From the NCBI GenBank assembly GCA_030141605.1, contig JAQGDQ010000272.1, positions 62,001 to 126,000 of the forward strand: a stretch of DNA of 64,000 nucleotides, written 5' to 3'. Positions 1 through 64,000 of this stretch are shown here, piece after piece; positions within the stretch are counted from its first letter, which is position 1, and each line of letters begins with the position of its first letter. Origin of the DNA: Tubiluchus corallicola (taxonomy: Eukaryota > Animalia > Priapulida). The position numbers were made by a program, and so were the translations under genes. A model generated the notes under the pieces. That model was given only the letters and a program-made list of their open reading frames with translations, searched no databases and was not told where the DNA came from.

Positions 1-59
1 ATGTTCGTGACATGAGGCTACTCGCCTAAAGTTCTGCCTAAGGCACATTAATGATTGCA

Positions 60-393
60 GCGGATACATCAATTACCCAAGCTAATTTATTACTCCACAC
101 TCTTAGAGCATGCGTTTCTCATATTCTAGTATTCTAGAATCAAACGCTCAGCCTGCGCAGTCATCTTACATATAGCATCAGTTATTAAATCGTTTGTCAT
201 CAATGCTTCCGTCACATGAGACAAGTTGGTTGCTGCTGAACATTCTGATATTTCAGTAATCTATTAAAACAATGTCTAAGGCGCAACGGTGAATTTCGAT
301 TGGCGATACTTATCTGGTTTACACAATAAGTTGCAATAACGGCATGAAAAGATGGCGTTGTTAGTTCCCGGACAGCCGGGTTCATAGGTGAGT
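60..393 (+). promoter_or_regulatory. Putative promoter and non-coding first exon of copy A
   Basis: Alignable by eye to 31410-31800. Conserved CTGCGCAG palindrome (153-160), TATA-like TACATATAG (167-175), conserved donor AG|GTGAGT at 388 that can pair with the acceptor at 7316-7317. Confidence 0.55.
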
Positions 394-1399
394 AAACTTT
401 CACAGCATTTTACAGTGCATGGTTTGCAATATTTTTAGTATTTGCTGGTCTCATTACGAGCTCAAAGGACCCTAAGCGCTGAAGAATTATGGTACCTCAC
501 GTGTGTGTAATTCAGAATGAAAAAAAGTTGCAGTAAGATTTATTTACAGTAAATGCTAGGGCATCAGCTTTACATTGCTTAAAAAGTGATATTAGATAGA
601 AAATACATCTTGCAATGTGTTACGACACATTATATAATCAATTAATATCATGTCATCATGGGCAGTAAGCAGCTCAAGCTACTCAGTAGCCAGAACCTCG
701 ATGTCCATCCCTACCGTCATATTCAAAACAAACACGTTAACTGCCACACATACGTATTTCGATATGTTTTACTATTGGGTAATTATTCAATTTGAAAAAA
801 CAGTGTGGGCTCTCTTCCCCTGAGCTCCCAAGAACGTGCTAATTTTACTTTAATCCAAGGCTGAGGATTTGGAGTACAAACATTCTACAGGTTAAAATGT
901 TTCATTTTTCTCAATAGATGTTACTACGTTTTGTATACTAGCGCCATTACTAGCATTCTTTACACATTGATTGAACAAGCTAGTGCATCTTTAATTATCG
1001 ACTGTGTGGAAGGTATTAAATAGTGGTATAAGTACACGATTTTTTAAAGTATATATTCAGAGAGTTTAAAGTCCTACTATTGTATAAGCACGATTATTCG
1101 AAAAAAATTAAAAACTGCAGCGTCGAACTACATTAAAAATGGTAGTTCATTAATTTATTATTTCCGTACCATCGTATGAAAGAGGTGGAAAATGAAAAAC
1201 TATGAAGCATAAATAGTCTGAACTTAGTGGAAATATTGCCATAGCTTTATGCAAGCTCTTCCTTTTAATGCAGCGTGTTTTAAACCATTTCAGTAGCCGA
1301 CAATAAAAAGACGTCACAACGAAAATGCCACATATTGTTGTTGACGTCACGGTATAGAAGCTCAACATTTCCATTTCATTTCTGGAGTCACACATCCTC

Positions 1400-1820
1400 T
1401 GACATGACTCTTAGACCACGCTGCCTTGTCACCCACAACCTCCTATGTATTTTTGATATCTAATGGTGTGTTGATAAGATCTTTTTAGATGAAATTAATG
1501 TAAGCCAGCAGCTGTTCTCCTTGTGGTTCCTTTTCTTTCTTGAGTACTTCTTTGAATACTAGTTTTAATGAGCTGTCATCTCGTCGCCGCATAACATGTC
1601 CTATTTATCTTTATCTTCTCCTTTTGATTTTAACTGTCCATTCTTCTGCCTTGACCTTATTATGCAGATCCTAGTTTGATATTTTCTTCGGCCATTTTAT
1701 TCCTAGAATGTTCCTGTAGCTTCTTCTTTGAAATGTATCTATTTCTGATTTGCGATGTGCTTTGATTTTACACATTTCTGAGTTCTAGAGACACACAGTT
1801 TCCACAAGAAGCTTAACAAT
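1400..1820 (-). mobile_element. Degenerate 3' remnant of an RTE-like non-LTR retrotransposon ORF
   Basis: Minus strand reads RNILGIKWPKKISN*DLHNKVKAEEWTVKIKRRR*R*IGHVMRRRDDS, typical of LINE ORF2 C-termini, with stops. Confidence 0.65.
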
Positions 1821-3206
1821 GTATTACAAAATTTGTCGTGAATTTAACACTTGAGTAATTATTATTGTATGCAGACTAATGACACGCATGGCCACACTAT
1901 TATTCTTATAAAAATGAACGAGAGAGGTTGACAATGTTTCTAGTGATTAACAACTTTTCTTCAATAATAACACCCTAAATTCCTACTTATGCTTGCTGAT
2001 TTCGTGATGGCTTATTGCAAACATTTTCCATGGTCCATAACTAGTCCATAGGGTTCTTCAAAAGAGTGACATTCAAAAGAATGACATTCAGAACACTGAA
2101 TTGTCCATTCGATCAATTTTCACTGCCCGTTACTTTACGCATAACTTCTTGCTGAAGGTGTGTTCAGTAACTTCTTTTTATTTCTGAAATGGTGCCAAAA
2201 GACTCGTATGAAAACGTGCTGCAATAAGTTAGCGGCCATCCATTTTGAAGGGTTTCTGCTTGATGCTTTTCCTAGCTATTGAAGCGGGTTTCAGTCACGC
2301 GTCTAGAGTAGGTATCCTGCTATAAAATACTGCCAATGTTTATGATGAAGCCAAATACAATAGAAAAGTAAATGATCTTGTCTCCTGCTTGTTACATCAC
2401 ATATTTGTGTAGTATCTTATTTCATCAAAATTATCATGAATTCAGTACACTATAATCAAAATCTGATACAGAGCACGTTTTTGATGCGGCTTCAATGACA
2501 TGTGCAAATTCTGTTGTTGTATGAATAGCAAAATGGGCAGTATGTTGCATTCACTTACGCAAAACCACTGGGGTTGTAATGGCGCATCGTATTTTGGGTG
2601 TTTTACTAGAATGGCGATGGTGAGTGCTGAGGTATACTGGAATGTGTTAGTAGAGTGGTAGTGATGAATTGTGCTGTGGGTGTCTCACTGAAGTGGTATA
2701 GTGGTGAATTAAGCATTAGGTGTGTTACTAGAGTGGTAGCATGAATCTCTGTGTGAATAAAAAACATTTTTTATTACGCCTAAAAGGTAGCTCTTAAAAT
2801 TTTTCGAGCGTATTCACTTGCAATAGGTAAGCTGCTACTAAAGCTCTGGAAGCCACAATTCTATCACTTGTGAATAATTAAATAAATATTGACACAAGGC
2901 TATCAGTTTTTACGAAAAATGTTGAAATGCTCACTGAAAAATTCTTGAATATTGTTTCAGAAATAGATTAAGAACCCACAAACATTGTCATTACAGTGCC
3001 GATATCATTACAGTTCAGGAAATATTTGTCTAATGATTTGCGACAGTTGCTCGCTCATAATTCACCACATTCAGCCTAAATTGATTGAATTGTCTAGCTT
3101 GAAAACGAGAGAATCTTTCTGTGCGAAAAACAAAGCATTTGGTCAATAAGCAAGCCCAGCTCACAAGGTCAAGGTCAAGGGCTTAATGAGAACATTAAGT
3201 TCGATA

Positions 3207-3447
3207 CAATAAGCCTTTTCACAGTTCCAGCGATTGATCATGATCGTGAAAAGATCAACGGTTTTGTGTACCAGGCAACGCATTTATGTACACTTGACAA
3301 TACCTCGAAGCCTTGATGCAGCAGACGGCTTTGCTTTATTCACATGTCACGTGATGGCTGTAGTTAAGATGCGTTGCTGTGGTACACCTAACCTTTGACT
3401 TTTACAGCAATTGCGTGTGCGCACAACGAAACTGTGAAAGGGCTTAC
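3207..3447. mobile_element. MITE, short copy (family shared with 52078-52486)
   Basis: Terminal inverted repeat AATAAGCCTTTTCACAGTT..AACTGTGAAAGGGCTTA; internal sequence matches the 52 kb copy. Confidence 0.75.
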
Positions 3448-4934
3448 TCACAGGGTAAACTGGGCTACATTTTTGTAGGATATCATTTCCTGACTGAAAT
3501 TTTAAAGATGTTAACCGGATCTGGAGCTTGAGGTTCGTAGGCAGGCATCAAACTGCTTTTCTTTCACTGAAATACCAAACCAGAATGGCTTATCAGTGTG
3601 GTTATCGTTTTGCGATTTTACATAAAAAGGAAACTGTGCGTTTAATTTAGACATCCTGACCTTGATTTTAAACAATAACACAAATGCAACCATAAAATTT
3701 ACCCCTTCGTTAAATAACATGAACAAAACACTTCAGGATTAACAAGAATTAACACTTCGAAAACTCCGTGTCACTTCCAGCCGGGTTTATTTGTACTAGC
3801 TGAAACTTTAGTTATATTGGACAGACAGAGTGCCGCTTTAGAACGAGAACTGCAGAACATCTAGGCAAGTTTCCTCGTTTAGGTAGGCTTCTGACTACCC
3901 CCTACACTCTGCTATCCGTAACTATTGTCAAAAGATGGGCCACCCATATAAAATTCGAATTTTAAAGGCTGATAGGTCCAAAGACATATTGATCAGCTTG
4001 TTTATGTGTCCTCATCAGAGGGGAAAACAATCTCTGAACACTATTGGCTCCTCGATCTCATTAAACGTTTTCCAATAGTACTACATTGTTTTGATTTTAA
4101 TTAAAGAAAATTCACTAGATCGACAGTTTTCTCGCCATTTTCAAGGCCACAAGCAACATTTTGTACTGCTTAAGACATTTCTGCCTATCCCAGAAAGAGA
4201 CGTTTTGTTTGTTTTTCTTTTGCAAAAGGATGAATTCAATCATTTTATTTGCGCTGTTGTTTAATTTAGATGCAAGTGTCGACAGCAGTATAAAAATCGA
4301 TGCTAGATCGTGTATAGTACTGTGGATGGAGCTTTACTGTAAGATTTATTAATTTTCAAGTAATAGGTTACTCGTATAGGTTACAGCTTTTGTGTACAAT
4401 AGGAATCGAGAAATGATCACAGCCCATAATCAGTTAATAACATGTAGATAATCTCAACAAAGTCGTTTTTATTCGTTCGTTTGTTTGTTATACCTTCCAT
4501 TTCTTTCTTTCTCTCTCTCTCTCTCTTTCGAAAAAATATATGGTTTTTATACGTTAGTACACATTCTTTTGTCATATTCTTATTACTCGTATTTTATTTG
4601 TATAGCTTCATTCTATGGTACAAAAGAATGCAAGAAGAGCTTTGCATGTGGTGGGTGGGGAGTTCTTTATCAGACTGCTAGGCTAATACGCGGTGCTTTA
4701 TTGTATTTGACCAGTAGAATAAATCAATATGTAGGATATACATGATAAATTACTGTGGCACACGCTCTGTATGTAAACAAATGCTTGGCTAACTATATAG
4801 GGGTAATATAGGCCTAATAATGAAATAATCGTAACATATGTATTTCCTAACCCACAGGCTAGAAAGGTTGGAGAATCAAAAAGAGGGTTGGAGAATCAAT
4901 AGGGTTGTTACAACTCCTGATCTTGGGCGAAGTC

Positions 4935-5170
4935 TCATAAAATTCGCAAACACGTGCAACACGCTCGTGAAATATTTTTGCTGTTGAAAACTATGTTTGC
5001 TTGTGATGTCATCAACAGTTGGGCTCGCCCGCCGTTAATTAAGATTTTAATCTATTATTTAATTATCAGAAACGCTTTTGCAGTATTTTTGGTGTTAAAC
5101 TGTATACGTTTTACCATACTTGAAAATGGGTTAGTATATGAAAAATCATCCTGTCTTCCTTTAAGTTTTG
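4935..5170. repeat. Dispersed repeat (inverted copy near 56650-56860, fragment near 7145-7205)
   Basis: Shared TTTTGCTGTTGAAAA..TGTGATG..TTAATCTATTAT..GAAAATGGG..ATATGAAAAATCAT; the ORFs 4954+ and 56651- are similar because of this repeat. Confidence 0.7.
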
Positions 5171-7359
5171 AAAACGGAAATACGTCTTACATGTCATTAA
5201 AACGTTAACAGCTAAGCTAAAAACAGCGGATTTTCTCTCTTAAGTAAAATAGTAAAATTATGAATTTAAATTTAAACAATTACATCGCTTCATCATTTAA
5301 GCTGACCAACTTCTGTTGCAACGGCAAATGCTCCAGTGCAAGCCTTCTTTCGGCTTAGCTTTAATTCACACAACATAAACTGTCTGCAAAAATCTCGAAG
5401 ACGTAAGAAATGCATTGAGACTGGGGAGAGGGGGGAACTCCAAAAACTGATGTACACTGCTTGCACTTTTGCAAGTTTTACGCTTTTACGGCTTTTTTAG
5501 AGTCTAAAATCAAGAAATTGTGCTACTTCGTGGTTTAATTATCTTGATTTTTTGTTTCTGGAAAGGTATCATAAGACGATCCCTTAGCTGACCATTGACT
5601 CCTGGTTTCGGTTCGTGACGAGATGACATCCCTAGGAATCAAAAAGAGATTTTAATGCAGAAAGGGTTATTTCAATCACCTAGTAGCTGCAAGCAGAAGC
5701 AGACAAGCAAACGCTTTTTTGCAAAAATTCATTTCTCGTTTAAGGCAATCAGTAGGATCCAAAAGATATAGATCGTAGTTGACCGATTCACATTCGTTCT
5801 ACAGGCTGGATTAAAACGACCACACAGGCATAGGTTTAGTGAACTAAGATTGACAGCAGGCACTATTAAAACTTTACAATTATTAAAAGTTAAAAACTTC
5901 GTCGTACAAGAAACACAAGGCAGCCAGTGAAAAGAAGTAGGCCTAATGCAATTTCTCAATATTGAAATCTTGAATTTTGAAATTTTAAAACAGAATTATT
6001 CGCCCCGAAAAAACAAAAAAACGGTTTTTTTGCCCTGAAAATGTACAATTCATTTACCCTGGGGATGGCAACCGCCGTGACCACCACCTCGCACGCTTAT
6101 GCGTGACACAGGAGTGTTTGTGAATGAAGAATTTCAAGACTAGTTTAGAAAATCAATGTTTCTGCGCTCTCTAACCTGCACTTAGTATTAAACCATAAAA
6201 GCATTCACAAAAAGCAAGCATTAATATAACTACCGAATATTACCACATACAGTAAACCACCCAGCTCGTTTATCGTTACCAAAATTTCTTGACTTTCTTA
6301 GAAATTAATTATATTAGTTAAAAATCATTATTTAAATTACTTAACCGTTATAGGTGTAGTGCATGATAACGGTTTAACTACTGAACTACTGAACTGGTGT
6401 ACACTGGCGACGTTTTATGTAAAAGTGGATACTGTTTTTAGTTTACTGTGATTGTTTGAGAGTTTTTGCTAAACAACAGCAAGACTGGCGGCGTCCTTTT
6501 GCTGAATACACTGTTAAAAAGAAAGAGTTTAAAAACTGAGGTAATCGTTAAAACAACAGCCAGGCTTACTTTCTCGTTCACCGCTCGGACGTACATTATC
6601 AGAACGCTGCTATAGTTAACTCTGTGTAATCCCTGTTTTTGCATTTAGTATGAAGACAATGTATGTGTCTCGCAAATGCTCCTTCTCTTTGTAAGCTTTT
6701 CGATCTAGAAGCAAGATTCTTATTGAAAAAACCATTAAAGACAGTTTTGATTTTCTTATCATCGTCAAATACTAAGCTAGGAAGGTTATATCAATTTACA
6801 TTCGACGTAAAAAAGTTATCAAATTTCTATAGCACTATTATCAGTTAAATAATAAAAATATTTCTCAGCCTTGTTTGACAAGTTGACACACCTCACAAGC
6901 GTTCATGTGTACGAATGTGTATAATGCATACCACGTGAAATTCGTTACCAGAAGAATTTTTAATTTACCGTAAACCATTTTTTTCTGCTGAAGGGTTTAC
7001 TGTCTGTACTAAACCCTTCGCACGTGACGGGCAAAAGGTTTCTTACAATAGTAAACCCTTTTGTTGCAAAGAAACCCTTTAGAAAAACCTATTTTTACAG
7101 TGTACTTACCAGCAGAAGAACAAAAACCGGACGTTAGAGGAAAATAAAATGTATACTTTTTATCGGACTTGAAAATGGGGAAAAATCATCCTGTCTTCCT
7201 TTAAATTCTGAGTAGAGTGTGTACTACAGTATTTTATCAAATACGCACGCACCTATAGATGTATTTAGCCGCTAGAAGCTGTTGGCAAAAGTTGTAACAT
7301 TTATATTTTTCTTTCAGAAAAAAAGCGAAATGAAGCATCCGAGTTAAGAACTGCTCAGT

Positions 7360-7703
7360 ATGTTGGCTTCAATACATCGTCAAACTCGTACTTGCATCAT
7401 CTACTGGATTTTGCTACGGATGTGGTCAGAAAGTCTAGTCCTGTCACTCGACCCAAGAACTTTGAGTGGCGCTGGCGCTTCCTTTCCAAATAAGGTGTAC
7501 CAGACTTGGGTGAAGATTTACCAGTCAGAGAGGGAAAAGTGGTTGTACTTGACCACATATTACTTAGCAGTTGGAAGTGGTACAGGGAAGGATTGGATTA
7601 AGAACAACAGCAGCCTCATTGATTATGCAGGAAGTGACAGCTTGCTCTCAGAGAGTGATTACCAGGAAAATCCGGATTTAGAAATGTTTCCTAGTCTAAT
7701 AGG
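7360..7703 (+). CDS. Copy A coding exon 1: signal peptide plus start of PstS-like domain
   Basis: Acceptor tttcAG at 7316-7317, ATG 7360, hydrophobic CIIYWILL, then TLSGAGASFPNKVYQTW..AVGSGTG..IDYAGSD..MFPSLIG; donor GTAAGT at 7704. Confidence 0.9.
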
Positions 7704-10700
7704 GTAAGTGGAATGATCCTACGGGAAGACTTTGTTTAAATAATAGTCGGTAGGTTGATAAGTGTAGTCTGTAACTTGGGGTGACTTCGCTTTTACATTA
7801 TTTTTGTTGTTGATCTTCACCGTCATTCATTTCCACTTCTGTTGACAAAGCAATCTTTATAGAGTGTTTGATGGTACTGCCCGATTGTTTCAACAACTGT
7901 CATTAAATCACAATATTTTTGCAAATATGGATGCCATATTAAAATGTGGACTTATCACAACATTCTACCAATATTTTTTATCAATATATGTAAACCATGT
8001 GTTTCCAATAGTGGACGGTGCTTGTGGGATGTTGCTCTTGCAGTCACCGTTGTCGCTATCGTCTCGAAGCTACTACTGTCAATGCCAACAAAACCAACGG
8101 TTGTGCCTCGCCTTGTTACATTAATTCACGTCACAGATTCATAAATTATATTGCCACCAATTATTTTGATTTGAAACCAGCCTTACGTTGTTCATCAAAC
8201 CACTTTAATGGTAGATGCTGTCAGAACTCTTATCATTAGTTCATAGGCACTGATAGGTCGGTCATGGTACCCGTTTTTCTGTTGCTCCTCATTACCACCC
8301 TGGACATTTCAAGATGCAGATCAGACAATGTTTCCTCGGACCCCTTTATCTGTGGAATTCTTTATCACAATTCGGTTTCTGAATTAACTACAACTCATTC
8401 ACACTCGAGAAGAGTATTCCCAAGTATTCTGTTTTTTTTGGACGTGCATTCATATTACCAAATTTCTACACAGCCCACTTATCCTGAGTGGTCGCTGGCT
8501 TTGTTTTGGCGACTAGAAGCACAGCAGCAACAACCACAACGACAACAGCAGTAGCAACGATAGCATTAACGACAGTAGGAGCAGCAACACACAAAGATAG
8601 TAAAAGTATGCGACTATAATCCCTACTGCCCAGGGAGCACACAAATTTGGTCACAATCTTGTTAGGATCTTGACAAAAATACGTTTAGAAAATATTGTCA
8701 CTATGGTGCCTTATAGGATATTTTTGTCAAATATAGGATATATACAATAATATTGGTACAACATCACACAAACACGGTTTACACATATTGATAAGAAATA
8801 TTGGTACAATGTTGTGGCGAGTCCATATTTCCGTATAGTATCCATATTTGCAAAAAAATTTCTGACAACATTGGTACAATATTGTCGCGCTGCCTTGGTG
8901 GTTTTATCATTTAAAATAGTTGTTGAAACAGCAATGGCATATAAAGTTAATCGAGCAGTACTATCAACACTTCAGATGCAGAAGCAGAAGTAGCAGCAGT
9001 AGCAGGACGAGCAGCAGCAGAAGCAGTAGCAGTAGAGGGACCACCAGCAGTAGAAGCAGCAGAGAAGCAACAGCAGTAGAGGGACCAGTAACAGCAGCAG
9101 AAATAGCAGCAACAGTAGCAGGACCAGCAGCAGAAGCAGCTACAGTAGCAGGACCAGCAGCAGCAGTAGTAGGACTAGCAACAGCAGAAGCAGCAACAAA
9201 AGCAGAACCAGCAGCAGTAGCAACAGAACAAACAGCACCAGCAGCAACAGCAGCGGCAATGTTGCAGCTAGCTAGAATAGCATTTAACAGCAGCGATGCT
9301 ACAAGGACAGAGGCAGTAGCAAAAGAGCAACAGTGCCAGCAACTGCAGCAGCATATTAGCAACTATACCAATAAAGCAACCTTTATGCTAATCACTCTGT
9401 TATGTTAGCGTATTTGTACTTTGCACCAATAATTATTGCAAAACGTTTGACAGATTTCGCCAAAGTGTATCAGTCACAAAGAATCATTATAACATTAATA
9501 TACGTAAATGACAAGTTTGCATGTAGGCGGATGTCTATAATAAATACTTCAATGTCGACAGGAAAATCTGCACACGTAATTGCTCTTAGAGCTCTCAAAA
9601 TCCTCACAGAATTTTGCTTCAAGTAAGCACAACGATCAAGTGTGCCATCCGTTCTGTCAAAACTGCATGTTTTCCTAATTAAAAATTTAGCACAACTGGC
9701 ACACAGGAGTACCGCAGGGAACGCACTACGCCCTATCTTATTTACTTTACTAGTATTCGCGAAGCAAAATGTAAACGTTAAAATAAAGACCAAGCCTTCT
9801 GTAAAGTCAGGCTTATTTCAATGTTCGCGAAAAATGTTAAAAGAATTTAGTAATAAAAGTGCGATAAGCGCCTCGTGTCATTAGTAAAATCACTTTAAAA
9901 TCGCGATCATTTCACTTTTTGGGCGCTCCAATTTTAAACGCCCGTTCTTCCGCCAATGACAGCATTCATCGGTTGAAGAAAAGCAGTGCACTGCCTGTTT
10001 CCATCAAAAGTACGATGAGTTTTTACAAAAAATTAGAGAGGCAATCCAATTTGCGAATTTTTGCATGAAAATAAGGTAAGCTATAGAAGTTTGAAATAGT
10101 TTAAGCAGGGCGCACTTACGGAAAGCCACGATACGCTTACAAAAAGTCGCGAAATCCATCAGTTTTATCGTCAATTTCTAGAGAATGGGCTGTCAAGATT
10201 TCTATGCAGCGATAGTATAAATCAACTTTGTTTTATAAACAGTTTTGTGCAAATTTCGTGTTATATTTTTCTTAGTTTAAGTGATAACAATAAAATAAAC
10301 CCAGCATGCTAAATGACTTGTCTTTTTCTTCAATTTAAATAAAATGCACTCTGTAAATCGTGTTCCTCTGACAACGACAGGGCCCTTTTATAATATTCTG
10401 AGATAAGACACCAATTCGGCCACGGTGCATCAGCCATCCATTCTCAACAAGGGCAGTGCGGCAAAAACTGTTACAGCCCAGAAACAGTTACCATGACGGT
10501 CACCTATAAATTTATTGACAGGCTCAGCATTGCTTAAGTTCTGTCGTTCAGCACATACCATTGACTACTCGGTTGTTTTCAGTTTATCCAGGTTAACAGC
10601 ATCTCATCCTGGCATATGGGGTCCTCCTTGAATTAATTTCAGATTTCTGGATCGAACTCAAAAGCATGCTGGTTTTCCTAATTCCGAAGTGGCCAACACG

Positions 10701-13700
10701 TTATGTTTTTAATTAATTTGTGAAGCAGGAGTACCAATCTGTAGTGTCTTGTGTCTAACACTGAAAATAGAGTTGTGCTGTTTATCTTTGCTGTGAGACG
10801 CATTTTAAAATAGACTAGAGCATGCAGTATTTCATGCTAAAGAGTAGCGAAATAATAAGACAGTATTTCAAAATCATTTGCCTAAATGTGCGTCAGTGCT
10901 TTTTGAAATGACATCTGTGACTATTAATCTTTTAATTTACAAAGAAGGCGTGAGAATCTGACGTCTTCCAGATTATGGGACACCTTAGTAACCATCTGAT
11001 TCCCAAGAGTACCCCGCATGTCAGAAGGAGATAATCGAAAAGAATGTGTAATTAACCTAACAAGTGAGTGTGTGCTGAATGACAGAAGTTAGGTAACATC
11101 GATTCTGTCAATAAATTGATGAGCGACTGCGCAGGAAAACTGTTTTCTGGGTCTTAAGCTGTTTCTTCTGCCGTGCTAATAAATAAATGTTAAACAAATA
11201 TTTTGTAGCGAATCCGGATTACAGCGCGGATCTGTCTCAGGATGTATAGAGCGGCATACAAGTTATGAAATACTACAGCAGGCGAGAAAAGTAAAAAGAT
11301 CCTGAATACGAATGTAAAATAAACTTTAATGCATAACCAGTAGCTCCATGACGTGTGAACAGACTTCAGACTTTGTATAAAAATTAGCAAGGCTACAGCA
11401 TTCACCTTTACAGACAGTTGATTATAAATCCATTTCTCTGTGGAAGCAGATCAATGATCCACTTGTGAATGCGGTGTAGCGCAATCTATCGAGATTGTCC
11501 CAAAGAAAAACTGTACAGTATTTTTTTAAACAGAGCAGAAATCAGTCTTTGCACATGCAAACGTTGAAGCTCAATTCAATGAATGCGTAGTTTGTGCAGT
11601 TGGTTGTGCAGAGTTGGTGGTTCTTGTGCTTGTGTTTCTTCCATCAGATTTATAGTTCTCCTACTACCCGCTATATGGCAAGTTAGGTATCAGTCTCTCC
11701 ACTTTATTTCTTTGTTCTGTTTTCCTTTAATTTGTTTAAAATCTTTTCATGGTTAGTTTAGGCCATGTAATATTTAAATCACTTTCCAGTTAAATCTTCA
11801 GCGTTATTTAATTCAGTTTCGTTTAATTGTGGTTATGTGGAAATCATTATTAGGCTGCTCCGCCTCCGTACCTGCAGGCCCGAACCACCCCCGGGTGGCG
11901 AGGAGCCACCAGCAGTTCAGTGGTTAGTGTTACGAAGTTTAGTTCAGTTCAGTGTTTATGTTAAATAAGTAAATAAATAAAGCGATGGTAAATAAATGTT
12001 TCTTTGTCTTTTGTCTTGCTGCCTGCAGTTATTTACCTGTTTGGGGGTGGATGGCTGAGACGCTTTATTTAATGTCTTATAATCTGTATTAAATGGCCCC
12101 GCTAGATACCAGATCCTGATTTGCAGAGTGTATCGTATTTAGATGAACGTTCAGATTTTCGTTTGCTAATATTAGAAAAGTAAATAAAATGGGACATAAT
12201 GCATTCCCCTGCAGTACTCCACCATACATGCTGTGCTAAAACTTGATTAGGAGAACCAGCGTGAAACATGTTACCTACTGCCTCATCGGTCGACTCATAA
12301 ATTATGTCCTACTGTAGGTAACATATTCCTTTTAATAATGAATTTTGTTTTCTCAGGGCGGTTGTGGTAGTTTTCAATCTGGGTACTCGTGTTCCAGCTC
12401 TGAACATGACTCGCGAAGGCCTAGTTGGTATTTACAATGGAACAATCAAGTGGTGGAATCATTCTGCATTGCAAGCAGCAAATCCTCAGATAACTCTACC
12501 TTTCAGAAGAATTAAGGTAGATACAACAATGGTAAAATCATGGGAAAAAATTCTGAGTGAGAGATGAAAGGACTCATAACTCGTATAAGTCGATGGAGAA
12601 ATCGAATTCTCAAGAGAAAAACAACTGCCAATACCCACTTAAGCAAATACGTGCCCATATATTCCAACACTGTCATCTGCAACGTATCAATCATAACATG
12701 GTCATGATCATGCAATTCTACCTAATAAAATGTAATATATATAAGTTAATATTTAGATCCAGCAAACCCCATTGTGAAATCCATTTCTAAACATTAATTT
12801 ACAGATCATGTAGTACATTGCCAAATGACAGAAAAACTAAGGTTATGTTACAACAACATAATTCATTCTGTCACTAAAGCCTGTGGGTGGCAATTGGAGA
12901 AATGTTTGCACCAACACATAACAACATGCTGTTTACTATTTAGAAACTGAGTTGTTTGCTTCTCACAATGTGGATTTGTGGACGCCAATATTTAGTTTTT
13001 GTATATTATATTTTTATTAGGTAGAATTGCGTGATCATGACTATGTCACCATTGAAACGTTGCAGATGACTGTGTTGGAATAAAGGATCATGTCCTTGTT
13101 TAAGTCTGTGCTGGTAATTGTTTTTATCTTAATAACTAGTGTAAATTATGTGCCATAGTGTAACGTACAGTTAGCACAGTGTGTCGGTTTTCTAATTTAT
13201 GTTTCATACAGTCATGCACAATTAAGATGGCTATCTGCAAGGCCTTTTCAAAAGTGGCAGGTGTAGCCTAAAGTATGATGGTAGTATGGTAACACTAATC
13301 CACGCATAAAAATTTTCGACTGTGCCCTTTGGAGACGTGTGGAAAACGAGCTAACCTTGTAAAAAAACCCTTACGGATAAAAATTAGCTATAAAAATTAA
13401 ATCTAATGGTAGAAAACATTCTCATCTATATTCTTGTAAAATCATATCAACATTTTACACAGGTGATAGCTCGAAAAGACGTGTCAGGTACCACAGAGAT
13501 ATTCACGAGTGCACTGAGTGCGTTCAGTCCTGAATGGAATGCCACCTATGGTACCTTCAATGACGGCATTGAGGACGATTGGACAATGAAATGGCCAAAT
13601 GACACTATTGAATTTGCTGGACAAAGGAGTATTGGAGTATCAGGGTTGGTCTTATCCATCGAGAACACTGTGGCTTATGTGTCGCACGCTGATGCTATTG

Positions 13701-15383
13701 AGGTATATTATATTCAAATATGTTTATAGTTGAGTAACTTCACATTATTGTATCAAGTGCTTGTTTTTATCTTTTGCTCGATTGTGCATAATAACATCTG
13801 AATACCTGCGACATAAAGATATATATAATGCACCTATCGGTGGACAATAGGTAGCTTGCTGTGTGCGCTGCTACGAGCCAAAGATAAAAGTTTTTATACG
13901 GACCTTAAAACCAGAGATTTCATTGGGAAAAATACGCGTAAGTGTCAGCTATAAACTCTTGTTAAGTGTTTCATTTTACCTTTTTTCTTTTCTTTTTTCA
14001 TAATTTTTTAGGTAATACATGCAGTAAATTATGAATCCTTGTTGTCATGGACGGCGTCACACTGGTGTCAGAAGTGGGATTCGAACCCACGCCAGGAAAC
14101 CAGACTGCGATGTCGTGTGATGCCGTCTATGATAACAAGGACGCGTTGGGTCGAAATGCTAACCAAGGAATTAAACCAAAAATTACTGAATCACGACTGA
14201 CTTAATAACAGCATCCAAGAAAAGAAAACAAAATGAAACCCGAAGCCGAACATAGCCCAGAACGCACTGCCCTCGAGTGTACGAGAACAGGTTACACACT
14301 CGAGAAAATTGGCCTAGAAAACTGAACTCTGATTGGCCCCCGCATTTTACATTCAGTACACTACATTTTCATGAAGCGTGTGGTTTCCGAGACCGTTTAA
14401 TCCTGCGACCCGCCACATTATATATATACATAAGTATTTATATACCATGTTACCTTATAAGGTTATATACATTAATAAGCAAAGGTTACAACAACATTAC
14501 ACAGTTTTCCAAGCAAGAATATCTCGAAATAGAACCGGAACTTACTCCTAGTTGTGTGTCCTGGTGGAAATAAGAAGAAAAAAGTACTAAACACCCCCTC
14601 TGAGACCGCCATGCAATGCTTCACAAACGTTTCTTGTTTCGTCAAAATTTGTGAAAAAAGGCCGGTGATAATGTTCCCATTTTGAGACCCTATACTCGCC
14701 TTTCTTCACAAAGTTTCGTGGAAATCCGTTAGATAGTTTTTGCAAAATAAGCTTACTGCCATAACAGACAAAAACAGCCAAATAAACAGACAAACAAACT
14801 GTGCCGAAGCATAATTTCTTTGGTAACAGCCAAATAAACAGACAAACAAACTGTGCTGAAGCATAATTTCTTTGGTAGAGGTAAAAATAACTAAAATAAT
14901 TATCCCCACTGTAACCCTAATCCTAAAAACATATTTTATTAAGCGTGACATTGTTTCCTATGCCTTTTCACCTACTTTTCGTTTGTGCTATTTTTTCCTG
15001 TGCCATTTTTACCTACGTTTCCATTTGTGTCATTTTTACCTACTTTTCCATTTGTAGCATTTTTCCTGTGTCATTTTTACCTACACTCAACTCCCAATAT
15101 TTCTAGTATATTATATAGAAATTATAAAATTTCACGATACGATTATGTTAACTCCAACGTATGAACACACTAAAGGTTATTACTAATTTGTTATTGTCAG
15201 TATAATAAGAATAACATTCATTTTACTTCCTTTTTGTACAAATGTCTTTGCTATTTCTGATATAATGAATCAAATTTACTTCAAATGTAACCTCCTAATT
15301 ACTGATTCTAATACGTGTGGGATGAACCGAGCCAAGGTTAATAGATTTGGCACAATTAGCTATATATAATCGGCCGAATACTG

Positions 15384-15443
<60 letters not shown>

Positions 15444-18400
15444 TGTCACATCTCTGTAAGAAATCTGAGATTCCTAATGTGGTGTTTGGAATCCAAAAAT
15501 CAAATGGTATAATATCTCTGTATAATTTTATAACGACAGGAGCATTATTTGATTTAATGTAACATGTTTGAGTGTGTTGAAAAATATATCAATAATTTAG
15601 GTATTTTTTATGCTAAGAAACTGAACTTACATGTTTATATATATCATTATTCGTGTTTAACTTGTATACGTTAGGCAGTTAATTAAGTTAAACAGACACT
15701 CGGTATCAACAACACTAGTTAATTACCTACTCATACATCCAAAATAATAACAGCTAATGCAAGGATTTTACAGACATAATCTAATTGGTGATAATGCAAG
15801 GATTTTATACAATGTTTACAAGTAGGCACTAAAAGGTGGCTAAGTAGCTTATGATTATTTTCAATTCTTCACTATTTAGACCTACGTCATATATGCCTTT
15901 CATCCCATATTAACACTCCTTGATCACATTAGCGTTAATATCATATTTTCTTGCGTTAAATTACCAATATTACGCTTAATAAAAACATGTAAGTTAAGTT
16001 TCTTAGAATAAAAAATATCTAAACTGTTGATGTTTTTCAACATGTTACATTAAATCAAATATTGCTCCTGGCGTTATACAATTATACAGAGATATTATAC
16101 CGTTTGATTTCTGGATTCCAAAGACCATATTATGAATCTCAGTCTTCTTACAGAGATGTGGCAATTTAGAGGACAGATTTGCAATAACAGGCAACAAATT
16201 TCCATAGGTTCGTCATGGCAACCCGAACATTCTATAATACCTGTATTCCAGGCTACACATAAACGATTTTTAATCCAAACGATTTTTAATAATATTTTTA
16301 ATATAATGTTTTTAATACATTTTAATACCCAACCGCCAAGCCTGACAATCATAATACGATGAGCAATACGTTTGCATTGTTTTTTGTGTAAGCAGTATGT
16401 TTATTGAGCCAAAGCTCGTTATAACACAATTAGTTTAACCAATGAATTCTCCGTTTTTTCTCTCGCAACTTGTTGCGCGACAAATTAAGAGAAGTTGCTA
16501 AGCCATTAATACGTACGGCTTAACTTACAGAGAGAAGTTGCGCAACAAGTTGCGAGAGAAGTCTCTATAAGTCTGAACGCGCCATCAGAGAGAAGTTGCG
16601 CAACATGTTGCGAGAAAAGTCTCTATATGTCTGAACGCGCCATCAGAGAGAAGTTGCGCAACAAGTTGCGAGAGAAGTCTCTACATCTGAACGCGCCATT
16701 AAAAACGCCTACATCTTCATAAGGATTACTCATAACTATATTACCGACATGAGTTACTTGATTAACCCACGTCAGAAGCATGTTACATTAACAGATGGTC
16801 GGGTTAATCAGCAACTGATATATGTCTTTTTGTTTACAAAATCTAATACACAGCTCGTAAAAGGTTAATTCCATATTCATTACAGTATGTGTCACAAATA
16901 TTTAGCATTTGCTGCAGTGCTGGAGCTAGCACGCTCAAATTATCAGCATAAGAAAATGTCCCATAGAAGCGGCTGCCAATGTGACACCCATAACCAGGTT
17001 GTTGCAAACGAATCAACAGTCCATCTACATATTACGCTAAACAACGTGGGTGGCAAAACTCCACCTTGTTGAACGCCTAAATTCTGCTTATAATTCCGCT
17101 TATAATTTCAAAAGCTGCTTGTTGTTATTGCGTTATGCACTACAACGAATAAACATCATCTAAAGTAGTAGTTTCCAAAGACTATGTAGATTGTAGTATG
17201 TTTCCACAATAATGAACATCAGTGGATGGTCCAAAGAGCACTTGTGATATTGGAGTTGTTGTTATCGTCGTCATTGTCGTCATTGTCGCTATTGTTGTCA
17301 CATTCAGCAGCAGTGGCGATGGCACAGTGTGGGTGGTAAAATGTGGTTGGTGTGGTGAATGTAGTGTAGCGTGGTGGGTGCATCATGTTGGGGTGATGTG
17401 GAGTGGCATAGTGTGGGTGTGGTGTGGTGCAGATGATGTGGTGCGGCTTGTCGTTGTGAGTTTATGTGCAAAATTCTTTTGTGGGGTTTGGCTAGTTCAT
17501 ATTAATCTCAAGAACACCAGCTGATTTTAAGATGTGTTATTTCACAATATTTGTGGTATTTTATTTCGTCAGGTACCTATAATTTTTATAGTACTGTACT
17601 GAAACCCGATTTAGAACATTAGAGAGAACCGGGCCGAATCCGTCGTGTGAATTAACTGCGACAACTTATGTATTAACTGTGAAAAAGGTGGGTCGAGTTC
17701 CAATACATTACAAAAGAGCCAAAGCTACTCCAAGTCTTATTCGTTTTATTTTGCATGAGATAAAAACGCGGCATTCATCTAATTTTGTAACTTTACGTCA
17801 AGGATTGGCACATTTGTATGTTTGTGAGTTTCTTTGCGCAGCGCGGCACCTCAAAAAGCAGTGAAAGAATTTCGAGGAGGGGCGTGTCTATATGAAGAAA
17901 AGTAAATTATTTGTTAATATTGATGTGTGAAGAATTTTGTTTGTCGTTATGATAAAATACCGCAGCAATACAATAAAGGACAGTATGAAGGACGACGTCT
18001 TCGATTTAAATAATACTCTAATTAATAATTGACAAAAGCAACGAAAACGCCAAAAATATTAATAGGAGAGTAAAGGTAACAAACTACTAGAACAAAATGT
18101 AATAGAATTTTTCTCTTCAGATTGTATTAGAATGTGGTCTTCAAGTGCCTTCAACAAAAATTGGGCAAAAATCGGTTTTGCTACTTTTGAGATATACGCA
18201 TAAATCCAAGATGGCGCCTACTTGGGCCAAACATCATGTATATCTCCTAACCCATTGCGCCTAGATGGAAAATATGTATTATTGACTGATAAGAAAGTGG
18301 AACAGAGAATTCCAAAAATGCAGTCATTTTTCAACTGTGAGGTCGGAATGATGTCACAATAGTATTATGACGTAATTAAGAACATCTCTGCAGATTTTGG

Positions 18401-21400
18401 GTTCTCGTAGTTTCAAAAGTGTTATACATCCAAATGCACGCACGTTTTTAAAGCAGAAGCTTATTCTTTTGTGACATGGTACAAAAGCGAGTAAGAGCAC
18501 GAAACAATATTGTATTGTTATAATATACTACAAGTATTGCTGAATCAACAGCGACTCCATCACTAGTTCCAGTTTAATTTTGGCATAAACTTTGTTCGGC
18601 CATGTTTGGATTTTATTATTTAATTACAACAACCATTTATTAGAATTAATAGACCTAACAGTTAACTTTGAGGCACCTGATTTGGGCACGCAGGTTATTT
18701 AGTCACGTAGGTAATGTGAACACGTGCATAAGCTTTTAAAGGAAAACCGGACCTAATCTTAAATTATATCAGTCAAACTCAATCAAATTACTTCAATATC
18801 ACTATCAATTCAATCAACGTATAGCTCAAAATAATCTACCCTTTAAAATATTGAAAGGAAACATACCATTTCAAGAATGACTTAAGTGAAAGATTTATTA
18901 TCACAAAAAAGTAATTTCACGTTCGTGCGGCTTGTTCTTTTTGCTGTTACACACATTTCGATATTCTATTGTTAGACGGGCGCAATATACTTTTTTAACT
19001 ATACGCTGTGCATTTTGACTTTCTTTTTGAACCGGTAGTATATGTTACGGCCGGTTCAAAAAAACAGTCAAAATGCACAAAGCATAGTTAAAAAAGTATG
19101 TATTGTTGGCCATCTTGTCCCTTCAAGTGAGCGCTTTTGGAAGTAATTCTCGAAAATTTCAATTTGTAATTTTTGAATATTTGTTAATTGTAAAATAGTG
19201 TATGAACCTAAATCACGGATTTTCTTCATTTAACTTATCATTAATGGACCATATTGCATTATTAATTAAACTACTCTAAGAATGTTCATAGTGATTCATG
19301 GCAACAATTGACTAAATGTTTTCCGAATTACCATTGCAATGTATTTTTTTATTTTAGAATTTTTACAATATCATGTTTTGAAGATCTGAAAATGAAAACT
19401 AGAGTCTTTCGAAGTGTCATTGTTTACACATGCCATTGTAATTATTTCACAAATACCATTGTGCGATTTTTTTGTGATAATTGATTGATTTTTGGCGAAG
19501 AATTTCATGATAATCTTGTATCCAAATTGCCTATGTGTCCAAAATGTCTTTTGTCCATGTGACTTTTATGTCCAAAATACCATGTGCCCAAATGATCTGC
19601 GTAACCAACTTTCTTGTGTTCAAACTACCTACTTGTGTCCTGTGTTCAAATTTCTTATGTGCGTAAGTCATCTAGGTATCCAAATTATCTATGGATTATG
19701 TGATAATTGTGATAATATAGGACCAGTACAGACAGTGCCCAAGTTGCCTATGTGTTCAGTTTACCTGCGTCCAAACGTTTTATGTCGAGTTGTCTGCACA
19801 CGGGGGCTGGTGAATTTCCAGGCTACTCATTTCACTCGAAAAAGTATCCCAAAGCTTTCAGGTCACTGTCCCAAATATATCCCTCAAGACAGCAGATGTC
19901 CGAGACACACAGTGCTTCAGATTCTCGAGCGCTTCAATAATGTTCTAATATAATAAACCGTACTGTCCTGTCGTTTGTTGTCTTTGTACCGCTAGCAAAA
20001 GATTTTGTACTAGCCTAAGATCACCACCTTATTACAGAGAAAGAAAATCAATTTCGATCAAAAAAGTAATGGAATGGTGATCACTAATCGAAGATCATGA
20101 AAAAAACTACAGTAAACAGAATGACGTCTGGAGAACCAGTTGCATCTTCAAAAGAAAAAAGAAATAATTATCTCAGTTTTGCAGAAAGTTTGGTAGAGGC
20201 TCTCGCATTTAAAGTTTGCCCTTCTAGTTCTCCACTATTTTTGTGTGACCTATGCATTTTTTGTTCAATGGCTACAACTGGCCGGAGTCACGACCGGACC
20301 AAGACTGACCACGACTAACCCAACTTTTGACAGACTGAATCGAGTCCGCAAACCTTATGGAAATATTAGACCCAAATGAGACCAGACTACATTCTGTCTA
20401 CAAAGGCAAATCATGCACATTACAGATACTGTAATTTCAATGCAATGCCACTAAGGATGACGCTAACTGTGTTGACCAACATTCGGTAACAGAGCTAGCA
20501 TTGCAGTATTGTAAATACACTAATCTGTTCATGCTTATGTAAACGCTCTGCGTAGTTTGCTTGCCTATTTGCATCTGTGTCTTGCGAATGCCCGCAGCTT
20601 TGTAAAGAGCAACCTCCGCTGAAAGCTCTCCTGGCGAGTGCGTATATTTCTTTAACATTATGGGTTACTGACTTTAGCATCGGAAGTATGCTGGAAGCTG
20701 TTGCTCCAGCCAATAAACTGTGCATTAAGGTGTGTTTTAAATTACTGCGCCTACAGGCCAATCAACATCAACTTGGAAGTAGTGCCCGTCTCCATGGTGA
20801 CATGACAGCAGAGGACGTTACTATGGTGACAGGTCAGCAGAGGCTCGGTGCTAGGTGTTGCTAAGGATAGATATTTTTAGATGACATAAGTTAACCAAGT
20901 TTAGCCTCAGAATTGAGGCATATAAGGACCAACATTATCAGCTGGAAAGTAGCCAGTTTATAGACACCAGTGCTTTTCTACACATTCGGCACCAGGCATA
21001 TTCATACTCTCTTGGACTTACTGTGGATGTTCTGCAGTGTACTTTATATTCAAAATACCATACGATCACATTTGCTAAACAAGACTTTGTGTTTTATACT
21101 TCGATACACGACAATAATTATAGTGCATATCCTAAGAAACGTCTTCAATCTATAACCAGTACTGCATTACAAAACCATATTATTATTACTGGTACTGAAC
21201 AAAGACTTCATTCATTATTACTGATACCGAGCTACAAAACTCCATCATTATTTTTGTTCTACTAATTTTCATGCGGTGAAAAACTTATTGCTGTCATGAT
21301 TGCTTTGTAGTATGGTTGCTTATGTCCGATTTATGTCCTTATGTGGGACTTTTGTGCTAAAGTTATTTTCTTGGTTAAAAGTTAATGATTGTGACCTACG

Positions 21401-24400
21401 GTCCAAAAAATTGGGTGCTATTTTTTTCAAGCCTAATGGGGGCACCATTTTTAATTGGGTTCAGATCAGAGAAATGCCTCACTATTCACTACAAACACCT
21501 GAAAACTCACGGAAAAGGAGCAACCCATTTTAGGGTATTTCACTGAACCGGAAGTAGGGCATGCCCAAATATTTCACTGTACAAAATCTGAAAATTACTG
21601 GAATGTGGTATTTTAGAATGCTGAATACGGATATGAACTTTTCTGGGGCGGAGGGTTCTACTTGCACAGGCCGACAACTTTATAGGGACCAAAAATGGGG
21701 CACATCGTAGTATTTAGCACAAAATCCTAAGTATTGCAAGAAAGGGGGTTTTTGCGACACACTGAATGGAAATCTACTTTTGGTTTCACTGAACGACAGC
21801 ATCTAGTTGCTCTATCGTCTGTCTGACTCCGCTAGAATTGCTTATAGTTTCAAAGCCAGTTCCATTATTCACTCTCTTGTTATTTGCATACTCAGCTGTT
21901 TGACATAATGTGCTTGATGCTAAAGTAGCTGCCTAACCCATGTGTCACCATGGCCCGACTACAGTAAAACAGACATTGCATGGAGAAGTTGAGATAATAA
22001 ATTTACTCATCTTTACAGTAGACCGATTATATTACTAACGTTATTGTTTAATTTGCTGTAATAGTACGCTTGAAGTGCATACAATAAATTGCAGAATACA
22101 GTCATATGGAATTAAGATTTTTCGTCCAGTTATTTATTTATTTATTCTCCGCAAATTTAACTATTATAATAACTCAAAAGCCTAGCAAGCTAAGGTCACT
22201 AAGCTCACAGGGTTGGTAGCCCTTGTCGGCGGATGAACAACAGTATGGTGACCACTGACCACCGGTCAAAGGTGGAAAGGCAGTGGGCGTTGGTCAGTTT
22301 TCCTTTAGGTCGCATCTCTTCCTAGGGCCTTCGGTTTTTTCCATTTTTTACAAGTATTTGGGTACTGTAGGGTAGATGTGCACCTGGGGTCTTAAAAAGT
22401 TGACAAGCTTCAAACGCCCGAGAGATGGGCCAAAATACAAAATTTGGGGTCCCCCATTTGGTGACCTTTTATATGCTGAGGGCTAGGGACAAAAAGCTTA
22501 CAGGGCACACTCTCCGGGCAAAGTTATTTGTGTGTACATGTGACACAAATTATCGGGTTAAAGGTCACGGAACGAGGGAGTCTTCATTTATTTTTCTTCA
22601 TGATTCATCTACTCCCGTAGTTTTTGAGCTAGGGCCACAATATTTGGTATGTTGCTAGGTGGGGTCGCACTCTAGGTGGGGGGCTACAAAATATGGGACA
22701 TGCACGTATACGGAAATTTTCCGCTAGGGCAAAAACCGAAAAATAGGGGTCGCAAACAGAAATGTATTGAGCAATGATACCTTGTAGCACATCAAATGAA
22801 AGGTTTCGATGAGGCGAATCAAATGGTGTAGGTTACAATGAGAATCGTTAACATGTGGCCGAATTGGGGGCAAAATAGGGGTCGAGAAGACATTTGCCTT
22901 TCTAGTTAAACGTAGCTGGCTTGTAGTACGTCGAATGAAAAGTCTCAATGAGACAAACTAAATGGTAGTAATTACCCAGAGATTAGTTAATCTCTAACTG
23001 CAGCAAAAACTGGAAAAAGGGTGTCAAGAAAAAAATGCATCAAGTGTCGAGCAGTAGTACCATGTTACATATCATATGAAAGGTCTCGATGAGACGAATC
23101 GAATGACATATGATACAATGAGAGTGGTTAACTTGTGAACCCTCTAGAAACAAGGAGTTCAGGAGACAAATATCTTCTAGTGTCAACCGAAACTAACTTG
23201 TATCAAATGAAAAATCACAATGAGGCAAACTAAATGATATAAGTTATGCCGAGATTGGCTGACCTTTGACACCGGCGGGTGACGGGCTGAACAGTAAAAT
23301 GCTGAAGTTTCATTGTGAAATGCACTTTCCATGTATTCAAGTAAGGTGAATTCAATAAAAAATAAGCACTTTAAAAAGGCTGCCATCTCTTCATTTTTAA
23401 GGCTCAATTTTATAACTATTGTTTGCAAAATCTTCAGTTTCTGATCACGTCAGAAACATTGTCAGCTAGTTTATCACTTGAAATTGAAACTGCTCACGCA
23501 AACGTTGACGTAAATTTATTGCTAATTTTTCAGAGTGGCCTTCGAATAGCTCCAATTGAATCACGAACTGGCGAAATGGTCTTTCCGACACCAGAGTCAG
23601 TACGTCAAGCGGCGGTAGATTATAAGGACGCGTTCACGTCGCATTTTACAGCCCAGATTGTCGATCCGCCCAGTAGCAATGCTTACCCCATCAGCGGTAA
23701 AATGTGTAACATAAAAGTGGTTTAAATACTAGACGTTTAACAGCATTTTTAAAATGTCAACGTAACTAATTTGAGTGATACATTTTGATTTTGTAGGGAG
23801 CCGTTGCAATAAGAAGTATCTTAAATATGTAGTTGATTTGTAATTAGGTAACACACCTAGTAACATGACTAACATGCTATACGACATTTTTAACTCAGCA
23901 TAAGAAAGACAGAGAGACGGAGAGAAGAAGAGAAAAAGAAAAAGTAGAAGAGGGACAGAAAGAAAAAAGAGGATCGGGAGTGGATAAACCGAGAACAAAG
24001 AGAAAAGAGTGAAGAATATTAGGAGATAAAACAGAAAGGGGATAGAAAGAAAGTAAACATAATATAAGAACAGAAGGAGGGAGTCTAAGGGAAAGAGAGA
24101 GAAAGACAGCATGCACAAGATTACAAGACTAAAAGTACGTGTACTTGAACTTGAATCAGAAAAATCGAAAACTCATCTTTAATAACCAAATAATTTAGTT
24201 ACTAACCGCAATCAGGTTATAGAAAAACTGTTAGATTGGATACAATTATAGTCCAACTGCAACCTATATTTTATTCTTCCAGGTTACACTTACATCATTG
24301 TCCACATGTCCACCATGCAAAACTGTGACTCGGCAAAAGAGCTGGTCAGGTACTGTGATTGGTTCCTGCACGACGAAAGTGCCAGTAGAACTGCAGATCA

Positions 24401-27400
24401 GTTTGGGCTCATATCAGTTGGACCACAGATCAGCAGCATCATCGTTTCAAAAGTTCTTCGACATCTGACATGTCACGGGATGAACATATGGGCAGAGGTG
24501 GAAAAGGAAAAGCAGTGGGAAAGAAAAGCCGAGCAAAAATGGCGGCTTCCAGTATATATAGTGGCACCATTTGTTAGCTTGGTTCTGATTGGTCTAATCA
24601 CGTATTCGATGTACAGTTACGTGAAGACAAATAGAGCCTTGATGCGAAATGAATGGAAGATAAATGCAGATGAAATCGAAATTAGTAATCGGACAAAGTC
24701 AGCTTATTCCGGAAGCATAAAGTCCATTTTTAGCCGAGGAAAACTATCGGGACGTGATAGCTTGGCTAACTATTGCAACAACGATTTTACAGTTGCCAAT
24801 TACCTAGAAAACAGAGTTTTTCTAAGAGCCGTTAAATCAAAGACCGTGCCACATTTTTCAAGAGAAACAAAAAGGTTACTTCTGTGGATGAAAGACAGTG
24901 TACGCCATCCAAATGTACTGATATTTTACGGAGTGGCAGAAATTAAAGGTGAATGGAAATTTGTGTCCGATTTCTGTTCAAAGGGCAGTTTGGTCGATGT
25001 TCTTCAGGCTGACAAGTACTCCTTGGACAATTCATTTAAATTTGCTTTGGCGATCAATGTTGCTAATGGGTTGTTATACTTGCACAAATTGGGGATAATT
25101 CATGGTCATCTCTGTTCTGCTGTTTGTTTTGTTGACACACAATGGAACGTGAAAATCACAGATTGGGAATTCAACAAACTGAACAGTTATCAAAAGAGGA
25201 AGAAGAAATGCCAAGTGTTTCCAGAAAACCCATCTGCTGCTACCGAGTCATTCACAAATGAAATAAACAGGGAAAAGTTTTTCTTTTCACCCCAAAAGCT
25301 GAAAAGTGACCCTGACAAATATGCACCTACCAAAGTGGATGATATTTACAGTTACAGTATTATAACATATGAGATATTTACAAGGCAAGATGCGTATGAA
25401 GATATCCTAGAAACTATGACAGAACAAGAAGTTTTATATTCCATTGCAAAGAAAAAACTTCGTCCTCGAAAAACCAAGGATGTACCGGATACAGTATTTT
25501 CTGTGTTGGAAATGTCTTGGAAGGATGAGCCATCAGAACGCCCTAATGCCTCCCAATTGCACAAGAAAATGAAACTTGCCAATCCTTCTAAAAGAAGCTT
25601 AATGGATAGCATGATGCGGGCTGTAGAGTCTTACACACTGGAGCTAGAAGATCGAGTTAATGAAAGAACAGCTGAATTAGCGCAGCTCACAAGCAGCATG
25701 GAACAACTTCTAGGACGCATGCTTCCTCCAGACATAGCAGCTAAGTTAGCCAGAAATGAAGAAGTGCAGCCGGAATATTTTGAATGTGCTACTGTGTTTT
25801 TCTCGGACATTGTTGGCTTTACATCATTATCTGCAGCTTCAACACCATTGGAGGTTGTTAACCTGTTAAACGTATTATATACATTTTTTGATTCAGTGAT
25901 AGAAAACCATGATGTGTACAAAGTAGAAACAATAGGCGATGCTTACATGGTCATATCGGGTGCCCCAAAAAGAAATGGCAAGTCCCACATTGTTCACGTG
26001 GCAAATATGGCATTAGACATTGTTAATGGTATACAGGATTTCTGCATCCCTCATTTGCCTGATGAAAGACTTTTAATTAGGTGCGGCATTGCCACTGGAG
26101 CTGTTATGGCAGGTGTTGTTGGGCTGAAGATGCCTAGATATTGCATATTCGGAGATACGGTTAACACAGCCTCGCGAATGGAATCAACTTCCTCACCACA
26201 GAAAATTCAGGTAAATTATTTTTCTCTTTTCAATCTTTATCGTTTACTAAAATCCTTTATCTCGTTATAAGATTCTTGCTATATAAGTGCAAACCACACG
26301 CCACCATGACATTTTGTTTGCCGAAAAAGAGATTCCTGTTTGTGTTCATAAACTGGCATTGCAAATGCTGTGTGTGATTAACTATTTGATGGCACATTCG
26401 CTGTTTCAAATAACTTCTCCGGCATTTGAAATTTTATAAAGAAGATATGAAATGAACGTGCACTTAAAATATTTCATTATTTAAGAACAGAAAGTCGACA
26501 ATTTGGTCGTGATGCTGTGATTTATACCACTTCCCACAGTCTTGCTCTATGCATACCTAGATGCAAATAGTTGCTTATAAGTTAATTGTGTTCCCTCGGG
26601 CTTTTTATCGTGGAATTTTCTACTAGGAAAGTGTTGCAATCGGCTCACGAATGCCAACGTATGATTCTAGTTATGGCAACGAATTATACGTGCTGCCATT
26701 TCCATTTTTGATTCGCAATGCTTTTTTTTACAGCTCGTATTTCTTGACAATTCTTGATGACCTCGTATTTAGTCTGATCAATGTAGTGAATTCAAATCTT
26801 TGATAAATTTTATGTTAGATTTATTGGTTATATTATGACAGTTTTTCAACATACTGTAAATTGATTTGGAGAAGTCAGTGAATGACCAGGTGTTGAGTAA
26901 TGATAACAAAGAAAACAGATAGTCTGTACCTTCCTGGTTAAAAGCCATGTTACAGTATTCTATCATTATGACTTGTCTATCAGGGAGAACAAATTTGCCA
27001 AAAGAGTTAAAAAGCTGCAAAGCACTTGAACAGAAATTAACGAAATAACATTTTAAACTTGGGCGTTAACACTACGCGAAATGCAGATTATTATTGTTGT
27101 TACACTTTTGCAGATAACTGATTTTGCCAATGACATGCTGATAATGCAAGATGGACGCTATTTTACAGAATACAGGGGAGAGGTGGATGTGAAGGTAAAC
27201 TTGTGGATGTAACATCTTTCACTCCATGTTGTACCACATAAAAACATTTTGCTCTCTTTTCAATAACGACCATGCAACGACCACCTTTTCTCTTTTCTTC
27301 TTTCTTCTGTTTCTTCAATTTTCAGTGTGTTTTTTTTTGTTCAAGCCTCCCATGAAGAGAGTAAATAAACCGTTGTGTCTAGGTTTAAGTTAGATTAGAA

Positions 27401-27737
27401 GGCGCTGAGAGGTGTAGAAACAAGGAATAGTTTATGGACATTAGTTAAATCTATTAATAAACGCATTAAGCTTGTAATAAATAGTTCCATTGTTTTACAT
27501 TACTGTTTACAAAGTCTGTCATCTCGAGGTTCACCTGAAGGGACCTTTCACTTGTAAAGTTCACTGCACAAAGCTTAGCATGCCTGTACATTATTGTTAG
27601 AAAGTTACTCTTGAAACTTTGTCTTATAGAACAAATTAAGGTCAAATTGTGTATTTTATATAGCAATTTCTTTGTAGGGAAAAGGGAAGATGAAGACGTA
27701 CTGGTTGGTATGTAAACTACTCGCCCCCGTGGTCTAG
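7360..27737 (+). CDS. Receptor guanylyl cyclase with PstS-like phosphate-binding ectodomain, copy A (spliced, 991 aa)
   Basis: Exons 7360-7703, 12357-12516, 13463-13702, 23534-23696, 24283-26210, 27114-27194, 27678-27737. All introns are GT..AG with compatible phases (2,0,0,1,0,0), giving a 2976-nt open frame. Motifs: TLSGAGASFP, GSGTG, DYAGSD, RKDVSGTT, AYPISG (PstS-like); TM LPVYIVAPFVSLVLIGLITYSMYSYV; kinase-like HPNV..HGHL; FSDIVGFT, YKVETIGDAYM, PRYCIFGDTVNTASRMES, KGKGKMKTYWL (guanylyl cyclase). Confidence 0.92.
8975..9360. repeat. Degenerate (AGC/AGT)n trinucleotide low-complexity tract in copy A intron 1
   Basis: Runs of agcagc/agtagc; a shorter counterpart lies at about 38150-38310 in copy B. 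Confidence 0.85.
12357..12516 (+). CDS. Copy A coding exon 2 (PstS-like)
   Basis: tctcAG acceptor; AVVVVFNLG..LVGIYNGTIKWWNHSALQAANPQITLPFRRIK matches the PstS IYLGKIKKWDD..LNPGLKLP pattern; donor at 12517. Confidence 0.9.
12605..13135. mobile_element. Foldback/MITE-like element with about 130-bp imperfect terminal inverted repeats, copy A intron 2
   Basis: TTCCAACACTGTCATCTGCAACGT..GTCATGATCATGCAATTCTACCTAATAAAA (about 12660-12730) is the reverse complement of 13012-13081; absent from copy B intron 2. Confidence 0.7.
13463..13702 (+). CDS. Copy A coding exon 3 (PstS-like, RxDxSGT motif)
   Basis: cacAG acceptor; VIARKDVSGTTEIFTSALSAFSPEW..VAYVSHADAIE; donor at 13703. Confidence 0.9.
14063..14110 (-). 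pseudogene. Reverse-transcribed 3' half of a tRNA-Leu including CCA (extended primer-binding-site-like sequence)
   Basis: Minus strand TCGCAGTCTGGTTTCCTGGCGTGGGTTCGAATCCCACTTCTGACACCA: anticodon-stem 3' strand, long variable arm, T arm, acceptor strand and CCA; no 5' half. Confidence 0.8.
14111..14417 (-). mobile_element. Possible LTR fragment abutting the tRNA copy
   Basis: Minus strand begins TGTGGCG and ends CACGACA, contains CCAAT; its end resembles 14036-14062; no target-site duplication seen. Confidence 0.35.
14700..15085 (-). mobile_element. Non-autonomous DNA-transposon-like repeat (other copies about 30490-30910 and 31803-32920)
   Basis: Shared AAAGTTTCGTGGAAATC..AGTTTTTGC, ACAAAC runs, TAACCCTAA, and reiterated TGTGCCATTTTT subterminal motifs. 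Confidence 0.7.
15388..15439. repeat. (AT)n microsatellite
   Basis: Perfect dinucleotide run. Confidence 0.95.
16528..16699. repeat. Three tandem copies of a 56-58 bp unit
   Basis: CAGAGAGAAGTTGCGCAACAAGTTGCGAGAGAAGTCTCTA..TCTGAACGCGCCAT at 16528, 16586, 16644; inverted partial copy at about 16458-16482. Confidence 0.9.
18983..19105. repeat. Long imperfect palindrome (arms about 53 bp, 15-nt loop)
   Basis: ATACTTTTTTAACTAT..TGTGCATTTTGACT..TTTTTGAACCGG pairs with CCGGTTCAAAAAA..AGTCAAAATGCACA..ATAGTTAAAAAAGTAT. Confidence 0.85.
22740..23265. repeat. Diverged tandem array of about 140-bp units with a conserved 36-bp core
   Basis: Core RTCRWATGAAARRT..RATGAGRCRAAY..AATG at 22791, 22930, 23071, 23202. 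Confidence 0.75.
23534..23696 (+). CDS. Copy A coding exon 4 (PstS-like)
   Basis: tttcAG acceptor; SGLRIAPIESRTGEMVFPTPESVRQAA..NAYPIS; donor at 23697. Confidence 0.88.
24283..26210 (+). CDS. Copy A coding exon 5: end of PstS-like domain, TM, kinase-homology domain, coiled coil, most of the guanylyl cyclase
   Basis: Contained in ORF 24306..26270; ttccAG acceptor at 24281-24282, donor GTAAAT at 26211; canonical GC motifs. Confidence 0.95.
27114..27194 (+). CDS. Copy A coding exon 6 (cyclase C-terminal part)
   Basis: ttgcAG acceptor; ITDFANDMLIMQDGRYFTEYRGEVDVK; donor at 27195. Confidence 0.88.
27678..27737 (+). CDS. Copy A terminal coding exon
   Basis: tgtAG acceptor; GKGKMKTYWLVCKLLAPVV-stop. 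The TTG|GTATGT inside it could be an alternative donor. Confidence 0.82.
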   Translation, partial: GKGKMKTYWLVCKLLAPVV

Positions 27738-28429
27738 CACGCCAAAGCCACATGTAAGATGCTTGTGTGGAAAAATTTTGGATTTTGTTAAACTTTTGTA
27801 ACGATTTCGGTGTGATAGCGAGCGGGATTAAAATTCGTGAATCATTTTATTGCTATAAATTGTATTCAGGTAGATAAAAAGAAAAATTGTTATAATTGAT
27901 GATTTGTATGTGAAGCATGGTATATTGGTATCTTGTTATCTAAGGTATATTGGTTTCTCTGACCCTTATTAATGACGATAATAATTAATAGATGATAAAA
28001 TGAGTCTAATGAGTTCTGTCATGAAATCACACGTTTAAGATAAAAGGAAGAATATGTTGAAGTATGTTTCTTTTGTAAATCGCAACTCTAATATGCCCTT
28101 TCGTTGCTGAAACACTTTTTCTAGCACAATTACACATCCTTCAAAATCGTGGTTGACATGCAATTTTAGGGATCTTAAGCGTTTTTATACAACAAAGTGG
28201 TCAAGTCGCTGCTAGTGTAAAACTCTCCACTCCTAACGATTAGCATCTTGTAGAAGCAGACATGGCTAATGTTAGAGACTTAACTTTGAAGAGACGTAAA
28301 CAGTTTTTCGATTAAAAGCTTGATTTGAATGAACGTCTAAAGTTTGTTTGGTGATTAGTAATAATTCACGTCATCACTCTGTGCATTTGATTTCTTTAAT
28401 TACAAAGTGTTATAATTACAGTTCTGACA

Positions 28430-28685
28430 AAATTTGTCTAATATTTATCTAAAGTATGTATCTAATAATATGCAAACAAAGGTCAATATTTTTCCTGTTT
28501 AGCCCATAATCCTGCATGCCATGCAAGTACAACATGCAACATGCAATTTATTCACTTGATATCCCCGATTCTCTACGAATTAGTTTTAATAGGTTTATGC
28601 TGTCGTCTCATCATCTCAGGATCGTGACTGGTAGATGTGCCAGGCCACCCATTCCTCGTGAAAATAGAATATACAGGTATGACAA
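28430..28685 (+). mobile_element. LINE ORF2 C-terminal remnant downstream of the copy A stop codon
   Basis: RISFNRFMLSSHHLRIVTGRCARPPIPRENRI resembles the common RLSSHxLxIETGR..PRExR LINE tail; a partial counterpart at about 51370-51530 shows it predates the duplication. Confidence 0.65.
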
Positions 28686-29519
28686 TGTCTCTAATGTCTC
28701 TAGTCGCATGTTATTGTACTACTTCAGATTACCTGAGCCAATAGAATGGTCGCAAAATGTCAAGCAACCAGCGAGAATCCACAGCACGATGGCCAATCAG
28801 CACTTTAAGTGGCTGGCAAATCCACCTATATTCCACAACCCAAACGTTTACTCACAAACACCACCTGGTAAACGCATGAGCAGAATATACTTAAACATAC
28901 CAAATATAGGCCTACTGCAAGTGTGTGTGTGTGTACGTGATTAGTCTTTACTTAGACAAAGTGTATGCTTTGTATTTAAACAGAGTGCAAGAACTATGTG
29001 AATTAAAACCTGAACTTTGTGGTAAATTCTTGTCAGCAATTTTGAGAATCTGTGATCGATGTGTTGCTATTACTATTGTCAACAAAATACTTATACTACT
29101 AGGTTTATACTGCTGAATTTTCTACTAGATTCAAGATTTTCTTGATAGAAGTTCAGTTTTGTAAGTTACAAAAAGAAGCAGTAAAATGTTTGCGAACTGG
29201 TAATGACTGATTTTACTAACTAACAAACACTTTAGAATGTGTGTAAGAGTAATAATTTTCGCATATGTCCATTGCTTTGGATAAATCATAATAATTATTA
29301 TTGAACTATTTTAAACCTTTTTGTCTACCATTATTCTTTTGTACAGTTCATGCAACTAGGCATGTTCTTTTCCAATCAGCAAAAGTTGTTTTTTACTGAA
29401 ATTTTGTGTAAGATCGTCATTTGATTAATTTTAAACATTTACGATGCACAATTGTTATCATACTGTAGCAATTTGCCCAACAGTTTTGTAATTCACGAGT
29501 TTCCGAATTTTGTAACTGT

Positions 29520-29560
29520 AATAAATAATCTAATATACATTGTACATTTCTAATAAAACA
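29520..29560 (+). terminator. Candidate polyadenylation signals of copy A (paralogous site near 51860-51900 for copy B)
   Basis: AATAAA hexamers near the end of the A/B-alignable 3' region. Confidence 0.35.
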
Positions 29561-31409
29561 CTGTGATATTTACAAGCTACGATAATACCGTCTAGAATTC
29601 TCTTCTTCTTTACATGCAGCTCAGTAATTCATCATAGGCTTGTAGAAGGCGGCTCTGGGCTCTACCAGCAGTGATATTGCATCTATATGTGTCAACAACA
29701 ACAGGTTCAGCTGCAACAAAATCACTTTTTAGAAATTATTCTCTTGAGCTGAAAAATACCAATGCCAATTATTGACACTACACATTCTCACTGCAGTTTG
29801 TACACCAGGGCTAACAATTTTGTATCATTGACATTTTTGCGAATCTTTGTCACGTTCCTTTTTAAGGACAGATCAATGAATCCGGATACCGTTTCTGCGA
29901 CGGTATATAGTAATAACTGCAATTTATTTTAGAGTGAATTGTAATAATTTAGTTAATCTAAATTAAATTAGTGATAGCAATTTTATTGATATTGTGGTTT
30001 AAATATAGATTGCATATGATTAACCGCAAATCCCACACTCCAGAAGCCTCTAGTATATCATGGATGATGTAGAATCCTTTGCTTTAATTTCAACAATCTT
30101 TACATTAAGTTTGGCAATTACTTTAATAACTTGAATGGCAACTTTCTGAATGTTTCTGTCATTTTTTGCTTCAGTTACACTATCTTTGATAATTACATTT
30201 ACTCTAGGTCTTTTACATTATTGAATAAACTACTTATTGTATACATTCGTAACAAATCAATCCAAACATTTAAAACTTAAACAACTGCAAAATGATCTGA
30301 ACAAAATAAATTATGATGTTTGAGTTATATAAAATCATACATTACAGACCAATGGTTAGTCTTAAAAAAGTATTTAAATATCCATTCCACGACCACTATA
30401 TTGTCATTTCTGTCTCTTCTAATTTTATTGTCTTATCCGGCCACTACTTTTCATCCAAAATCCACACTATTTGTCCTCTTTTCCTCTTGTCCACAGACAA
30501 GACGGCCAATGGCCTAGCTGTGCTCAACTTCTCCACAAAGTTTCGTGGAAATCTGTCAAGTAGTTTTTGCACAATCCTGTTAATAAACAAACTAACAAAT
30601 GAACTGCTGATGAAAACTTCATCCTTGGTGAAAGTAATCGTAATCGTAACTGTAATCAAACGAACCGTAATTTGTGCGTAATACTGATAACTAACAGGCA
30701 AACAAGCAAACAAATAAATATACAAACAACAAACAAACTTCCTTCACAGAGGTAATAATAATTCAAACAATAACCATAACCCTAACTCATATTTTAGTAA
30801 GTATGCCATTTTTTCATTTGTGCTCTTTTCCCTGTGCCATTTTTACTGTGCCATTTTTCCTATGCTATTTTTCCTGTACCATATTTTTCTGTGCCAATTT
30901 TACCGTGCACCAGAAAAAACGACGAATTCGGGAATCCGTTTATCTGAACTTATTTGTTGATGCCACATGTACAGCTCTCCAATTTGAACAAATGAAAACA
31001 GACACAACTTGTAAAAAGGAATGTTTCAGTTACGTTTACGTTTGATCTATTCTGCTTTGTTGTTTTTATGTTTAACTGGCTAATGGTGGCACAAGATTTC
31101 TATTGCTTTAGTCGATGAACGATGCTAACTATAAAATTTGTTCAGAGAATTTGATAACCATCATAATATCTTTTGATGAAAACAGCCACTCATTCTAGTT
31201 TACTATCAGTTTATAGTACTGATACACTGTTGCCAAACACAACAATAATCTGTTTATCCAAAATACTATGCAATGAATGAGAGATGAGGCGTGAGAAGAG
31301 CTCTGCTGCTAACAAAAGATTCCTTATAATTATGTCTGAGATGGTCAAGTGTTATGGGTATCAAAAGTTCATTTTTGTTGCCTTAAATTACGAAATAGCT
31401 GTGACAACT

Positions 31410-31746
31410 GCCCATAGCTCAAGAGTTTATTATTCTCGATAATTAGTGATGTATTAAATATACGCCCTAACAGTTTTTTATTATTGTACTAATTTAGAAT
31501 CCTAACGCTCACTAGCCTATTCTACAATCATCCGATCCATCTGCGCAGGCATCTTATATAAAGCATCAGTTATTAAAATGTTTGCCGTCAGTGCTTCAGA
31601 CGATTTGGACACGTTAGCTGCTGCTAAACGCTTCAATAATCTTCTAAGCTATGTCTAAGGCGTGAATTTCGATAGGCAATAATTATGGTGGTTTATACAA
31701 CACTTAAACATCAACGTTTATCGGGTAGTCGGATTCTGAGGTGAGT
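31410..31746 (+). promoter_or_regulatory. Putative promoter and non-coding first exon of copy B
   Basis: CTGCGCAG (31541-31548), TATATAAAG (31555-31563), Inr-like TCAGT (31588-31592), donor AG|GTGAGT at 31741 that can pair with the acceptor at 37505-37506. Confidence 0.6.
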
Positions 31747-34700
31747 ACAATTTTTACAATGTTCTTTGTATTGTCTTTGCAATATTTTTAGCACTTACAG
31801 CAAGTGCGCTGTAAAAATGGCACAGGTAAAAATGGCACAGATAAAAATGTCACACTTAATAAAACAACAGTTTAGGGTTAGGATTACTATTAGCGATAAT
31901 TATTTTAATTATTTTTTACCTTTGCTAAGGAAGTTACATGGTTTCAACGATGTCTGTGTGTTTATTTGTTTATTTGTTTAGTTAGCAGCATTTAACAAAA
32001 CTGAATTCATGATTATGATTATATGATTATCTTCGTAAGGAGTTATATTTTCATCGCCGTTCGTTTGGTAGTTTGTTTGTTAAAATGATTACGCAAAAAC
32101 TGCTTAACAGATCTCCATGAAACTTTGTGGAAATGGTAGCCATTGGACAAGGAAGACGGACCTTGTTGCTGATGTTAAAAGCGGAGTTTTTTGTCATTTG
32201 TCGCGAAACTTGTTGACAGGACACCATTTAAAAAATCGTAAGTGAAGCATTTTGTGAGTTCCCGGAAGAAATCTAGCTTTCAGGAAAGAGGGAGAACTTA
32301 GCTACTATATAGGGTAATTATTTTTACAAATGCCTCCGCTAGGATGAACGACTGCAACTTAGTTCCAAGTTCCATTTTGAGAAATTCTCGTCTAGAAAAT
32401 TGTGCAACACAGTCTACAACCTTTGTTTACAGAATAGCCTTTTAAACTGACTTCATTATAGCCACTTAAATACGATGTATCTATCAGTCTATTAGTATTA
32501 TCATCGTTAAATGGTCAAAGAATTGTAGACAAACACTATGTAGAAGGTTCTTGAACTGTTGGTTGCAAGTCCATTTTGCGAACAAAATATTTTGTGTTTT
32601 TTTCACTAGTCTATTTAATATCTAATATGTAGGCCCTATTACATATGTAACATGTAACATTTAATTGTTCATGTAAGTCTATTTTTGTATGTTTGCCGCC
32701 AATTTGCCGGTTTCTCTTCTTCCGTTTTTTCTATCAAAAAAATCAGACAAACAAGTTTACGATTGTTTGGCTTTGGTGAAGGCTTCCTACTGAGTGCCGT
32801 ACTAGCTTTGATAGCCAGCATAAAATGATTAGTGTCAAAATAACATGTGCCATTTTAAACTACTTTTCCATTTGGGCCCTTTTTCTTGAGCCATTTTACC
32901 TGTCCGATTTTTCACTACATTCAGAAGAATCAGATAGTTTGTCATTACTTAACACATAATTTTTAGTCACAGATATATCGCCTTTAATGCATTCAGGAAG
33001 CCCCCTACGACTCTACAGCCATTTGAAATAAAATCTAACCCAGAATTGATCTCGCTACTCTGCCAAAGGCAGCGCTGAAATGCAGAAAAGCTATAAGGTG
33101 TATTTTCACGTTTGTTTTCCTACATTTAAACGCAAAGTAAAGACATGTTTTGCTCGGTTTCTTTTTTTCTTTCTTTCTGAAATCCCGTCTGATGAAAACA
33201 ATCTTTCAGCGTTTTGAAAACCAGTGCGCACTTAACGGAGGTACGCAGTCTTAGCGAGTTAGTATCAATTCAGGCATGTCACTTAGCTAAGACAGGTCTA
33301 AATGCACGTAAGCTAAGTGCACATAATACATTTTAGTCATAATGCCAACAGCTCGTTTTCCTTAAATCTTGTTTTACAGTGAATTTCAAGATAGGCTAAA
33401 AGAAAAGCTGAGGGCTGAGGGTTTGCTAAATAAAGATCATATTGTTCTGCCGCCAGGGTAATCATTATAACCCCTGGACGGTTCGAATCAGAGCTATCGG
33501 TGGGCGAGAAGCCTCTATTCGAATACCACATCCTAAAACGAGATTAGTAAACCAAACAACTGGGACACATTCACCAGCTTTGAAAGAGCGGCATAAGGCC
33601 TTACCAAAATGTTTTACTGGCTATTGTTGATGAATAAATGAGTAAAACTTGAAATTAGCAAACTGTTATTTTTATAGTGGATGAAACGTTATGATGAATC
33701 TTGAGTAGCTGACTAAACACAAAGAGTAAACTACCCTCGAGAGCTTACCAAACCCTCACATTTGCACCGAAACAGTTAAGAGACAAGTCCTGGGAGGGCG
33801 GGTGCAGGCTTGTCCTGTTTGGTGCTCAAACTCCAGCAACAACTGAACTCAAGGAAACAGAATACGGCACTTATGTTTATAGACTTTGCACAGGTCAAAT
33901 AGTATTTAAATTTGAGCCAATTAGAAGGCAGGATTTGTGAATTTTATGCAGGTAAGATTATTATATTTTGATTTACAGGGGTGTTTTACTTTAAAGCGGC
34001 TTTGAAATAACATACAGGCCCCATATCTGTTTCCCCGAGAGAGTGAAAGTTTGAACGCAAAACAGGACGAAGCTCAGTCCCGCAACAATATGTGCATGCG
34101 GGTCTTGAAGTGAGTCTTGAAGTTGAAGTAAGAAGTTGTGTTCTGAAGAACCTTCTAATCTGAAAATTTCTGGCTAACTTTTTCATTGCCAGGACAATAA
34201 CGTGTCATAATCTGTGAGAATCCAAGTAGTTATTAGTAGTAGGGATCGTATGGTCTTTATTTTGCCTTTTTAAAAACATCGACCTTCATAATCGTTTTTT
34301 TTATGACAAATAAAGAATTAATATATATATATGTATATATATATATGTATATATATATATAATAAAAAGACAGACAGTCAGTGTTAGTTCATAAAAAAGC
34401 ATGCACTGTTCTGGGCAAATGTGTCTGGTGCAAGCTAAATTATAAGTGCAACTAGAAATTCAAAAATAAAAGATAAACTGGAAACACGCAATGCACTATG
34501 ATAAAACTACAGAAATATTTTTCTCACTTCTAGTACACACACTTTGATGACCGAGCCCGCCCGCACGCACGCACACACTCACATACACACGCATACACAT
34601 CATATTATAGTCTAGTAAGGTCTAGGATAAATGAAATCATGATTTGAGTGAATATCATCATGTTTGTGTGTCGTTTATTCAAAACGTGATATTCCAATTA

Positions 34701-36730
34701 CGTTGTGCACTATAATGAATTAGTAGTAGTATAAAATAGTAGTTTGCAAAGACAGTACTATGTGTCACTAGGCTATTGTTTTTATTGTTGTTGTTGTTTC
34801 CGTTGCTTTCGCCACCATTGTTGTCATCACCATAACTGCTGGCAGTGGTAGCGGTGGTAGGGTTGTGAGCAGTGCGATGTGGTTGGCTTGGTAGGCCGTG
34901 ATGGTGTACCATGATAGGATAGTATAAAGAGTTGGTGGAATTGTGTGGGTGCAGTGGTGTGTGAGTATGGATGGATGTGGTATGGATAGTATGATGCGAG
35001 TGGTAAGTGTGTTGGGTGTGGTGTGACGTGTAGGTGTGGTGAGTGTGGCGTAGGTTATCTCTGTGAGTTTAAGCGCAGATTTTTTTGCAGAATTTGATTA
35101 ACTGAAAAATTTGAAATGAATCATTCAAAAATAGCCAAACATTTGTTTGTAAAGCTTAGCTTTGTAACCTGTTCAATTTAAAACCCTGAGCTATTCAGCT
35201 GCAAGTACAAATGCCTAACGGAGTCAAGATTGTATGCATGGTGACAAAAATAATGATGATAATGCCGATGATGAGTGATGAGGAGAATGATAATCTGAAT
35301 TATAAATGCGACAACTAAGTATGTTGATGATGACGATAATAATAGCAGTGACAATGAAGTTATTGGTGATAATATTGGTGATGACGTCGATGACGACAAA
35401 AATGGCAATGATAATCAAGGATGGTGACGATGACAACTGCGGTTAATGCAATAACAATAATAATAAAGCAAAGAAGGCGATAATGTTGCTGATGAGGTTG
35501 ATACGTCTAAAAAACGGTTTTACGGTTAACATTTCAAAAATGGTTTAACGTAAGTGCAAGTTAGATCCCTAGGTGGAGAAATTTGGTTTTCAAAGCTCGT
35601 CTTACAATCTGTTCATTCAAGGATCATGGTCATTTTAACTCTGACTGGCGTGAATATACTGGCTTTCTACAATCTATATCTTTTAGATCGCACTGATTGC
35701 CCTGAGTTAGAAATGATTTTTTTTGCGAAATAAGCGTTTGATTTGTTGCTTCTGACAGGAGCTATTAAGTGGTTGAAACAACCATTCCTGTATCGACATG
35801 TTTAAACTTCTTTTTTATTTCCCAACCATCTTGCATAGACGATGATTAGCAAACCCCGATATTGGTTAATCATTAAAATAATTGCTTTTTATTTCATTAT
35901 TAGGCCTGTATATTGTAGAAGCGTTTTATAGCCAAGCATTTGTTTACCTACAGAACATGTATGTTACAGTAATTTTTCACATATAAACTAGATATTGATT
36001 TATTCTACTGCTCAAATACAATAAAGCACATCATGCAGTCAGCACAGTTTAGTTGCGATTTCTGTGCACAATTTTTAAGGAAATTATTAGTGCAGAATAA
36101 AATAAAGAAATGTGCATAAAGTGAATAATGTGAATAAAATAAAGATCTTTGTGAAACCGCTTTTTATGAAATAATTCAAAAATCTTTAAAACTGAATTCG
36201 AATTTGATTAGTATTCGAAATTCGGTTTGATTCGAGTTCGGAAATCACAAATTCGTGTTGATTCGAATTCGCTTCTGGTAGAGAATGCTCACCCCTACTT
36301 AGAATTATAATTAAGGTATGTTTTTTATGATGTTTTTATTGATACTGATTGTGTATTGCATTTAAGATGATTTAGGTGCTTAGTCATAATGAATGTCACT
36401 GTTAGTAGCTGCCTTAAGTTTACACATGATTTGCGTATATGTAGATTACTGTTGCTAATACATGATCAACGATTGTTTGGATGCCCAATTATAATTATTG
36501 ATGTAGTACCTCGCTGGAATATTGCTACACCTGTCGGAAACTCATTTCCGAAGTAAGCAAGTTAATATTTGCTCTGTACAAATAACTGTACGAAGTACTT
36601 AAAGAAAGAGTACATAATTACTTCTGTAGTTTTATTGTGTGTAGTATTTATATAGGAAACCCGTCTTATCGGAGGGGGAGAAGGGGGAGGAAGGGGACGG
36701 GGAGAAAGAATAAGTAGAGAAACATATATA

Positions 36731-36748
36731 TAGAGAGAGATAGAGAAA

Positions 36749-36832
<84 letters not shown>
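36731..36832. repeat. (GA)n microsatellite
   Basis: Long near-perfect GA run. Confidence 0.95.
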
Positions 36833-36836
<4 letters not shown>

Positions 36837-37545
36837 TATGGACATGTTTGGATAGATAAGTTATTGAAAAAGCAAACTGCAGTTTACAACTGAATAAATT
36901 TGCCTTATAAATGCTAAAAAAGAAAATTAAAATGACCCTATATATGTATATGAACTAAACTGTAATTACAAGAATGAATGAAATATAATTGCAAGTCGGC
37001 CTAAAGTTACAATTAGAATCAGTGTGTATTAAAGAAATGGAAAACTTTAAAAATTTAATAAACAAATTAAGAATAAAACTTTTAAAAAACAAAAAAGATC
37101 TGTTAGTTAGTGTCAAGTCTCTGCCACGCGCATAATAAGTTGGTTATAATTGGAACTGCTAAATATAGTTATGATTAACAGGGGGATTGTTTTGACCAGC
37201 CCTGTTATAAAAGTTTGGATATCTCCTAGAGAGGACACATGTATATTGTGTAAGAAAAAGTGTGTTGCGCTTTCCCAGAGTTGTCAAAATCTTCATAGGA
37301 GCCTTAATGTATGAGTGGAGCCGACGTGCAAATTTGCAAATGTTTAAAATCTACTGAAAAAGCTAAAAGTCATCGTCTCACAGCATCAACTCAAATTCTA
37401 AGTTAAGTGTATACTACAGTATTGTATCAAATACGCACGCACTTAGCGATGTACTTAGCTGACAAAAGCTTTGGCAAAAGTTGTAACATCTACATTTTTC
37501 TTTCAGAAAGAAAGCGAAATGAAGCTGACTTAACCGCTGCTCAGT

Positions 37546-37895
37546 ATGTTGGCATCAGCACATCATCAAAGTCGTATCTGCATCATCTACTGGATTTTGT
37601 TATATTTACGGATGTGGTCAGAAAGTCGAGCCCTGTCACTCGAACCACGAACGTTGAGCGGTGCTGGTGCTTCCTATCCAAATAATGTATACCAGGCTTG
37701 GGTGAAGATTTACCAGTCAGAGAGGGAAAAGTGGTTGTACTTGACTTCATATTACTTAGCAGTTGGAAGTGGTACAGGGAAGGATTGGATTAAGAACGGC
37801 AGCAGCCTTATTGATTATGCAGGAAGTGACAGCTTGCTCTCAGAGAGTGATTACCACGAGAATCCGGATTTACAGATGTTTCCTAGCCTAATTGG
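37546..37895 (+). CDS. Copy B coding exon 1
   Basis: Acceptor at 37505-37506; MLASAHHQSRICIIYWILLYL..TLSGAGASYP..GSGTG..DYAGSD; donor GTAAGT at 37896. Confidence 0.9.
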
Positions 37896-40800
37896 GTAAG
37901 TGAAATGATCCTTGGTGGAAATTCTGTTTAAACTATAGGTCGGAAAAGTGACTTAGGGTGATTTAGTCATTACAGTAACAGCAGCAAAGGTAGCCATAAC
38001 GACAGCAGGAGCAACATTACATAATGACAGTAGAAGTACTCTAAACCTACAACACCTGTGTGGTTTCATCATTTAACGACAGTTGCAGAAACAGGAATGA
38101 CATAATTATAAAGTTAATTGAGTAGTACTATCACCACACTATATAAAGATTAGCTTCGTCAGTAGTAGTGGAAATATAACCACCATCGGCTGTTAAATAG
38201 TTGTTAACTGTAACAGCAGCAGTAGCAGCAATATTCAACAGCAGCAATGTTAGAGGGACTGAGGCGGTAACAGAAAAAGCATCAGTAGCAAGTGCAGCAG
38301 CATATTAGCAACTACACTAATCAAGTAACCTTCAGCTAATCACACTATTACGTTAGCAAATTTGTACTTTGCACCAATAATTATTGCAACACATTTGACA
38401 GATTTCGCCAAAGTGTAGGAATCACAGAGAATCATTATAACAGTGACATGTGTAAATGACAAGTCTGCACATAGGCGGATGTCATAAGTCATAACTCATA
38501 AGTCATTTATTTCACATTACACATTTGCAATAGTTTCATGTACAATATATAGTGAAAGGGCCTACAATGAACATAATACAAATAAGCTTTTTATTGTTTC
38601 TGCGCAAGAAAAGCCTCACACACTGTTCACCCTTATACAAATATAAATGTGTTGCGGGCAATCAAAAAGCAGGGCTTGTTAGATTGTCCCACACAGTGAA
38701 AGAGAAAAAAGTAATGGAAATAATCTGAAAATTTAAAGTGAATCGTGTGATAAAAAACATTTAGTACTTAAAATGGAATGATGTAATGAATGAAGCTCAT
38801 ATATGTTTATGATAAATACTTCAGTGTTGACAGGAAAATCTGTGCACGTAGTTGCTCTTAGAGCTCTCAGAACTCTCAAAGAATTTTGCTTCTAATAAGC
38901 ACAACGATTAAATGTGCCATCCATTCTCTCAGAAGTGCAGGTTTTCCTCATTAAAAATTTAGCACTTACCCTGGGGTACCGCAGGCGAACGCACCGCGCC
39001 TCATCTTATTTACTTTTCTAACATAGACATGGCAACATGGCAAAATGTAGAAATTCATCTAAATAAAATACACTCTGCAAATCGTGTTTCCATATCAATG
39101 GAAGGGTCCACTTTAACACTAGTAATCTTCTGAGATAAAACACTAACCAGCCTAAGGTGTGTCAGCCATCCACCCCCAATGGGGGCACTGCAGCAAAAAT
39201 AATTAAGACCCAGAAGCAGTCATGTTGACGGTCGGCCATTGACCATTGAATTGTTTTTAATTTATCCAGGGTAACAGCGTATTTTTTTCAATTACCGCAT
39301 CTCATTCTGGCGTATGGGGTCCATCTTGAATTGATTTCAGAGTTCCGTACAAAACTTAAAAAGCACGCTGGTTTTTCTATTTGCTCACTTTCAACAACTC
39401 AATGCTTTTGTTAATCGCGAAATTGGTGTACCTGTGTGTAGTGTCTAACTGAAAAAATTAAAGTTGTGCTGTTCAGTTAATTAATTTTTGCTGTGAGGGA
39501 TAAAATTGTGAGACATTTTAAAATAGACTAGAAATAGATTTTAGAATAGATATAATATGTAGTATTTTACACTAAAAACTTTGAAATAATGAAGAAAATA
39601 TGTATTTCAAAATCATTTACCAAAATAGGTTTCAGTGCTTTTTCTGAAAGGACTTCTGTGACTATTAATCACTTAATTTACATGAACATATGAGAATCTG
39701 AGGATTTCCAGATTTTGTGACACCTTAGTAATAATCAGGTTTAATTCGAGGAGGACCCCATGTTATGCACAGTCTACTATAGACGAATGTTTAGCTAGTA
39801 TTATGAATAGGTACTGTAAGTACTGCGGGATGGGAAAGCCACACACCTGTCCTTCAACAAGTGCATAATTTGGAAACCAGGTTGTCGTCCTAGTTTTATT
39901 TCGACGGTTTTAGTCGGCACGTCTATAGCTATGAAGTAAAGACGTTTGCTCTGTACGTGTTACCTGCGGACTATGTAATGTGTTGCAGTTTGGCATTTAG
40001 CATTTTATATAGCTGTGATTACAGTTAAAGGACAGTAACGTTTTCGAGCAGTCTAGATACGTTGTGATACATTTTGTGCACTATCGAAATTTACAGCAAA
40101 ATGGATACTTGGGACAATTTGCTTAAAAGCCGTTATGGAGTTACTACTGTTCATGTGGAAGGTTGGACTGAATATCACCGCATAAATTTACCTGACGCCA
40201 GCCTCTGAGGAAGTTAAACCATTCTCGATGTCACCTCACCTACCTCATAGACGGGACAGTGCAGACTTCGTTTCCAGTGACGTCACCAATGATTATGTGG
40301 CATGCCAAGATATTAATGAACAGTGAACCATCTCAGCGTGGACAGGTTTTTCGGTGCACCTCCCAGGGAAAGGGTAATTAGTGAGTACCTAGTGTATTAG
40401 AATCTAATTTGTTTATCTTTAGTTGGGTTTTGCCTCGTATTTATCTGATTGCTTTTGAAAATTATCTTTTTGATCATATCATCACAAATTTGTTCATTAA
40501 ATTTTGATTGTTCTTTATACACAAAATATGTATCTTGGAGTGCGTTTCTTTGTGAACGTTTAAAAAGTATTTGAATAGTGAAAATATTATGAATAGTTCA
40601 CACTTTGTTAGCTAAACACAATAGCAGCAACTCAAGACCGACACTTAAGATCCCACTCGTGATTCGAACCCATATCTTTTGTCTCAAGGTACGCCCCGTA
40701 GAGGTACCTATGAGAAACTGATTCAGTTTCTAAACTACTTACATCTGTGTACAACTACCTCACCGCTCGGCTAGGAGTACTAGTTTGGGAATTGTTGAAG

Positions 40801-43800
40801 AAAATCTGGTTTAAATAAAGAACAGAAAACCAACAAGTAAAACCCGGCGTCACACCCCATAAACAAGGATGAGATAATCAAAAAGAGTGTGTGATTAACC
40901 TGAATTAATTAAAAACAATTGAGTTGATAGTTAGAAATTAAACAATGCCCATCCTGTCAATAATTTTTTTGATAGGTAACAGTCCCAGGATAACTGTTTC
41001 TAGGTCGTACCTGTTTCTCCCGTCGTACTGCATCTGGTTATACGACTTTCTGAGACGCCTAGTTTAGCGTCTTATCTCAGAAAATTAATTTGTATACTAA
41101 GGGGAGAGGATACTAGACACTAGAATGAGATTTACAGAGTGTATCGTATGTGGGTGAACTTTTACATTTTCCTTTGTTAATTTTAGAAACGTAAATAAAA
41201 TTTGGCATAGTGCATCCCCTACAGTACTCCAGCATTGGTCTGTGACTGTGTGATAAAACTTGATTAGGATAACCCGTCTCAAACGTTCTGCCCACTGCAT
41301 TACCAACTGACGCACACATTGTATAAAATATCTGGCAGACCCTACTGTAGATAATCTGTTCGATAATCTATTCTTTTTGATGACGATTTTGTTTTTTCAG
41401 GGCGGTTGTAGTGGTTTTTAATCTGGGTACTCATGTTCGGGCTTTGAACGTGACTCGCGAAGGCCTAGTTGGTATTTACAATGGTACAATCAAGTGGTGG
41501 AATCATTCTGCATTGCAAGCAGCAAATTCTCAGATAATACTGCCTTTCAGAAGAATTAAGGTAAATACAACGCTCATGCACAGTGTGTGGTCAATGCCAG
41601 TATGATGGAAAAGAAATTTTAGAGTAGGGAGACTAAATGGCAGAGGAAGTCGTATTTATATAACTTGTATAAATTATGTGCCGTAGTGTAACGTACAATT
41701 AGCACAATATACCAGTTTTCTAGTTTATGTTTCATACAGTCATGCACAATTAAGATGGCTATCTGCAAGGCCTTTTCAAAAGTGGCATAGCCTAAAGTAT
41801 GATGGTAGTATGGTAACACTAACACGGATAAAAATTAGCTATAAAAATTAAATCTAATGGTAGAAAACATTCTCATCTATATTCTTATAAAATCACATCA
41901 ACATTTTACACAGGTGATAGCTCGAAAAGACGTGTCAGGTACCACAGAGATATTCACGAGTGCACTGAGTGCGTTCAGTCCTGAATGGAATGCCACCTAC
42001 GGTACCTTCAATGACGGAATTGAGGACGATTGGACAATGAAATGGCCAAATGACACTATTGAATATGCTGGACAAAGGAGTATTGGAGTATCAGGGTTGG
42101 TCTTGTCCATCGAGAACACTGTGGCTTATGTGTCGCACGCTGATGCTATTGAGGTATATTATATTCAAAGACGTTTATAGTTGAGTAACTTCACATTATT
42201 GTATCAAGAACTAGTTTCTTTTGCTCAGTTGTGAATAGTAACATCTGAGTACCTGCAATGTTATTGTGTGCCATCTAAAAGCATATAATGAATCAGTCTG
42301 TGGACAACAGTTCGCTGTGGACGTTGCTGCGAGTCAAACATAGGCGTTTCAAACGGGCCTGAAAATATGACTTTGCATTATAATACTGTACTTTCATTTT
42401 CAACCCTTCAGGTAATTATATAGAGGCTGCTAAAAGTACTGTTTTTAAGTCTCAACGGACATGAAACACGGCTCTGCCCTTTTTAATAAAAATGATCGCT
42501 ACAAGTAATTTACGGACACGAATCTACTGACAGCTTTTTATATATTAAATATACAGCTACATGCATCGCACATTTCGACAAATACAGACAAATTCGGACA
42601 TATGGGTGTTAGACATTTATCTGCCAAGGGTGTTAGGCGAGCTTGGACATTGAGTACTGGACGCACAAAATCTTGTACAGAATGCTCATTAGACACAGTA
42701 AAATTTCGGCATACGAAAGTTTGAACGCAATTTAGTTTAGGAAGTTTCAACTGCTTGCCACTATCGACAAGTGCTTAATGGACGGTGTCACATTCAATTA
42801 ATACTAAAGAAGTAGTAAGTAAATGCAGAAGTTAGAAATGTGAAATGTGTTTGACACCCAGTTTCATCTATTTATTTGAATGAAGACAGACGAAGTTATT
42901 TCAAATACCTTAAACACGATGTTATTTATCTAGGTGGGTAAAGATAGCTCCTATTAAGGGTGTACCTAGAACAAATTGCAATAGAATTTCTCTATTCAGA
43001 TTCTGTTAGAATATGGTCTCAAATATTCACAACAAAAGAATCCGCCAAAATTGGTTTTGATACTTTTGAGATATAAGCATAAATCCAAGATGGCGCCTGC
43101 TGGTGCCAAAAATCGGGTGTTTCTCCTAAACCATAGTGTCTATACCTGATACCTTTGTTTTCGGGCTCTTCTTTAAGGTCAAAACCTTATTCTGCCCATA
43201 CTTTGTATCACATATAAACAAAGGAGAATTGCGTTTGCATAAAAATGAGGTGGCTTTGCACTGCTGTTTACATGTATGTGTGTCTAAGATGATGTATTTT
43301 TCCTTTAAAACAGTTTCTGCTCTTAGCATCTACGGCATCATATGTTCCATATGTTTTTTTACTCTCCTCGAGAAAGAGTTTAATTTCAAGTTCAGTCTGC
43401 TTTGCTTTTTGAAAAGTTTTTGTGTGCTCTTTGGTGAAGAAATTTTCCGCAGCAATTTTATCTATCTTGTTTATTATACGATACGCTTGTGTCAGGTCTC
43501 CCCTAATTCTCCTGTAGTTAAGTGATGGCCATGTAGGAACTCCAATCTTGTTGTTTAGTTTAGATCTTTTGTGTATCCTAATAGTTTTGATGCTCTGCGC
43601 TGTACTGCTTCCATTTTTCTCCTATCGTGGAGTTCAGTTGGGCAACAAACCACACATTTGCGTCTTACAATAGACTTGTGTAGCTAGGATAGCATCTTTT
43701 TGTCTAGATAAGTAAAGCTTCTCCGTCTCTTTGGTTAGCTTTCTTTGTCACTTCTGATATATGTCGACTTGGTTTTGGTGTCGTGTCAAATATAACTTCT

Positions 43801-46800
43801 AGGTCTTTTTCCTCTTCCCCTTCCTCTAGAACGCTTATCCTTCCATTTTTCATCATGTGGTAATTAAATTTTGGGTTCCTATTTCCATAATGAATTACTT
43901 TGCATTTTGACACATTGAAGTTTAGTTGCCAGTCTTCAGCCCGTTTACACAAATTTAGCAAGTCATTTTGTGGTTTTGCATGATCACCTTCATTTTCTTT
44001 TTGTCTGCATATTTTTGTATCATCCACAAAAATTGTCACCGTGCTTTCACTCACTACATCTGGTAGGTCATTAATGAAAATGATGAAAAGGATGGGTCCC
44101 AAGACGCTCCCTTGTGGTATACCACTGATGACATTTGCTTTGTTGCTAAGACAACCGCTAACTTTTCTTGTTGTACACGTCCCTTCAAGAAGCTTTCCAA
44201 CCATTTAAGTAGAGGGTCTTTAATTCCATATGCGTGAAGTTTTCTTAGCAGACGATCATGTGAAACTGAGTCAAAAGATTTTTGAAATCTAAGTAAAGAG
44301 TATCGATTGCTCCACCACTGTCTATGGTATCTGTCCATTCTTCTAGCACTTCTAGTAGCTGTAGGATACAGGATCTTTCCTTTCTGAATCCATATTGTTC
44401 GATGCTTAGTAAATTATTTTCCCCTAAATATTTCATCAGGTCGTCCGTATAATAGATTCTAGTAGTTTACAAATTACTGAAGTCAGACATACAGGACAGT
44501 AGTTTTCTACTTCTGATCTTATACCCTTTTTATGCATTGGAGCAATGATAGCTTCTTTCCGTTGTTTAGGTAGCTGGCTGGAGTTTACTGACTTCTGGAA
44601 GATTTTTGCGATGGGTGTTGCTACTGTACTTCTAGTTTCTTTTAAAACTTTAGAATGCACTCCATCTTTACCTGGTGATTTTCTGATATTTGGTTGTTCT
44701 ATTTTTCTTTTGACTTTCTCAACTGTGATCTTTGTTGTATGGTGTCTGTGTCCATTGCTCCGATCTTCAAGATATAGAATGCTTGTCACATCTTCAATGG
44801 TGAAAACTTCTGAAAAGAAGTTGTTTAAGACTTTTGCTTTCTCTTGGCGTCTGTGCTTGTTAATGCCCCATCTGCCTTTTTAGATCAGGTATTCCGTGTT
44901 TTACTTTCATTTTGCTTCTCACATATCTCCAGTATTGTTTGGGATTCTTTTCTAGTTTCTTGTAATGTTTCTTTCAAATTCTCGTTTTGCCCATTTGCTC
45001 GCATTGGTCGCTTTGTTCGTAACTTTTTTGTATGCTTCATAGGCGTTGCGTTGTTTTGTATGTTTTACTTTCATGAAGGAGTTTCTTTTGTGTTTCACCA
45101 TCTATAATATGTATTTGTCCATCCATTTTGGTTTGTGTAATTTAGCGCTGTAATATGTTTCCTTTTGGTATGTTTTTCTCCATGCTTCTAAGTAATGTTT
45201 CCTAGAAGTAATTGTATGCTTCTTGCGCAATTGAGTCTTGAGATTTTCATCCCAATCAGCGTTTCTAGAGGCATACTGGAGTAGTCGCCTTTATAATACT
45301 TATAGCGTGCTATAAAGTGGTTGTTTCTCGGTCTAGTAACAGTGAAATTTAAAGAGGAGTAAGCTGTGATCGCTGAATCCAAGGGGGAAACAATTTCCAC
45401 ATCCGAAACCATAGCTTCTTCGTTGGTTAAATTTAGGTCTAGAATATTAGGTTCTTGGTTCACCCTGCATCTAGTGAGTTGGTCTACGTGTTGGAACAAA
45501 AAAAGGCTTCTAGACATCTAATAAACTTTGAACTAGAGTGGTGTTCTCCTCTGGTTTGATGACATGTTTTCTTATTCTATCTCTGGTAACTCGATTTTTT
45601 ATCTACAGTGTTCTTTATTAGCCATACTATTTTTTCGTTATCATCTGCTATGTTACAAGGACTTCTGTAAATATTTCTTACCAGAAGTGTGTTAGTATTT
45701 TTAGCTTAATTTGACACCATAATTTCTAAATGAAAAATATTTATTATTAACTGATAGGAACTGACAACTAGCGCGATGGACTTAAGTACACGCTAAGACA
45801 GCTACATGAATACGGTTTACGACACAATCTTAAAGGTATCGTAAGACAATGAACCTAAGTGCATAAATTTACTATGCGTACATTAATTTGTCCCCTGGAT
45901 GCTAAAAACAGCTACTTAGTCCAAGTCATCCGTAACGCCTAATTGCAGTGAAACAGACGCAGTATGGAAATGCTCACATAACAAATTTCCTCATTGTTAC
46001 AGTAAAGCGGTTATATTACTAACTAACGTTATAGTTATTTATTGTAAAATTTCTTGCAAAACTACGCTTCAAGTATATACGTGAAATCGCAAAAGATAAT
46101 CATATGTAATTTGCGCTCCCAATTCTTTGTAAAGTGTGCAACTTGCAAGCGTTGACTTAAATTTATTGCTAATTTTTCAGAGTGGCCTTCGATTAGCCGC
46201 AGTTGAATCACGATCTGGTGAAATGGTCTTTCCGACAGCAGAGTCAGTACGTAAAGCGGCGGTAGATTATAAGGACGCTTTCACACCACATTTTACAGCT
46301 CAGATTGTGAATCCGCCCAGTGGCAATGCTTACCCCATCAGCGGTAAAATGTGTAATATAAAAGTGGTTTAAATACTAGAACTTAAAAATGTCAAAGTCT
46401 CTAATTCGAGTGATACTTTTTGATTTAGTAATAAGGAGCTGTCGTAATAAGAAGCACCCTGAATATGAAATAGATTTGTAATTGCCATTTAACATACTTA
46501 GCTCACTAATATAATGACTAACATGACATGCTATGCAATATTTTCAACTCTTCAACTCAGCATAAAAAACAGAGAAATAGAGAGAAGAAAACAAAAAGAA
46601 AGAAGTAGAAGAGGGTAAAAACAAAAAAGAGAGAAAGAAAGGAGACAAAAGAAAAAAGGGATAGAGAGAAAGTGGAAAAGGGGAAGGGGAACAGAGGGAG
46701 AGAGAGAAAGAGATGAATGGGAGGAAAAGAGAGAAACAGTGTGCACAAGATTCATCGTCAATAGCTAAGGTATGTGTACTTAAAATTGAATCAGAAAAAT

Positions 46801-49800
46801 CGAAATCTGATCTTTAATGACCAAATAATTTAGTTATTAACCACAATCAGGTTATAGAAAAAGTCTTAAATAAAAAATACAATTATAGTCCAACTGCAAC
46901 ATTTATTTTATTCTTCCAGGTTACACTTACATCATTGTCCACATGTCCACCATGCAGAACTGTGACTCTGCAAAAGAGCTGGTCAGGTACTGTGACTGGT
47001 TCCTGCATGACGAAAGCGCCAGTAGGACTGCAGTGCAGTTTGGGCTCATCCCAGTTGGACCACAGATCAGCAGCATCATCATTTCAAAGGTTCTTCGACA
47101 TTTGACATGTCACGGGATGAACATATGGGCAGAGGTGGAAAAGGAAAAGCAGTGGGAAAGAAAAGCCGAACAAAAATGGCGGCTTCCAGTATATATAGTG
47201 GCACCATTTGTTAGCTTGGTTCTGATTGGTCTAGTCACGTATTCGATGTACAGTTACGTGAAGACAAATAGAGCCTTGATGCGAAATGAATGGAAGATAA
47301 ATGCAGATGAAATCGAAATTAGTAATCGGACAAAGTCAGCTTATTCCGGAAGCATAAAGTCCATTTTTAGCCGAGGAAAACTATCAGAACGTGATAGCTT
47401 GGCTAACTATTGCAACAACGATTTTACAGTTGCCAATTACCTAGACAACAGAGTTTTTCTAAGAGCCGTTAAATCAAAGACCGTGCCACATTTTACAAGA
47501 GAAACAAAGAGGTTACTTCTGTGGATGAAAGACAGTGTACGCCATCCAAATGTACTGACATTTTACGGAGTGACAGAAATTAAAGGTGAATGGAAATTTG
47601 TGTCCGATTTCTGCTCAAAGGGCAGGTTGGTTGATGTTCTTCAGGCTGACAAGTACTCCTTGGACAATTCATTTAAATTTGCTTTGGCGATCAATGTTGC
47701 TAATGGGTTGTTATACTTGCACAAATCGGGGATAATTCATGGTCATCTCTGTTCTGCTGTTTGTTTTGTTGACACACAATGGAACGTGAAAATCACAGAT
47801 TGGGAATTCAACAAACTGAGCAGTTATCAAAAGAGGAAAAAGAAAAGCCAAGTGTTTCCAGACAAACCATCTGCTGCTACCGAGTCATTCACAAATGAAA
47901 TAAACAGGGAAAGGTTTTTCTTTTCACCCCAAAAGCTGAAAAGTGACTCTGGCAAATATGCACCTACCAAAGCAGATGATATTTACAGTTACAGTATTAT
48001 AACATATGAGATATTTACAAGGCAAGATGCTTATATAAAAGATATCCTAGAAAGCATGATAGAACAAGATGTTTTATATTCCATTGCAAAGAAAAAACTC
48101 CGTCCTCGAAAAACCAAGGATGTACCAGATACAGTATTTTCTGTGTTGGAAATGTCTTGGAAAGATGAGCCATCAGAACGCCCTAATGCCTCCCAATTGC
48201 ACAAGAAAATGAAACTTGCCAATCCTTCTAAAAGAGGCTTGATGGATAGCATGATAGAGTCCTACACACTAGAGCTAGAAGATCGAGTTAATGAAAGAAC
48301 AGCTGAATTAGCGCAGCTCACAAGCAGTATGGAACAACTTCTAGGACGCATGCTTCCTCCAGACATAGCAGCTAAGTTAGCCAGAAATGAAGAAGTGCAG
48401 CCGGAATATTTTGAATGTGCTACTGTGTTTTTCTCAGACATTGTTGGTTTTACAGCATTGTCTGCAGCTTCAACACCATTAGAGGTTGTTAACCTGTTAA
48501 ACGTACTATATACATCTTTTGATTCAGTGATAGAAAACCATGATGTGTACAAAGTAGAAACAATAGGCGATGCTTACATGGTCATATCGGGTGCCCCAAA
48601 AAGAAATGGCAAGTCCCACGTTGTTCACGTGGCAAATATGGCATTAGACATTGTTAATGGTATACAAGATTTCTGCATCCCTCACTTGCCTGATGAAAGA
48701 CTTTTAATTAGGTGCGGCATTGCCACTGGAGCTGTTATGGCAGGAGTTGTTGGGCTGAAGATGCCTAGATATTGTATATTCGGAGATACAGTTAATACAG
48801 CCTCGCGAATGGAATCAACTTCTTCACCACAGAAAATTCAGGTAAATTATTTTTTCTCTTTTTAATCTTTATCGTTTACTAAAAGCTTTTATCTCATTAT
48901 AAGATTCTTGCCATGAAACTGCTCTAGTCGGGTCCGTACAAGTTTCAAAGTGCAAAGCACACGCCACCATGACATTTTGTGTAACGAAAAAAAGATTTCT
49001 GTTCATAAACCGGCATTGCAAATGCTGTATGATTAACTATTTGATGGCACATTCACTGTTTTAATCAACTTCACCGGCATTTGAAATTTTATAAAGAACA
49101 TATGGAATGAACGTGCACTTAAAATATTTCATTATTTAAGAACAGAAAGTCGACAATTTGGTCGTGATGCTGTGATTTATACCACTTCCCACAGTCTTTC
49201 TCTAGGCATACCTAGATGTAAATAGTTGCTTATAAGTTAATTGTTTTCCCTCGGGCTTTTTATCGTGGAATTTTCTACTAGGAAAGTGTTGCAATCGGCT
49301 CACGAATGCCAACGTATGATTCTAATTATGGCAACGAATTATACTTGCACCACCATTTGCTTTATTAGCGTTGAAATTTTGATTTGAATTGCTTCTTTTA
49401 TAAGTAACTCTAGCTCATGTTATACCAGCACTGCCAATAACTTATTATATGGATGAATTATGTGTGATGAATGAGATTTTACAAGTTATTTAGTCTGATC
49501 AATGTAGTGAATTCACATCTTTGACAAATTTTATGTTAGATTTATTGGTTATATTATGACAGTTTTTCAACATACCGATCTGTTCAGAATTCACTATGTG
49601 CTGTATCATTTTAAAAGTTTTGTAAATTAATTAGGAGAAGTCAGTGAATAATTAGGTGTTGATTAATGATAGCTAAGAAAACAGATAGTCTGTACCTTCC
49701 TGATTAAAAGCCATGTTACTGTATTCTTTTTATCAATTATGACTTGTCTATCAGAAAGAACAAATTTGACAAAAGAGTTAAAAAGCTGCAAAGCACTTGA

Positions 49801-50530
49801 ACAAAAAGAACATTTTAGTTCAGCGAAAGTTCAGCAAAAGAACATTTTAAACTTGGGCATTAACACTACGTAAAATGCAGAATATAATTGTTGTTACACT
49901 TTTGCAGATAACTGATTTTGCCAATGACATACTGATAATACAAGATGGACGCTATTTTACAGAATACAGGGGAGAAGTGCATGTGAAGGTAAACTTGTGG
50001 ATATAACATCTTTCACTCCATGTTGTACCACATAAAAACATTTTGCTCTCTTTTCAATAACGACCATGCAACGACCACCTTTTCTCTTTTCTTCTTTCTT
50101 CTGTGTCTTCAATTTTCAGTGTTTTTTTTTGTTCAAGCCTCCCTTGAAGAGAGTAAATAAACAGTCGTGTCTAGGTTTAAGTTAGATTAGAAGGCGCTGA
50201 GTGGTGTAGAAACAAGGAATAGTTTATGGACATTAGTTAAATCTATTAATAAACGCATTAAGCTTATAATAAATAGTTCCATTGTTTTACATTACTGTTT
50301 ACAAAGTCTGTCATCTCGAGGTTCACCTAAAGGGACCTTTCACTTGTAAAGTTTCACTGCACAAAGCTTAGCATGCCTGTACACTATTGTTAGAAAGTTA
50401 CTCTTGAAACTTTGTCTTATATAACAAATTAATGTCAAATTGTGTATTTTATATAGCAATTTCTTTGTAGGGAAAAGGGAAGATGAAGACGTACTGGTTG
50501 GTATGTAAACTACTTGCCCCCGTGGTCTAG
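37546..50530 (+). CDS. Receptor guanylyl cyclase with PstS-like phosphate-binding ectodomain, copy B (spliced, 991 aa)
   Basis: Exons 37546-37895, 41401-41560, 41914-42153, 46181-46343, 46920-48841, 49908-49988, 50471-50530. Same intron positions and phases as copy A, 2976-nt open frame, only in-frame indels, same motifs. Confidence 0.92.
38485..38806 (-). mobile_element. Copy B-specific insertion, probable LINE 3' tail
   Basis: Interrupts GGCGGATGTC|TATAATAAATAC, which is contiguous in copy A (about 9525-9550); minus strand ends AATAAA followed by (TGACTTA)n-like repeats. Confidence 0.5.
39761..40854 (+). mobile_element. Solo LTR in copy B intron 1
   Basis: Starts TGTTATG, ends GGCGTCACA, flanked by a 5-bp direct repeat CCCCA (39756-39760, 40855-40859); AATAAA near the 3' end; empty site in copy A at about 11010. 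Confidence 0.8.
41401..41560 (+). CDS. Copy B coding exon 2
   Basis: Paralogous to 12357-12516, AG/GT boundaries. Confidence 0.9.
41914..42153 (+). CDS. Copy B coding exon 3
   Basis: Paralogous to 13463-13702, one amino-acid difference (F/Y). Confidence 0.9.
43143..45725 (-). mobile_element. Degenerate, 5'-truncated CR1-like LINE (endonuclease tail plus reverse transcriptase) in copy B intron 3
   Basis: Frameshifted ORFs with QHVDQLTR..ILDL, KSPGKDGVH, PVCLTSVICKLLESII, QYGFRKERSC, YLDF, SGIPQGSVLGPILFIIFINDL, FVDDTK, WQLNFNVSKCKVIH. Confidence 0.92.
46181..46343 (+). CDS. Copy B coding exon 4
   Basis: Paralogous to 23534-23696, AG/GT boundaries. Confidence 0.88.
46920..48841 (+). CDS. Copy B coding exon 5 (TM, kinase-homology domain, cyclase)
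   Basis: Contained in ORF 46943..48865; acceptor 46918-46919, donor 48842. Confidence 0.95.
49908..49988 (+). CDS. Copy B coding exon 6
   Basis: ITDFANDILIIQDGRYFTEYRGEVHVK, AG/GT boundaries. Confidence 0.88.
50471..50530 (+). CDS. Copy B terminal coding exon
   Basis: GKGKMKTYWLVCKLLAPVV-stop after a tgtAG acceptor. Confidence 0.82.
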   Translation, partial: GKGKMKTYWLVCKLLAPVV

Positions 50531-50552
50531 CACGCCAAAGCCACATGTAAGA

Positions 50553-51019
50553 ACCTCTTCATCTGCATCATCGGATTAAGAATAGGAGAAAAAATAGACG
50601 AAGTGAAATGGAAAGCAGTACTTCACAGTAGGGCGTCTGTGAACATTTTATTCCCATTTGGTGATCGGCACTGATTGCTTTTTATTCTGTTATTTTCAAA
50701 AACTGTGTTTGAAACCACGAAATAAAATACTAGTACTTCTTTTACGTTATGAATTTCATAATTAAATAAAATAAGCAAAGATGTTTTTAAATATAATCAA
50801 ATTACAAACTAGTGACCAAGACTAACATCGCCATTAATTTTTGTAGACGCCTACTCCAGTATTTACTTCTACTATTACGCCTGTTATTATGTAACTGCAG
50901 TAATTTATTGTAGCAAACTTGTTTGGAGACATAAAATGGAATAACTGGTCTTGTCTGTGCTATGCTTTGGCACAGTCTGTTACTAATCGACGATACGGCT
51001 TTGATTACAACAAGTAAGA
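50553..51019. mobile_element. Copy B-specific insertion just after the stop codon
   Basis: Copy A reads CACATGTAAGATGCTTGTGTGG; copy B has about 465 extra bp bounded by a GTAAGA direct repeat, with an internal inverted pair AGTAGGGCGTCT / AGACGCCTACT. Confidence 0.7.
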
Positions 51020-52077
51020 GGCTTGTGTGGAAAAATTTAGGATTTCGTTAAACTTTTGTAATGATTTCGGTATGATAGTGAACGAGATTATAATTCGTGA
51101 ATCTTTTATTGCTATAAATTGTGCTCAGGTAGATAAAAAGAAAAATTATAATATTTGATGATTTGTATGTGAAGTATGATATACTGGTATCTTGGACCAT
51201 GGTTAATGACAATAGTAATTAATAGATGGTTTAATGAGACAATGAGTTCTGTCATGAAATCACATGTTGAAAATAAAACGAAGAATATGTTGAAGTATGT
51301 GTCTTTTGTAAATCGCAACTCTTATATGCCCTTTCGTTGCTGAAACACTTTTTCTGTAACACCTTGCTGAAACAGTTCAGACAAAATTTACCTAATATTT
51401 GTGGTGAAGTTTCAAACAAAGGTCTGTGTTTTTGCTATTTAGCCCACAATTCTGCATTAGTACAACATGCAATTTATTCATTTGATAACCCCGATTCTCT
51501 ACGTGTCAGTTTTAGAAGGTTCATGCTTTGTAAGTTACATAAAGAAGCAGTAAAGCTTTTGTAAATTGGTAATGACTGATTTTACTAACTAACAAACAAT
51601 TTAGAATGTGTATAACATTATGTCCTTTGCTTTGGATAAATAATAATAATTAATAAACTATTTGAAACCTTTTTATCTACCCTTTCGCTTCTACACAATT
51701 CGTACAAATAGGCCTATTCTTTTCTTATCAGCAAAAGTTGTTCTTGTGTACGGTCTTCATTTGACTAATTTTAAACATTTACGATACACAATCGTTTTCA
51801 TATTGTAGCAGTTTGCCCAACAGTTTTGTAATTCACGAGTTTCCGAATTTTGTAACTACAATAAATAATCTAATATACATTGTACATTTCTAATAACACA
51901 CTGTGATATTAACAAACTATTATAATTATGTTTAGACCTCTCTCTTCTTCATTACTTGCAGCTCACTAATCCTGTTATATAGTAATTATGTTGTCATGTT
52001 TTTGGTATCAGGACAATGCGGGACCCTGAAATTCTTTCCTTGACTTGTACCCTTACATAATTAATAGGCTATGATTA

Positions 52078-52486
52078 CAATAAACCTTTTCACGGTTCCA
52101 GCGATTGATGCTGATCGTGAAAAGATCAAAGGTTAAGTGAACCAGACAACACATTTGTGTACACTTGACAACGCCTCGCAGTCCATGCTGTTGTAATGAT
52201 GACAGTCTTAACGGCTAGCTATCTAGTTCATTTTTTCTTCTTCCCACGCAAGATCCTTCTAGTAAATCACTCTACAAAGCACAGACTAACGCACAATTAA
52301 GTAAAGTCCGCGTAAAACAACAAGAAAATGGTGTTGCAACTGAAGTTACTGAACTGATGCTGCCTACGGCTGTGCTTTATCCACGTCACGTTGCGGTTAC
52401 AGTTAAGATGCGTTGCTGTGGTTCACTTAACCTTTGACCTACAGCAACTGTGTTTGCGCATGGCGAAACTGTGAAAAGGCTTATTG
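52078..52486. mobile_element. MITE, long copy
   Basis: CAATAAACCTTTTCACGGTT..AACTGTGAAAAGGCTTATTG; has an extra internal segment relative to 3207-3447. Confidence 0.75.
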
Positions 52487-53387
52487 TTACTATATCTTAC
52501 ATACGCAAACTTACATTCCGGGACGTTCAGACTAACGAGTTTTCTCTCAGACATCTATAAGACATCTATGTGACCTTCTTTGCGAATTACTGTCGGCAAG
52601 TTATTGTAATCTCTCACGCATTGATTTTCTAAGAGTTACTATATAGTGTGAACGTCTCGATGAGTTACTCTCAACACGGAAGTCAGTGTCCGTTCCCGCT
52701 TACTGTCAGAGAGTAATTCGCAGTAAGTTTTGCTGTCTAGTATGAACACCTTTGCATACTTGGCGAGTTAAGTGGCGTTTACCTAGCATCCGGAATGCGT
52801 ATGTGCGATGTGCATTATCCAATTTGATCAAAGTAAGCAATATGTAATTTATTGGAAAATTTGAGAAATCGTCAATTATATCGATGCGTTAACCGTCTAA
52901 ACATTTGTTGTTAATGCTGCCTCCAATTGAATTGTTGGTTTATAGCGTGTATAACACAATCGAAATGACAAAAGTTATACCATAATTTATAATATTTCGC
53001 CGTATCAAAACTCTCTAAATGTGTAGATGACTACTGAAAAATATGTGGTTACAACATCACGTTGTAACAGCTACAATCACTGGTAGAAAGAAAACCGAGA
53101 GATCACTCTTTGCAATGCATTGTTATGCATATGTGAAGAGCCTAAAGTAGATTACTCTCTTAGGCTATGGATATTCATTTAAGTGCCGTGAGTTTACATA
53201 CCGGCATGACTGCACTGTGGTGGCAGAGTGAACTTTGGCAGAGGTTAATTATAATGATGGAATGCACTACAGTGGAGTATACCTCGGTAAGCAGTCTTAT
53301 ATAATGGCAGAGAATACGTCAATGGAGTGTACATCGTATGGAGTAATGGATTCAGTGCTGCAGTGCAAGGCGACAACTGAAGGCTAC

Positions 53388-53798
53388 CAGGGCCGGTGAG
53401 AGGAAATGCGAGGCTCTGGGCGAGGGAGATTGGTGGAAAAATCCCCAAAGGGGTCTAGGGCAAAACCCCTAGCAGGGTCGAAGCCCACAAAAAATTTTGA
53501 AAAATAAGGTAAAATTCTATGAATTTTAAGGCAATTAAAGTGTATTTCCTAGCTAAAATGAAAAGAACATTATTCATTTACATTAATTTTAGAATTTTTA
53601 TTACAGTTGTTTAGAGTCTACTAAACTGTATACACTGAATACCAAAAACACACAAATGAATAATACTAAAGTATTCTACTCCATTGTGGTATGTTAGCTT
53701 TTTAATCAGGTAGGAGACATAAAAAATTGAAAATCAAAACGCAAGGCCCCTTAAAATGCGAGACCCTAGGTAATCGCCTTGCCCTTTCGCAGGCCCTG
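53388..53798. mobile_element. hAT-like MITE upstream of STT3B
   Basis: Ends CAGGGCC..GGCCCTG, GC-rich subterminal AATGCGAGRCYCT motif near both ends, AT-rich core. Confidence 0.6.
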
Positions 53799-54138
53799 CG
53801 GAACACCTCACTGTGGTACAAGGCGAACTAGTGTGCAGTACCATGATGCTCGAAGTTGTCACAATAGTGTGTTAATAGACGTGAAATAAACTAATCTAAA
53901 CTAAATTAACCAATTCAGTGATAAATTTCTATATCTTTTGTGAAAACAAGCAATTTTTTATTTATTTTTAAAATTGTAATGTCGAGCAAGCAACACGAAG
54001 TGGTTTATTTCTTTAAATAAGCATTTGACATCAATGAAAGCCGTTGTATTGGTCGCAGTAAGAATCCCCTTTAAAGATTCGACTCTTTGCTTAATTATTC
54101 AGGATTGTGCTTTTTGTTGCTGCGTCGTGACATCAATC

Positions 54139-57100
54139 ATGGCGGCCACCGTTAAAGCAGATATTCGTTCGGCTTTAACAAATCCCGGCGCCTGGACAAG
54201 TCTTTTAACCTTTTCTATATTAACTCTTGCATGGATAGCGGGTTTCAGCTCTAGGCTTTTTGCTGTGATACGATTTGAAAGCATTATTCATGAATTTGAT
54301 CCTTGGTAAGAATCATGCACGTTAGAAATGAGAAATACCACCACTGGCCGCTACATAAGGCATGAGTACATCATCGTGTAGCGTAGCAATACTAACCTAA
54401 CAAAGCAGTACTAGCTTCATAAAGAATATAGGCGCCTTTATTGTGAAAATTGTTGTTTTACAACCGTTATTAGCTGATGAAGCCATTTTAGCTCATGTTC
54501 ACTGGATTAAAAACAGGGCTGTGTGTGAGAGCGTGAATGAAAGGTCAGTTGCAGGAGACTTGTACTCAATTTAACAAGTCTCTATGTATGTTCCTAAAAA
54601 TGTGGTTTAATAAAATGCTTAAAGATGTGACTAAGCTAAGAAAATGTAGTTGTTTGCCTAAATCTTCTTGTTTTTTATTAGGTTTAACTATAGGGCAACT
54701 CATCATATGGTGACACATGGGTTTTATAACTTTTTAAATTGGTTTGACGAGAGAGCTTGGTACCCACTGGGTAGGATAGTTGGTGGTACGGTACGTATGT
54801 TAAATTTAATATTATGCTTGATCGTGGACCCCATAGGTCCGTGACATTCAGAAACTCCTTATAACCAGCAACCAATCTCTTGCAAATACTGTACATGGTT
54901 TGAACTGGATGATAAACTATAGGTTTGCTGAAGTTTGAAGACTGAAAGAAATGTTTAGTACTGTAGGTTTAATATTAGTGCTTACAGCTAAGAAAAGTAC
55001 CTAACTAGAATTTAGTTCTAATAACTGCAGACTGCCTATTTTGCCAAGCAATGCGTTAATGTTCTCTCCAACACTGCCGAGAGTTTTCAGATGTTGCTTA
55101 CGCACGATTGTGATATTTAGTGTACACTGTAAATTTTACACACGATTGTAATATTTAGTGTGCACTGTGCGCAGATACCTACCACGCCTACCTAGGTTTA
55201 AGGAGCTGAAAACATATTTCTTAAATACATATTAGGTGGATTTGGTCTTCAACTTTTCTTTCCATTGTGTTCACCGCATTGTTGCCACTCACAGCCCGTC
55301 CCATACATAAATGACTTATGCTACAGCCCTTTCGTTGCATTTTCATCATTATCACATCATATTTTTTTAATTTTTTGTAATTTTTAGCTTTCTCTTCTCT
55401 TTCACTTACATATTTTACCGTCATGTCATCTCTTTTCATTGCGCATCTCGTTTATCCTGCCCTTAACACCTAATAACACACCATCTATTACAGATGGGCT
55501 TTCCAAGTTCTAGCTTTTAGCTCAGCTGCAAGCAGTTACATCATTTGTTTACTAACTGATCGCTCACTTGATAAGTAAGTGTAGTAATTTCGTTTTCAGT
55601 TTGTGCAGTTATATGTAATTATCTGTATATGTAATTATAATGGTGCTTTTGTCTAATAAACAACAAAAAGATACCAGAGAAGCATTTATTTATGACATCT
55701 AAATCTGTGCCTCTATGTCAAAAAAAATAAAAACAGTTTCGCTTAGGAATTTTTTTCAGAGTGACTTGAATAATGAAGAATGCTATTGACTGCAGACTGT
55801 GTAAAAAAGGCTTAGTTCAGTACATAAAATAATTTTGCTTAGATATTTTACTTGGTCTTTACACTAACTGAACTTGGAGGCTTTACACTGATAAGATAGA
55901 TGTGCGTGATAATGTATAATGATAAGAGTGGCAATAGTAGCCCTAACCATAATAGTTAAAATTTGTATAGTTATAAGGATTTACATTATCCGAATGGTAT
56001 TTTGCGGCTGTTTAACAACTTTAAAAATTCGGTTCAGATCCAAACAAAATTCTGGCAAAAATATTTGAAATTGGGTTAGGAAGAAATTTGAAAATTATGT
56101 ATTGCTTCAAATCGGCAAGGATTTACTTCTGCACAAGACAGTTTTAATTTTCATTTAATTAACACTGCAGATAAACTGCACAGTCGATAATATTAGTCTG
56201 TAGTTTTTTTTGTTATTGCCTAATCTAATGCATTTTTAGCTGTGATTATAGCCAGAGCTGCTTCCCAAACCACAGCCTTGCTCACTTTTCTATTATATTA
56301 GTCACAGTGAAAAGTGTTGAAGTATTCATTCACCAAGAATTTAGTGATTTGGCATTTTCTTAACCATTCTGGCTCAAATTTACTTTTTCAAGTGGCTAAA
56401 GGTTATATAATGCAAGCAGACCCTGTATAACAAACAAATCAAATTACAATTATAACTGTCTCAGAAATTTCCCTTTTCATTATGATTTTGCGCAGTTGCG
56501 TGCACCACAGAATAATATCAAAATATCTGAAAATGTCTGAAAATGTACTCCCACTTTGAAGGGATAAGAAGCCTACTAGTTAACATGGTTTGTTCCCTGA
56601 TACATTAATCAAAATGTTTTATCGGGGTTGTCATTTTTTGGTTCGCTGTTTTAAGTGAAAGGAACACAGCATGATTTTTCATATACTACCCCATTTTCAA
56701 GTCCGATAAAAAGTATACATTTTAACACAATTAATGCAGCAAAAGTTTTTCTGATAATTAAATAATAGATTAAAAACTTAATGATGGCATCACAAACTAA
56801 CATAATTTTCAACAGCAAAAGTATTCCAAGAGCATGTTGCACATGTTTGTGAAAGAGAAAATTGAAGTACAGTGCTACTGTAAGATATTTAGTGTGTTGT
56901 ACTAAAACTAGGCAAGTTTCAAATTTACCACTTTGCTCATGCATGAACTTTTGAACGTGTGTAGTTCCTCACAACCTAACACATTTGAACTGAGAGGTAC
57001 TTGTTTTTTGTGCATTGTGTTTCCGAAATGCAGGCAGTAGTGCCCGTTTAACTAACAAATGGTGAAATGCATGTAACAGCGAAAAACTAGTGCAGTAATG

Positions 57101-60100
57101 TGAAATTGTATTTGTGTGGTAACAATTCTTTCACGTAATGGATTCTGGAAAAGATAGTATGTTTCCTTTCAATATTTTAAAGAGTAGTTGTTTTGACCTA
57201 CAGTTTAAGACTGGGTCCAGTTTTGCTTGAACTACTATAATGATTGCCACCAGTTATTCCCAAAAGTTGACACTATTGGCACTAAAATTGTTGTCAGCAT
57301 TTTTGTGATAGAAATCTTCTCTTTTGATGCTATCTGTAAACTTTGTGTATATTAACTAACGTATATAGAATTGTTCTAAAACTTGTCAGCAATGATATTT
57401 GATGCATGCGGTATTGAACATAAAGCCCGTTATGCCTGAACAGATGTAGATATACAAGGAGTCGTAAGATCAAAACATATATTTATAGCACGCTGGTAGT
57501 ATATGCCATTTTAACACTTCTGTCCTAACAGATAGACTGGGCTATTATATTTTTTGCCATTTTCTGTTCATCTGGCAAAGTGCCAAAGATGCATGCCATG
57601 AAACCTTTCCTTTTCTGATTTAATCTTAGTCTATGAACTAACCTGTCTTCTTTTATTAGTAATATGTGAAGTCGTGCAAATGATGTTAGGGTATTAAAAT
57701 TTTACTTATGCTCTTCAAATGTTTCTTGTGTAGGTTTATCCTGGGCTAATGGTGACCTCTGGTGGTATTCATTGGATATTGCACACATTAAATATACCTG
57801 TTCATATACGTGATATATGTGTATTTCTTGCACCTTTATTTAGGTAAGTTGTTGATTGTCACTGTATAGGGTACACCCACAATATACTAGTACATGCAAA
57901 CTTGTTGCTTTATTATTTCAAATTCATATTTGTATATAATATTTTTTGCTAATTTACACTATCAATTTTTGAATCTTGTTTTGTTATCTCCTAAAACTGA
58001 TCCTTCAGTCTCTGACCATGTCTTAATCCTGGACTTATAAAAACCTTTATTGACGGAATTCTGTCGATAATTTGCTGATAGTATACAGAATTTATAACAA
58101 ACAAATCAAATTACAATTATATCTGTCTCATAAATTTGTTTCCTTTTTCATTGTGATTTTTTGTGATTGCATGCACCACGCAATAAGTTTTGCAGCTTTT
58201 TTTCGTAATTTTACTCTCTGATTTGTCTCGGGGCAATAAAACTGCTTTTAAATTCATTTTTGGATACATTGACAGTGATACTCTTTAACAGAAATTTATT
58301 GTTTTCTTGCTAATTAGAACTTAACTTATTTCGAAAAGAATATCAAGAGATGTGCCTAGGGCCTCCGATTTTCCGTTTCAAAATTGACCAAATTACGTTT
58401 CAATTTGATTCAATTCTGCTTCACAGAAGTTAGAAGCTACATGGCCGTGTAACTAACATTTATCATCAAATTATGTGATGTGCGATAGATTGTAATTAAA
58501 AAAATAAATTGTTATATGTTTTAAGTATGTAATATATCAGGTATTTGTATTTGGCTAAAATAAAATAAGAATGCCAACATTTAATTCACACACATTGCGG
58601 AAAATCGGAGGCCGTGTGTGCCCTCATTTGAAAACTTGATTTTAAGAATTCTCTCCTAAAATGCTTATATGTTCTTACCTTTTAACTGTAACTTGTTACT
58701 CTGAATGACCTTGCAAAATACATATTGTATATAAACAGCTATAGTTTGTTGACAAGCTAAAAGACTTGATGTTCCTCAATCATCTTCTCTATTTTTATTT
58801 TAATGACTTGTTATGTTTCATTGACACATTTACATGTTTATTCACCAACTTAAACATAAGCAGCGCTTAACGATTCGAAGCATAACATGTTATTTTTTTA
58901 GCACTTTGACGAAATTGCATTCACAAAAAAGTGATTTTTGCTTGATTAGTAGTAACCAAATCTTTTAATTGAGTGTCTTAAAATCTTTTTTCTTACATTC
59001 TTCGGAATTTTTGCAGTTAACGATTTTCTACGTTTTGTTTTTCAGTGGTTTGACGGCTATAGCTACATACTTATTTACTAAAGAATTATGGAATGGTGGG
59101 GCAGGCTTATTGGCTGCTTGTTTCATAGCTATAGGTATGAGAACCTTGCTTTTTCAACATTCTATGAGACCGAAATTTGAAAATTCGAAATGAAATGCTG
59201 TAAAATCTTTTTAATTTTAGTTAAATTTCATATAACGGCCTTGGTGTATTTCGATATTTAGCTCTGGTATTGAAACTGTGTGCTAGAATAGTGAACAGAA
59301 ATAATGCTACAAACTCGGAATAAGACGCTGGGAGTTGTTTTCTAAAATGGTCGTAATGGTGTTGAAGCATAAGATTATTTAGTGAGCATTACATGTTCAG
59401 TTAAATTTGACATTATATATTCAGTACAATTTTCTACTTGGAAGTATACTCTGAACTATTACAGCATCCCGTTCGAACTCGTCTAGTACCGCACGCTGTG
59501 TATTTTACTTCTTAGGAACTAAATGCACAGTGCCTATAATAGTTTATTGATTTTAGTTCCAGGGTACATAAGCCGATCAGTAGCTGGTTCCTATGACAAC
59601 GAAGGAATTGCAATTTTTGCTTTAATGTTTACATATTATTTATGGGTAAGATTAAACTAATTGTTAATTTTGTTGTGATGGTTAATATTGTATTTAGATT
59701 CCATCCATTTAAGTTAATATTTATGTTGCTGGCAGATAATACAGATTGAGCATGTAAACAATTTCTCTAGCTTGGTATTTGGTATTACTACTACTATTGC
59801 TGTCCCTGCTGCTGTTGTTGTCGCTACTGCACAACCACTAGTATTATTTTTTATGTTTGTTGTTAGTAAGAGAAATCTAAGAATCATTCAAACTCTGATA
59901 CTTATTTCTAAATCTTTTGTGACGTGCTTTAATGTTCTGTCTAGGGTTTTTTAAATGTTTCAGTTAAAATCGGTGAAGACTGGTTCCGTGTTCTGGTCTA
60001 TTTGCACTGCTCTTTCTTACTTTTATATGGTAAGTAAGCCACTATTTTTTTCAATTCATTTCAAATTTATTGCTTCATACAAGGAGTTCTAGTTTGTAAA

Positions 60101-63100
60101 TATCTTGAATTTTTAATAATATGTTGTGTATAATGTATTCTCGATTATCTACCTGCTAACTGGCTGTGCTGCACAGTCGCATACCATATTAACTGTCTAC
60201 TACATCATTTAGCTTCCCTCTCTAAAGAAGCTTTATTTGTACCAGTCTTTATAGTAACAGGAATGTAACAAGTAACAGAATTAGCACTACATTTTTTCAA
60301 ATGTGGTGTTTATTCACCACTCACCCACGTCGATCTTAAAGAATCATATACAAAAGTGTCGTATAAACCAACTCCGCCTGCACATTTGGCAATGGGACAG
60401 TTAAAAATGCATTAATTACACTGAATAATAACAATTATTTGTTCCCAGCCATCAAGTGGTACCAGTGACTACATTTACTGCATTATTGGACTTTGTGCTA
60501 AGCTGCATTGATTGCAGGCACACTCTTTCTCTCTCTGCTGTCACAGTAAATAATTTTTAGAAAGAATCGTGCATTTTGACAAACAAGTACTAGCTTCATC
60601 AACTGATTTAAGACGGGAAAGATGGCAGCGAGACAAATTGTTTCCTGTTAGGAAATCTAATTCATTTTCGTCATTTATGGAAACTGTTCCAAACTCACTT
60701 GTGAGTCAGACCCAGCAGAATAAATTAGTCACAACTGACTGTCTCCTGCTTGCACTGGGAACAAATCGATAAGTGTTGATATATGTTGATGCATTGTATG
60801 TTCATTTCGATTAACCGTGCTTTTCAAATATCCGTGCAGGCTCAGCCAGACGTTAGCAATTGAAAGTACACTGTATTGCAGTGTTCCTTCTATGTGTATG
60901 GTACTCGAGAGATACTGATATCTTTGTTACTTTTTCTAAATGGATGTATTGTTACTTTTTCTAAATGCTTGTATTAAATAGTAGATTTGTTTTAAATACA
61001 ATTAGAAAACCAAAGCTTTGCGTTGTGACTGATTCTTTGCTGATTTTACTGACATTCACTTATTTGTACGAGTGATACTACAGCTGTTTCCAGGCCATAT
61101 TGTATTTATTCCCAGTCAATGTTCACATTATATATTATACTATATTATTTATTTAGGCACAAGAGTACAAAACATTAAAAAGCACATAAAGAACACTAAA
61201 TATGTATGCACAAAAAATGTGTATGCACAACATTAGAGTTTCACTAGCGTGCTAGGACCAACAGCCTAATTTCCAAACAGCAAGCTGCTTGCTGGCCTTT
61301 ACTAGAGAAGTGAACAGAAGAAACAGTGAATATAAATAACTATTAAAACAAAATAAAATGTACAAAAGTTGGATATAAAACACACAAAAAAATTAGATAT
61401 AAAACAAAAAAAATCAGATATGAAACACAAAAATCAGATATGGGAAACAAAAAATCAGATATAAAACAAAAAAAATCATAAAACAAAAAAGTCATATATA
61501 AAACACAAAAGGTCAGATAGGAAACATAAAAAATCGGATATAAAGCACAAAAATCAGGTATAAGACATAAAAAATCAGATTAAAACAAAAAAATCAGATA
61601 TAAAGCACACTTAAAATAAACTGATTAAATCAGACCATTGTTGCAAGTAAAAAACGTTAAAATAATAGCTGATTTCAGTACTAGCATGTAAGTAAACACA
61701 TGTTCATTATTCATACGCATAGTAATTTACAGCTTTGCATTTTAACAGACAGTGTTCCTGCTTCCTTTGCCACACTAGGAAACCCAGAACACTGAAACTG
61801 ATTAAAAAAGGGATGCCCATAAACAAGTTGTACGCTTAGTATTAAATAACGAGCAGTCCGAAAAACGTGAGGCACGGGAGAAAGTCCAGTGATGGTGAGC
61901 TTAATGGGAGAAATGGTTGTTCAGTGCTTTGAACCTAAATAAGAGTGAGAACAAATCTCTCTGCCATTTTAAGTTCATAGTGAAAAACACTTTTCAGCCT
62001 GAATATAAATATGAGATGATTCGCTTTTGACAAACAATCAGTTGCTTATCAACAACCAAATAGTGAAATTACGTTCCACGATACCGGATGAGCATTCTAG
62101 AAAATGTTCAGGTTTTAAAAATATTTTAAATTTAAGCCCTTCCTCAGGATGAATAGTTAAGCAGTGTTGACAGCCTTGTTAAAATGTGAGTAAGTCTACA
62201 CTTTGTACTCTTTGGGGCAAAAGTCTATACATCAGTAGTATTTGAACTGAAAAATTGCCCAGAATGTGAAATGATTACAAAATTAGAAAGTGTAAGATGT
62301 TTTTAAACAGATGGTAGTTTTATAGCGTGGCTGTAAATGCACATTACACACCAGTGGTGGCTCGCAGCTAAAATTAGTGAGGTGCTACTTCAGAAAATGT
62401 TTAGTCATTGCTTTAATACTGTATAAAACAAAACAAATGTGTAATTATAATGTTGTAATTGTAATTTTAAACAGACAAACTAATTTAAACATAACCTTGA
62501 CATAACATAAACAAAAAATATTGTTTTCTTACGAATAGCCTAAATTGTCGCAGTTCAAGAATATGCTGATACACGGCTTTTAAGCACGTGACAACTGACA
62601 ACATGCACACTGCGTGAGTGACAGTACTCTTTCTACCTAAGGTGCAGCCTCATCTCGGACATGTACGCATGGCCCTGTGCTGGGCTGTGAAGCAAACAGT
62701 ACCACCCTCACGTGCTCTGGACTGTACAAGTATAAAGAAAGAACTAAAGAAAAAAGATTTATTATATTGAATATTATCGATAATATTGAGTGAAAATAGG
62801 TTGTGCTGCAGTTCCACAGTACCAGTACGCGAGCCGCCACTGGGGACTCATAAAACAATACTGCACTGTTATCATTAATAAATTTGAACATTTAAACACA
62901 CTTTTATTGTGTTGTTTCAGGTTTCAGCTTGGGGTGGATATGTATTTATTATAAACTTAATACCACTGCACGTCTTTGTGCTTTTGCTAATGGGTCGCTT
63001 CTCTGCACGCATTTATGTCGGTAAGATTAGTTTTTTTTTTTGTATTCTGTCGTCTATTTGCAGATTTTACTTTTGATATTAAGATTTTGCAAAGTGTGTT

Positions 63101-63885
63101 TGAAACATGATAAACTTGCTTGTCCTCAGACCCCCAAGAATTGTGAATTTGATGAAAATGTCAGTCTTGCACTCAAATGCAAACTGCTGAATTTAGAATT
63201 CAGTTTTCCTGACTTAAATTGACCTGTAACAGTTAAGTAGTTAAAAAGTTTTAAAAGTTTTAAATTGTAAGGCAGAAAGGTATTTTCATAGGTTTAAGTA
63301 AAATTTTTTGTCATTGCTTATTTATTTTGTCGATAATTTATTAATTGTATCTGATTTGTATAAAATGTTATACATACAAAATTGGTTGGTAATGTTTACA
63401 TATGTTACCAAATGCCATATTGTATTCAAGTTGTATACAATTTTATATAGACATTACCATACCATACCATTATATATATATATATAATTATTGTGCTTTT
63501 GTTAGTACGATGATTTTCTGGTATTATCGTCCCTACTACGTTTGAGCCGTTCCATCCTATGTACAGGATCAATGTGTTTTTTGGTCTCTTTATGTTGTAT
63601 GCTCAATAGACTATGTTTATATATATCACATCATTGGTTCTGTTTTACACTCATCAGCTCAGTAAATAATAAGTACTTAAGGACTACCCTTGCAGCCTTT
63701 TAATAGTATTAGATGTTAGTTATTCGTACAATGACTAATGATTTGATGCTTGAATTGAAAGTGTTTGCTTTTTGTTTGTTTTTCAGCTTATTCTGTTTTC
63801 TACATTGTTGGACTAATTCTCTCTATGCAGATACCATTTGTAGGATTTCAGCCAATCAGAACGAGTGAGCACATGGCAGCAGCAG
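54139..63885 (+). CDS. STT3B: Oligosaccharyltransferase catalytic subunit, STT3B type (5' part, continues beyond the window)
   Basis: Exons 54139-54305, 54682-54790, 57734-57843, 59046-59134, 59557-59645, 59964-60029, 62921-63020, 63787-63885; GT-AG, phases compatible. Translation includes [22 protein letters not shown] (B-type wording), [78 protein letters not shown]. Confidence 0.95.
58357..58616. mobile_element. MITE in STT3B intron 3
   Basis: Perfect 16-bp inverted repeat GGCCTCCGATTTTCCG (58360-58375) / CGGAAAATCGGAGGCC (58598-58613); TGTGCC on both flanks. Confidence 0.8.
61370..61610. repeat. Minisatellite of about 21-bp units in STT3B intron 6
   Basis: About 11 degenerate copies of AAAAAATCAGATATAAAACA. 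Confidence 0.85.
62352..62842. mobile_element. hAT-like MITE in STT3B intron 6
   Basis: Terminal inverted repeat CAGTGGTGGCTCGC / GCGAGCCGCCACTG; no clear target-site duplication. Confidence 0.65.
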
Positions 63886-64000
63886 GTAGGTTTTCTACTC
63901 TCTGATAAAAATCTTTTATCCATTTAGGCACTGTGCAGGTCTCACCACCGACATTGTAAACAGTCAGAAACATTAAGCTCTTGATAATTAATTTGCAAAT

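Follow-up and report, generated by a model that had tools for sequence, protein, structure and literature searches.

A 64-kb window of DNA from the priapulid Tubiluchus corallicola, which is the whole stretch analysed here, carries a gene whose predicted product joins a PstS-type phosphate-binding ectodomain to the membrane, pseudokinase and cyclase parts of an animal receptor guanylyl cyclase. The gene is present in two tandem copies. With moderate confidence, the protein is considered a single-pass receptor guanylyl cyclase that likely acts at the cell surface as a sensor turning inorganic phosphate into a cGMP signal. We know of no animal receptor guanylyl cyclase that senses phosphate, and none was found in the literature searched.

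Gene structure and protein architecture

Copy 1 lies on the forward strand between an ATG at position 7360 and a stop ending at 27737. It has seven exons, all six introns are bounded by GT..AG with agreeing phases, and the spliced reading frame encodes 991 amino acids with a single terminal stop. Exon 1 (7360..7703, amino acids 1-115) contains a probable signal peptide (approximately amino acids 1-29) and the start of the PstS domain, with residues S41, F42, S73 and D93. The domain continues in exon 2 (12357..12516, amino acids 115-168; PBP_like_2, E 0.005), in exon 3 (13463..13702, amino acids 169-248), which forms the second lobe and carries R172, D174, S176, G177 and T178, and in exon 4 (23534..23696, amino acids 249-303). 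It ends in exon 5 (24283..26210, amino acids 303-945) with a conserved cysteine pair, C317/C366. Exon 5 also encodes the transmembrane helix (~24549-24617), a kinase-homology domain (~24816-25571), a coiled coil and, from ~25767, most of the guanylyl cyclase domain. Exon 6 (27114..27194, amino acids 946-972) is also cyclase, and exon 7 (27678..27737) supplies amino acids 973-991 and the stop. In comparisons with eight database homologs, all six junctions are gap-free against seven; against the eighth, the Priapulus model, 4 residues are added at junctions 1 and 3. The seven-exon gene, its splicing predicted from DNA, is confirmed between these ends, and the in-frame joining of exons 1-4 to the start of exon 5, proposed in a preliminary description of this DNA, holds.

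That description had reported a single gene and had overlooked a second complete copy in tandem at 37546-50530. This paralog is also on the forward strand, with identical seven-exon layout and phases (exons 1 to 7 at 37546..37895, 41401..41560, 41914..42153, 46181..46343, 46920..48841, 49908..49988 and 50471..50530, the last including the stop). It is intact, encodes 991 amino acids and is identical to copy 1 at 928 of 994 aligned positions (93%). Uncollapsed haplotypes are ruled out as the source of the two copies, as intron lengths differ widely (intron 3 has 9831 bases in copy 1 vs 4027 in copy 2) and most intron sequence is unalignable. A sequencing run that behaves as DNA has reads over the introns of both copies and contains no splice joint, a result that carries no weight for or against expression. 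The dN/dS ratio between the copies is 0.24 overall, 0.18 in the ectodomain and 0.10 in the cyclase, the most constrained part. Judging from the sequences, purifying selection is acting on both copies.

The N-terminus of copy 1 is weakly hydrophobic, with a hydropathy peak of only 1.45 near amino acid 12; the leaders of homologs are clearer. The top hydropathy peak (2.3) is found at amino acids 391-409, and a second peak (1.9) at amino acid 899 is within the cyclase domain. Exon 5 matches PK_Tyr_Ser-Thr (E 9e-29) and Guanylate_cyc (E 1.5e-52), and among PDB entries it aligns best, and continuously, with atrial natriuretic peptide receptor 1 (E 1e-93). The kinase-homology domain is a pseudokinase, displaying HGH in the catalytic loop and DWE at the DFG position. 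In the cyclase, D811, E851, D855, R921, C923, N930 and R934, which we take to be metal-binding, GTP-specifying and transition-state residues, match the natriuretic receptor and are intact in both copies (7/7). The single transmembrane helix, the kinase-homology and cyclase domains and the coiled coil ahead of the cyclase had all been recognised in the preliminary description and are borne out by the hydropathy peak, the two profile matches and the continuous alignment, respectively. After a probable signal peptide, the confirmed order of the predicted protein is a PstS ectodomain, one transmembrane helix, a pseudokinase, a coiled coil and, at the C-terminal end, a guanylyl cyclase that is intact.

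The ectodomain and its phosphate site

The ectodomain was compared with an HMM of 326 positions made from prokaryotic PstS domains alone. Exons 1, 2, 3, 4 and the start of exon 5 align to profile positions 7-82, 85-136, 138-203, 210-261 and 263-322, consecutively and without overlap. The spliced ectodomain scores 232 bits over positions 8-312, and shuffled ectodomains reach at most 4.1 bits (200 shuffles, 116 with a reported score). The ordered tiling and the difference in score argue that the match is not a chance one. Exons 1 and 3, each alone, match PDB PstS chains and TIGR00975, the NCBIfam PstS equivalog, whose cut-off of 205 bits is narrowly missed by homologs P0012 (200.9) and P0032 (203.4). 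No PstS chain is among the PDB matches of the first 92 residues of exon 5 alone, and an Atlas search with the first 125 residues gave a lead only (0.76); the start of exon 5 is assigned to the PstS domain because the prokaryote-only profile placed that stretch.

An AlphaFold2 model of a snail homolog, Nucella P0012, whose ectodomain is 38% identical to that of copy 1, has a mean pLDDT of 89. PstS structures rank first among PDB structures compared with it (TM-score by target 0.84-0.87), and its helices 367-382 and 386-419 lead into, then through, the membrane, the latter in agreement with the single membrane helix of copy 1. From this model of a homolog, the two-lobed PstS fold is predicted for the ectodomain of copy 1. 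Neither the exons of the window nor any of 30 homologs match ANF_receptor. The ectodomain had earlier been called PstS-type and without an ANF-receptor fold, and on both points these results agree.

Copy 1 has seven N-glycosylation sequons before the transmembrane helix and two after it. The animal domains have an insertion of ~8 residues relative to E. coli PstS, after the tryptophan of the second lobe; R58 is invariant in the 21 family sequences covered (21/21), and many invariant ectodomain positions fall outside the phosphate site. The cysteine pair is found in 129 of 131 family members and in 7 of the 88 prokaryotic domains sampled among the matches listed, all seven from Chloroflexota.

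Phosphate in E. coli PstS is contacted by T10, F11, S38, D56, R135, S139, G140 and T141 (PMC6549937). Alignments to PDB chains place these at S41, F42, S73, D93, R172, S176, G177 and T178 in copy 1, where seven of the eight are identical and T10 is replaced by serine. Copy 2 shares this replacement and also has tyrosine for F11, which is a backbone contact. The D56 equivalent presumably selects protonated phosphate over sulfate. In a family alignment of 143 sequences, no more than 20-25 extend over the N-terminal positions of the site, and there S/T41 is kept in 20/20, F/Y42 in 19/20, S73 in 24/25 and D93 in 23/25; in the second lobe, where covered, R172 is kept in 85/85, D174 in 73/85, S176 in 81/85, G177 in 84/84 and T/S178 in 84/85. 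Median column conservation is 0.48. Polar columns outside the site, 145 in all, are less conserved than the polar site residues (Mann-Whitney p 2.5e-5, kinship among sequences ignored). Retention of the contacts in copy 1 and across the family strengthens the idea of a phosphate sensor; a structural phosphate, constitutively bound, would be compatible with the same residues too.

Relatives, cyclase loss and origin of the domain

Relatives span four protostome phyla and 22 named species, distributed among molluscs, annelids and ribbon worms plus one priapulid; the closest is that of Priapulus, and most are filed under automatic receptor-guanylyl-cyclase names. PBP_like_2, kinase and cyclase are combined in a single protein in 22 of 30 homologs scanned. 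No description of the family was found in the literature searched, which covered few subscription journals, and there the PstS-ectodomain receptor guanylyl cyclase is a receptor type without an animal description. To this extent the novelty claimed in the preliminary description stands, but the gene, with relatives in 22 named species, belongs to a protostome-wide family and is not one of a kind.

The cyclase is intact in only 13 of the 49 relatives in which it is covered. In the other 36 it is degenerate, with catalytic residues lost and the phosphate site kept, which suggests that the family can function with no cGMP synthesis of its own; a phosphate-to-cGMP function would therefore be applicable only to the intact subgroup that includes the window gene. 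In molluscs, the cyclases of the 16 named proteins are degenerate without exception. Paralvinella has one intact and one degenerate paralog and, among nemerteans, the cyclase is intact in Lineus and degenerate in Tubulanus. Fourteen intact-cyclase proteins form one group (SH-aLRT 93).

In a tree, the PstS domain nests inside a eukaryote-wide PstS clade. Its identity to 88 prokaryotic domains, a pattern-selected sample among the matches listed, is 24-35%. The closest prokaryotic domain among the matches listed is encoded by a pstS between genes for a phoR-like kinase and a pstC-like permease, labels that are read from translations. A recent direct transfer from prokaryote to animal is rejected at p-AU 0.02 when 24 animal-type rows are held with the closest listed prokaryotic row; this is moderate evidence, as the hypothesis was named after the tree had been seen, LG+G4 served as the model and prokaryotic domains were sampled by pattern among the matches listed. 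At that strength, the PstS domain does not appear to be a fresh bacterial graft. The ectodomain earlier termed bacterial is PstS in type and belongs within the eukaryote-wide clade; it probably did not enter this animal straight from a bacterium. Viral PstS is stand-alone and of at most 365 codons at 80 of 80 loci (best 80 of 295 matches), and giant-virus fusions may exist among the others.

With animal receptor guanylyl cyclases (NPR-A/GC-A, GC-C and C. elegans GCY-1/4/14/22/8) the protein shares a single transmembrane helix, a pseudokinase, a coiled coil and a class III guanylyl cyclase; unlike the NPR-A/B type, its ectodomain is PstS (PBP_like_2) and not ANF_receptor. It resembles bacterial and archaeal PstS in the fold of the homolog model and in phosphate contacts, but it is not a free or lipid-anchored subunit of PstSCAB, being fused in frame to the transmembrane helix, pseudokinase and cyclase, and its ectodomain is rich in glycosylation sites, has an added cysteine pair and is encoded by an intron-containing gene. 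Other eukaryotic PstS fusions (a Calcarisporiella class C GPCR, a Tetraselmis phosphodiesterase and multi-domain receptors of Chromosphaera and Palpitomonas) have the same PstS subfamily, the phosphate site and mostly the cysteine pair. Their output domains differ, and no receptor guanylyl cyclase occurs among those seen in full (P0128 is partial). By features, the nearest ESM Atlas cluster (0.91) has 79 proteins, in which PBP_like_2 (85%) and kinases occur; the only member with an assignment is from a discosean amoeba. Receptor nucleotidyl cyclases of Acanthamoeba and giant viruses also have an extracellular domain, one transmembrane helix, and a cyclase and kinases in one chain (Clarke et al., 2013, PMC4053784). 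The likeness to the window gene extends to a kinase-type domain, but there the cyclase stands between two Ser/Thr kinases, whereas the window gene has one pseudokinase and then a C-terminal cyclase of natriuretic-receptor type; the comparison is by description, and the ectodomain is not named in the text of that paper.

Proposed phosphate sensing and its significance

Phosphate would bind between the two lobes and close the cleft, as in PstS. Closure would shift the C-terminal helix, which extends towards the transmembrane helix and is probably stapled to the PstS domain by the cysteine pair. Within a dimer, the transmembrane helices, pseudokinase and coiled coil would be re-registered and the cyclase switched; activation by phosphate is preferred, and inhibition is possible. 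The likeliest setting may be phosphate sensing in water, sediment or gut fluid, since, unless it bound less tightly, a site of PstS grade would be saturated by the phosphate of body fluids. A precedent comes from C. elegans, whose receptor cyclases have been proposed to bind ions directly with the ectodomain, although for some of them this domain is dispensable and in one the ion acts as an inhibitor (PMC8045692).

It is considered unlikely that gating depends not on orthophosphate alone but on a chemically related anion or a phosphorylated compound (arsenate, phosphite, phosphonate, pyrophosphate/polyphosphate or a phosphate ester), or on phosphate and pH together. PstS binds arsenate, and the ~8-residue insertion and invariant R58 could reshape the cleft, but all eight direct contacts, including the D56 equivalent, are kept and the nearest prokaryotic relative among the matches listed sits in a phosphate-transport operon. 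It is quite unlikely that phosphate is a permanent cofactor or co-agonist and that the true stimulus is a peptide or protein bound on an animal-specific surface, as in natriuretic peptide receptors. Saturation in body fluids, expected of a high-affinity site, and the invariant positions away from the phosphate site would be in keeping with this, as is the binding of peptides by classical animal receptor cyclases (PMC4883820). However, in non-animal eukaryotes the same domain and site are joined to a class C GPCR, a phosphodiesterase, a PARP and a cyclase, and a reusable small-ligand sensor fits such unrelated outputs better than a peptide receptor does.

It is distinctly unlikely for the window gene that the receptor binds phosphate but relays it chiefly in some other way, with cGMP of lesser weight: as one subunit of a heterodimer, or from the pseudokinase to a transporter or scaffold. 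The 36 degenerate relatives, including every named mollusc protein, and the mixed cyclases of Paralvinella and the nemerteans favour such a route, and heterodimers have been proposed for C. elegans receptor cyclases; against it, both window copies keep all seven catalytic positions in their most constrained part, and the intact proteins group together. An artefact of gene model or assembly, in which exons 1-4 would be contamination or a gene of their own for a secreted PstS, is exceedingly improbable. The gene model is from DNA alone and intron 3 is 9.8 kb long, but the end of PstS lies in exon 5 in the same reading frame as the transmembrane helix, kinase and cyclase, the arrangement is present twice in the window and in homologous single proteins, and an independent DNA run covers the introns in both copies. 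Phosphate-to-cGMP sensing is the preferred reading.

For the family, the balance tilts slightly towards an old protostome group of phosphate-gated guanylyl cyclases that would constitute a dedicated receptor for extracellular phosphate. Its intact and cyclase-dead paralogs may pair as heterodimers, and its PstS module would be shared with fungi, algae and the unicellular organisms related to animals, where it is found with GPCRs, phosphodiesterases and cyclases. To our knowledge, there is as yet no settled account of extracellular phosphate sensing in animal cells, and we know of no receptor built on a dedicated phosphate-binding domain. The family combines such a domain, with its site intact, with a direct enzymatic read-out, so that the question can be put to a cGMP assay; a genetically encoded phosphate-to-cGMP reporter is a possible use. 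The family also marks many database entries named 'ANP receptor-like' or 'retinal guanylyl cyclase-like' as something else. If the proposal is true, PstS would be an overlooked eukaryote-wide phosphate-sensing domain, and annelids, nemerteans, molluscs and priapulids would have a phosphate sense apparently missing from standard model animals, one that would bear on feeding, sediment choice and shell mineralisation.

A receptor cyclase with a PstS ectodomain

The gene at 7360-27737 (copy 1) lies in a window of AT-rich, intron-bearing DNA (GC mostly 30-42%). Its seven exons, with GT..AG intron ends and matching phases, join in frame as the preliminary description had proposed, and encode 991 amino acids with a single terminal stop. 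The ectodomain ends in exon 5 and is followed there by one transmembrane (TM) helix (hydropathy 2.3 at amino acids 391-409), a pseudokinase (Pfam PK_Tyr_Ser-Thr, E 9e-29) and the greater part of a guanylyl cyclase (Pfam, E 1.5e-52), the order of domains expected after the ectodomain. In the PDB, exon 5 matches atrial natriuretic peptide receptor 1 best (E 1e-93). All seven cyclase positions checked (D811, E851, D855, R921, C923, N930 and R934), which we take to be catalytic, are intact in both gene copies. By its intracellular half the protein is a receptor guanylyl cyclase.

The proposed PstS identity of the ectodomain is borne out. Exons 1 and 3, each alone, match PstS chains in the PDB and TIGR00975. 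On a profile of 326 positions built solely from prokaryotic PstS domains, exons 1, 2, 3, 4 and the start of 5 align consecutively (7-82, 85-136, 138-203, 210-261 and 263-322), and the spliced ectodomain scores 232 bits versus at most 4.1 over 200 shuffles. The PstS domain runs on into exon 5 and ends there, so that its fusion to the TM helix and cyclase is seen in one reading frame. The protein is neither a natriuretic peptide receptor nor a transporter PstS.

Copy 2 (37546-50530) repeats the exon structure of copy 1 and is likewise open. The two proteins are identical at 928 of 994 aligned positions, and dN/dS between the copies comes to 0.24 over the whole protein, with lower values for the ectodomain (0.18) and the cyclase (0.10). 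Since the introns differ greatly in length and are mostly unalignable, the copies are tandem paralogs; parts of both are covered by an independent sequencing run with DNA-like behaviour. The unalignable sequence takes up most of introns 1-3, unlike the 3′ half, where from exon 4 to beyond exon 7 (23498-28122 versus 46145-51355) the copies are 84-98% alike, introns included, a likeness that may come from gene conversion. Both copies have a very short upstream open reading frame about 30 bases 5′ of the start codon (five codons, 7330-7347; four codons, 37517-37531), directly 3′ of a strong splice-acceptor-like site, and a non-coding exon upstream of the start codon is likely in both. Intron 3 of copy 2 holds a broken LINE-type reverse transcriptase on the minus strand (43707-45517; RVT_1 E 2.8e-12). 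On the plus strand, an STT3 oligosaccharyltransferase gene probably has its first coding exon at ~54139-54306 (E 6e-5, just under the Pfam cut-off).

The predicted phosphate site and its distribution

Passages on E. coli PstS (PDB 1IXH) give T10, F11, S38, D56, R135, S139, G140 and T141 as phosphate contacts (PMC6549937). With numbering counted off the 1ixh alignment and mapped to copy 1 by PDB-chain alignments of the exons, the equivalents are S41, F42, S73, D93, R172, S176, G177 and T178; seven of the eight are identical and the remaining one is Thr to Ser. D174 corresponds to E. coli D137, presumably a second-shell residue of the site.

Conservation was followed in 143 animal-type sequences, excluding 18 non-animal or unrelated hits and 16 near-duplicates (ten P0013 cluster members, P0124, P0125, P0149 and P0160-P0162). 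Many are fragmentary, the kinase being reached in 102/143 and the cyclase in 59/143. Where covered, and with S/T and F/Y scored as kept, the site is retained at positions 41 (20/20), 42 (19/20), 73 (24/25) and 93 (23/25), and at 172 (85/85), 174 (73/85), 176 (81/85), 177 (84/84) and 178 (84/85). The site residues are more conserved than other polar columns (p 2.5e-5, with sequences that are not independent; median column conservation 0.48). The cysteine pair C317/C366 is present in 129/131 family sequences. The Nucella homolog P0012, modelled with AlphaFold2 (56-row alignment, mean pLDDT 89), has PstS structures as its best matches (TM-score by target 0.84-0.87) and displays a helix near-continuous from the PstS domain end across the membrane.

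When the first 126 residues of exon 5 were used for a profile search, 123 clusters at 50% identity were obtained (E ≤0.001), and two word-based searches added further members. Among 30 homologs scanned with Pfam, 22 unite PBP_like_2, kinase and cyclase in a single chain, and ANF_receptor is absent from all 30, which agrees with the earlier view that the ectodomain is not of that type. The named members represent 22 species (16 molluscs, three annelids, two nemerteans and Priapulus caudatus) and are labelled 'atrial natriuretic peptide receptor-like', 'retinal guanylyl cyclase-like', 'speract receptor' or hypothetical. As most other members are nameless (one of 20 clusters checked was named, without species), the family spans at least this range. 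The searches, which cannot prove absence, found a PstS ectodomain of this kind in no named protein of a deuterostome, cnidarian, arthropod or nematode. The closest named relative is that of Priapulus (49.6% over 885 amino acids; support 100/100). Similarity of P. caudatus XP_014672517.1 (P0002) begins at the start of exon 2; lacking an exon 1 equivalent, this database model is probably incomplete.

In full-text literature searches, with most subscription journals outside their scope, no paper turned up that deals with a receptor cyclase bearing PstS. Passages of an oyster kinome study count 23 RGC kinases and do not mention PBP or phosphate-binding (PMC4883820), those of a guanylyl cyclase survey mention neither phosphate nor periplasmic (PMC1435932), those of another paper treat PstS of symbionts only (PMC13401447), and those of an amoeba GPCR survey have PBP_like_2 solely in the abbreviation list (PMC10445921). 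Acanthamoeba, according to passages of its genome paper, has 67 receptor cyclases with two flanking kinases each (PMC4053784), whereas the present protein has one pseudokinase, N-terminal of the cyclase. The PBP_like_2, kinase and cyclase architecture is visible in precomputed Pfam columns and is therefore present in databases, yet undescribed as far as found; the earlier statement that no characterised animal receptor of this kind is known stands within the literature searched.

Degenerate cyclases and the origin of the PstS domain

Of the 49 relatives whose cyclase is covered, just 13 retain all seven catalytic positions, and the cyclase is degenerate in all 16 named mollusc proteins, which weakens a simple phosphate-to-cGMP picture. 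An unrooted tree that leaves out the cyclase and is built on ectodomain and pseudokinase (54 rows) unites the 14 proteins with an intact cyclase, this one included, at SH-aLRT 93. Sister to them stand degenerate proteins, mostly from molluscs, the two groups making up 28 rows with support 100. A second set, of annelid, nemertean and mollusc proteins, is wholly degenerate. The pattern suggests two old paralogs, with cyclase activity perhaps lost in one and lost again in molluscs; phosphate-site residues are retained in both sets.

A PstS-domain tree of 70 rows chosen from 190 (24 animal-type, 13 other eukaryotic or unnamed, 33 prokaryotic) places the animal rows on one side (100/100) and separates eukaryotic from prokaryotic rows (100/99). 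The nearest sampled prokaryotic row is an Anaerolineae pstS (locus L074, 1148-2290), flanked by phoR-like kinase and pstC-like permease genes, labels read off translations. This pstS has the eukaryotic signature motifs and the cysteine pair. Forced grouping of the animal domains with it gave p-AU 0.02, only moderate evidence against a recent direct transfer from a prokaryote into animals, under LG+G4 with a hypothesis framed after the tree was seen and a pattern-selected, capped prokaryotic sample. The pair occurs in 7/88 prokaryotic PstS domains, all Chloroflexota.

The domain and its phosphate site recur in fusion proteins of other eukaryotes. In the fungus Calcarisporiella thermophila (P0142) the partner is a class C GPCR (7tm_3 E 4.5e-41), and this protein, with Glu at the D56 position, is a candidate phosphate GPCR. 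In Tetraselmis P0145 the partner is a phosphodiesterase, and Chromosphaera P0097 has four PstS repeats on a multi-pass receptor. Across P0097, Palpitomonas P0141, P0145, P0171 and P0143, the partners comprise ephrin-receptor-like repeats with multi-pass regions, phosphodiesterase, WWE plus PARP, and class III cyclase, the same site being retained in the PARP and class III cyclase fusions. P0128, outside the animal group on the PstS-domain tree, combines a tandem pair of PstS domains with a TM helix, and its C-terminal stretch by eye resembles the start of a receptor-cyclase pseudokinase; the protein may represent a second PstS-receptor-cyclase lineage. From the tree placement, the eukaryotic fusions and the Chloroflexota cysteine pair, we infer that the PstS domain, though bacterial in type, has long served eukaryotes as a sensor module.

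Proposed mechanism and alternatives

The most likely reading, held with some reserve, is a switch driven by phosphate. Phosphate would close the PstS cleft, the helix, probably Cys-stapled, would transmit this movement to the TM helices of a dimer, and the pseudokinase and coiled coil would then switch the cyclase. The parts and residues are present in the protein, and the fold in the homolog model; phosphate binding, cleft closure, coupling, direction and site of action are predicted from them. In passages on C. elegans receptor cyclases, ectodomains confer ion responses, one cyclase being inhibited by chloride, and in others the ectodomain is dispensable (PMC8045692).

That the ligand is instead another anion or a phosphate ester appears unlikely beside the near-identity of the contacts, and that phosphate is structural, with a peptide as the ligand, a little more so. 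Signalling without cGMP of its own, for which the many degenerate relatives speak and the intact catalytic positions of both copies do not, is improbable for this protein; heterodimers of incomplete cyclases are discussed in literature passages. An artefact is very improbable indeed. A conserved receptor guanylyl cyclase variant with an intact predicted PstS phosphate site is real and apparently undescribed.

Follow-up and report, generated by a model that had tools for sequence, protein, structure and literature searches.

Introduction

E. coli PstS (PDB 1ixh and 2abh; TIGR00975) serves the PstCAB importer. According to the accessible text of PMC6549937, it contacts phosphate through T10, F11, S38, D56, R135, S139, G140 and T141, the same list as that given in a preliminary description of the DNA studied here. 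An Asp-type PstS pocket accompanies high Pi selectivity and the lack of a sulfate response (PMC13614923). The DING proteins and HPBP also have a PstS-like fold with a conserved phosphate site (PMC7922408), but they are soluble and the eukaryotic origin of their genes is disputed. In other eukaryotes, PBP_like_2 domains are fused to 7TM, kinase, TRP-like or other cyclase modules; examples are the chytrid class C GPCR SPPG_06488 (listed in PMC3251606) and proteins of Endogone, Calcarisporiella, Pigoraptor, Chromosphaera, Thecamonas and Fabomonas.

Receptor guanylyl cyclases (rGCs) such as GC-A/NPR1 and GC-C (PDB 9bcv, 8fx4) combine a single membrane helix, a kinase-homology domain, a signalling helix and a class III cyclase with Glu/Cys guanine-specifying residues. 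The ectodomains of the C. elegans gustatory rGCs GCY-1, -4, -14 and -22 direct responses to the inorganic ions Cl-, Br-, I-, K+, Na+ and OH-; the accessible part of the source describes no PstS pocket (PMC8045692). The proposed animal phosphate sensors PiT-1/2, FGFR1 and CaSR mainly serve other functions, as transporters or receptors, and a 2025 review considers the mechanism of phosphate sensing incompletely understood and calls for other sensors (PMC12256581). The literature that we searched, in which subscription journals were thinly covered, contained no description of a family joining PstS to an rGC, though supplementary gene-family tables could list it.

Results

Two tandem genes with a PstS-like ectodomain and an rGC module

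The window, i.e. the whole stretch of 64,000 nucleotides of Tubiluchus corallicola contig JAQGDQ010000272.1 that was analysed, contains two tandem genes, copy A and copy B, each with seven predicted exons on the forward strand and 991 encoded amino acids. The two predicted proteins are 93% identical and have the same domain order, in which a signal peptide is followed by a PstS-like ectodomain, a single membrane helix, a kinase-homology domain and a guanylyl cyclase. Both gene models are intact, with GT-AG introns, the splicing being predicted from the sequence. These introns and the animal rGC module led us to reject bacterial contamination. No joint at the predicted introns was present among the listed contig matches of runs X1 and X2, which speaks neither way on expression.

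Exon 1 of copy A (7360..7703) encodes a weak signal peptide and the lobe-1 sites S41 (7480), F42 (7483), S73 (7576) and D93 (7636); it matches PstS 1ixh (E=1.1e-4) and, as an exon fragment below the cut-off, TIGR00975 (E=2.3e-9). The PstS domain continues in exon 2 (12357..12516; PBP_like_2, E=0.005), which follows a phase-2 intron common to many homologues, in exon 3 (13463..13702; TIGR00975, E=7.1e-9), which carries R172 (13472), D174, S176, G177 and T178, and in exon 4 (23534..23696). The end of this domain with C317/C366, the membrane helix (about residues 391-413), the kinase-homology domain, the signalling helix and most of the cyclase lie on exon 5 (24283..26210; 1928 bp). The cyclase extends through exon 6 (27114..27194) and ends, with the stop codon, in exon 7 (27678..27737). 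Copy B (37546-50530) is laid out in the same way, with exon 1 (37546..37895; S43, Y44, S75 and D95), exon 2 (41401..41560), exon 3 (41914..42153; R174, D176, S178, G179 and T180), exon 4 (46181..46343), exon 5 (46920..48841; membrane helix, kinase-homology domain and cyclase), exon 6 (49908..49988) and exon 7 (50471..50530; stop).

The single membrane helix corresponds to the one strong hydrophobic segment, 19 residues long and located at about residue 391 (mean 2.3), and the h-region of the signal peptide is weak (11-residue mean 1.65 in copy A and 2.58 in copy B). The ectodomain exons matched PBP_like_2 and PstS models only, in contrast to the ectodomain of GC-A, which is an ANF_receptor domain as in classical rGCs. 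Pfam matches to zf_PCFS4, Tyr-DNA_phospho, COX14, NNH5 and TRIC were all below cut-off and were discounted. Unlike E. coli PstS, to which they are about 30% identical, the predicted proteins are membrane-anchored and cyclase-fused, and they carry a conserved Cys pair along with six sequons for N-glycosylation. This arrangement does not correspond to the importer role of PstS, and inspection by eye of the window's reading frames of at least 95 amino acids revealed no transporter-like frame that could represent a PstCAB partner.

The intracellular part resembles that of GC-A, with which copy A exon 5 aligned continuously over GC-A residues 442-982 (E=1e-93), except that here it lies mostly on one 1.9-kb exon. 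The kinase-homology domain (PK_Tyr_Ser-Thr, E=9.7e-29) precedes the signalling helix and has HGH and DWE at the positions of HRD and DFG, which we take to be the motifs of active kinases. In the cyclase, D811, E851, D855, R902, R921, C923, N930 and R934 are present and aligned with GC-A; D811 and D855 are presumably the metal-binding Asp pair, E851 and C923 the residues for guanine specificity, and N930 and R934 those acting on the transition state. Both copies have all these catalytic residues, and 47 of 60 scorable family members lack the full set.

The phosphate-pocket residues are present in both copies

The preliminary description had located PstS phosphate-ligand motifs of two paralogues within 7460-13510. 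These motifs were found at GAGASF 7468, GSGTG 7573, AGSD 7627 and RKDVSGT 13472 in copy A, and at GAGASY 37660, GSGTG 37765, AGSD 37819 and RKDVSGT 41923 in copy B; the interval thus holds the copy A motifs, copy B lying outside it at 37546-50530. The set of spaced lobe-1 motifs occurs twice in the window, compared with a mean of 0 in 40 shuffles, and R-x-D-x-S-G-T/S also twice, compared with 0.1. The G-S and S-G-T motifs also have a structural role.

Alignment to E. coli PstS through an HMM bore out the proposed equivalence of the sites, all nine of which map onto both copies. In copy A, T10 corresponds to S41, F11 to F42, S38 to S73, D56 to D93, R135 to R172, D137 to D174, S139 to S176, G140 to G177 and T141 to T178. 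We take R135 to be paired with D137, a residue mutated in E. coli PstS structures (PDB titles). The eight phosphate-contact positions, including the selectivity Asp, are therefore occupied, with F11 replaced by Tyr (Y44) in copy B and T10 by Ser. The latter change, which the preliminary description had passed over, is shared by 20 of the 21 family members covering the site.

A full two-lobed PstS fold is predicted for the ectodomain of both genes. The model-to-PstS alignment that had been proposed as a check was carried out with homologues from Patella and Owenia (P0009 and P0019) standing in for the window protein, and gave Z scores of 38.4-38.5 and an rmsd of 2.8-3.0 over 319/321 residues, a comparison of overall fold. 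DING/HPBP are structurally further from these models (Z 28-29, vs 38.5 for E. coli PstS), and their disputed gene origin contrasts with the chromosomal, intron-containing genes described here. TIGR00975 scores, to be compared with a cut-off of 205, were 210.6 for Patella, 203.4 for Owenia and 139.7 for a truncated Priapulus protein, the single window exons being fragments.

The pocket is conserved across the family

The preliminary description had further concluded, from its retention in both paralogues, that the pocket is still selected for a phosphate-like oxyanion. We rejected the pair as evidence of selection, because at 92.6% ectodomain identity the nine sites would be shared by chance with a probability of about 0.50. 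The wider family nevertheless supports the conclusion. Among 89 non-redundant animal homologues, which average 37% identity to copy A, conservation averaged 0.94 in the pocket columns vs 0.52 in the 338 others, figures that are slightly high because the animal members P0114, P0143 and P0174, two of them with degenerate pockets, had been excluded by hand. None of 100,000 random nine-column sets reached the level of the pocket. R135 was kept in 83/83 members and G140 in 81/82; for lobe 1, whose sites are covered by only 21-24 of the 89 homologues, the counts were 24/24 for S38 and 23/24 for D56. All seven side-chain sites were kept in 17 of 21 fully covered members. Residues conserved specifically in the animal family also occur outside the pocket (e.g. 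V46, W50, R58, F200, E322, R325 and Y326), and the columns at E. coli PstS 176-178 are variable.

The excluded Trichinella (P0174) and Helobdella (leech, P0143) members no longer have the pocket, although they can still be aligned with the PstS profile, indicating that a PstS-like fold is able to drop it. Across the family, R135 was kept in 45/45 members with a dead cyclase vs 9/9 with an intact one; the pocket, being equally conserved in the former, is thus uncoupled from cGMP output over the family as a whole, which speaks against the phosphate-gated reading given below.

The nearest named relative of the two genes is from Priapulus. Animal PstS domains group with the eukaryotic PBP_like_2 fusions on one side of a 97/91 branch vs the sampled bacteria, a sample gathered with P0146 as query and hence biased toward its relatives. 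This placement among eukaryotic fusions led us to reject a recent, animal-specific transfer from bacteria. The same intact pocket is found in receptors with unrelated outputs from fungi, a filasterean, an ichthyosporean and other protists; among domains outside the family, all seven sites were present in 52 of 72 fully covered ones, and four or fewer in 5.

Discussion

These findings suggest, somewhat more strongly than not, that both genes encode cell-surface, phosphate-gated receptor guanylyl cyclases that would bind extracellular Pi and change their cGMP output. By analogy with known PstS and rGC biology, HPO4/H2PO4 would close the PstS cleft, and the Asp equivalent to D56 of E. coli PstS would exclude sulfate. 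Closure in a preformed dimer would then move the helices in and next to the membrane, together with the kinase-homology domain and the signalling helix, and so switch the cyclase, in a direction, on or off, that is not predictable. Should the affinity be close to that in bacteria, the receptor would probably act where it faces seawater or sediment pore water rather than body fluid.

We considered the possibility that phosphate stays bound in a structural or permissive role, the regulating ligand being a peptide or a partner protein docking elsewhere on the ectodomain. Body-fluid Pi ranges from sub-millimolar to millimolar. With a Kd of 0.03-0.07 μM, as given for E. coli A197C PstS in the accessible text of PMC6549937, a site of bacterial affinity would always be full in such fluids, which counts against phosphate gating. 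It favours a co-ligand, as do the family-specific conserved residues outside the pocket and the binding of peptides by classical rGCs such as GC-A (PDB titles). Yet the intact pocket in most non-family domains, on receptors of unrelated output, fits a portable sensor module, and a hinge-closing fold would be needless for a constitutive ion; we regard a separate regulating ligand as unlikely. It is still less probable that the pocket senses phosphite, arsenate, a phosphomonoester or polyphosphate. Phosphite is also bound by the Asp-type PstS1 (PMC13614923), arsenate by E. coli PstS at about 3 μM (accessible text of PMC6549937), and the family-wide Ser at T10 and the variable columns at 176-178 leave room for another anion. 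However, the donors for four oxygens and the Asp acceptor are all kept, and beta-glycerophosphate is bound by a Ser-type protein, not by the Asp-type one (PMC13614923).

That the PstS domain is a scaffold only, its residues persisting for folding reasons, appears very improbable. Many core columns are indeed equally conserved (45/338 non-pocket columns at 0.9 or above), but the D, R and S sites, polar or charged and yet buried, hardly vary, compared with an average of 0.51 for non-pocket S/T/D/R/G/F columns (n = 123), and the sites can be lost, as in Trichinella, Helobdella and the few degenerate domains outside the family. We think it equally improbable that the copies do not form a working pair, being either silent or two haplotypes that an assembly error has linked. 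The splicing is itself a prediction, and the depth of A-type and B-type contigs in run X1 is unequal. Against this, the overall dS between the copies is 0.12, rising to 0.19 in the ectodomain, their introns differ by kilobases, and the B-type contigs of X1 are about 0-3% from the window copy B, far below the A-B difference in most introns. Both copies also have open frames, and dN/dS between them (0.22, with 0.18 in the ectodomain and 0.12 in the cyclase) indicates purifying selection.

For the phosphate-gated receptor in protostomes at large, we give an even chance to a scenario in which the PstS-rGC combination predates the Ecdysozoa/Spiralia split, with a sensor derived from unicellular ancestors; the catalytically complete copies described here would turn outside phosphate directly into cGMP, and most molluscan members would signal with a dead cyclase. 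No vertebrate member was found among the named matches, and the relevance to mammals is therefore indirect. If correct, the phosphate-gated reading would provide a direct animal example of a receptor in which a dedicated pocket for phosphate is combined with an intrinsic cGMP readout. Members with an intact cyclase make the family assayable, unlike the dead-cyclase members of molluscs, and the finding may bear on sediment chemosensation and on mineral balance in invertebrates.

Two tandem genes are predicted to encode receptor guanylyl cyclases with a PstS-type ectodomain

The window is eukaryotic DNA with a GC content of about 36%, in which long frames are scarce. When it was compared with itself, one block turned up twice, at about 7.2-29.6 kb and at 37.4-52.0 kb. 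Each occurrence carries one predicted gene of seven exons, bounded by GT-AG splice sites and with 991 codons in an open frame, splice sites and start codons being placed from the DNA sequence (copy A, exons within 7360..27737; copy B, 37546..50530; both on the plus strand). The two proteins are 93% identical (928/994 columns) and share one domain order: a weak signal peptide, an ectodomain (residues ~30-385), a single hydrophobic helix (residues ~391-413), a kinase-homology domain (Pfam, E = 9.7e-29) and a guanylate cyclase (E = 1.5e-53). Their intracellular part aligned without a break to that of GC-A (NPR1), which is a receptor guanylyl cyclase (E = 1e-93). Among PDB entries, exon 1 on its own matched PstS of E. 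coli (E = 1.1e-4), and the PstS model TIGR00975 was matched by exon 1 (E = 2.3e-9) and exon 3 (E = 7.1e-9). Both copies keep D811, E851, D855, R902, R921, C923, N930 and R934 (aligned to GC-A), which we take to be catalytic; judged by these residues, the pair would be catalytically complete. Receptor guanylyl cyclases are a known class; our literature searches found no description of one with a PstS ectodomain.

A tiny upstream frame (5 codons in A, at 7330-7347; 4 codons in B, at the equivalent place before 37546) lies shortly ahead of the main ATG and sits 3' of a splice-acceptor-like site in both copies. A role as a regulatory uORF is possible; alternatively, the true 5' end may contain a further exon. 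Intron 1 of copy A contains a low-complexity CAG/GCA-rich tract (8520-9400) that creates spurious long frames on both strands. In intron 3 of copy B, the minus strand (43271-45517) carries broken reverse-transcriptase frames, one matching an RT model (E = 1.5e-6), which we read as a LINE-like retroelement.

The pocket residues are present in both copies, but the pair is too similar to reveal selection on them

A preliminary description had claimed that the phosphate-ligand residues of PstS are retained in both paralogues and that the pocket is still selected for an oxyanion. The motifs it named were all found in both copies, far above chance. In copy A, the equivalents of E. coli T10, F11, S38, D56, R135, D137, S139, G140 and T141 are S41, F42, S73, D93, R172, D174, S176, G177 and T178; copy B departs at one site only, with Tyr at F11, a backbone contact. 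The list of phosphate contacts agrees with PMC6549937, and PMC13614923 ties the pocket Asp to a high selectivity for Pi, which is preferred to sulfate by about five orders of magnitude. Retention in two copies is nevertheless uninformative as to selection, because at an ectodomain identity of 92.6% all nine sites would match with a chance of 0.50.

Copies A and B probably stem from a genuine recent duplication, with purifying selection acting on both (dS 0.12 and dN/dS 0.22 overall; 0.19 and 0.18 in the ectodomain). Their intron lengths differ by kilobases, and contigs of both types occur in a DNA sequencing run, X1, that may come from the source sample. Over 7300-24500 and 37000-56900, most long A-type contigs of X1 had a depth of ~46-63 and B-type contigs ~8-29; additional A-like copies are possible, contig depth in this run not being a measure of copy number. 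Identity is patchy (exons 3, 5 and 7 at 96.6-98.3% vs 90-92% for exons 1, 2 and 4), and patchy gene conversion may lie behind this.

The pocket is conserved across the family

Three word-based searches and one profile search (best 150 of 4,553 matches at 1e-30) yielded 193 proteins, in which 99 PstS domains immediately preceded a kinase domain of the rGC type. We excluded eight proteins by hand (P0056, P0114, P0136, P0143, P0154, P0173, P0174, P0188), including three named members from animals, and an 80% identity filter left 89 homologues with a mean identity to copy A of 37%. In lobe 1, where denominators are small since most family records lack exon 1, Ser or Thr occupied T10 in 21/21, and F11, S38 and D56 were kept in 21/21, 24/24 and 23/24. 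The lobe-2 counts were 83/83 for R135, 72/83 for D137, 77/83 for S139, 81/82 for G140 and 82/83 for T141 (Thr or Ser). The mean frequency of the top residue was 0.94 at pocket sites vs 0.52 in 338 other columns and 0.51 in the 123 non-pocket S/T/D/R/G/F columns; none of 100,000 random column sets reached the conservation of the pocket. However, 45 of the 338 non-pocket columns were also conserved at 0.9 or more.

Two of the hand-excluded proteins have altered pockets. In Trichinella P0174, whose cyclase is intact, the five lobe-2 sites read Y-G-S-R-A, and Helobdella P0143 has Glu at D56 and Phe/Ala at D137/S139. The PstS domain can thus shed its pocket, and its retention in other members is therefore meaningful. 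On this family evidence, the inference that the pocket is still selected for a phosphate-like oxyanion holds, as far as sequences can tell.

AlphaFold2 models of two homologues, Patella P0009 and Owenia P0019 (35% and 43% overall identity to copy A), were compared with known structures, also using Foldseek. Confidence over most of the ectodomain was high (10-residue blocks mostly 85-97; one Owenia block at 74). Both models matched E. coli PstS (Z 38.4-38.5, rmsd 2.8-3.0, 319/321 residues aligned), whereas DING proteins scored lower (Z 28-29). A PstS fold is thus predicted, and the common cleft expected in the preliminary description would follow from this fold taken together with the alignment.

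Among the 89 homologues, 10 cyclases were scored as intact, 3 as nearly intact, 47 as dead (one of these, P0082, is a sequence that actually ends early) and 29 as truncated. All scorable named molluscs and nemerteans were dead, and Owenia and Priapulus intact. Most dead forms clustered in the intracellular tree (FastTree support 1.0, or 0.92 with the tardigrade included). The pocket was equally kept in dead and intact forms (R135 in 45/45 and 9/9).

The ectodomain groups with eukaryotic PstS fusions

Of the named relatives, XP_014672517 from Priapulus caudatus is the closest (49.6% over 885 aa); it grouped with copies A and B at 100/99 in the careful tree. Molluscs, annelids, nemerteans, a tardigrade and Trichinella supply further named members. 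Among the named matches, a minority of all matches, the architecture did not occur in any deuterostome, cnidarian or arthropod. Animal ectodomains formed a clade with an SH-aLRT of 99 when 20 rows were included, but with only 83/91 for 10 rows in the careful tree, and in one tree the degenerate Trichinella domain fell outside it. They were placed among PstS fusions of Pigoraptor, Chromosphaera, fungi, Thecamonas, Fabomonas, Palpitomonas and Entosiphon, and a 97/91 branch split 23 eukaryote-type from 22 bacterial-type rows. Because of this position, apart from the bacterial rows, the PstS sensor domain is likely old in eukaryotes, and it would have joined the rGC module a single time, no later than the protostome stem. 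The nearest named bacterial PstS proteins were from Chloroflexota (L002, L003 and L004, 35-37% identity), among a biased sample of 14 bacterial loci. As 48/99 family records start at the intron 1 site, many with intron-like read-in, the first intron appears to be shared, and many species may have one very long second exon.

Other arrangements were also seen. In P0056, outside the animal clade, a pair of intact PstS domains is accompanied by a membrane helix and by the first part of a kinase-homology segment resembling that of rGCs; this protein could be a PstS-rGC of separate or earlier origin. P0013 and P0135 carry PstS domain(s) immediately ahead of an ANF_receptor domain and so combine binding proteins of two classes in a single chain. 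Four short related PstS proteins (P0146, P0152, P0166, P0179) have a C-terminal Cys pair that by eye resembles C317/C366. A chytrid class C GPCR carrying PBP_like_2 is listed in PMC3251606.

A possible mode of action

Binding of Pi would close the two PstS lobes, and a long helix would carry this movement via the membrane helix to the kinase-homology domain and the signalling helix. In the Patella model, a long helix runs from the end of the PstS domain into the membrane helix. The kinase-homology domain and signalling helix are described as required for rGC activity and dimer formation (PMC1592074), and ectodomain ligands, in C. elegans including inorganic ions, can turn rGCs on or off (PMC8045692). 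The main difficulty for this mechanism is the affinity of the phosphate site, the Kd of A197C E. coli PstS being 0.03-0.07 μM (PMC6549937). With an E. coli-like Kd, the site would be saturated in body fluid. The receptor would therefore have to face outside water or be detuned, or else Pi would act only as a co-ligand.

Follow-up and report, generated by a model that had tools for sequence, protein, structure and literature searches.

The 64,000-nucleotide stretch of Tubiluchus corallicola DNA analysed here (the window) contains a domain resembling bacterial PstS within an animal gene, which raises the question as to what such a domain does there and how it was acquired. An earlier reading of the letters without database searches (the sequence-only reading) presented it as an old horizontal acquisition or an ancient retained domain adapted to the secretory pathway, pointing to its introns, N-glycosylation sequons and cysteines. 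Such features are the ordinary result of long eukaryotic residence; the most informative feature of the domain is its set of phosphate-binding residues, which that reading did not examine. The region codes for a PstS-type ectodomain carried by a receptor guanylyl cyclase that crosses the membrane once, and we consider it about an even chance that this ectodomain binds inorganic phosphate outside the cell and converts the binding into changed cGMP output.

The exons of the first gene (copy A, forward strand) splice into an open frame of 991 amino acids. Coding exon 1 (7360..7703) encodes a putative signal peptide, the start of the PstS-like domain, sequons N82/N83 and the phosphate ligands S41 (7480), F42, S73 (7576) and D93 (7636), and is separated by intron 1 (7704..12356, 4653 nt, phase 2) from exon 2 (12357..12516), which holds sequons N131, N142 and N149 and matches PF12849 (E 0.005). 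Intron 2 (12517..13462, 946 nt, phase 0) precedes exon 3 (13463..13702) with ligands R172 (13472), D174, S176, G177 and T178 and sequons N194 and N214, while the repeat-rich intron 3 (13703..23533, 9831 nt, phase 0) and intron 4 (23697..24282, 586 nt, phase 1) flank exon 4 (23534..23696). The 1928 nt of exon 5 (24283..26210) encode the ectodomain end with C317 (24324), C327 (24354) and C366 (24471), the membrane helix (about 24549-24617), the kinase-homology domain and most of the guanylyl cyclase. Exon 6 (27114..27194) and exon 7 (27678..27737, to the stop codon) follow, with alternative further splicing possible for the last ten codons. All four GT-AG introns said to cut the PstS-like domain were located in copy A, though the length range given for them (0.35-9.8 kb) holds only if both copies are pooled and for neither copy alone (586-9831 nt in copy A).

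Copy B (37546..50530, forward strand) is a tandem paralogue of copy A. Its exons 1-4 (37546-37895, 41401-41560, 41914-42153, 46181-46343) and 5-7 (46920-48841, 49908-49988, 50471-50530) likewise yield a 991-aa open frame, and its introns 1-4 (3505, 353, 4027 and 576 nt) lie at codons matching those of copy A. The proteins are 93% identical and the dN/dS between them of 0.22 overall (0.17 for the ectodomain, 0.11 for the cyclase) indicates purifying selection. A survey of intron positions gave a mixed picture, with intron 1 common to the animal family and introns 2-4 missing from all 24 genomic homologues of a length-biased sample.

The description of the introns as loaded with animal transposons holds in part. 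Repeat contigs stack heavily on them and long inverted-repeat elements are present, in copy A at 12607-13135 (intron 2) and 15441-16166 (intron 3), but none of the 61 copy A intron ORFs searched matched Pfam (68 were listed, 7 being excluded as exon-overlapping or low-complexity). The only reverse-transcriptase remnant identified, a broken LINE-type element (43271..45517, reverse strand, RVT_1 E 2.8e-12) whose outer limits were set by neighbouring ORFs, lies in copy B intron 3. The neighbouring STT3 gene is also real and intron-rich, its 5' part spanning at least seven exons (53980..63902, forward strand) with seven exon ORFs matching PF02516, but it adjoins copy B and is separated from copy A by some 26 kb; the more specific label STT3B given to it earlier is tentative. 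No transporter genes were found among the window ORFs examined.

The profile of the ectodomain matches E. coli PstS (1ixh) with an E of 1e-38, and an AlphaFold model of the ectodomain of a Haliotis asinina homologue (pLDDT 96.6), which is not the window's own protein, has E. coli PstS as its best fold match (TM 0.78-0.81). In PstS, Asp56 selects inorganic phosphate. Using the phosphate ligands of E. coli PstS as set out in the relevant part of PMC6549937, T10, F11, S38 and D56 correspond to copy A S41, F42, S73 and D93, and R135, Asp137, S139, G140 and T141 to R172, D174, S176, G177 and T178. All are kept in both copies, with T10 as Ser and, in copy B, F11 as Tyr. Among the animal-clade homologues (a set of 93) R135 is found in 91/93, G140 in 90/92 and S139 in 82/93, the T141 position is T or S in 87/93, D56 and S38 are each present in 17/18 and T10 is Ser in 12/12, against whole-protein identities to copy A of about 26-55%. 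In the alignment, animal members also have extra residues ahead of the conserved second-lobe Trp, an insert absent from the bacterial protein P0001. A word-based search with exon 1 returned a bacterial-type PstS protein, 47% identical, as its sole match. Leads from the ESM Atlas comprised one at 0.75 and PF12849 clusters at 0.87-0.90, two of them mostly Chlorophyta.

The PstS-like domain is followed by one membrane helix, a kinase-homology domain and a guanylyl cyclase, an order otherwise in agreement with that of receptor guanylyl cyclases in the portion of PMC1435932 drawn on here. A single hydrophobic peak exceeds 2.0 (windows starting at residues 390-393), indicating a single membrane helix. 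The kinase-homology domain matches PF07714 (E 9e-29), and HGHL stands in place of the canonical kinase motif HRD so that the catalytic Asp is missing. The cyclase domain matches PF00211 (E 1.5e-52); in class III cyclases Glu and Cys select GTP while two Asp, an Asn and an Arg are catalytic, and all six positions (D-E-D-C-N-R) are intact in both copies. The best PDB match of the helix-to-cyclase part is NPR1 (E 1e-93). No exon matched PF01094, the ANF-receptor ectodomain, and the ectodomains of homologues carry PF12849. In the cyclase tree, whose only references were a sponge receptor cyclase and a single non-animal row, 16 PstS-type rows group together (support 91). Of the 43 complete homologues, 32 have a degenerate cyclase; the R-S-G-T/S site nevertheless persists in 29 of these, and is therefore not kept only for cGMP output.

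The six sequons claimed for both copies are indeed shared (N82, N131, N142, N149, N194 and N214 in copy A). Copy A has 7 sequons compared with 2.6 in shuffles (P 0.009) and copy B 6 compared with 2.55 (P 0.027), while at the family level sequon density exceeds that of prokaryote PstS (1.55 vs 0.53 per 100 aa) and of the cytoplasmic parts (0.43), an enrichment that fits an extracellular ectodomain. The N-terminus is basic, with a hydrophobic stretch of 9 residues of mean hydropathy 2.3 and 2.9 (judged by hydropathy only). We rejected retention between the copies as evidence, as the chance of all six being kept is about 0.40 with 318/343 columns identical. The N142 sequon is strongly conserved (72/84) and occurs in 20/70 non-animal rows, whereas that at N82 is found in 0/18. 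Three cysteines do lie near the membrane, C317 (QNCD), C327 (RYCD) and C366 (LTCH) being 75, 65 and 26 residues ahead of the helix. RYCD was discarded as a conserved feature, being private (1/89). The pair C317 and C366 is conserved but is also present in 17 of the 42 prokaryote rows covering both sites, 11 of these being named Chloroflexota loci, and since it already existed in prokaryote PstS it is not a eukaryotic adaptation. Adaptation to the secretory pathway thus finds backing in the family-level sequon enrichment, but not in the six shared sequons or the cysteines.

The same architecture is found in five protostome phyla (a priapulid, molluscs, annelids, a nemertean and a tardigrade), and this, together with exon-to-intron contigs (e.g. 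X4 41341-42399, X3 40855-41822), DNA in sequencing runs of two studies, the open spliced frames with their low dN/dS and differences of kilobases in intron content between the copies, makes it exceedingly improbable that the locus is an assembly artefact, contamination, a dead gene or collapsed alleles, even though no single contig spans it and no splicing was seen in contigs. The earlier exclusion of bacterial contamination is upheld. In a mixture-model tree, whose bootstrap was unsettled at 0.971 and whose prokaryote rows were the best 80 of 608 ranked by likeness to one bacterial match, the 45 sampled PstS domains of eukaryote type all fall into a single clade (98/95) inside bacterial PstS, and the animal rows join two non-animal-type receptors (96/96). 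FastTree placed some Chloroflexota rows among the eukaryotes with low support, which the mixture-model tree did not. The nested position, the bacterial-type match of exon 1 and the sequon enrichment would suit a bacterial pstS moved into an animal ancestor and then domesticated through introns, sequons and cysteines. This is nonetheless most unlikely and largely refuted: AU tests reject animals grouping with prokaryotes (p 0.0043 and 0.000125), the animal domains lie closest to ectodomains of non-animal-type receptors, PstS-fused receptors occur in Chromosphaera, Entosiphon, Calcarisporiella and Gorgonomyces, and the cysteine pair and N142 sequon extend to prokaryote and non-animal rows respectively. 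Of the two origins offered earlier, the ancient retained domain is supported by the one-clade tree and AU tests, while horizontal acquisition survives only if it happened very long ago, ahead of the early eukaryote lineages or between them, and not into animals. That animals received the domain from a different eukaryote or from a giant virus, and did not inherit it by opisthokont descent, is unlikely but deserves some weight: the animal clade does not have the ichthyosporean and fungal domains as its sister group, one of the two receptors that do hold this place has a protist-type cyclase, and the 18 named animal proteins included none from a sponge, cnidarian or deuterostome. Against this, deep branching in the eukaryote clade lacks resolution, tandem repeats and many fusions make hidden paralogy likely, and most matches carried no name, so those groups may be represented among them. 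Such a transfer would bear on where the domain came from and leaves the proposed function untouched. The ectodomain is likely an old eukaryotic possession rather than one that animals took from bacteria. A Chloroflexota-type donor and a single eukaryotic origin are tentative owing to the narrow prokaryote sample, the mostly unnamed non-animal rows, the unsettled bootstrap and possible long-branch pull on eukaryote rows. PstS of the type now in Chloroflexota may have entered eukaryotes early, served as ectodomain on many signalling modules and, no later than the protostome ancestor, taken the place of the ectodomain in an animal receptor cyclase, with extra sequons and introns 2-4 presumably added later.

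With both the phosphate ligands and the cyclase positions intact the gene product is a testable candidate phosphate receptor signalling via cGMP. Phosphate would close the two lobes of the domain as it does in bacterial PstS; this closure would re-orient the dimer aided by a likely C317-C366 disulfide near the membrane, and the movement might then be relayed through the kinase-homology domain into the cyclase, as it is in NPR1. It is possible, though on balance doubtful, that phosphate is instead a permanent cofactor, or that the site holds a larger ligand (a phosphorylated metabolite or phosphonate) by its phosphate group, the signal being another molecule or a partner receptor. Retention of the site in 29/32 cyclase-dead paralogues points that way, the animal insert could form another binding surface, and a title cited in PMC5225109 offers an anion precedent in chloride-dependent hormone binding to NPR1; the conservation of Asp56 in 17/18 and of the whole two-lobe fold in the homologue model argue against it.

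According to PMC9338892, phosphate sensing in animals is understood only in part, the candidate sensors being transporters, FGFR1c and the calcium-sensing receptor. In C. elegans, receptor cyclases directly sense pH, CO2 and temperature (PMC5225109). The receptor described here would likely let marine invertebrates sense phosphate directly. Our literature search, made outside subscription journals, found no published account of a PstS-type receptor guanylyl cyclase architecture. What is new is the predicted phosphate site together with the cyclase rather than the introns, sequons or cysteines, and a full bacterial-type site and intact cyclase in one receptor can be tested in a single cell assay. 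Bacterial PstS binds phosphate with micromolar affinity or below; at such affinity body fluids would keep the site saturated, and signalling would be expected only with a lowered affinity or at the surface of the body. More speculatively, and with some doubt on our part, these may be the first dedicated cell-surface phosphate receptors of animals, protostome-wide, coupling a PstS site to cGMP and pairing active members with cyclase-dead partners, and at the same time the animal branch of eukaryote-wide PstS-tipped receptors (cyclases, kinases and class C GPCRs) from one ancient uptake of a Chloroflexota-type pstS.

Among known systems, the receptor guanylyl cyclases NPR1/GC-A (9bcv) and GC-C (8fx4) share with it a single unbroken match that runs from the membrane helix through the kinase-homology domain and linker to the cyclase, but here the helix, kinase-homology domain and most of the cyclase occupy one 1.9-kb exon, and the ectodomain is of PstS type (PF12849) whereas that of NPR1 is of ANF-receptor type. 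E. coli PstS has a like fold (TM about 0.8, homologue model) and the same phosphate ligands, though with Thr10 changed to Ser; the window domain is intron-split, sequon-rich and fused to a membrane helix and cyclase rather than being a free or lipid-anchored partner of PstCAB. DING proteins such as HPBP (2q9t, 2v3q) belong to the same phosphate-binding superfamily and have an N-terminal DINGGG, but the membrane-anchored window protein, as noted earlier, has no such start (its domain begins RTLSGAGASF) and matches them far more weakly than PstS (E 1e-5 vs 1e-38; TM 0.67 vs 0.80), so that DING membership is rejected and the earlier assignment to PstS stands. Also comparable are the kinase-cyclase-kinase proteins of Acanthamoeba and giant viruses, single-pass receptors with an outer sensing domain, of a type left unspecified in the portion of PMC4053784 drawn on here, and a cyclase. 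There two kinases flank the cyclase, while here one pseudokinase precedes an animal-type guanylyl cyclase; one match (P0130) has two PstS domains, a kinase and a cyclase.

The PstS-like domain belongs to copy A, a seven-exon gene at 7360-27737 on the forward strand whose 5' part encodes the ectodomain, and recurs in copy B, a tandem copy with the same exon plan placed on that strand in the gene map (37546-50530). With splice sites deduced from open frames and homologue alignment rather than transcripts, all 12 introns are GT-AG and occupy identical codon positions in the two copies, and the spliced proteins (991 aa) are 93% identical, with dN/dS of 0.22 over the full length and 0.17 for the ectodomain. 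In Pfam, exon 5 matches kinase-like and guanylyl cyclase domains and exon 2 gives a weak PF12849 match. Exon 1 matched E. coli PstS with E 1e-4, and a profile of exons 2-5 and four homologues matched PstS with E 1e-38 as against E 1e-5 for DING proteins.

Exon 5 was present in sequencing runs of two studies (shares 0.73 and 0.65). Contigs connect exons with introns in copy B, listed contig pieces cover introns and exon 5 of copy A separately, and none of the contigs examined spanned the whole locus. MITE-like non-coding elements with terminal inverted repeats of 89-128 nt lie at 7912-8860, 12607-13135 and 15441-16166. Both copies carry an upstream ORF of 4-5 codons (MKHPS and MKLT, ~7332-7347 and ~37519-37533) in frame with the main ATG and stopping 12 nt 5' of it, preceded by a conserved polypyrimidine-AG that resembles a 5' UTR splice acceptor. 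At synonymous sites the two copies have diverged unevenly (24549-25900 region), by 0.19 in the ectodomain, 0.03 in the membrane region, 0.07 in the kinase-homology domain and 0.11 in the cyclase, which may reflect gene conversion.

The same order of PstS-like domain, membrane helix, kinase-homology domain and cyclase was found in Priapulus caudatus, Dimorphilus, Owenia, Helobdella, four scallops, Pinctada, Mercenaria, Haliotis, Batillaria, Tubulanus and Paramacrobiotus, with truncated forms in Aplysia and Nucella, under the database labels 'retinal guanylyl cyclase-like' or 'atrial natriuretic peptide receptor-like'. For comparison 242 of 385 domain rows were retained (a row needed residues in at least 190 of the 257 core columns; near-duplicates were dropped and loci thinned out), comprising a 95-row 'animal' clade of the 242-row tree (2 window rows, 18 from named animals, plus others), 71 'other eukaryote' and 76 'prokaryote' rows (10 of them phage contigs), the non-animal groups being labelled by name where given and otherwise by domain architecture.

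A 72-row IQ-TREE analysis (LG+C20; bootstrap still short of convergence) placed all 45 eukaryote-type domains in one clade (98/95), within which the animal rows grouped with two non-animal-type receptors (96/96) and the window protein was sister to that of Priapulus (99/98). With proteobacterial and phage rows as the root, the eukaryote clade nests within a ladder of Chloroflexota PstS, a donor type that is tentative because prokaryote sampling was biased to one bacterial match. AU tests on 34 rows, of hypotheses framed after the 72-row trees were seen, rejected both animals with prokaryotes and other eukaryotes on the other side (p 0.0043) and animals with the closest prokaryote row among the matches listed (p 0.000125). 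The sequence-only reading had proposed either an old horizontal acquisition or an ancient retained domain, the transfer to be abandoned should the ectodomain tree show vertical descent across eukaryotes; the eukaryote clade and AU results fit that clause and speak against transfer into animals, vertical descent itself lying beyond the tree's resolution. Among 44 proteins scanned, non-animal PstS fusions (with named examples in Chromosphaera, Entosiphon, Calcarisporiella and Gorgonomyces) included class C GPCRs, cyclases, a kinase-cyclase, a phosphodiesterase and multi-repeat receptors. Class C-type GPCRs with a PstS domain at their tip, from fungi and elsewhere (P0144 from Calcarisporiella, P0182 from Gorgonomyces and further rows), are candidate phosphate-sensing GPCRs. 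Outside the animal clade, the 807 aa protein P0058 combines two PstS domains with a membrane helix and the beginning of a canonical receptor-cyclase kinase-homology domain, and might represent another, or an earlier, fusion of this type.

Many homologues were read from genomic contigs as single ORFs, and this filter favours intron-poor genes. Intron 1 is a phase-2 intron within the Gly codon of G|AVV, so a read-through ORF shows Arg or Ser there, as did 24 of the 28 rows flagged with unrelated upstream sequence (19 Arg, 5 Ser); the other four were two rows with a homologous upstream part, one misanchored row and a spliced Priapulus model. Intron 1 is therefore old and common to the family. The same residues occur in three rows labelled non-animal, including P0126, a homologue that groups with animals in the 72-row tree. 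All 24 Arg/Ser rows read unbroken across introns 2, 3 and 4, for which gain in the window's lineage is the simplest reading, although given the filter this shows absence from many lineages and not uniqueness to the window. Known receptor cyclases are intron-rich across the membrane helix, kinase-homology and cyclase part; here a single exon (24283-26210) holds the membrane helix, the kinase-homology domain and most of the cyclase, and in many homologues one exon holds nearly the whole gene. The fusion may possibly stem from retroposition.

The introns, sequons and cysteines listed in the sequence-only reading are real, though ordinary. Sequons number 1.55 per 100 aa in family ectodomains, 0.95 in other eukaryote domains, 0.53 in prokaryote PstS and 0.43 in family cytoplasmic parts. 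The individual sites are kept unevenly in animal rows (N82 0/18, N131 30/75, N142 72/84, N149 46/86, N194 24/93, N214 45/93), any of them occurring in at most 5 of 76 prokaryote rows. C317 and C366, which likely form a disulfide, are present in 92/93 and 84/85 family rows, and as a pair in 45/59 other eukaryote and 17/42 prokaryote rows covering both sites; C327 is kept in 1/89 family rows.

Every phosphate ligand of E. coli PstS listed in PMC6549937 is present in the window protein and strongly conserved in the family, and a predicted model of the Haliotis asinina ectodomain has the PstS fold. Both copies keep all six catalytic and specificity positions of the cyclase, as do only 11 of 43 complete homologues. 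We consider the most likely mechanism, with an even chance of being correct, to be one in which phosphate would close the ectodomain and closure would regulate cGMP synthesis. Its main rival, that the conserved site serves a cofactor or larger ligand, we regard as possible but rather doubtful. Degenerate cyclases were observed in 32 of the 43 complete members, and 29 of those 32 retain the second-lobe phosphate residues.

No description of the animal family was found in the literature searched; the text examined in PMC1435932 mentions neither PstS nor phosphate-binding, that in PMC5225109 makes no mention of phosphate, and the figure on receptor cyclases in the supplement of PMC4053784 may include PstS-type outer domains. 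The object of note is not the ordinary features but their carrier, a receptor guanylyl cyclase variant that is apparently undescribed and a concrete candidate for a phosphate receptor, to which the window contributes a member predicted to be catalytic, with its cyclase residues intact.
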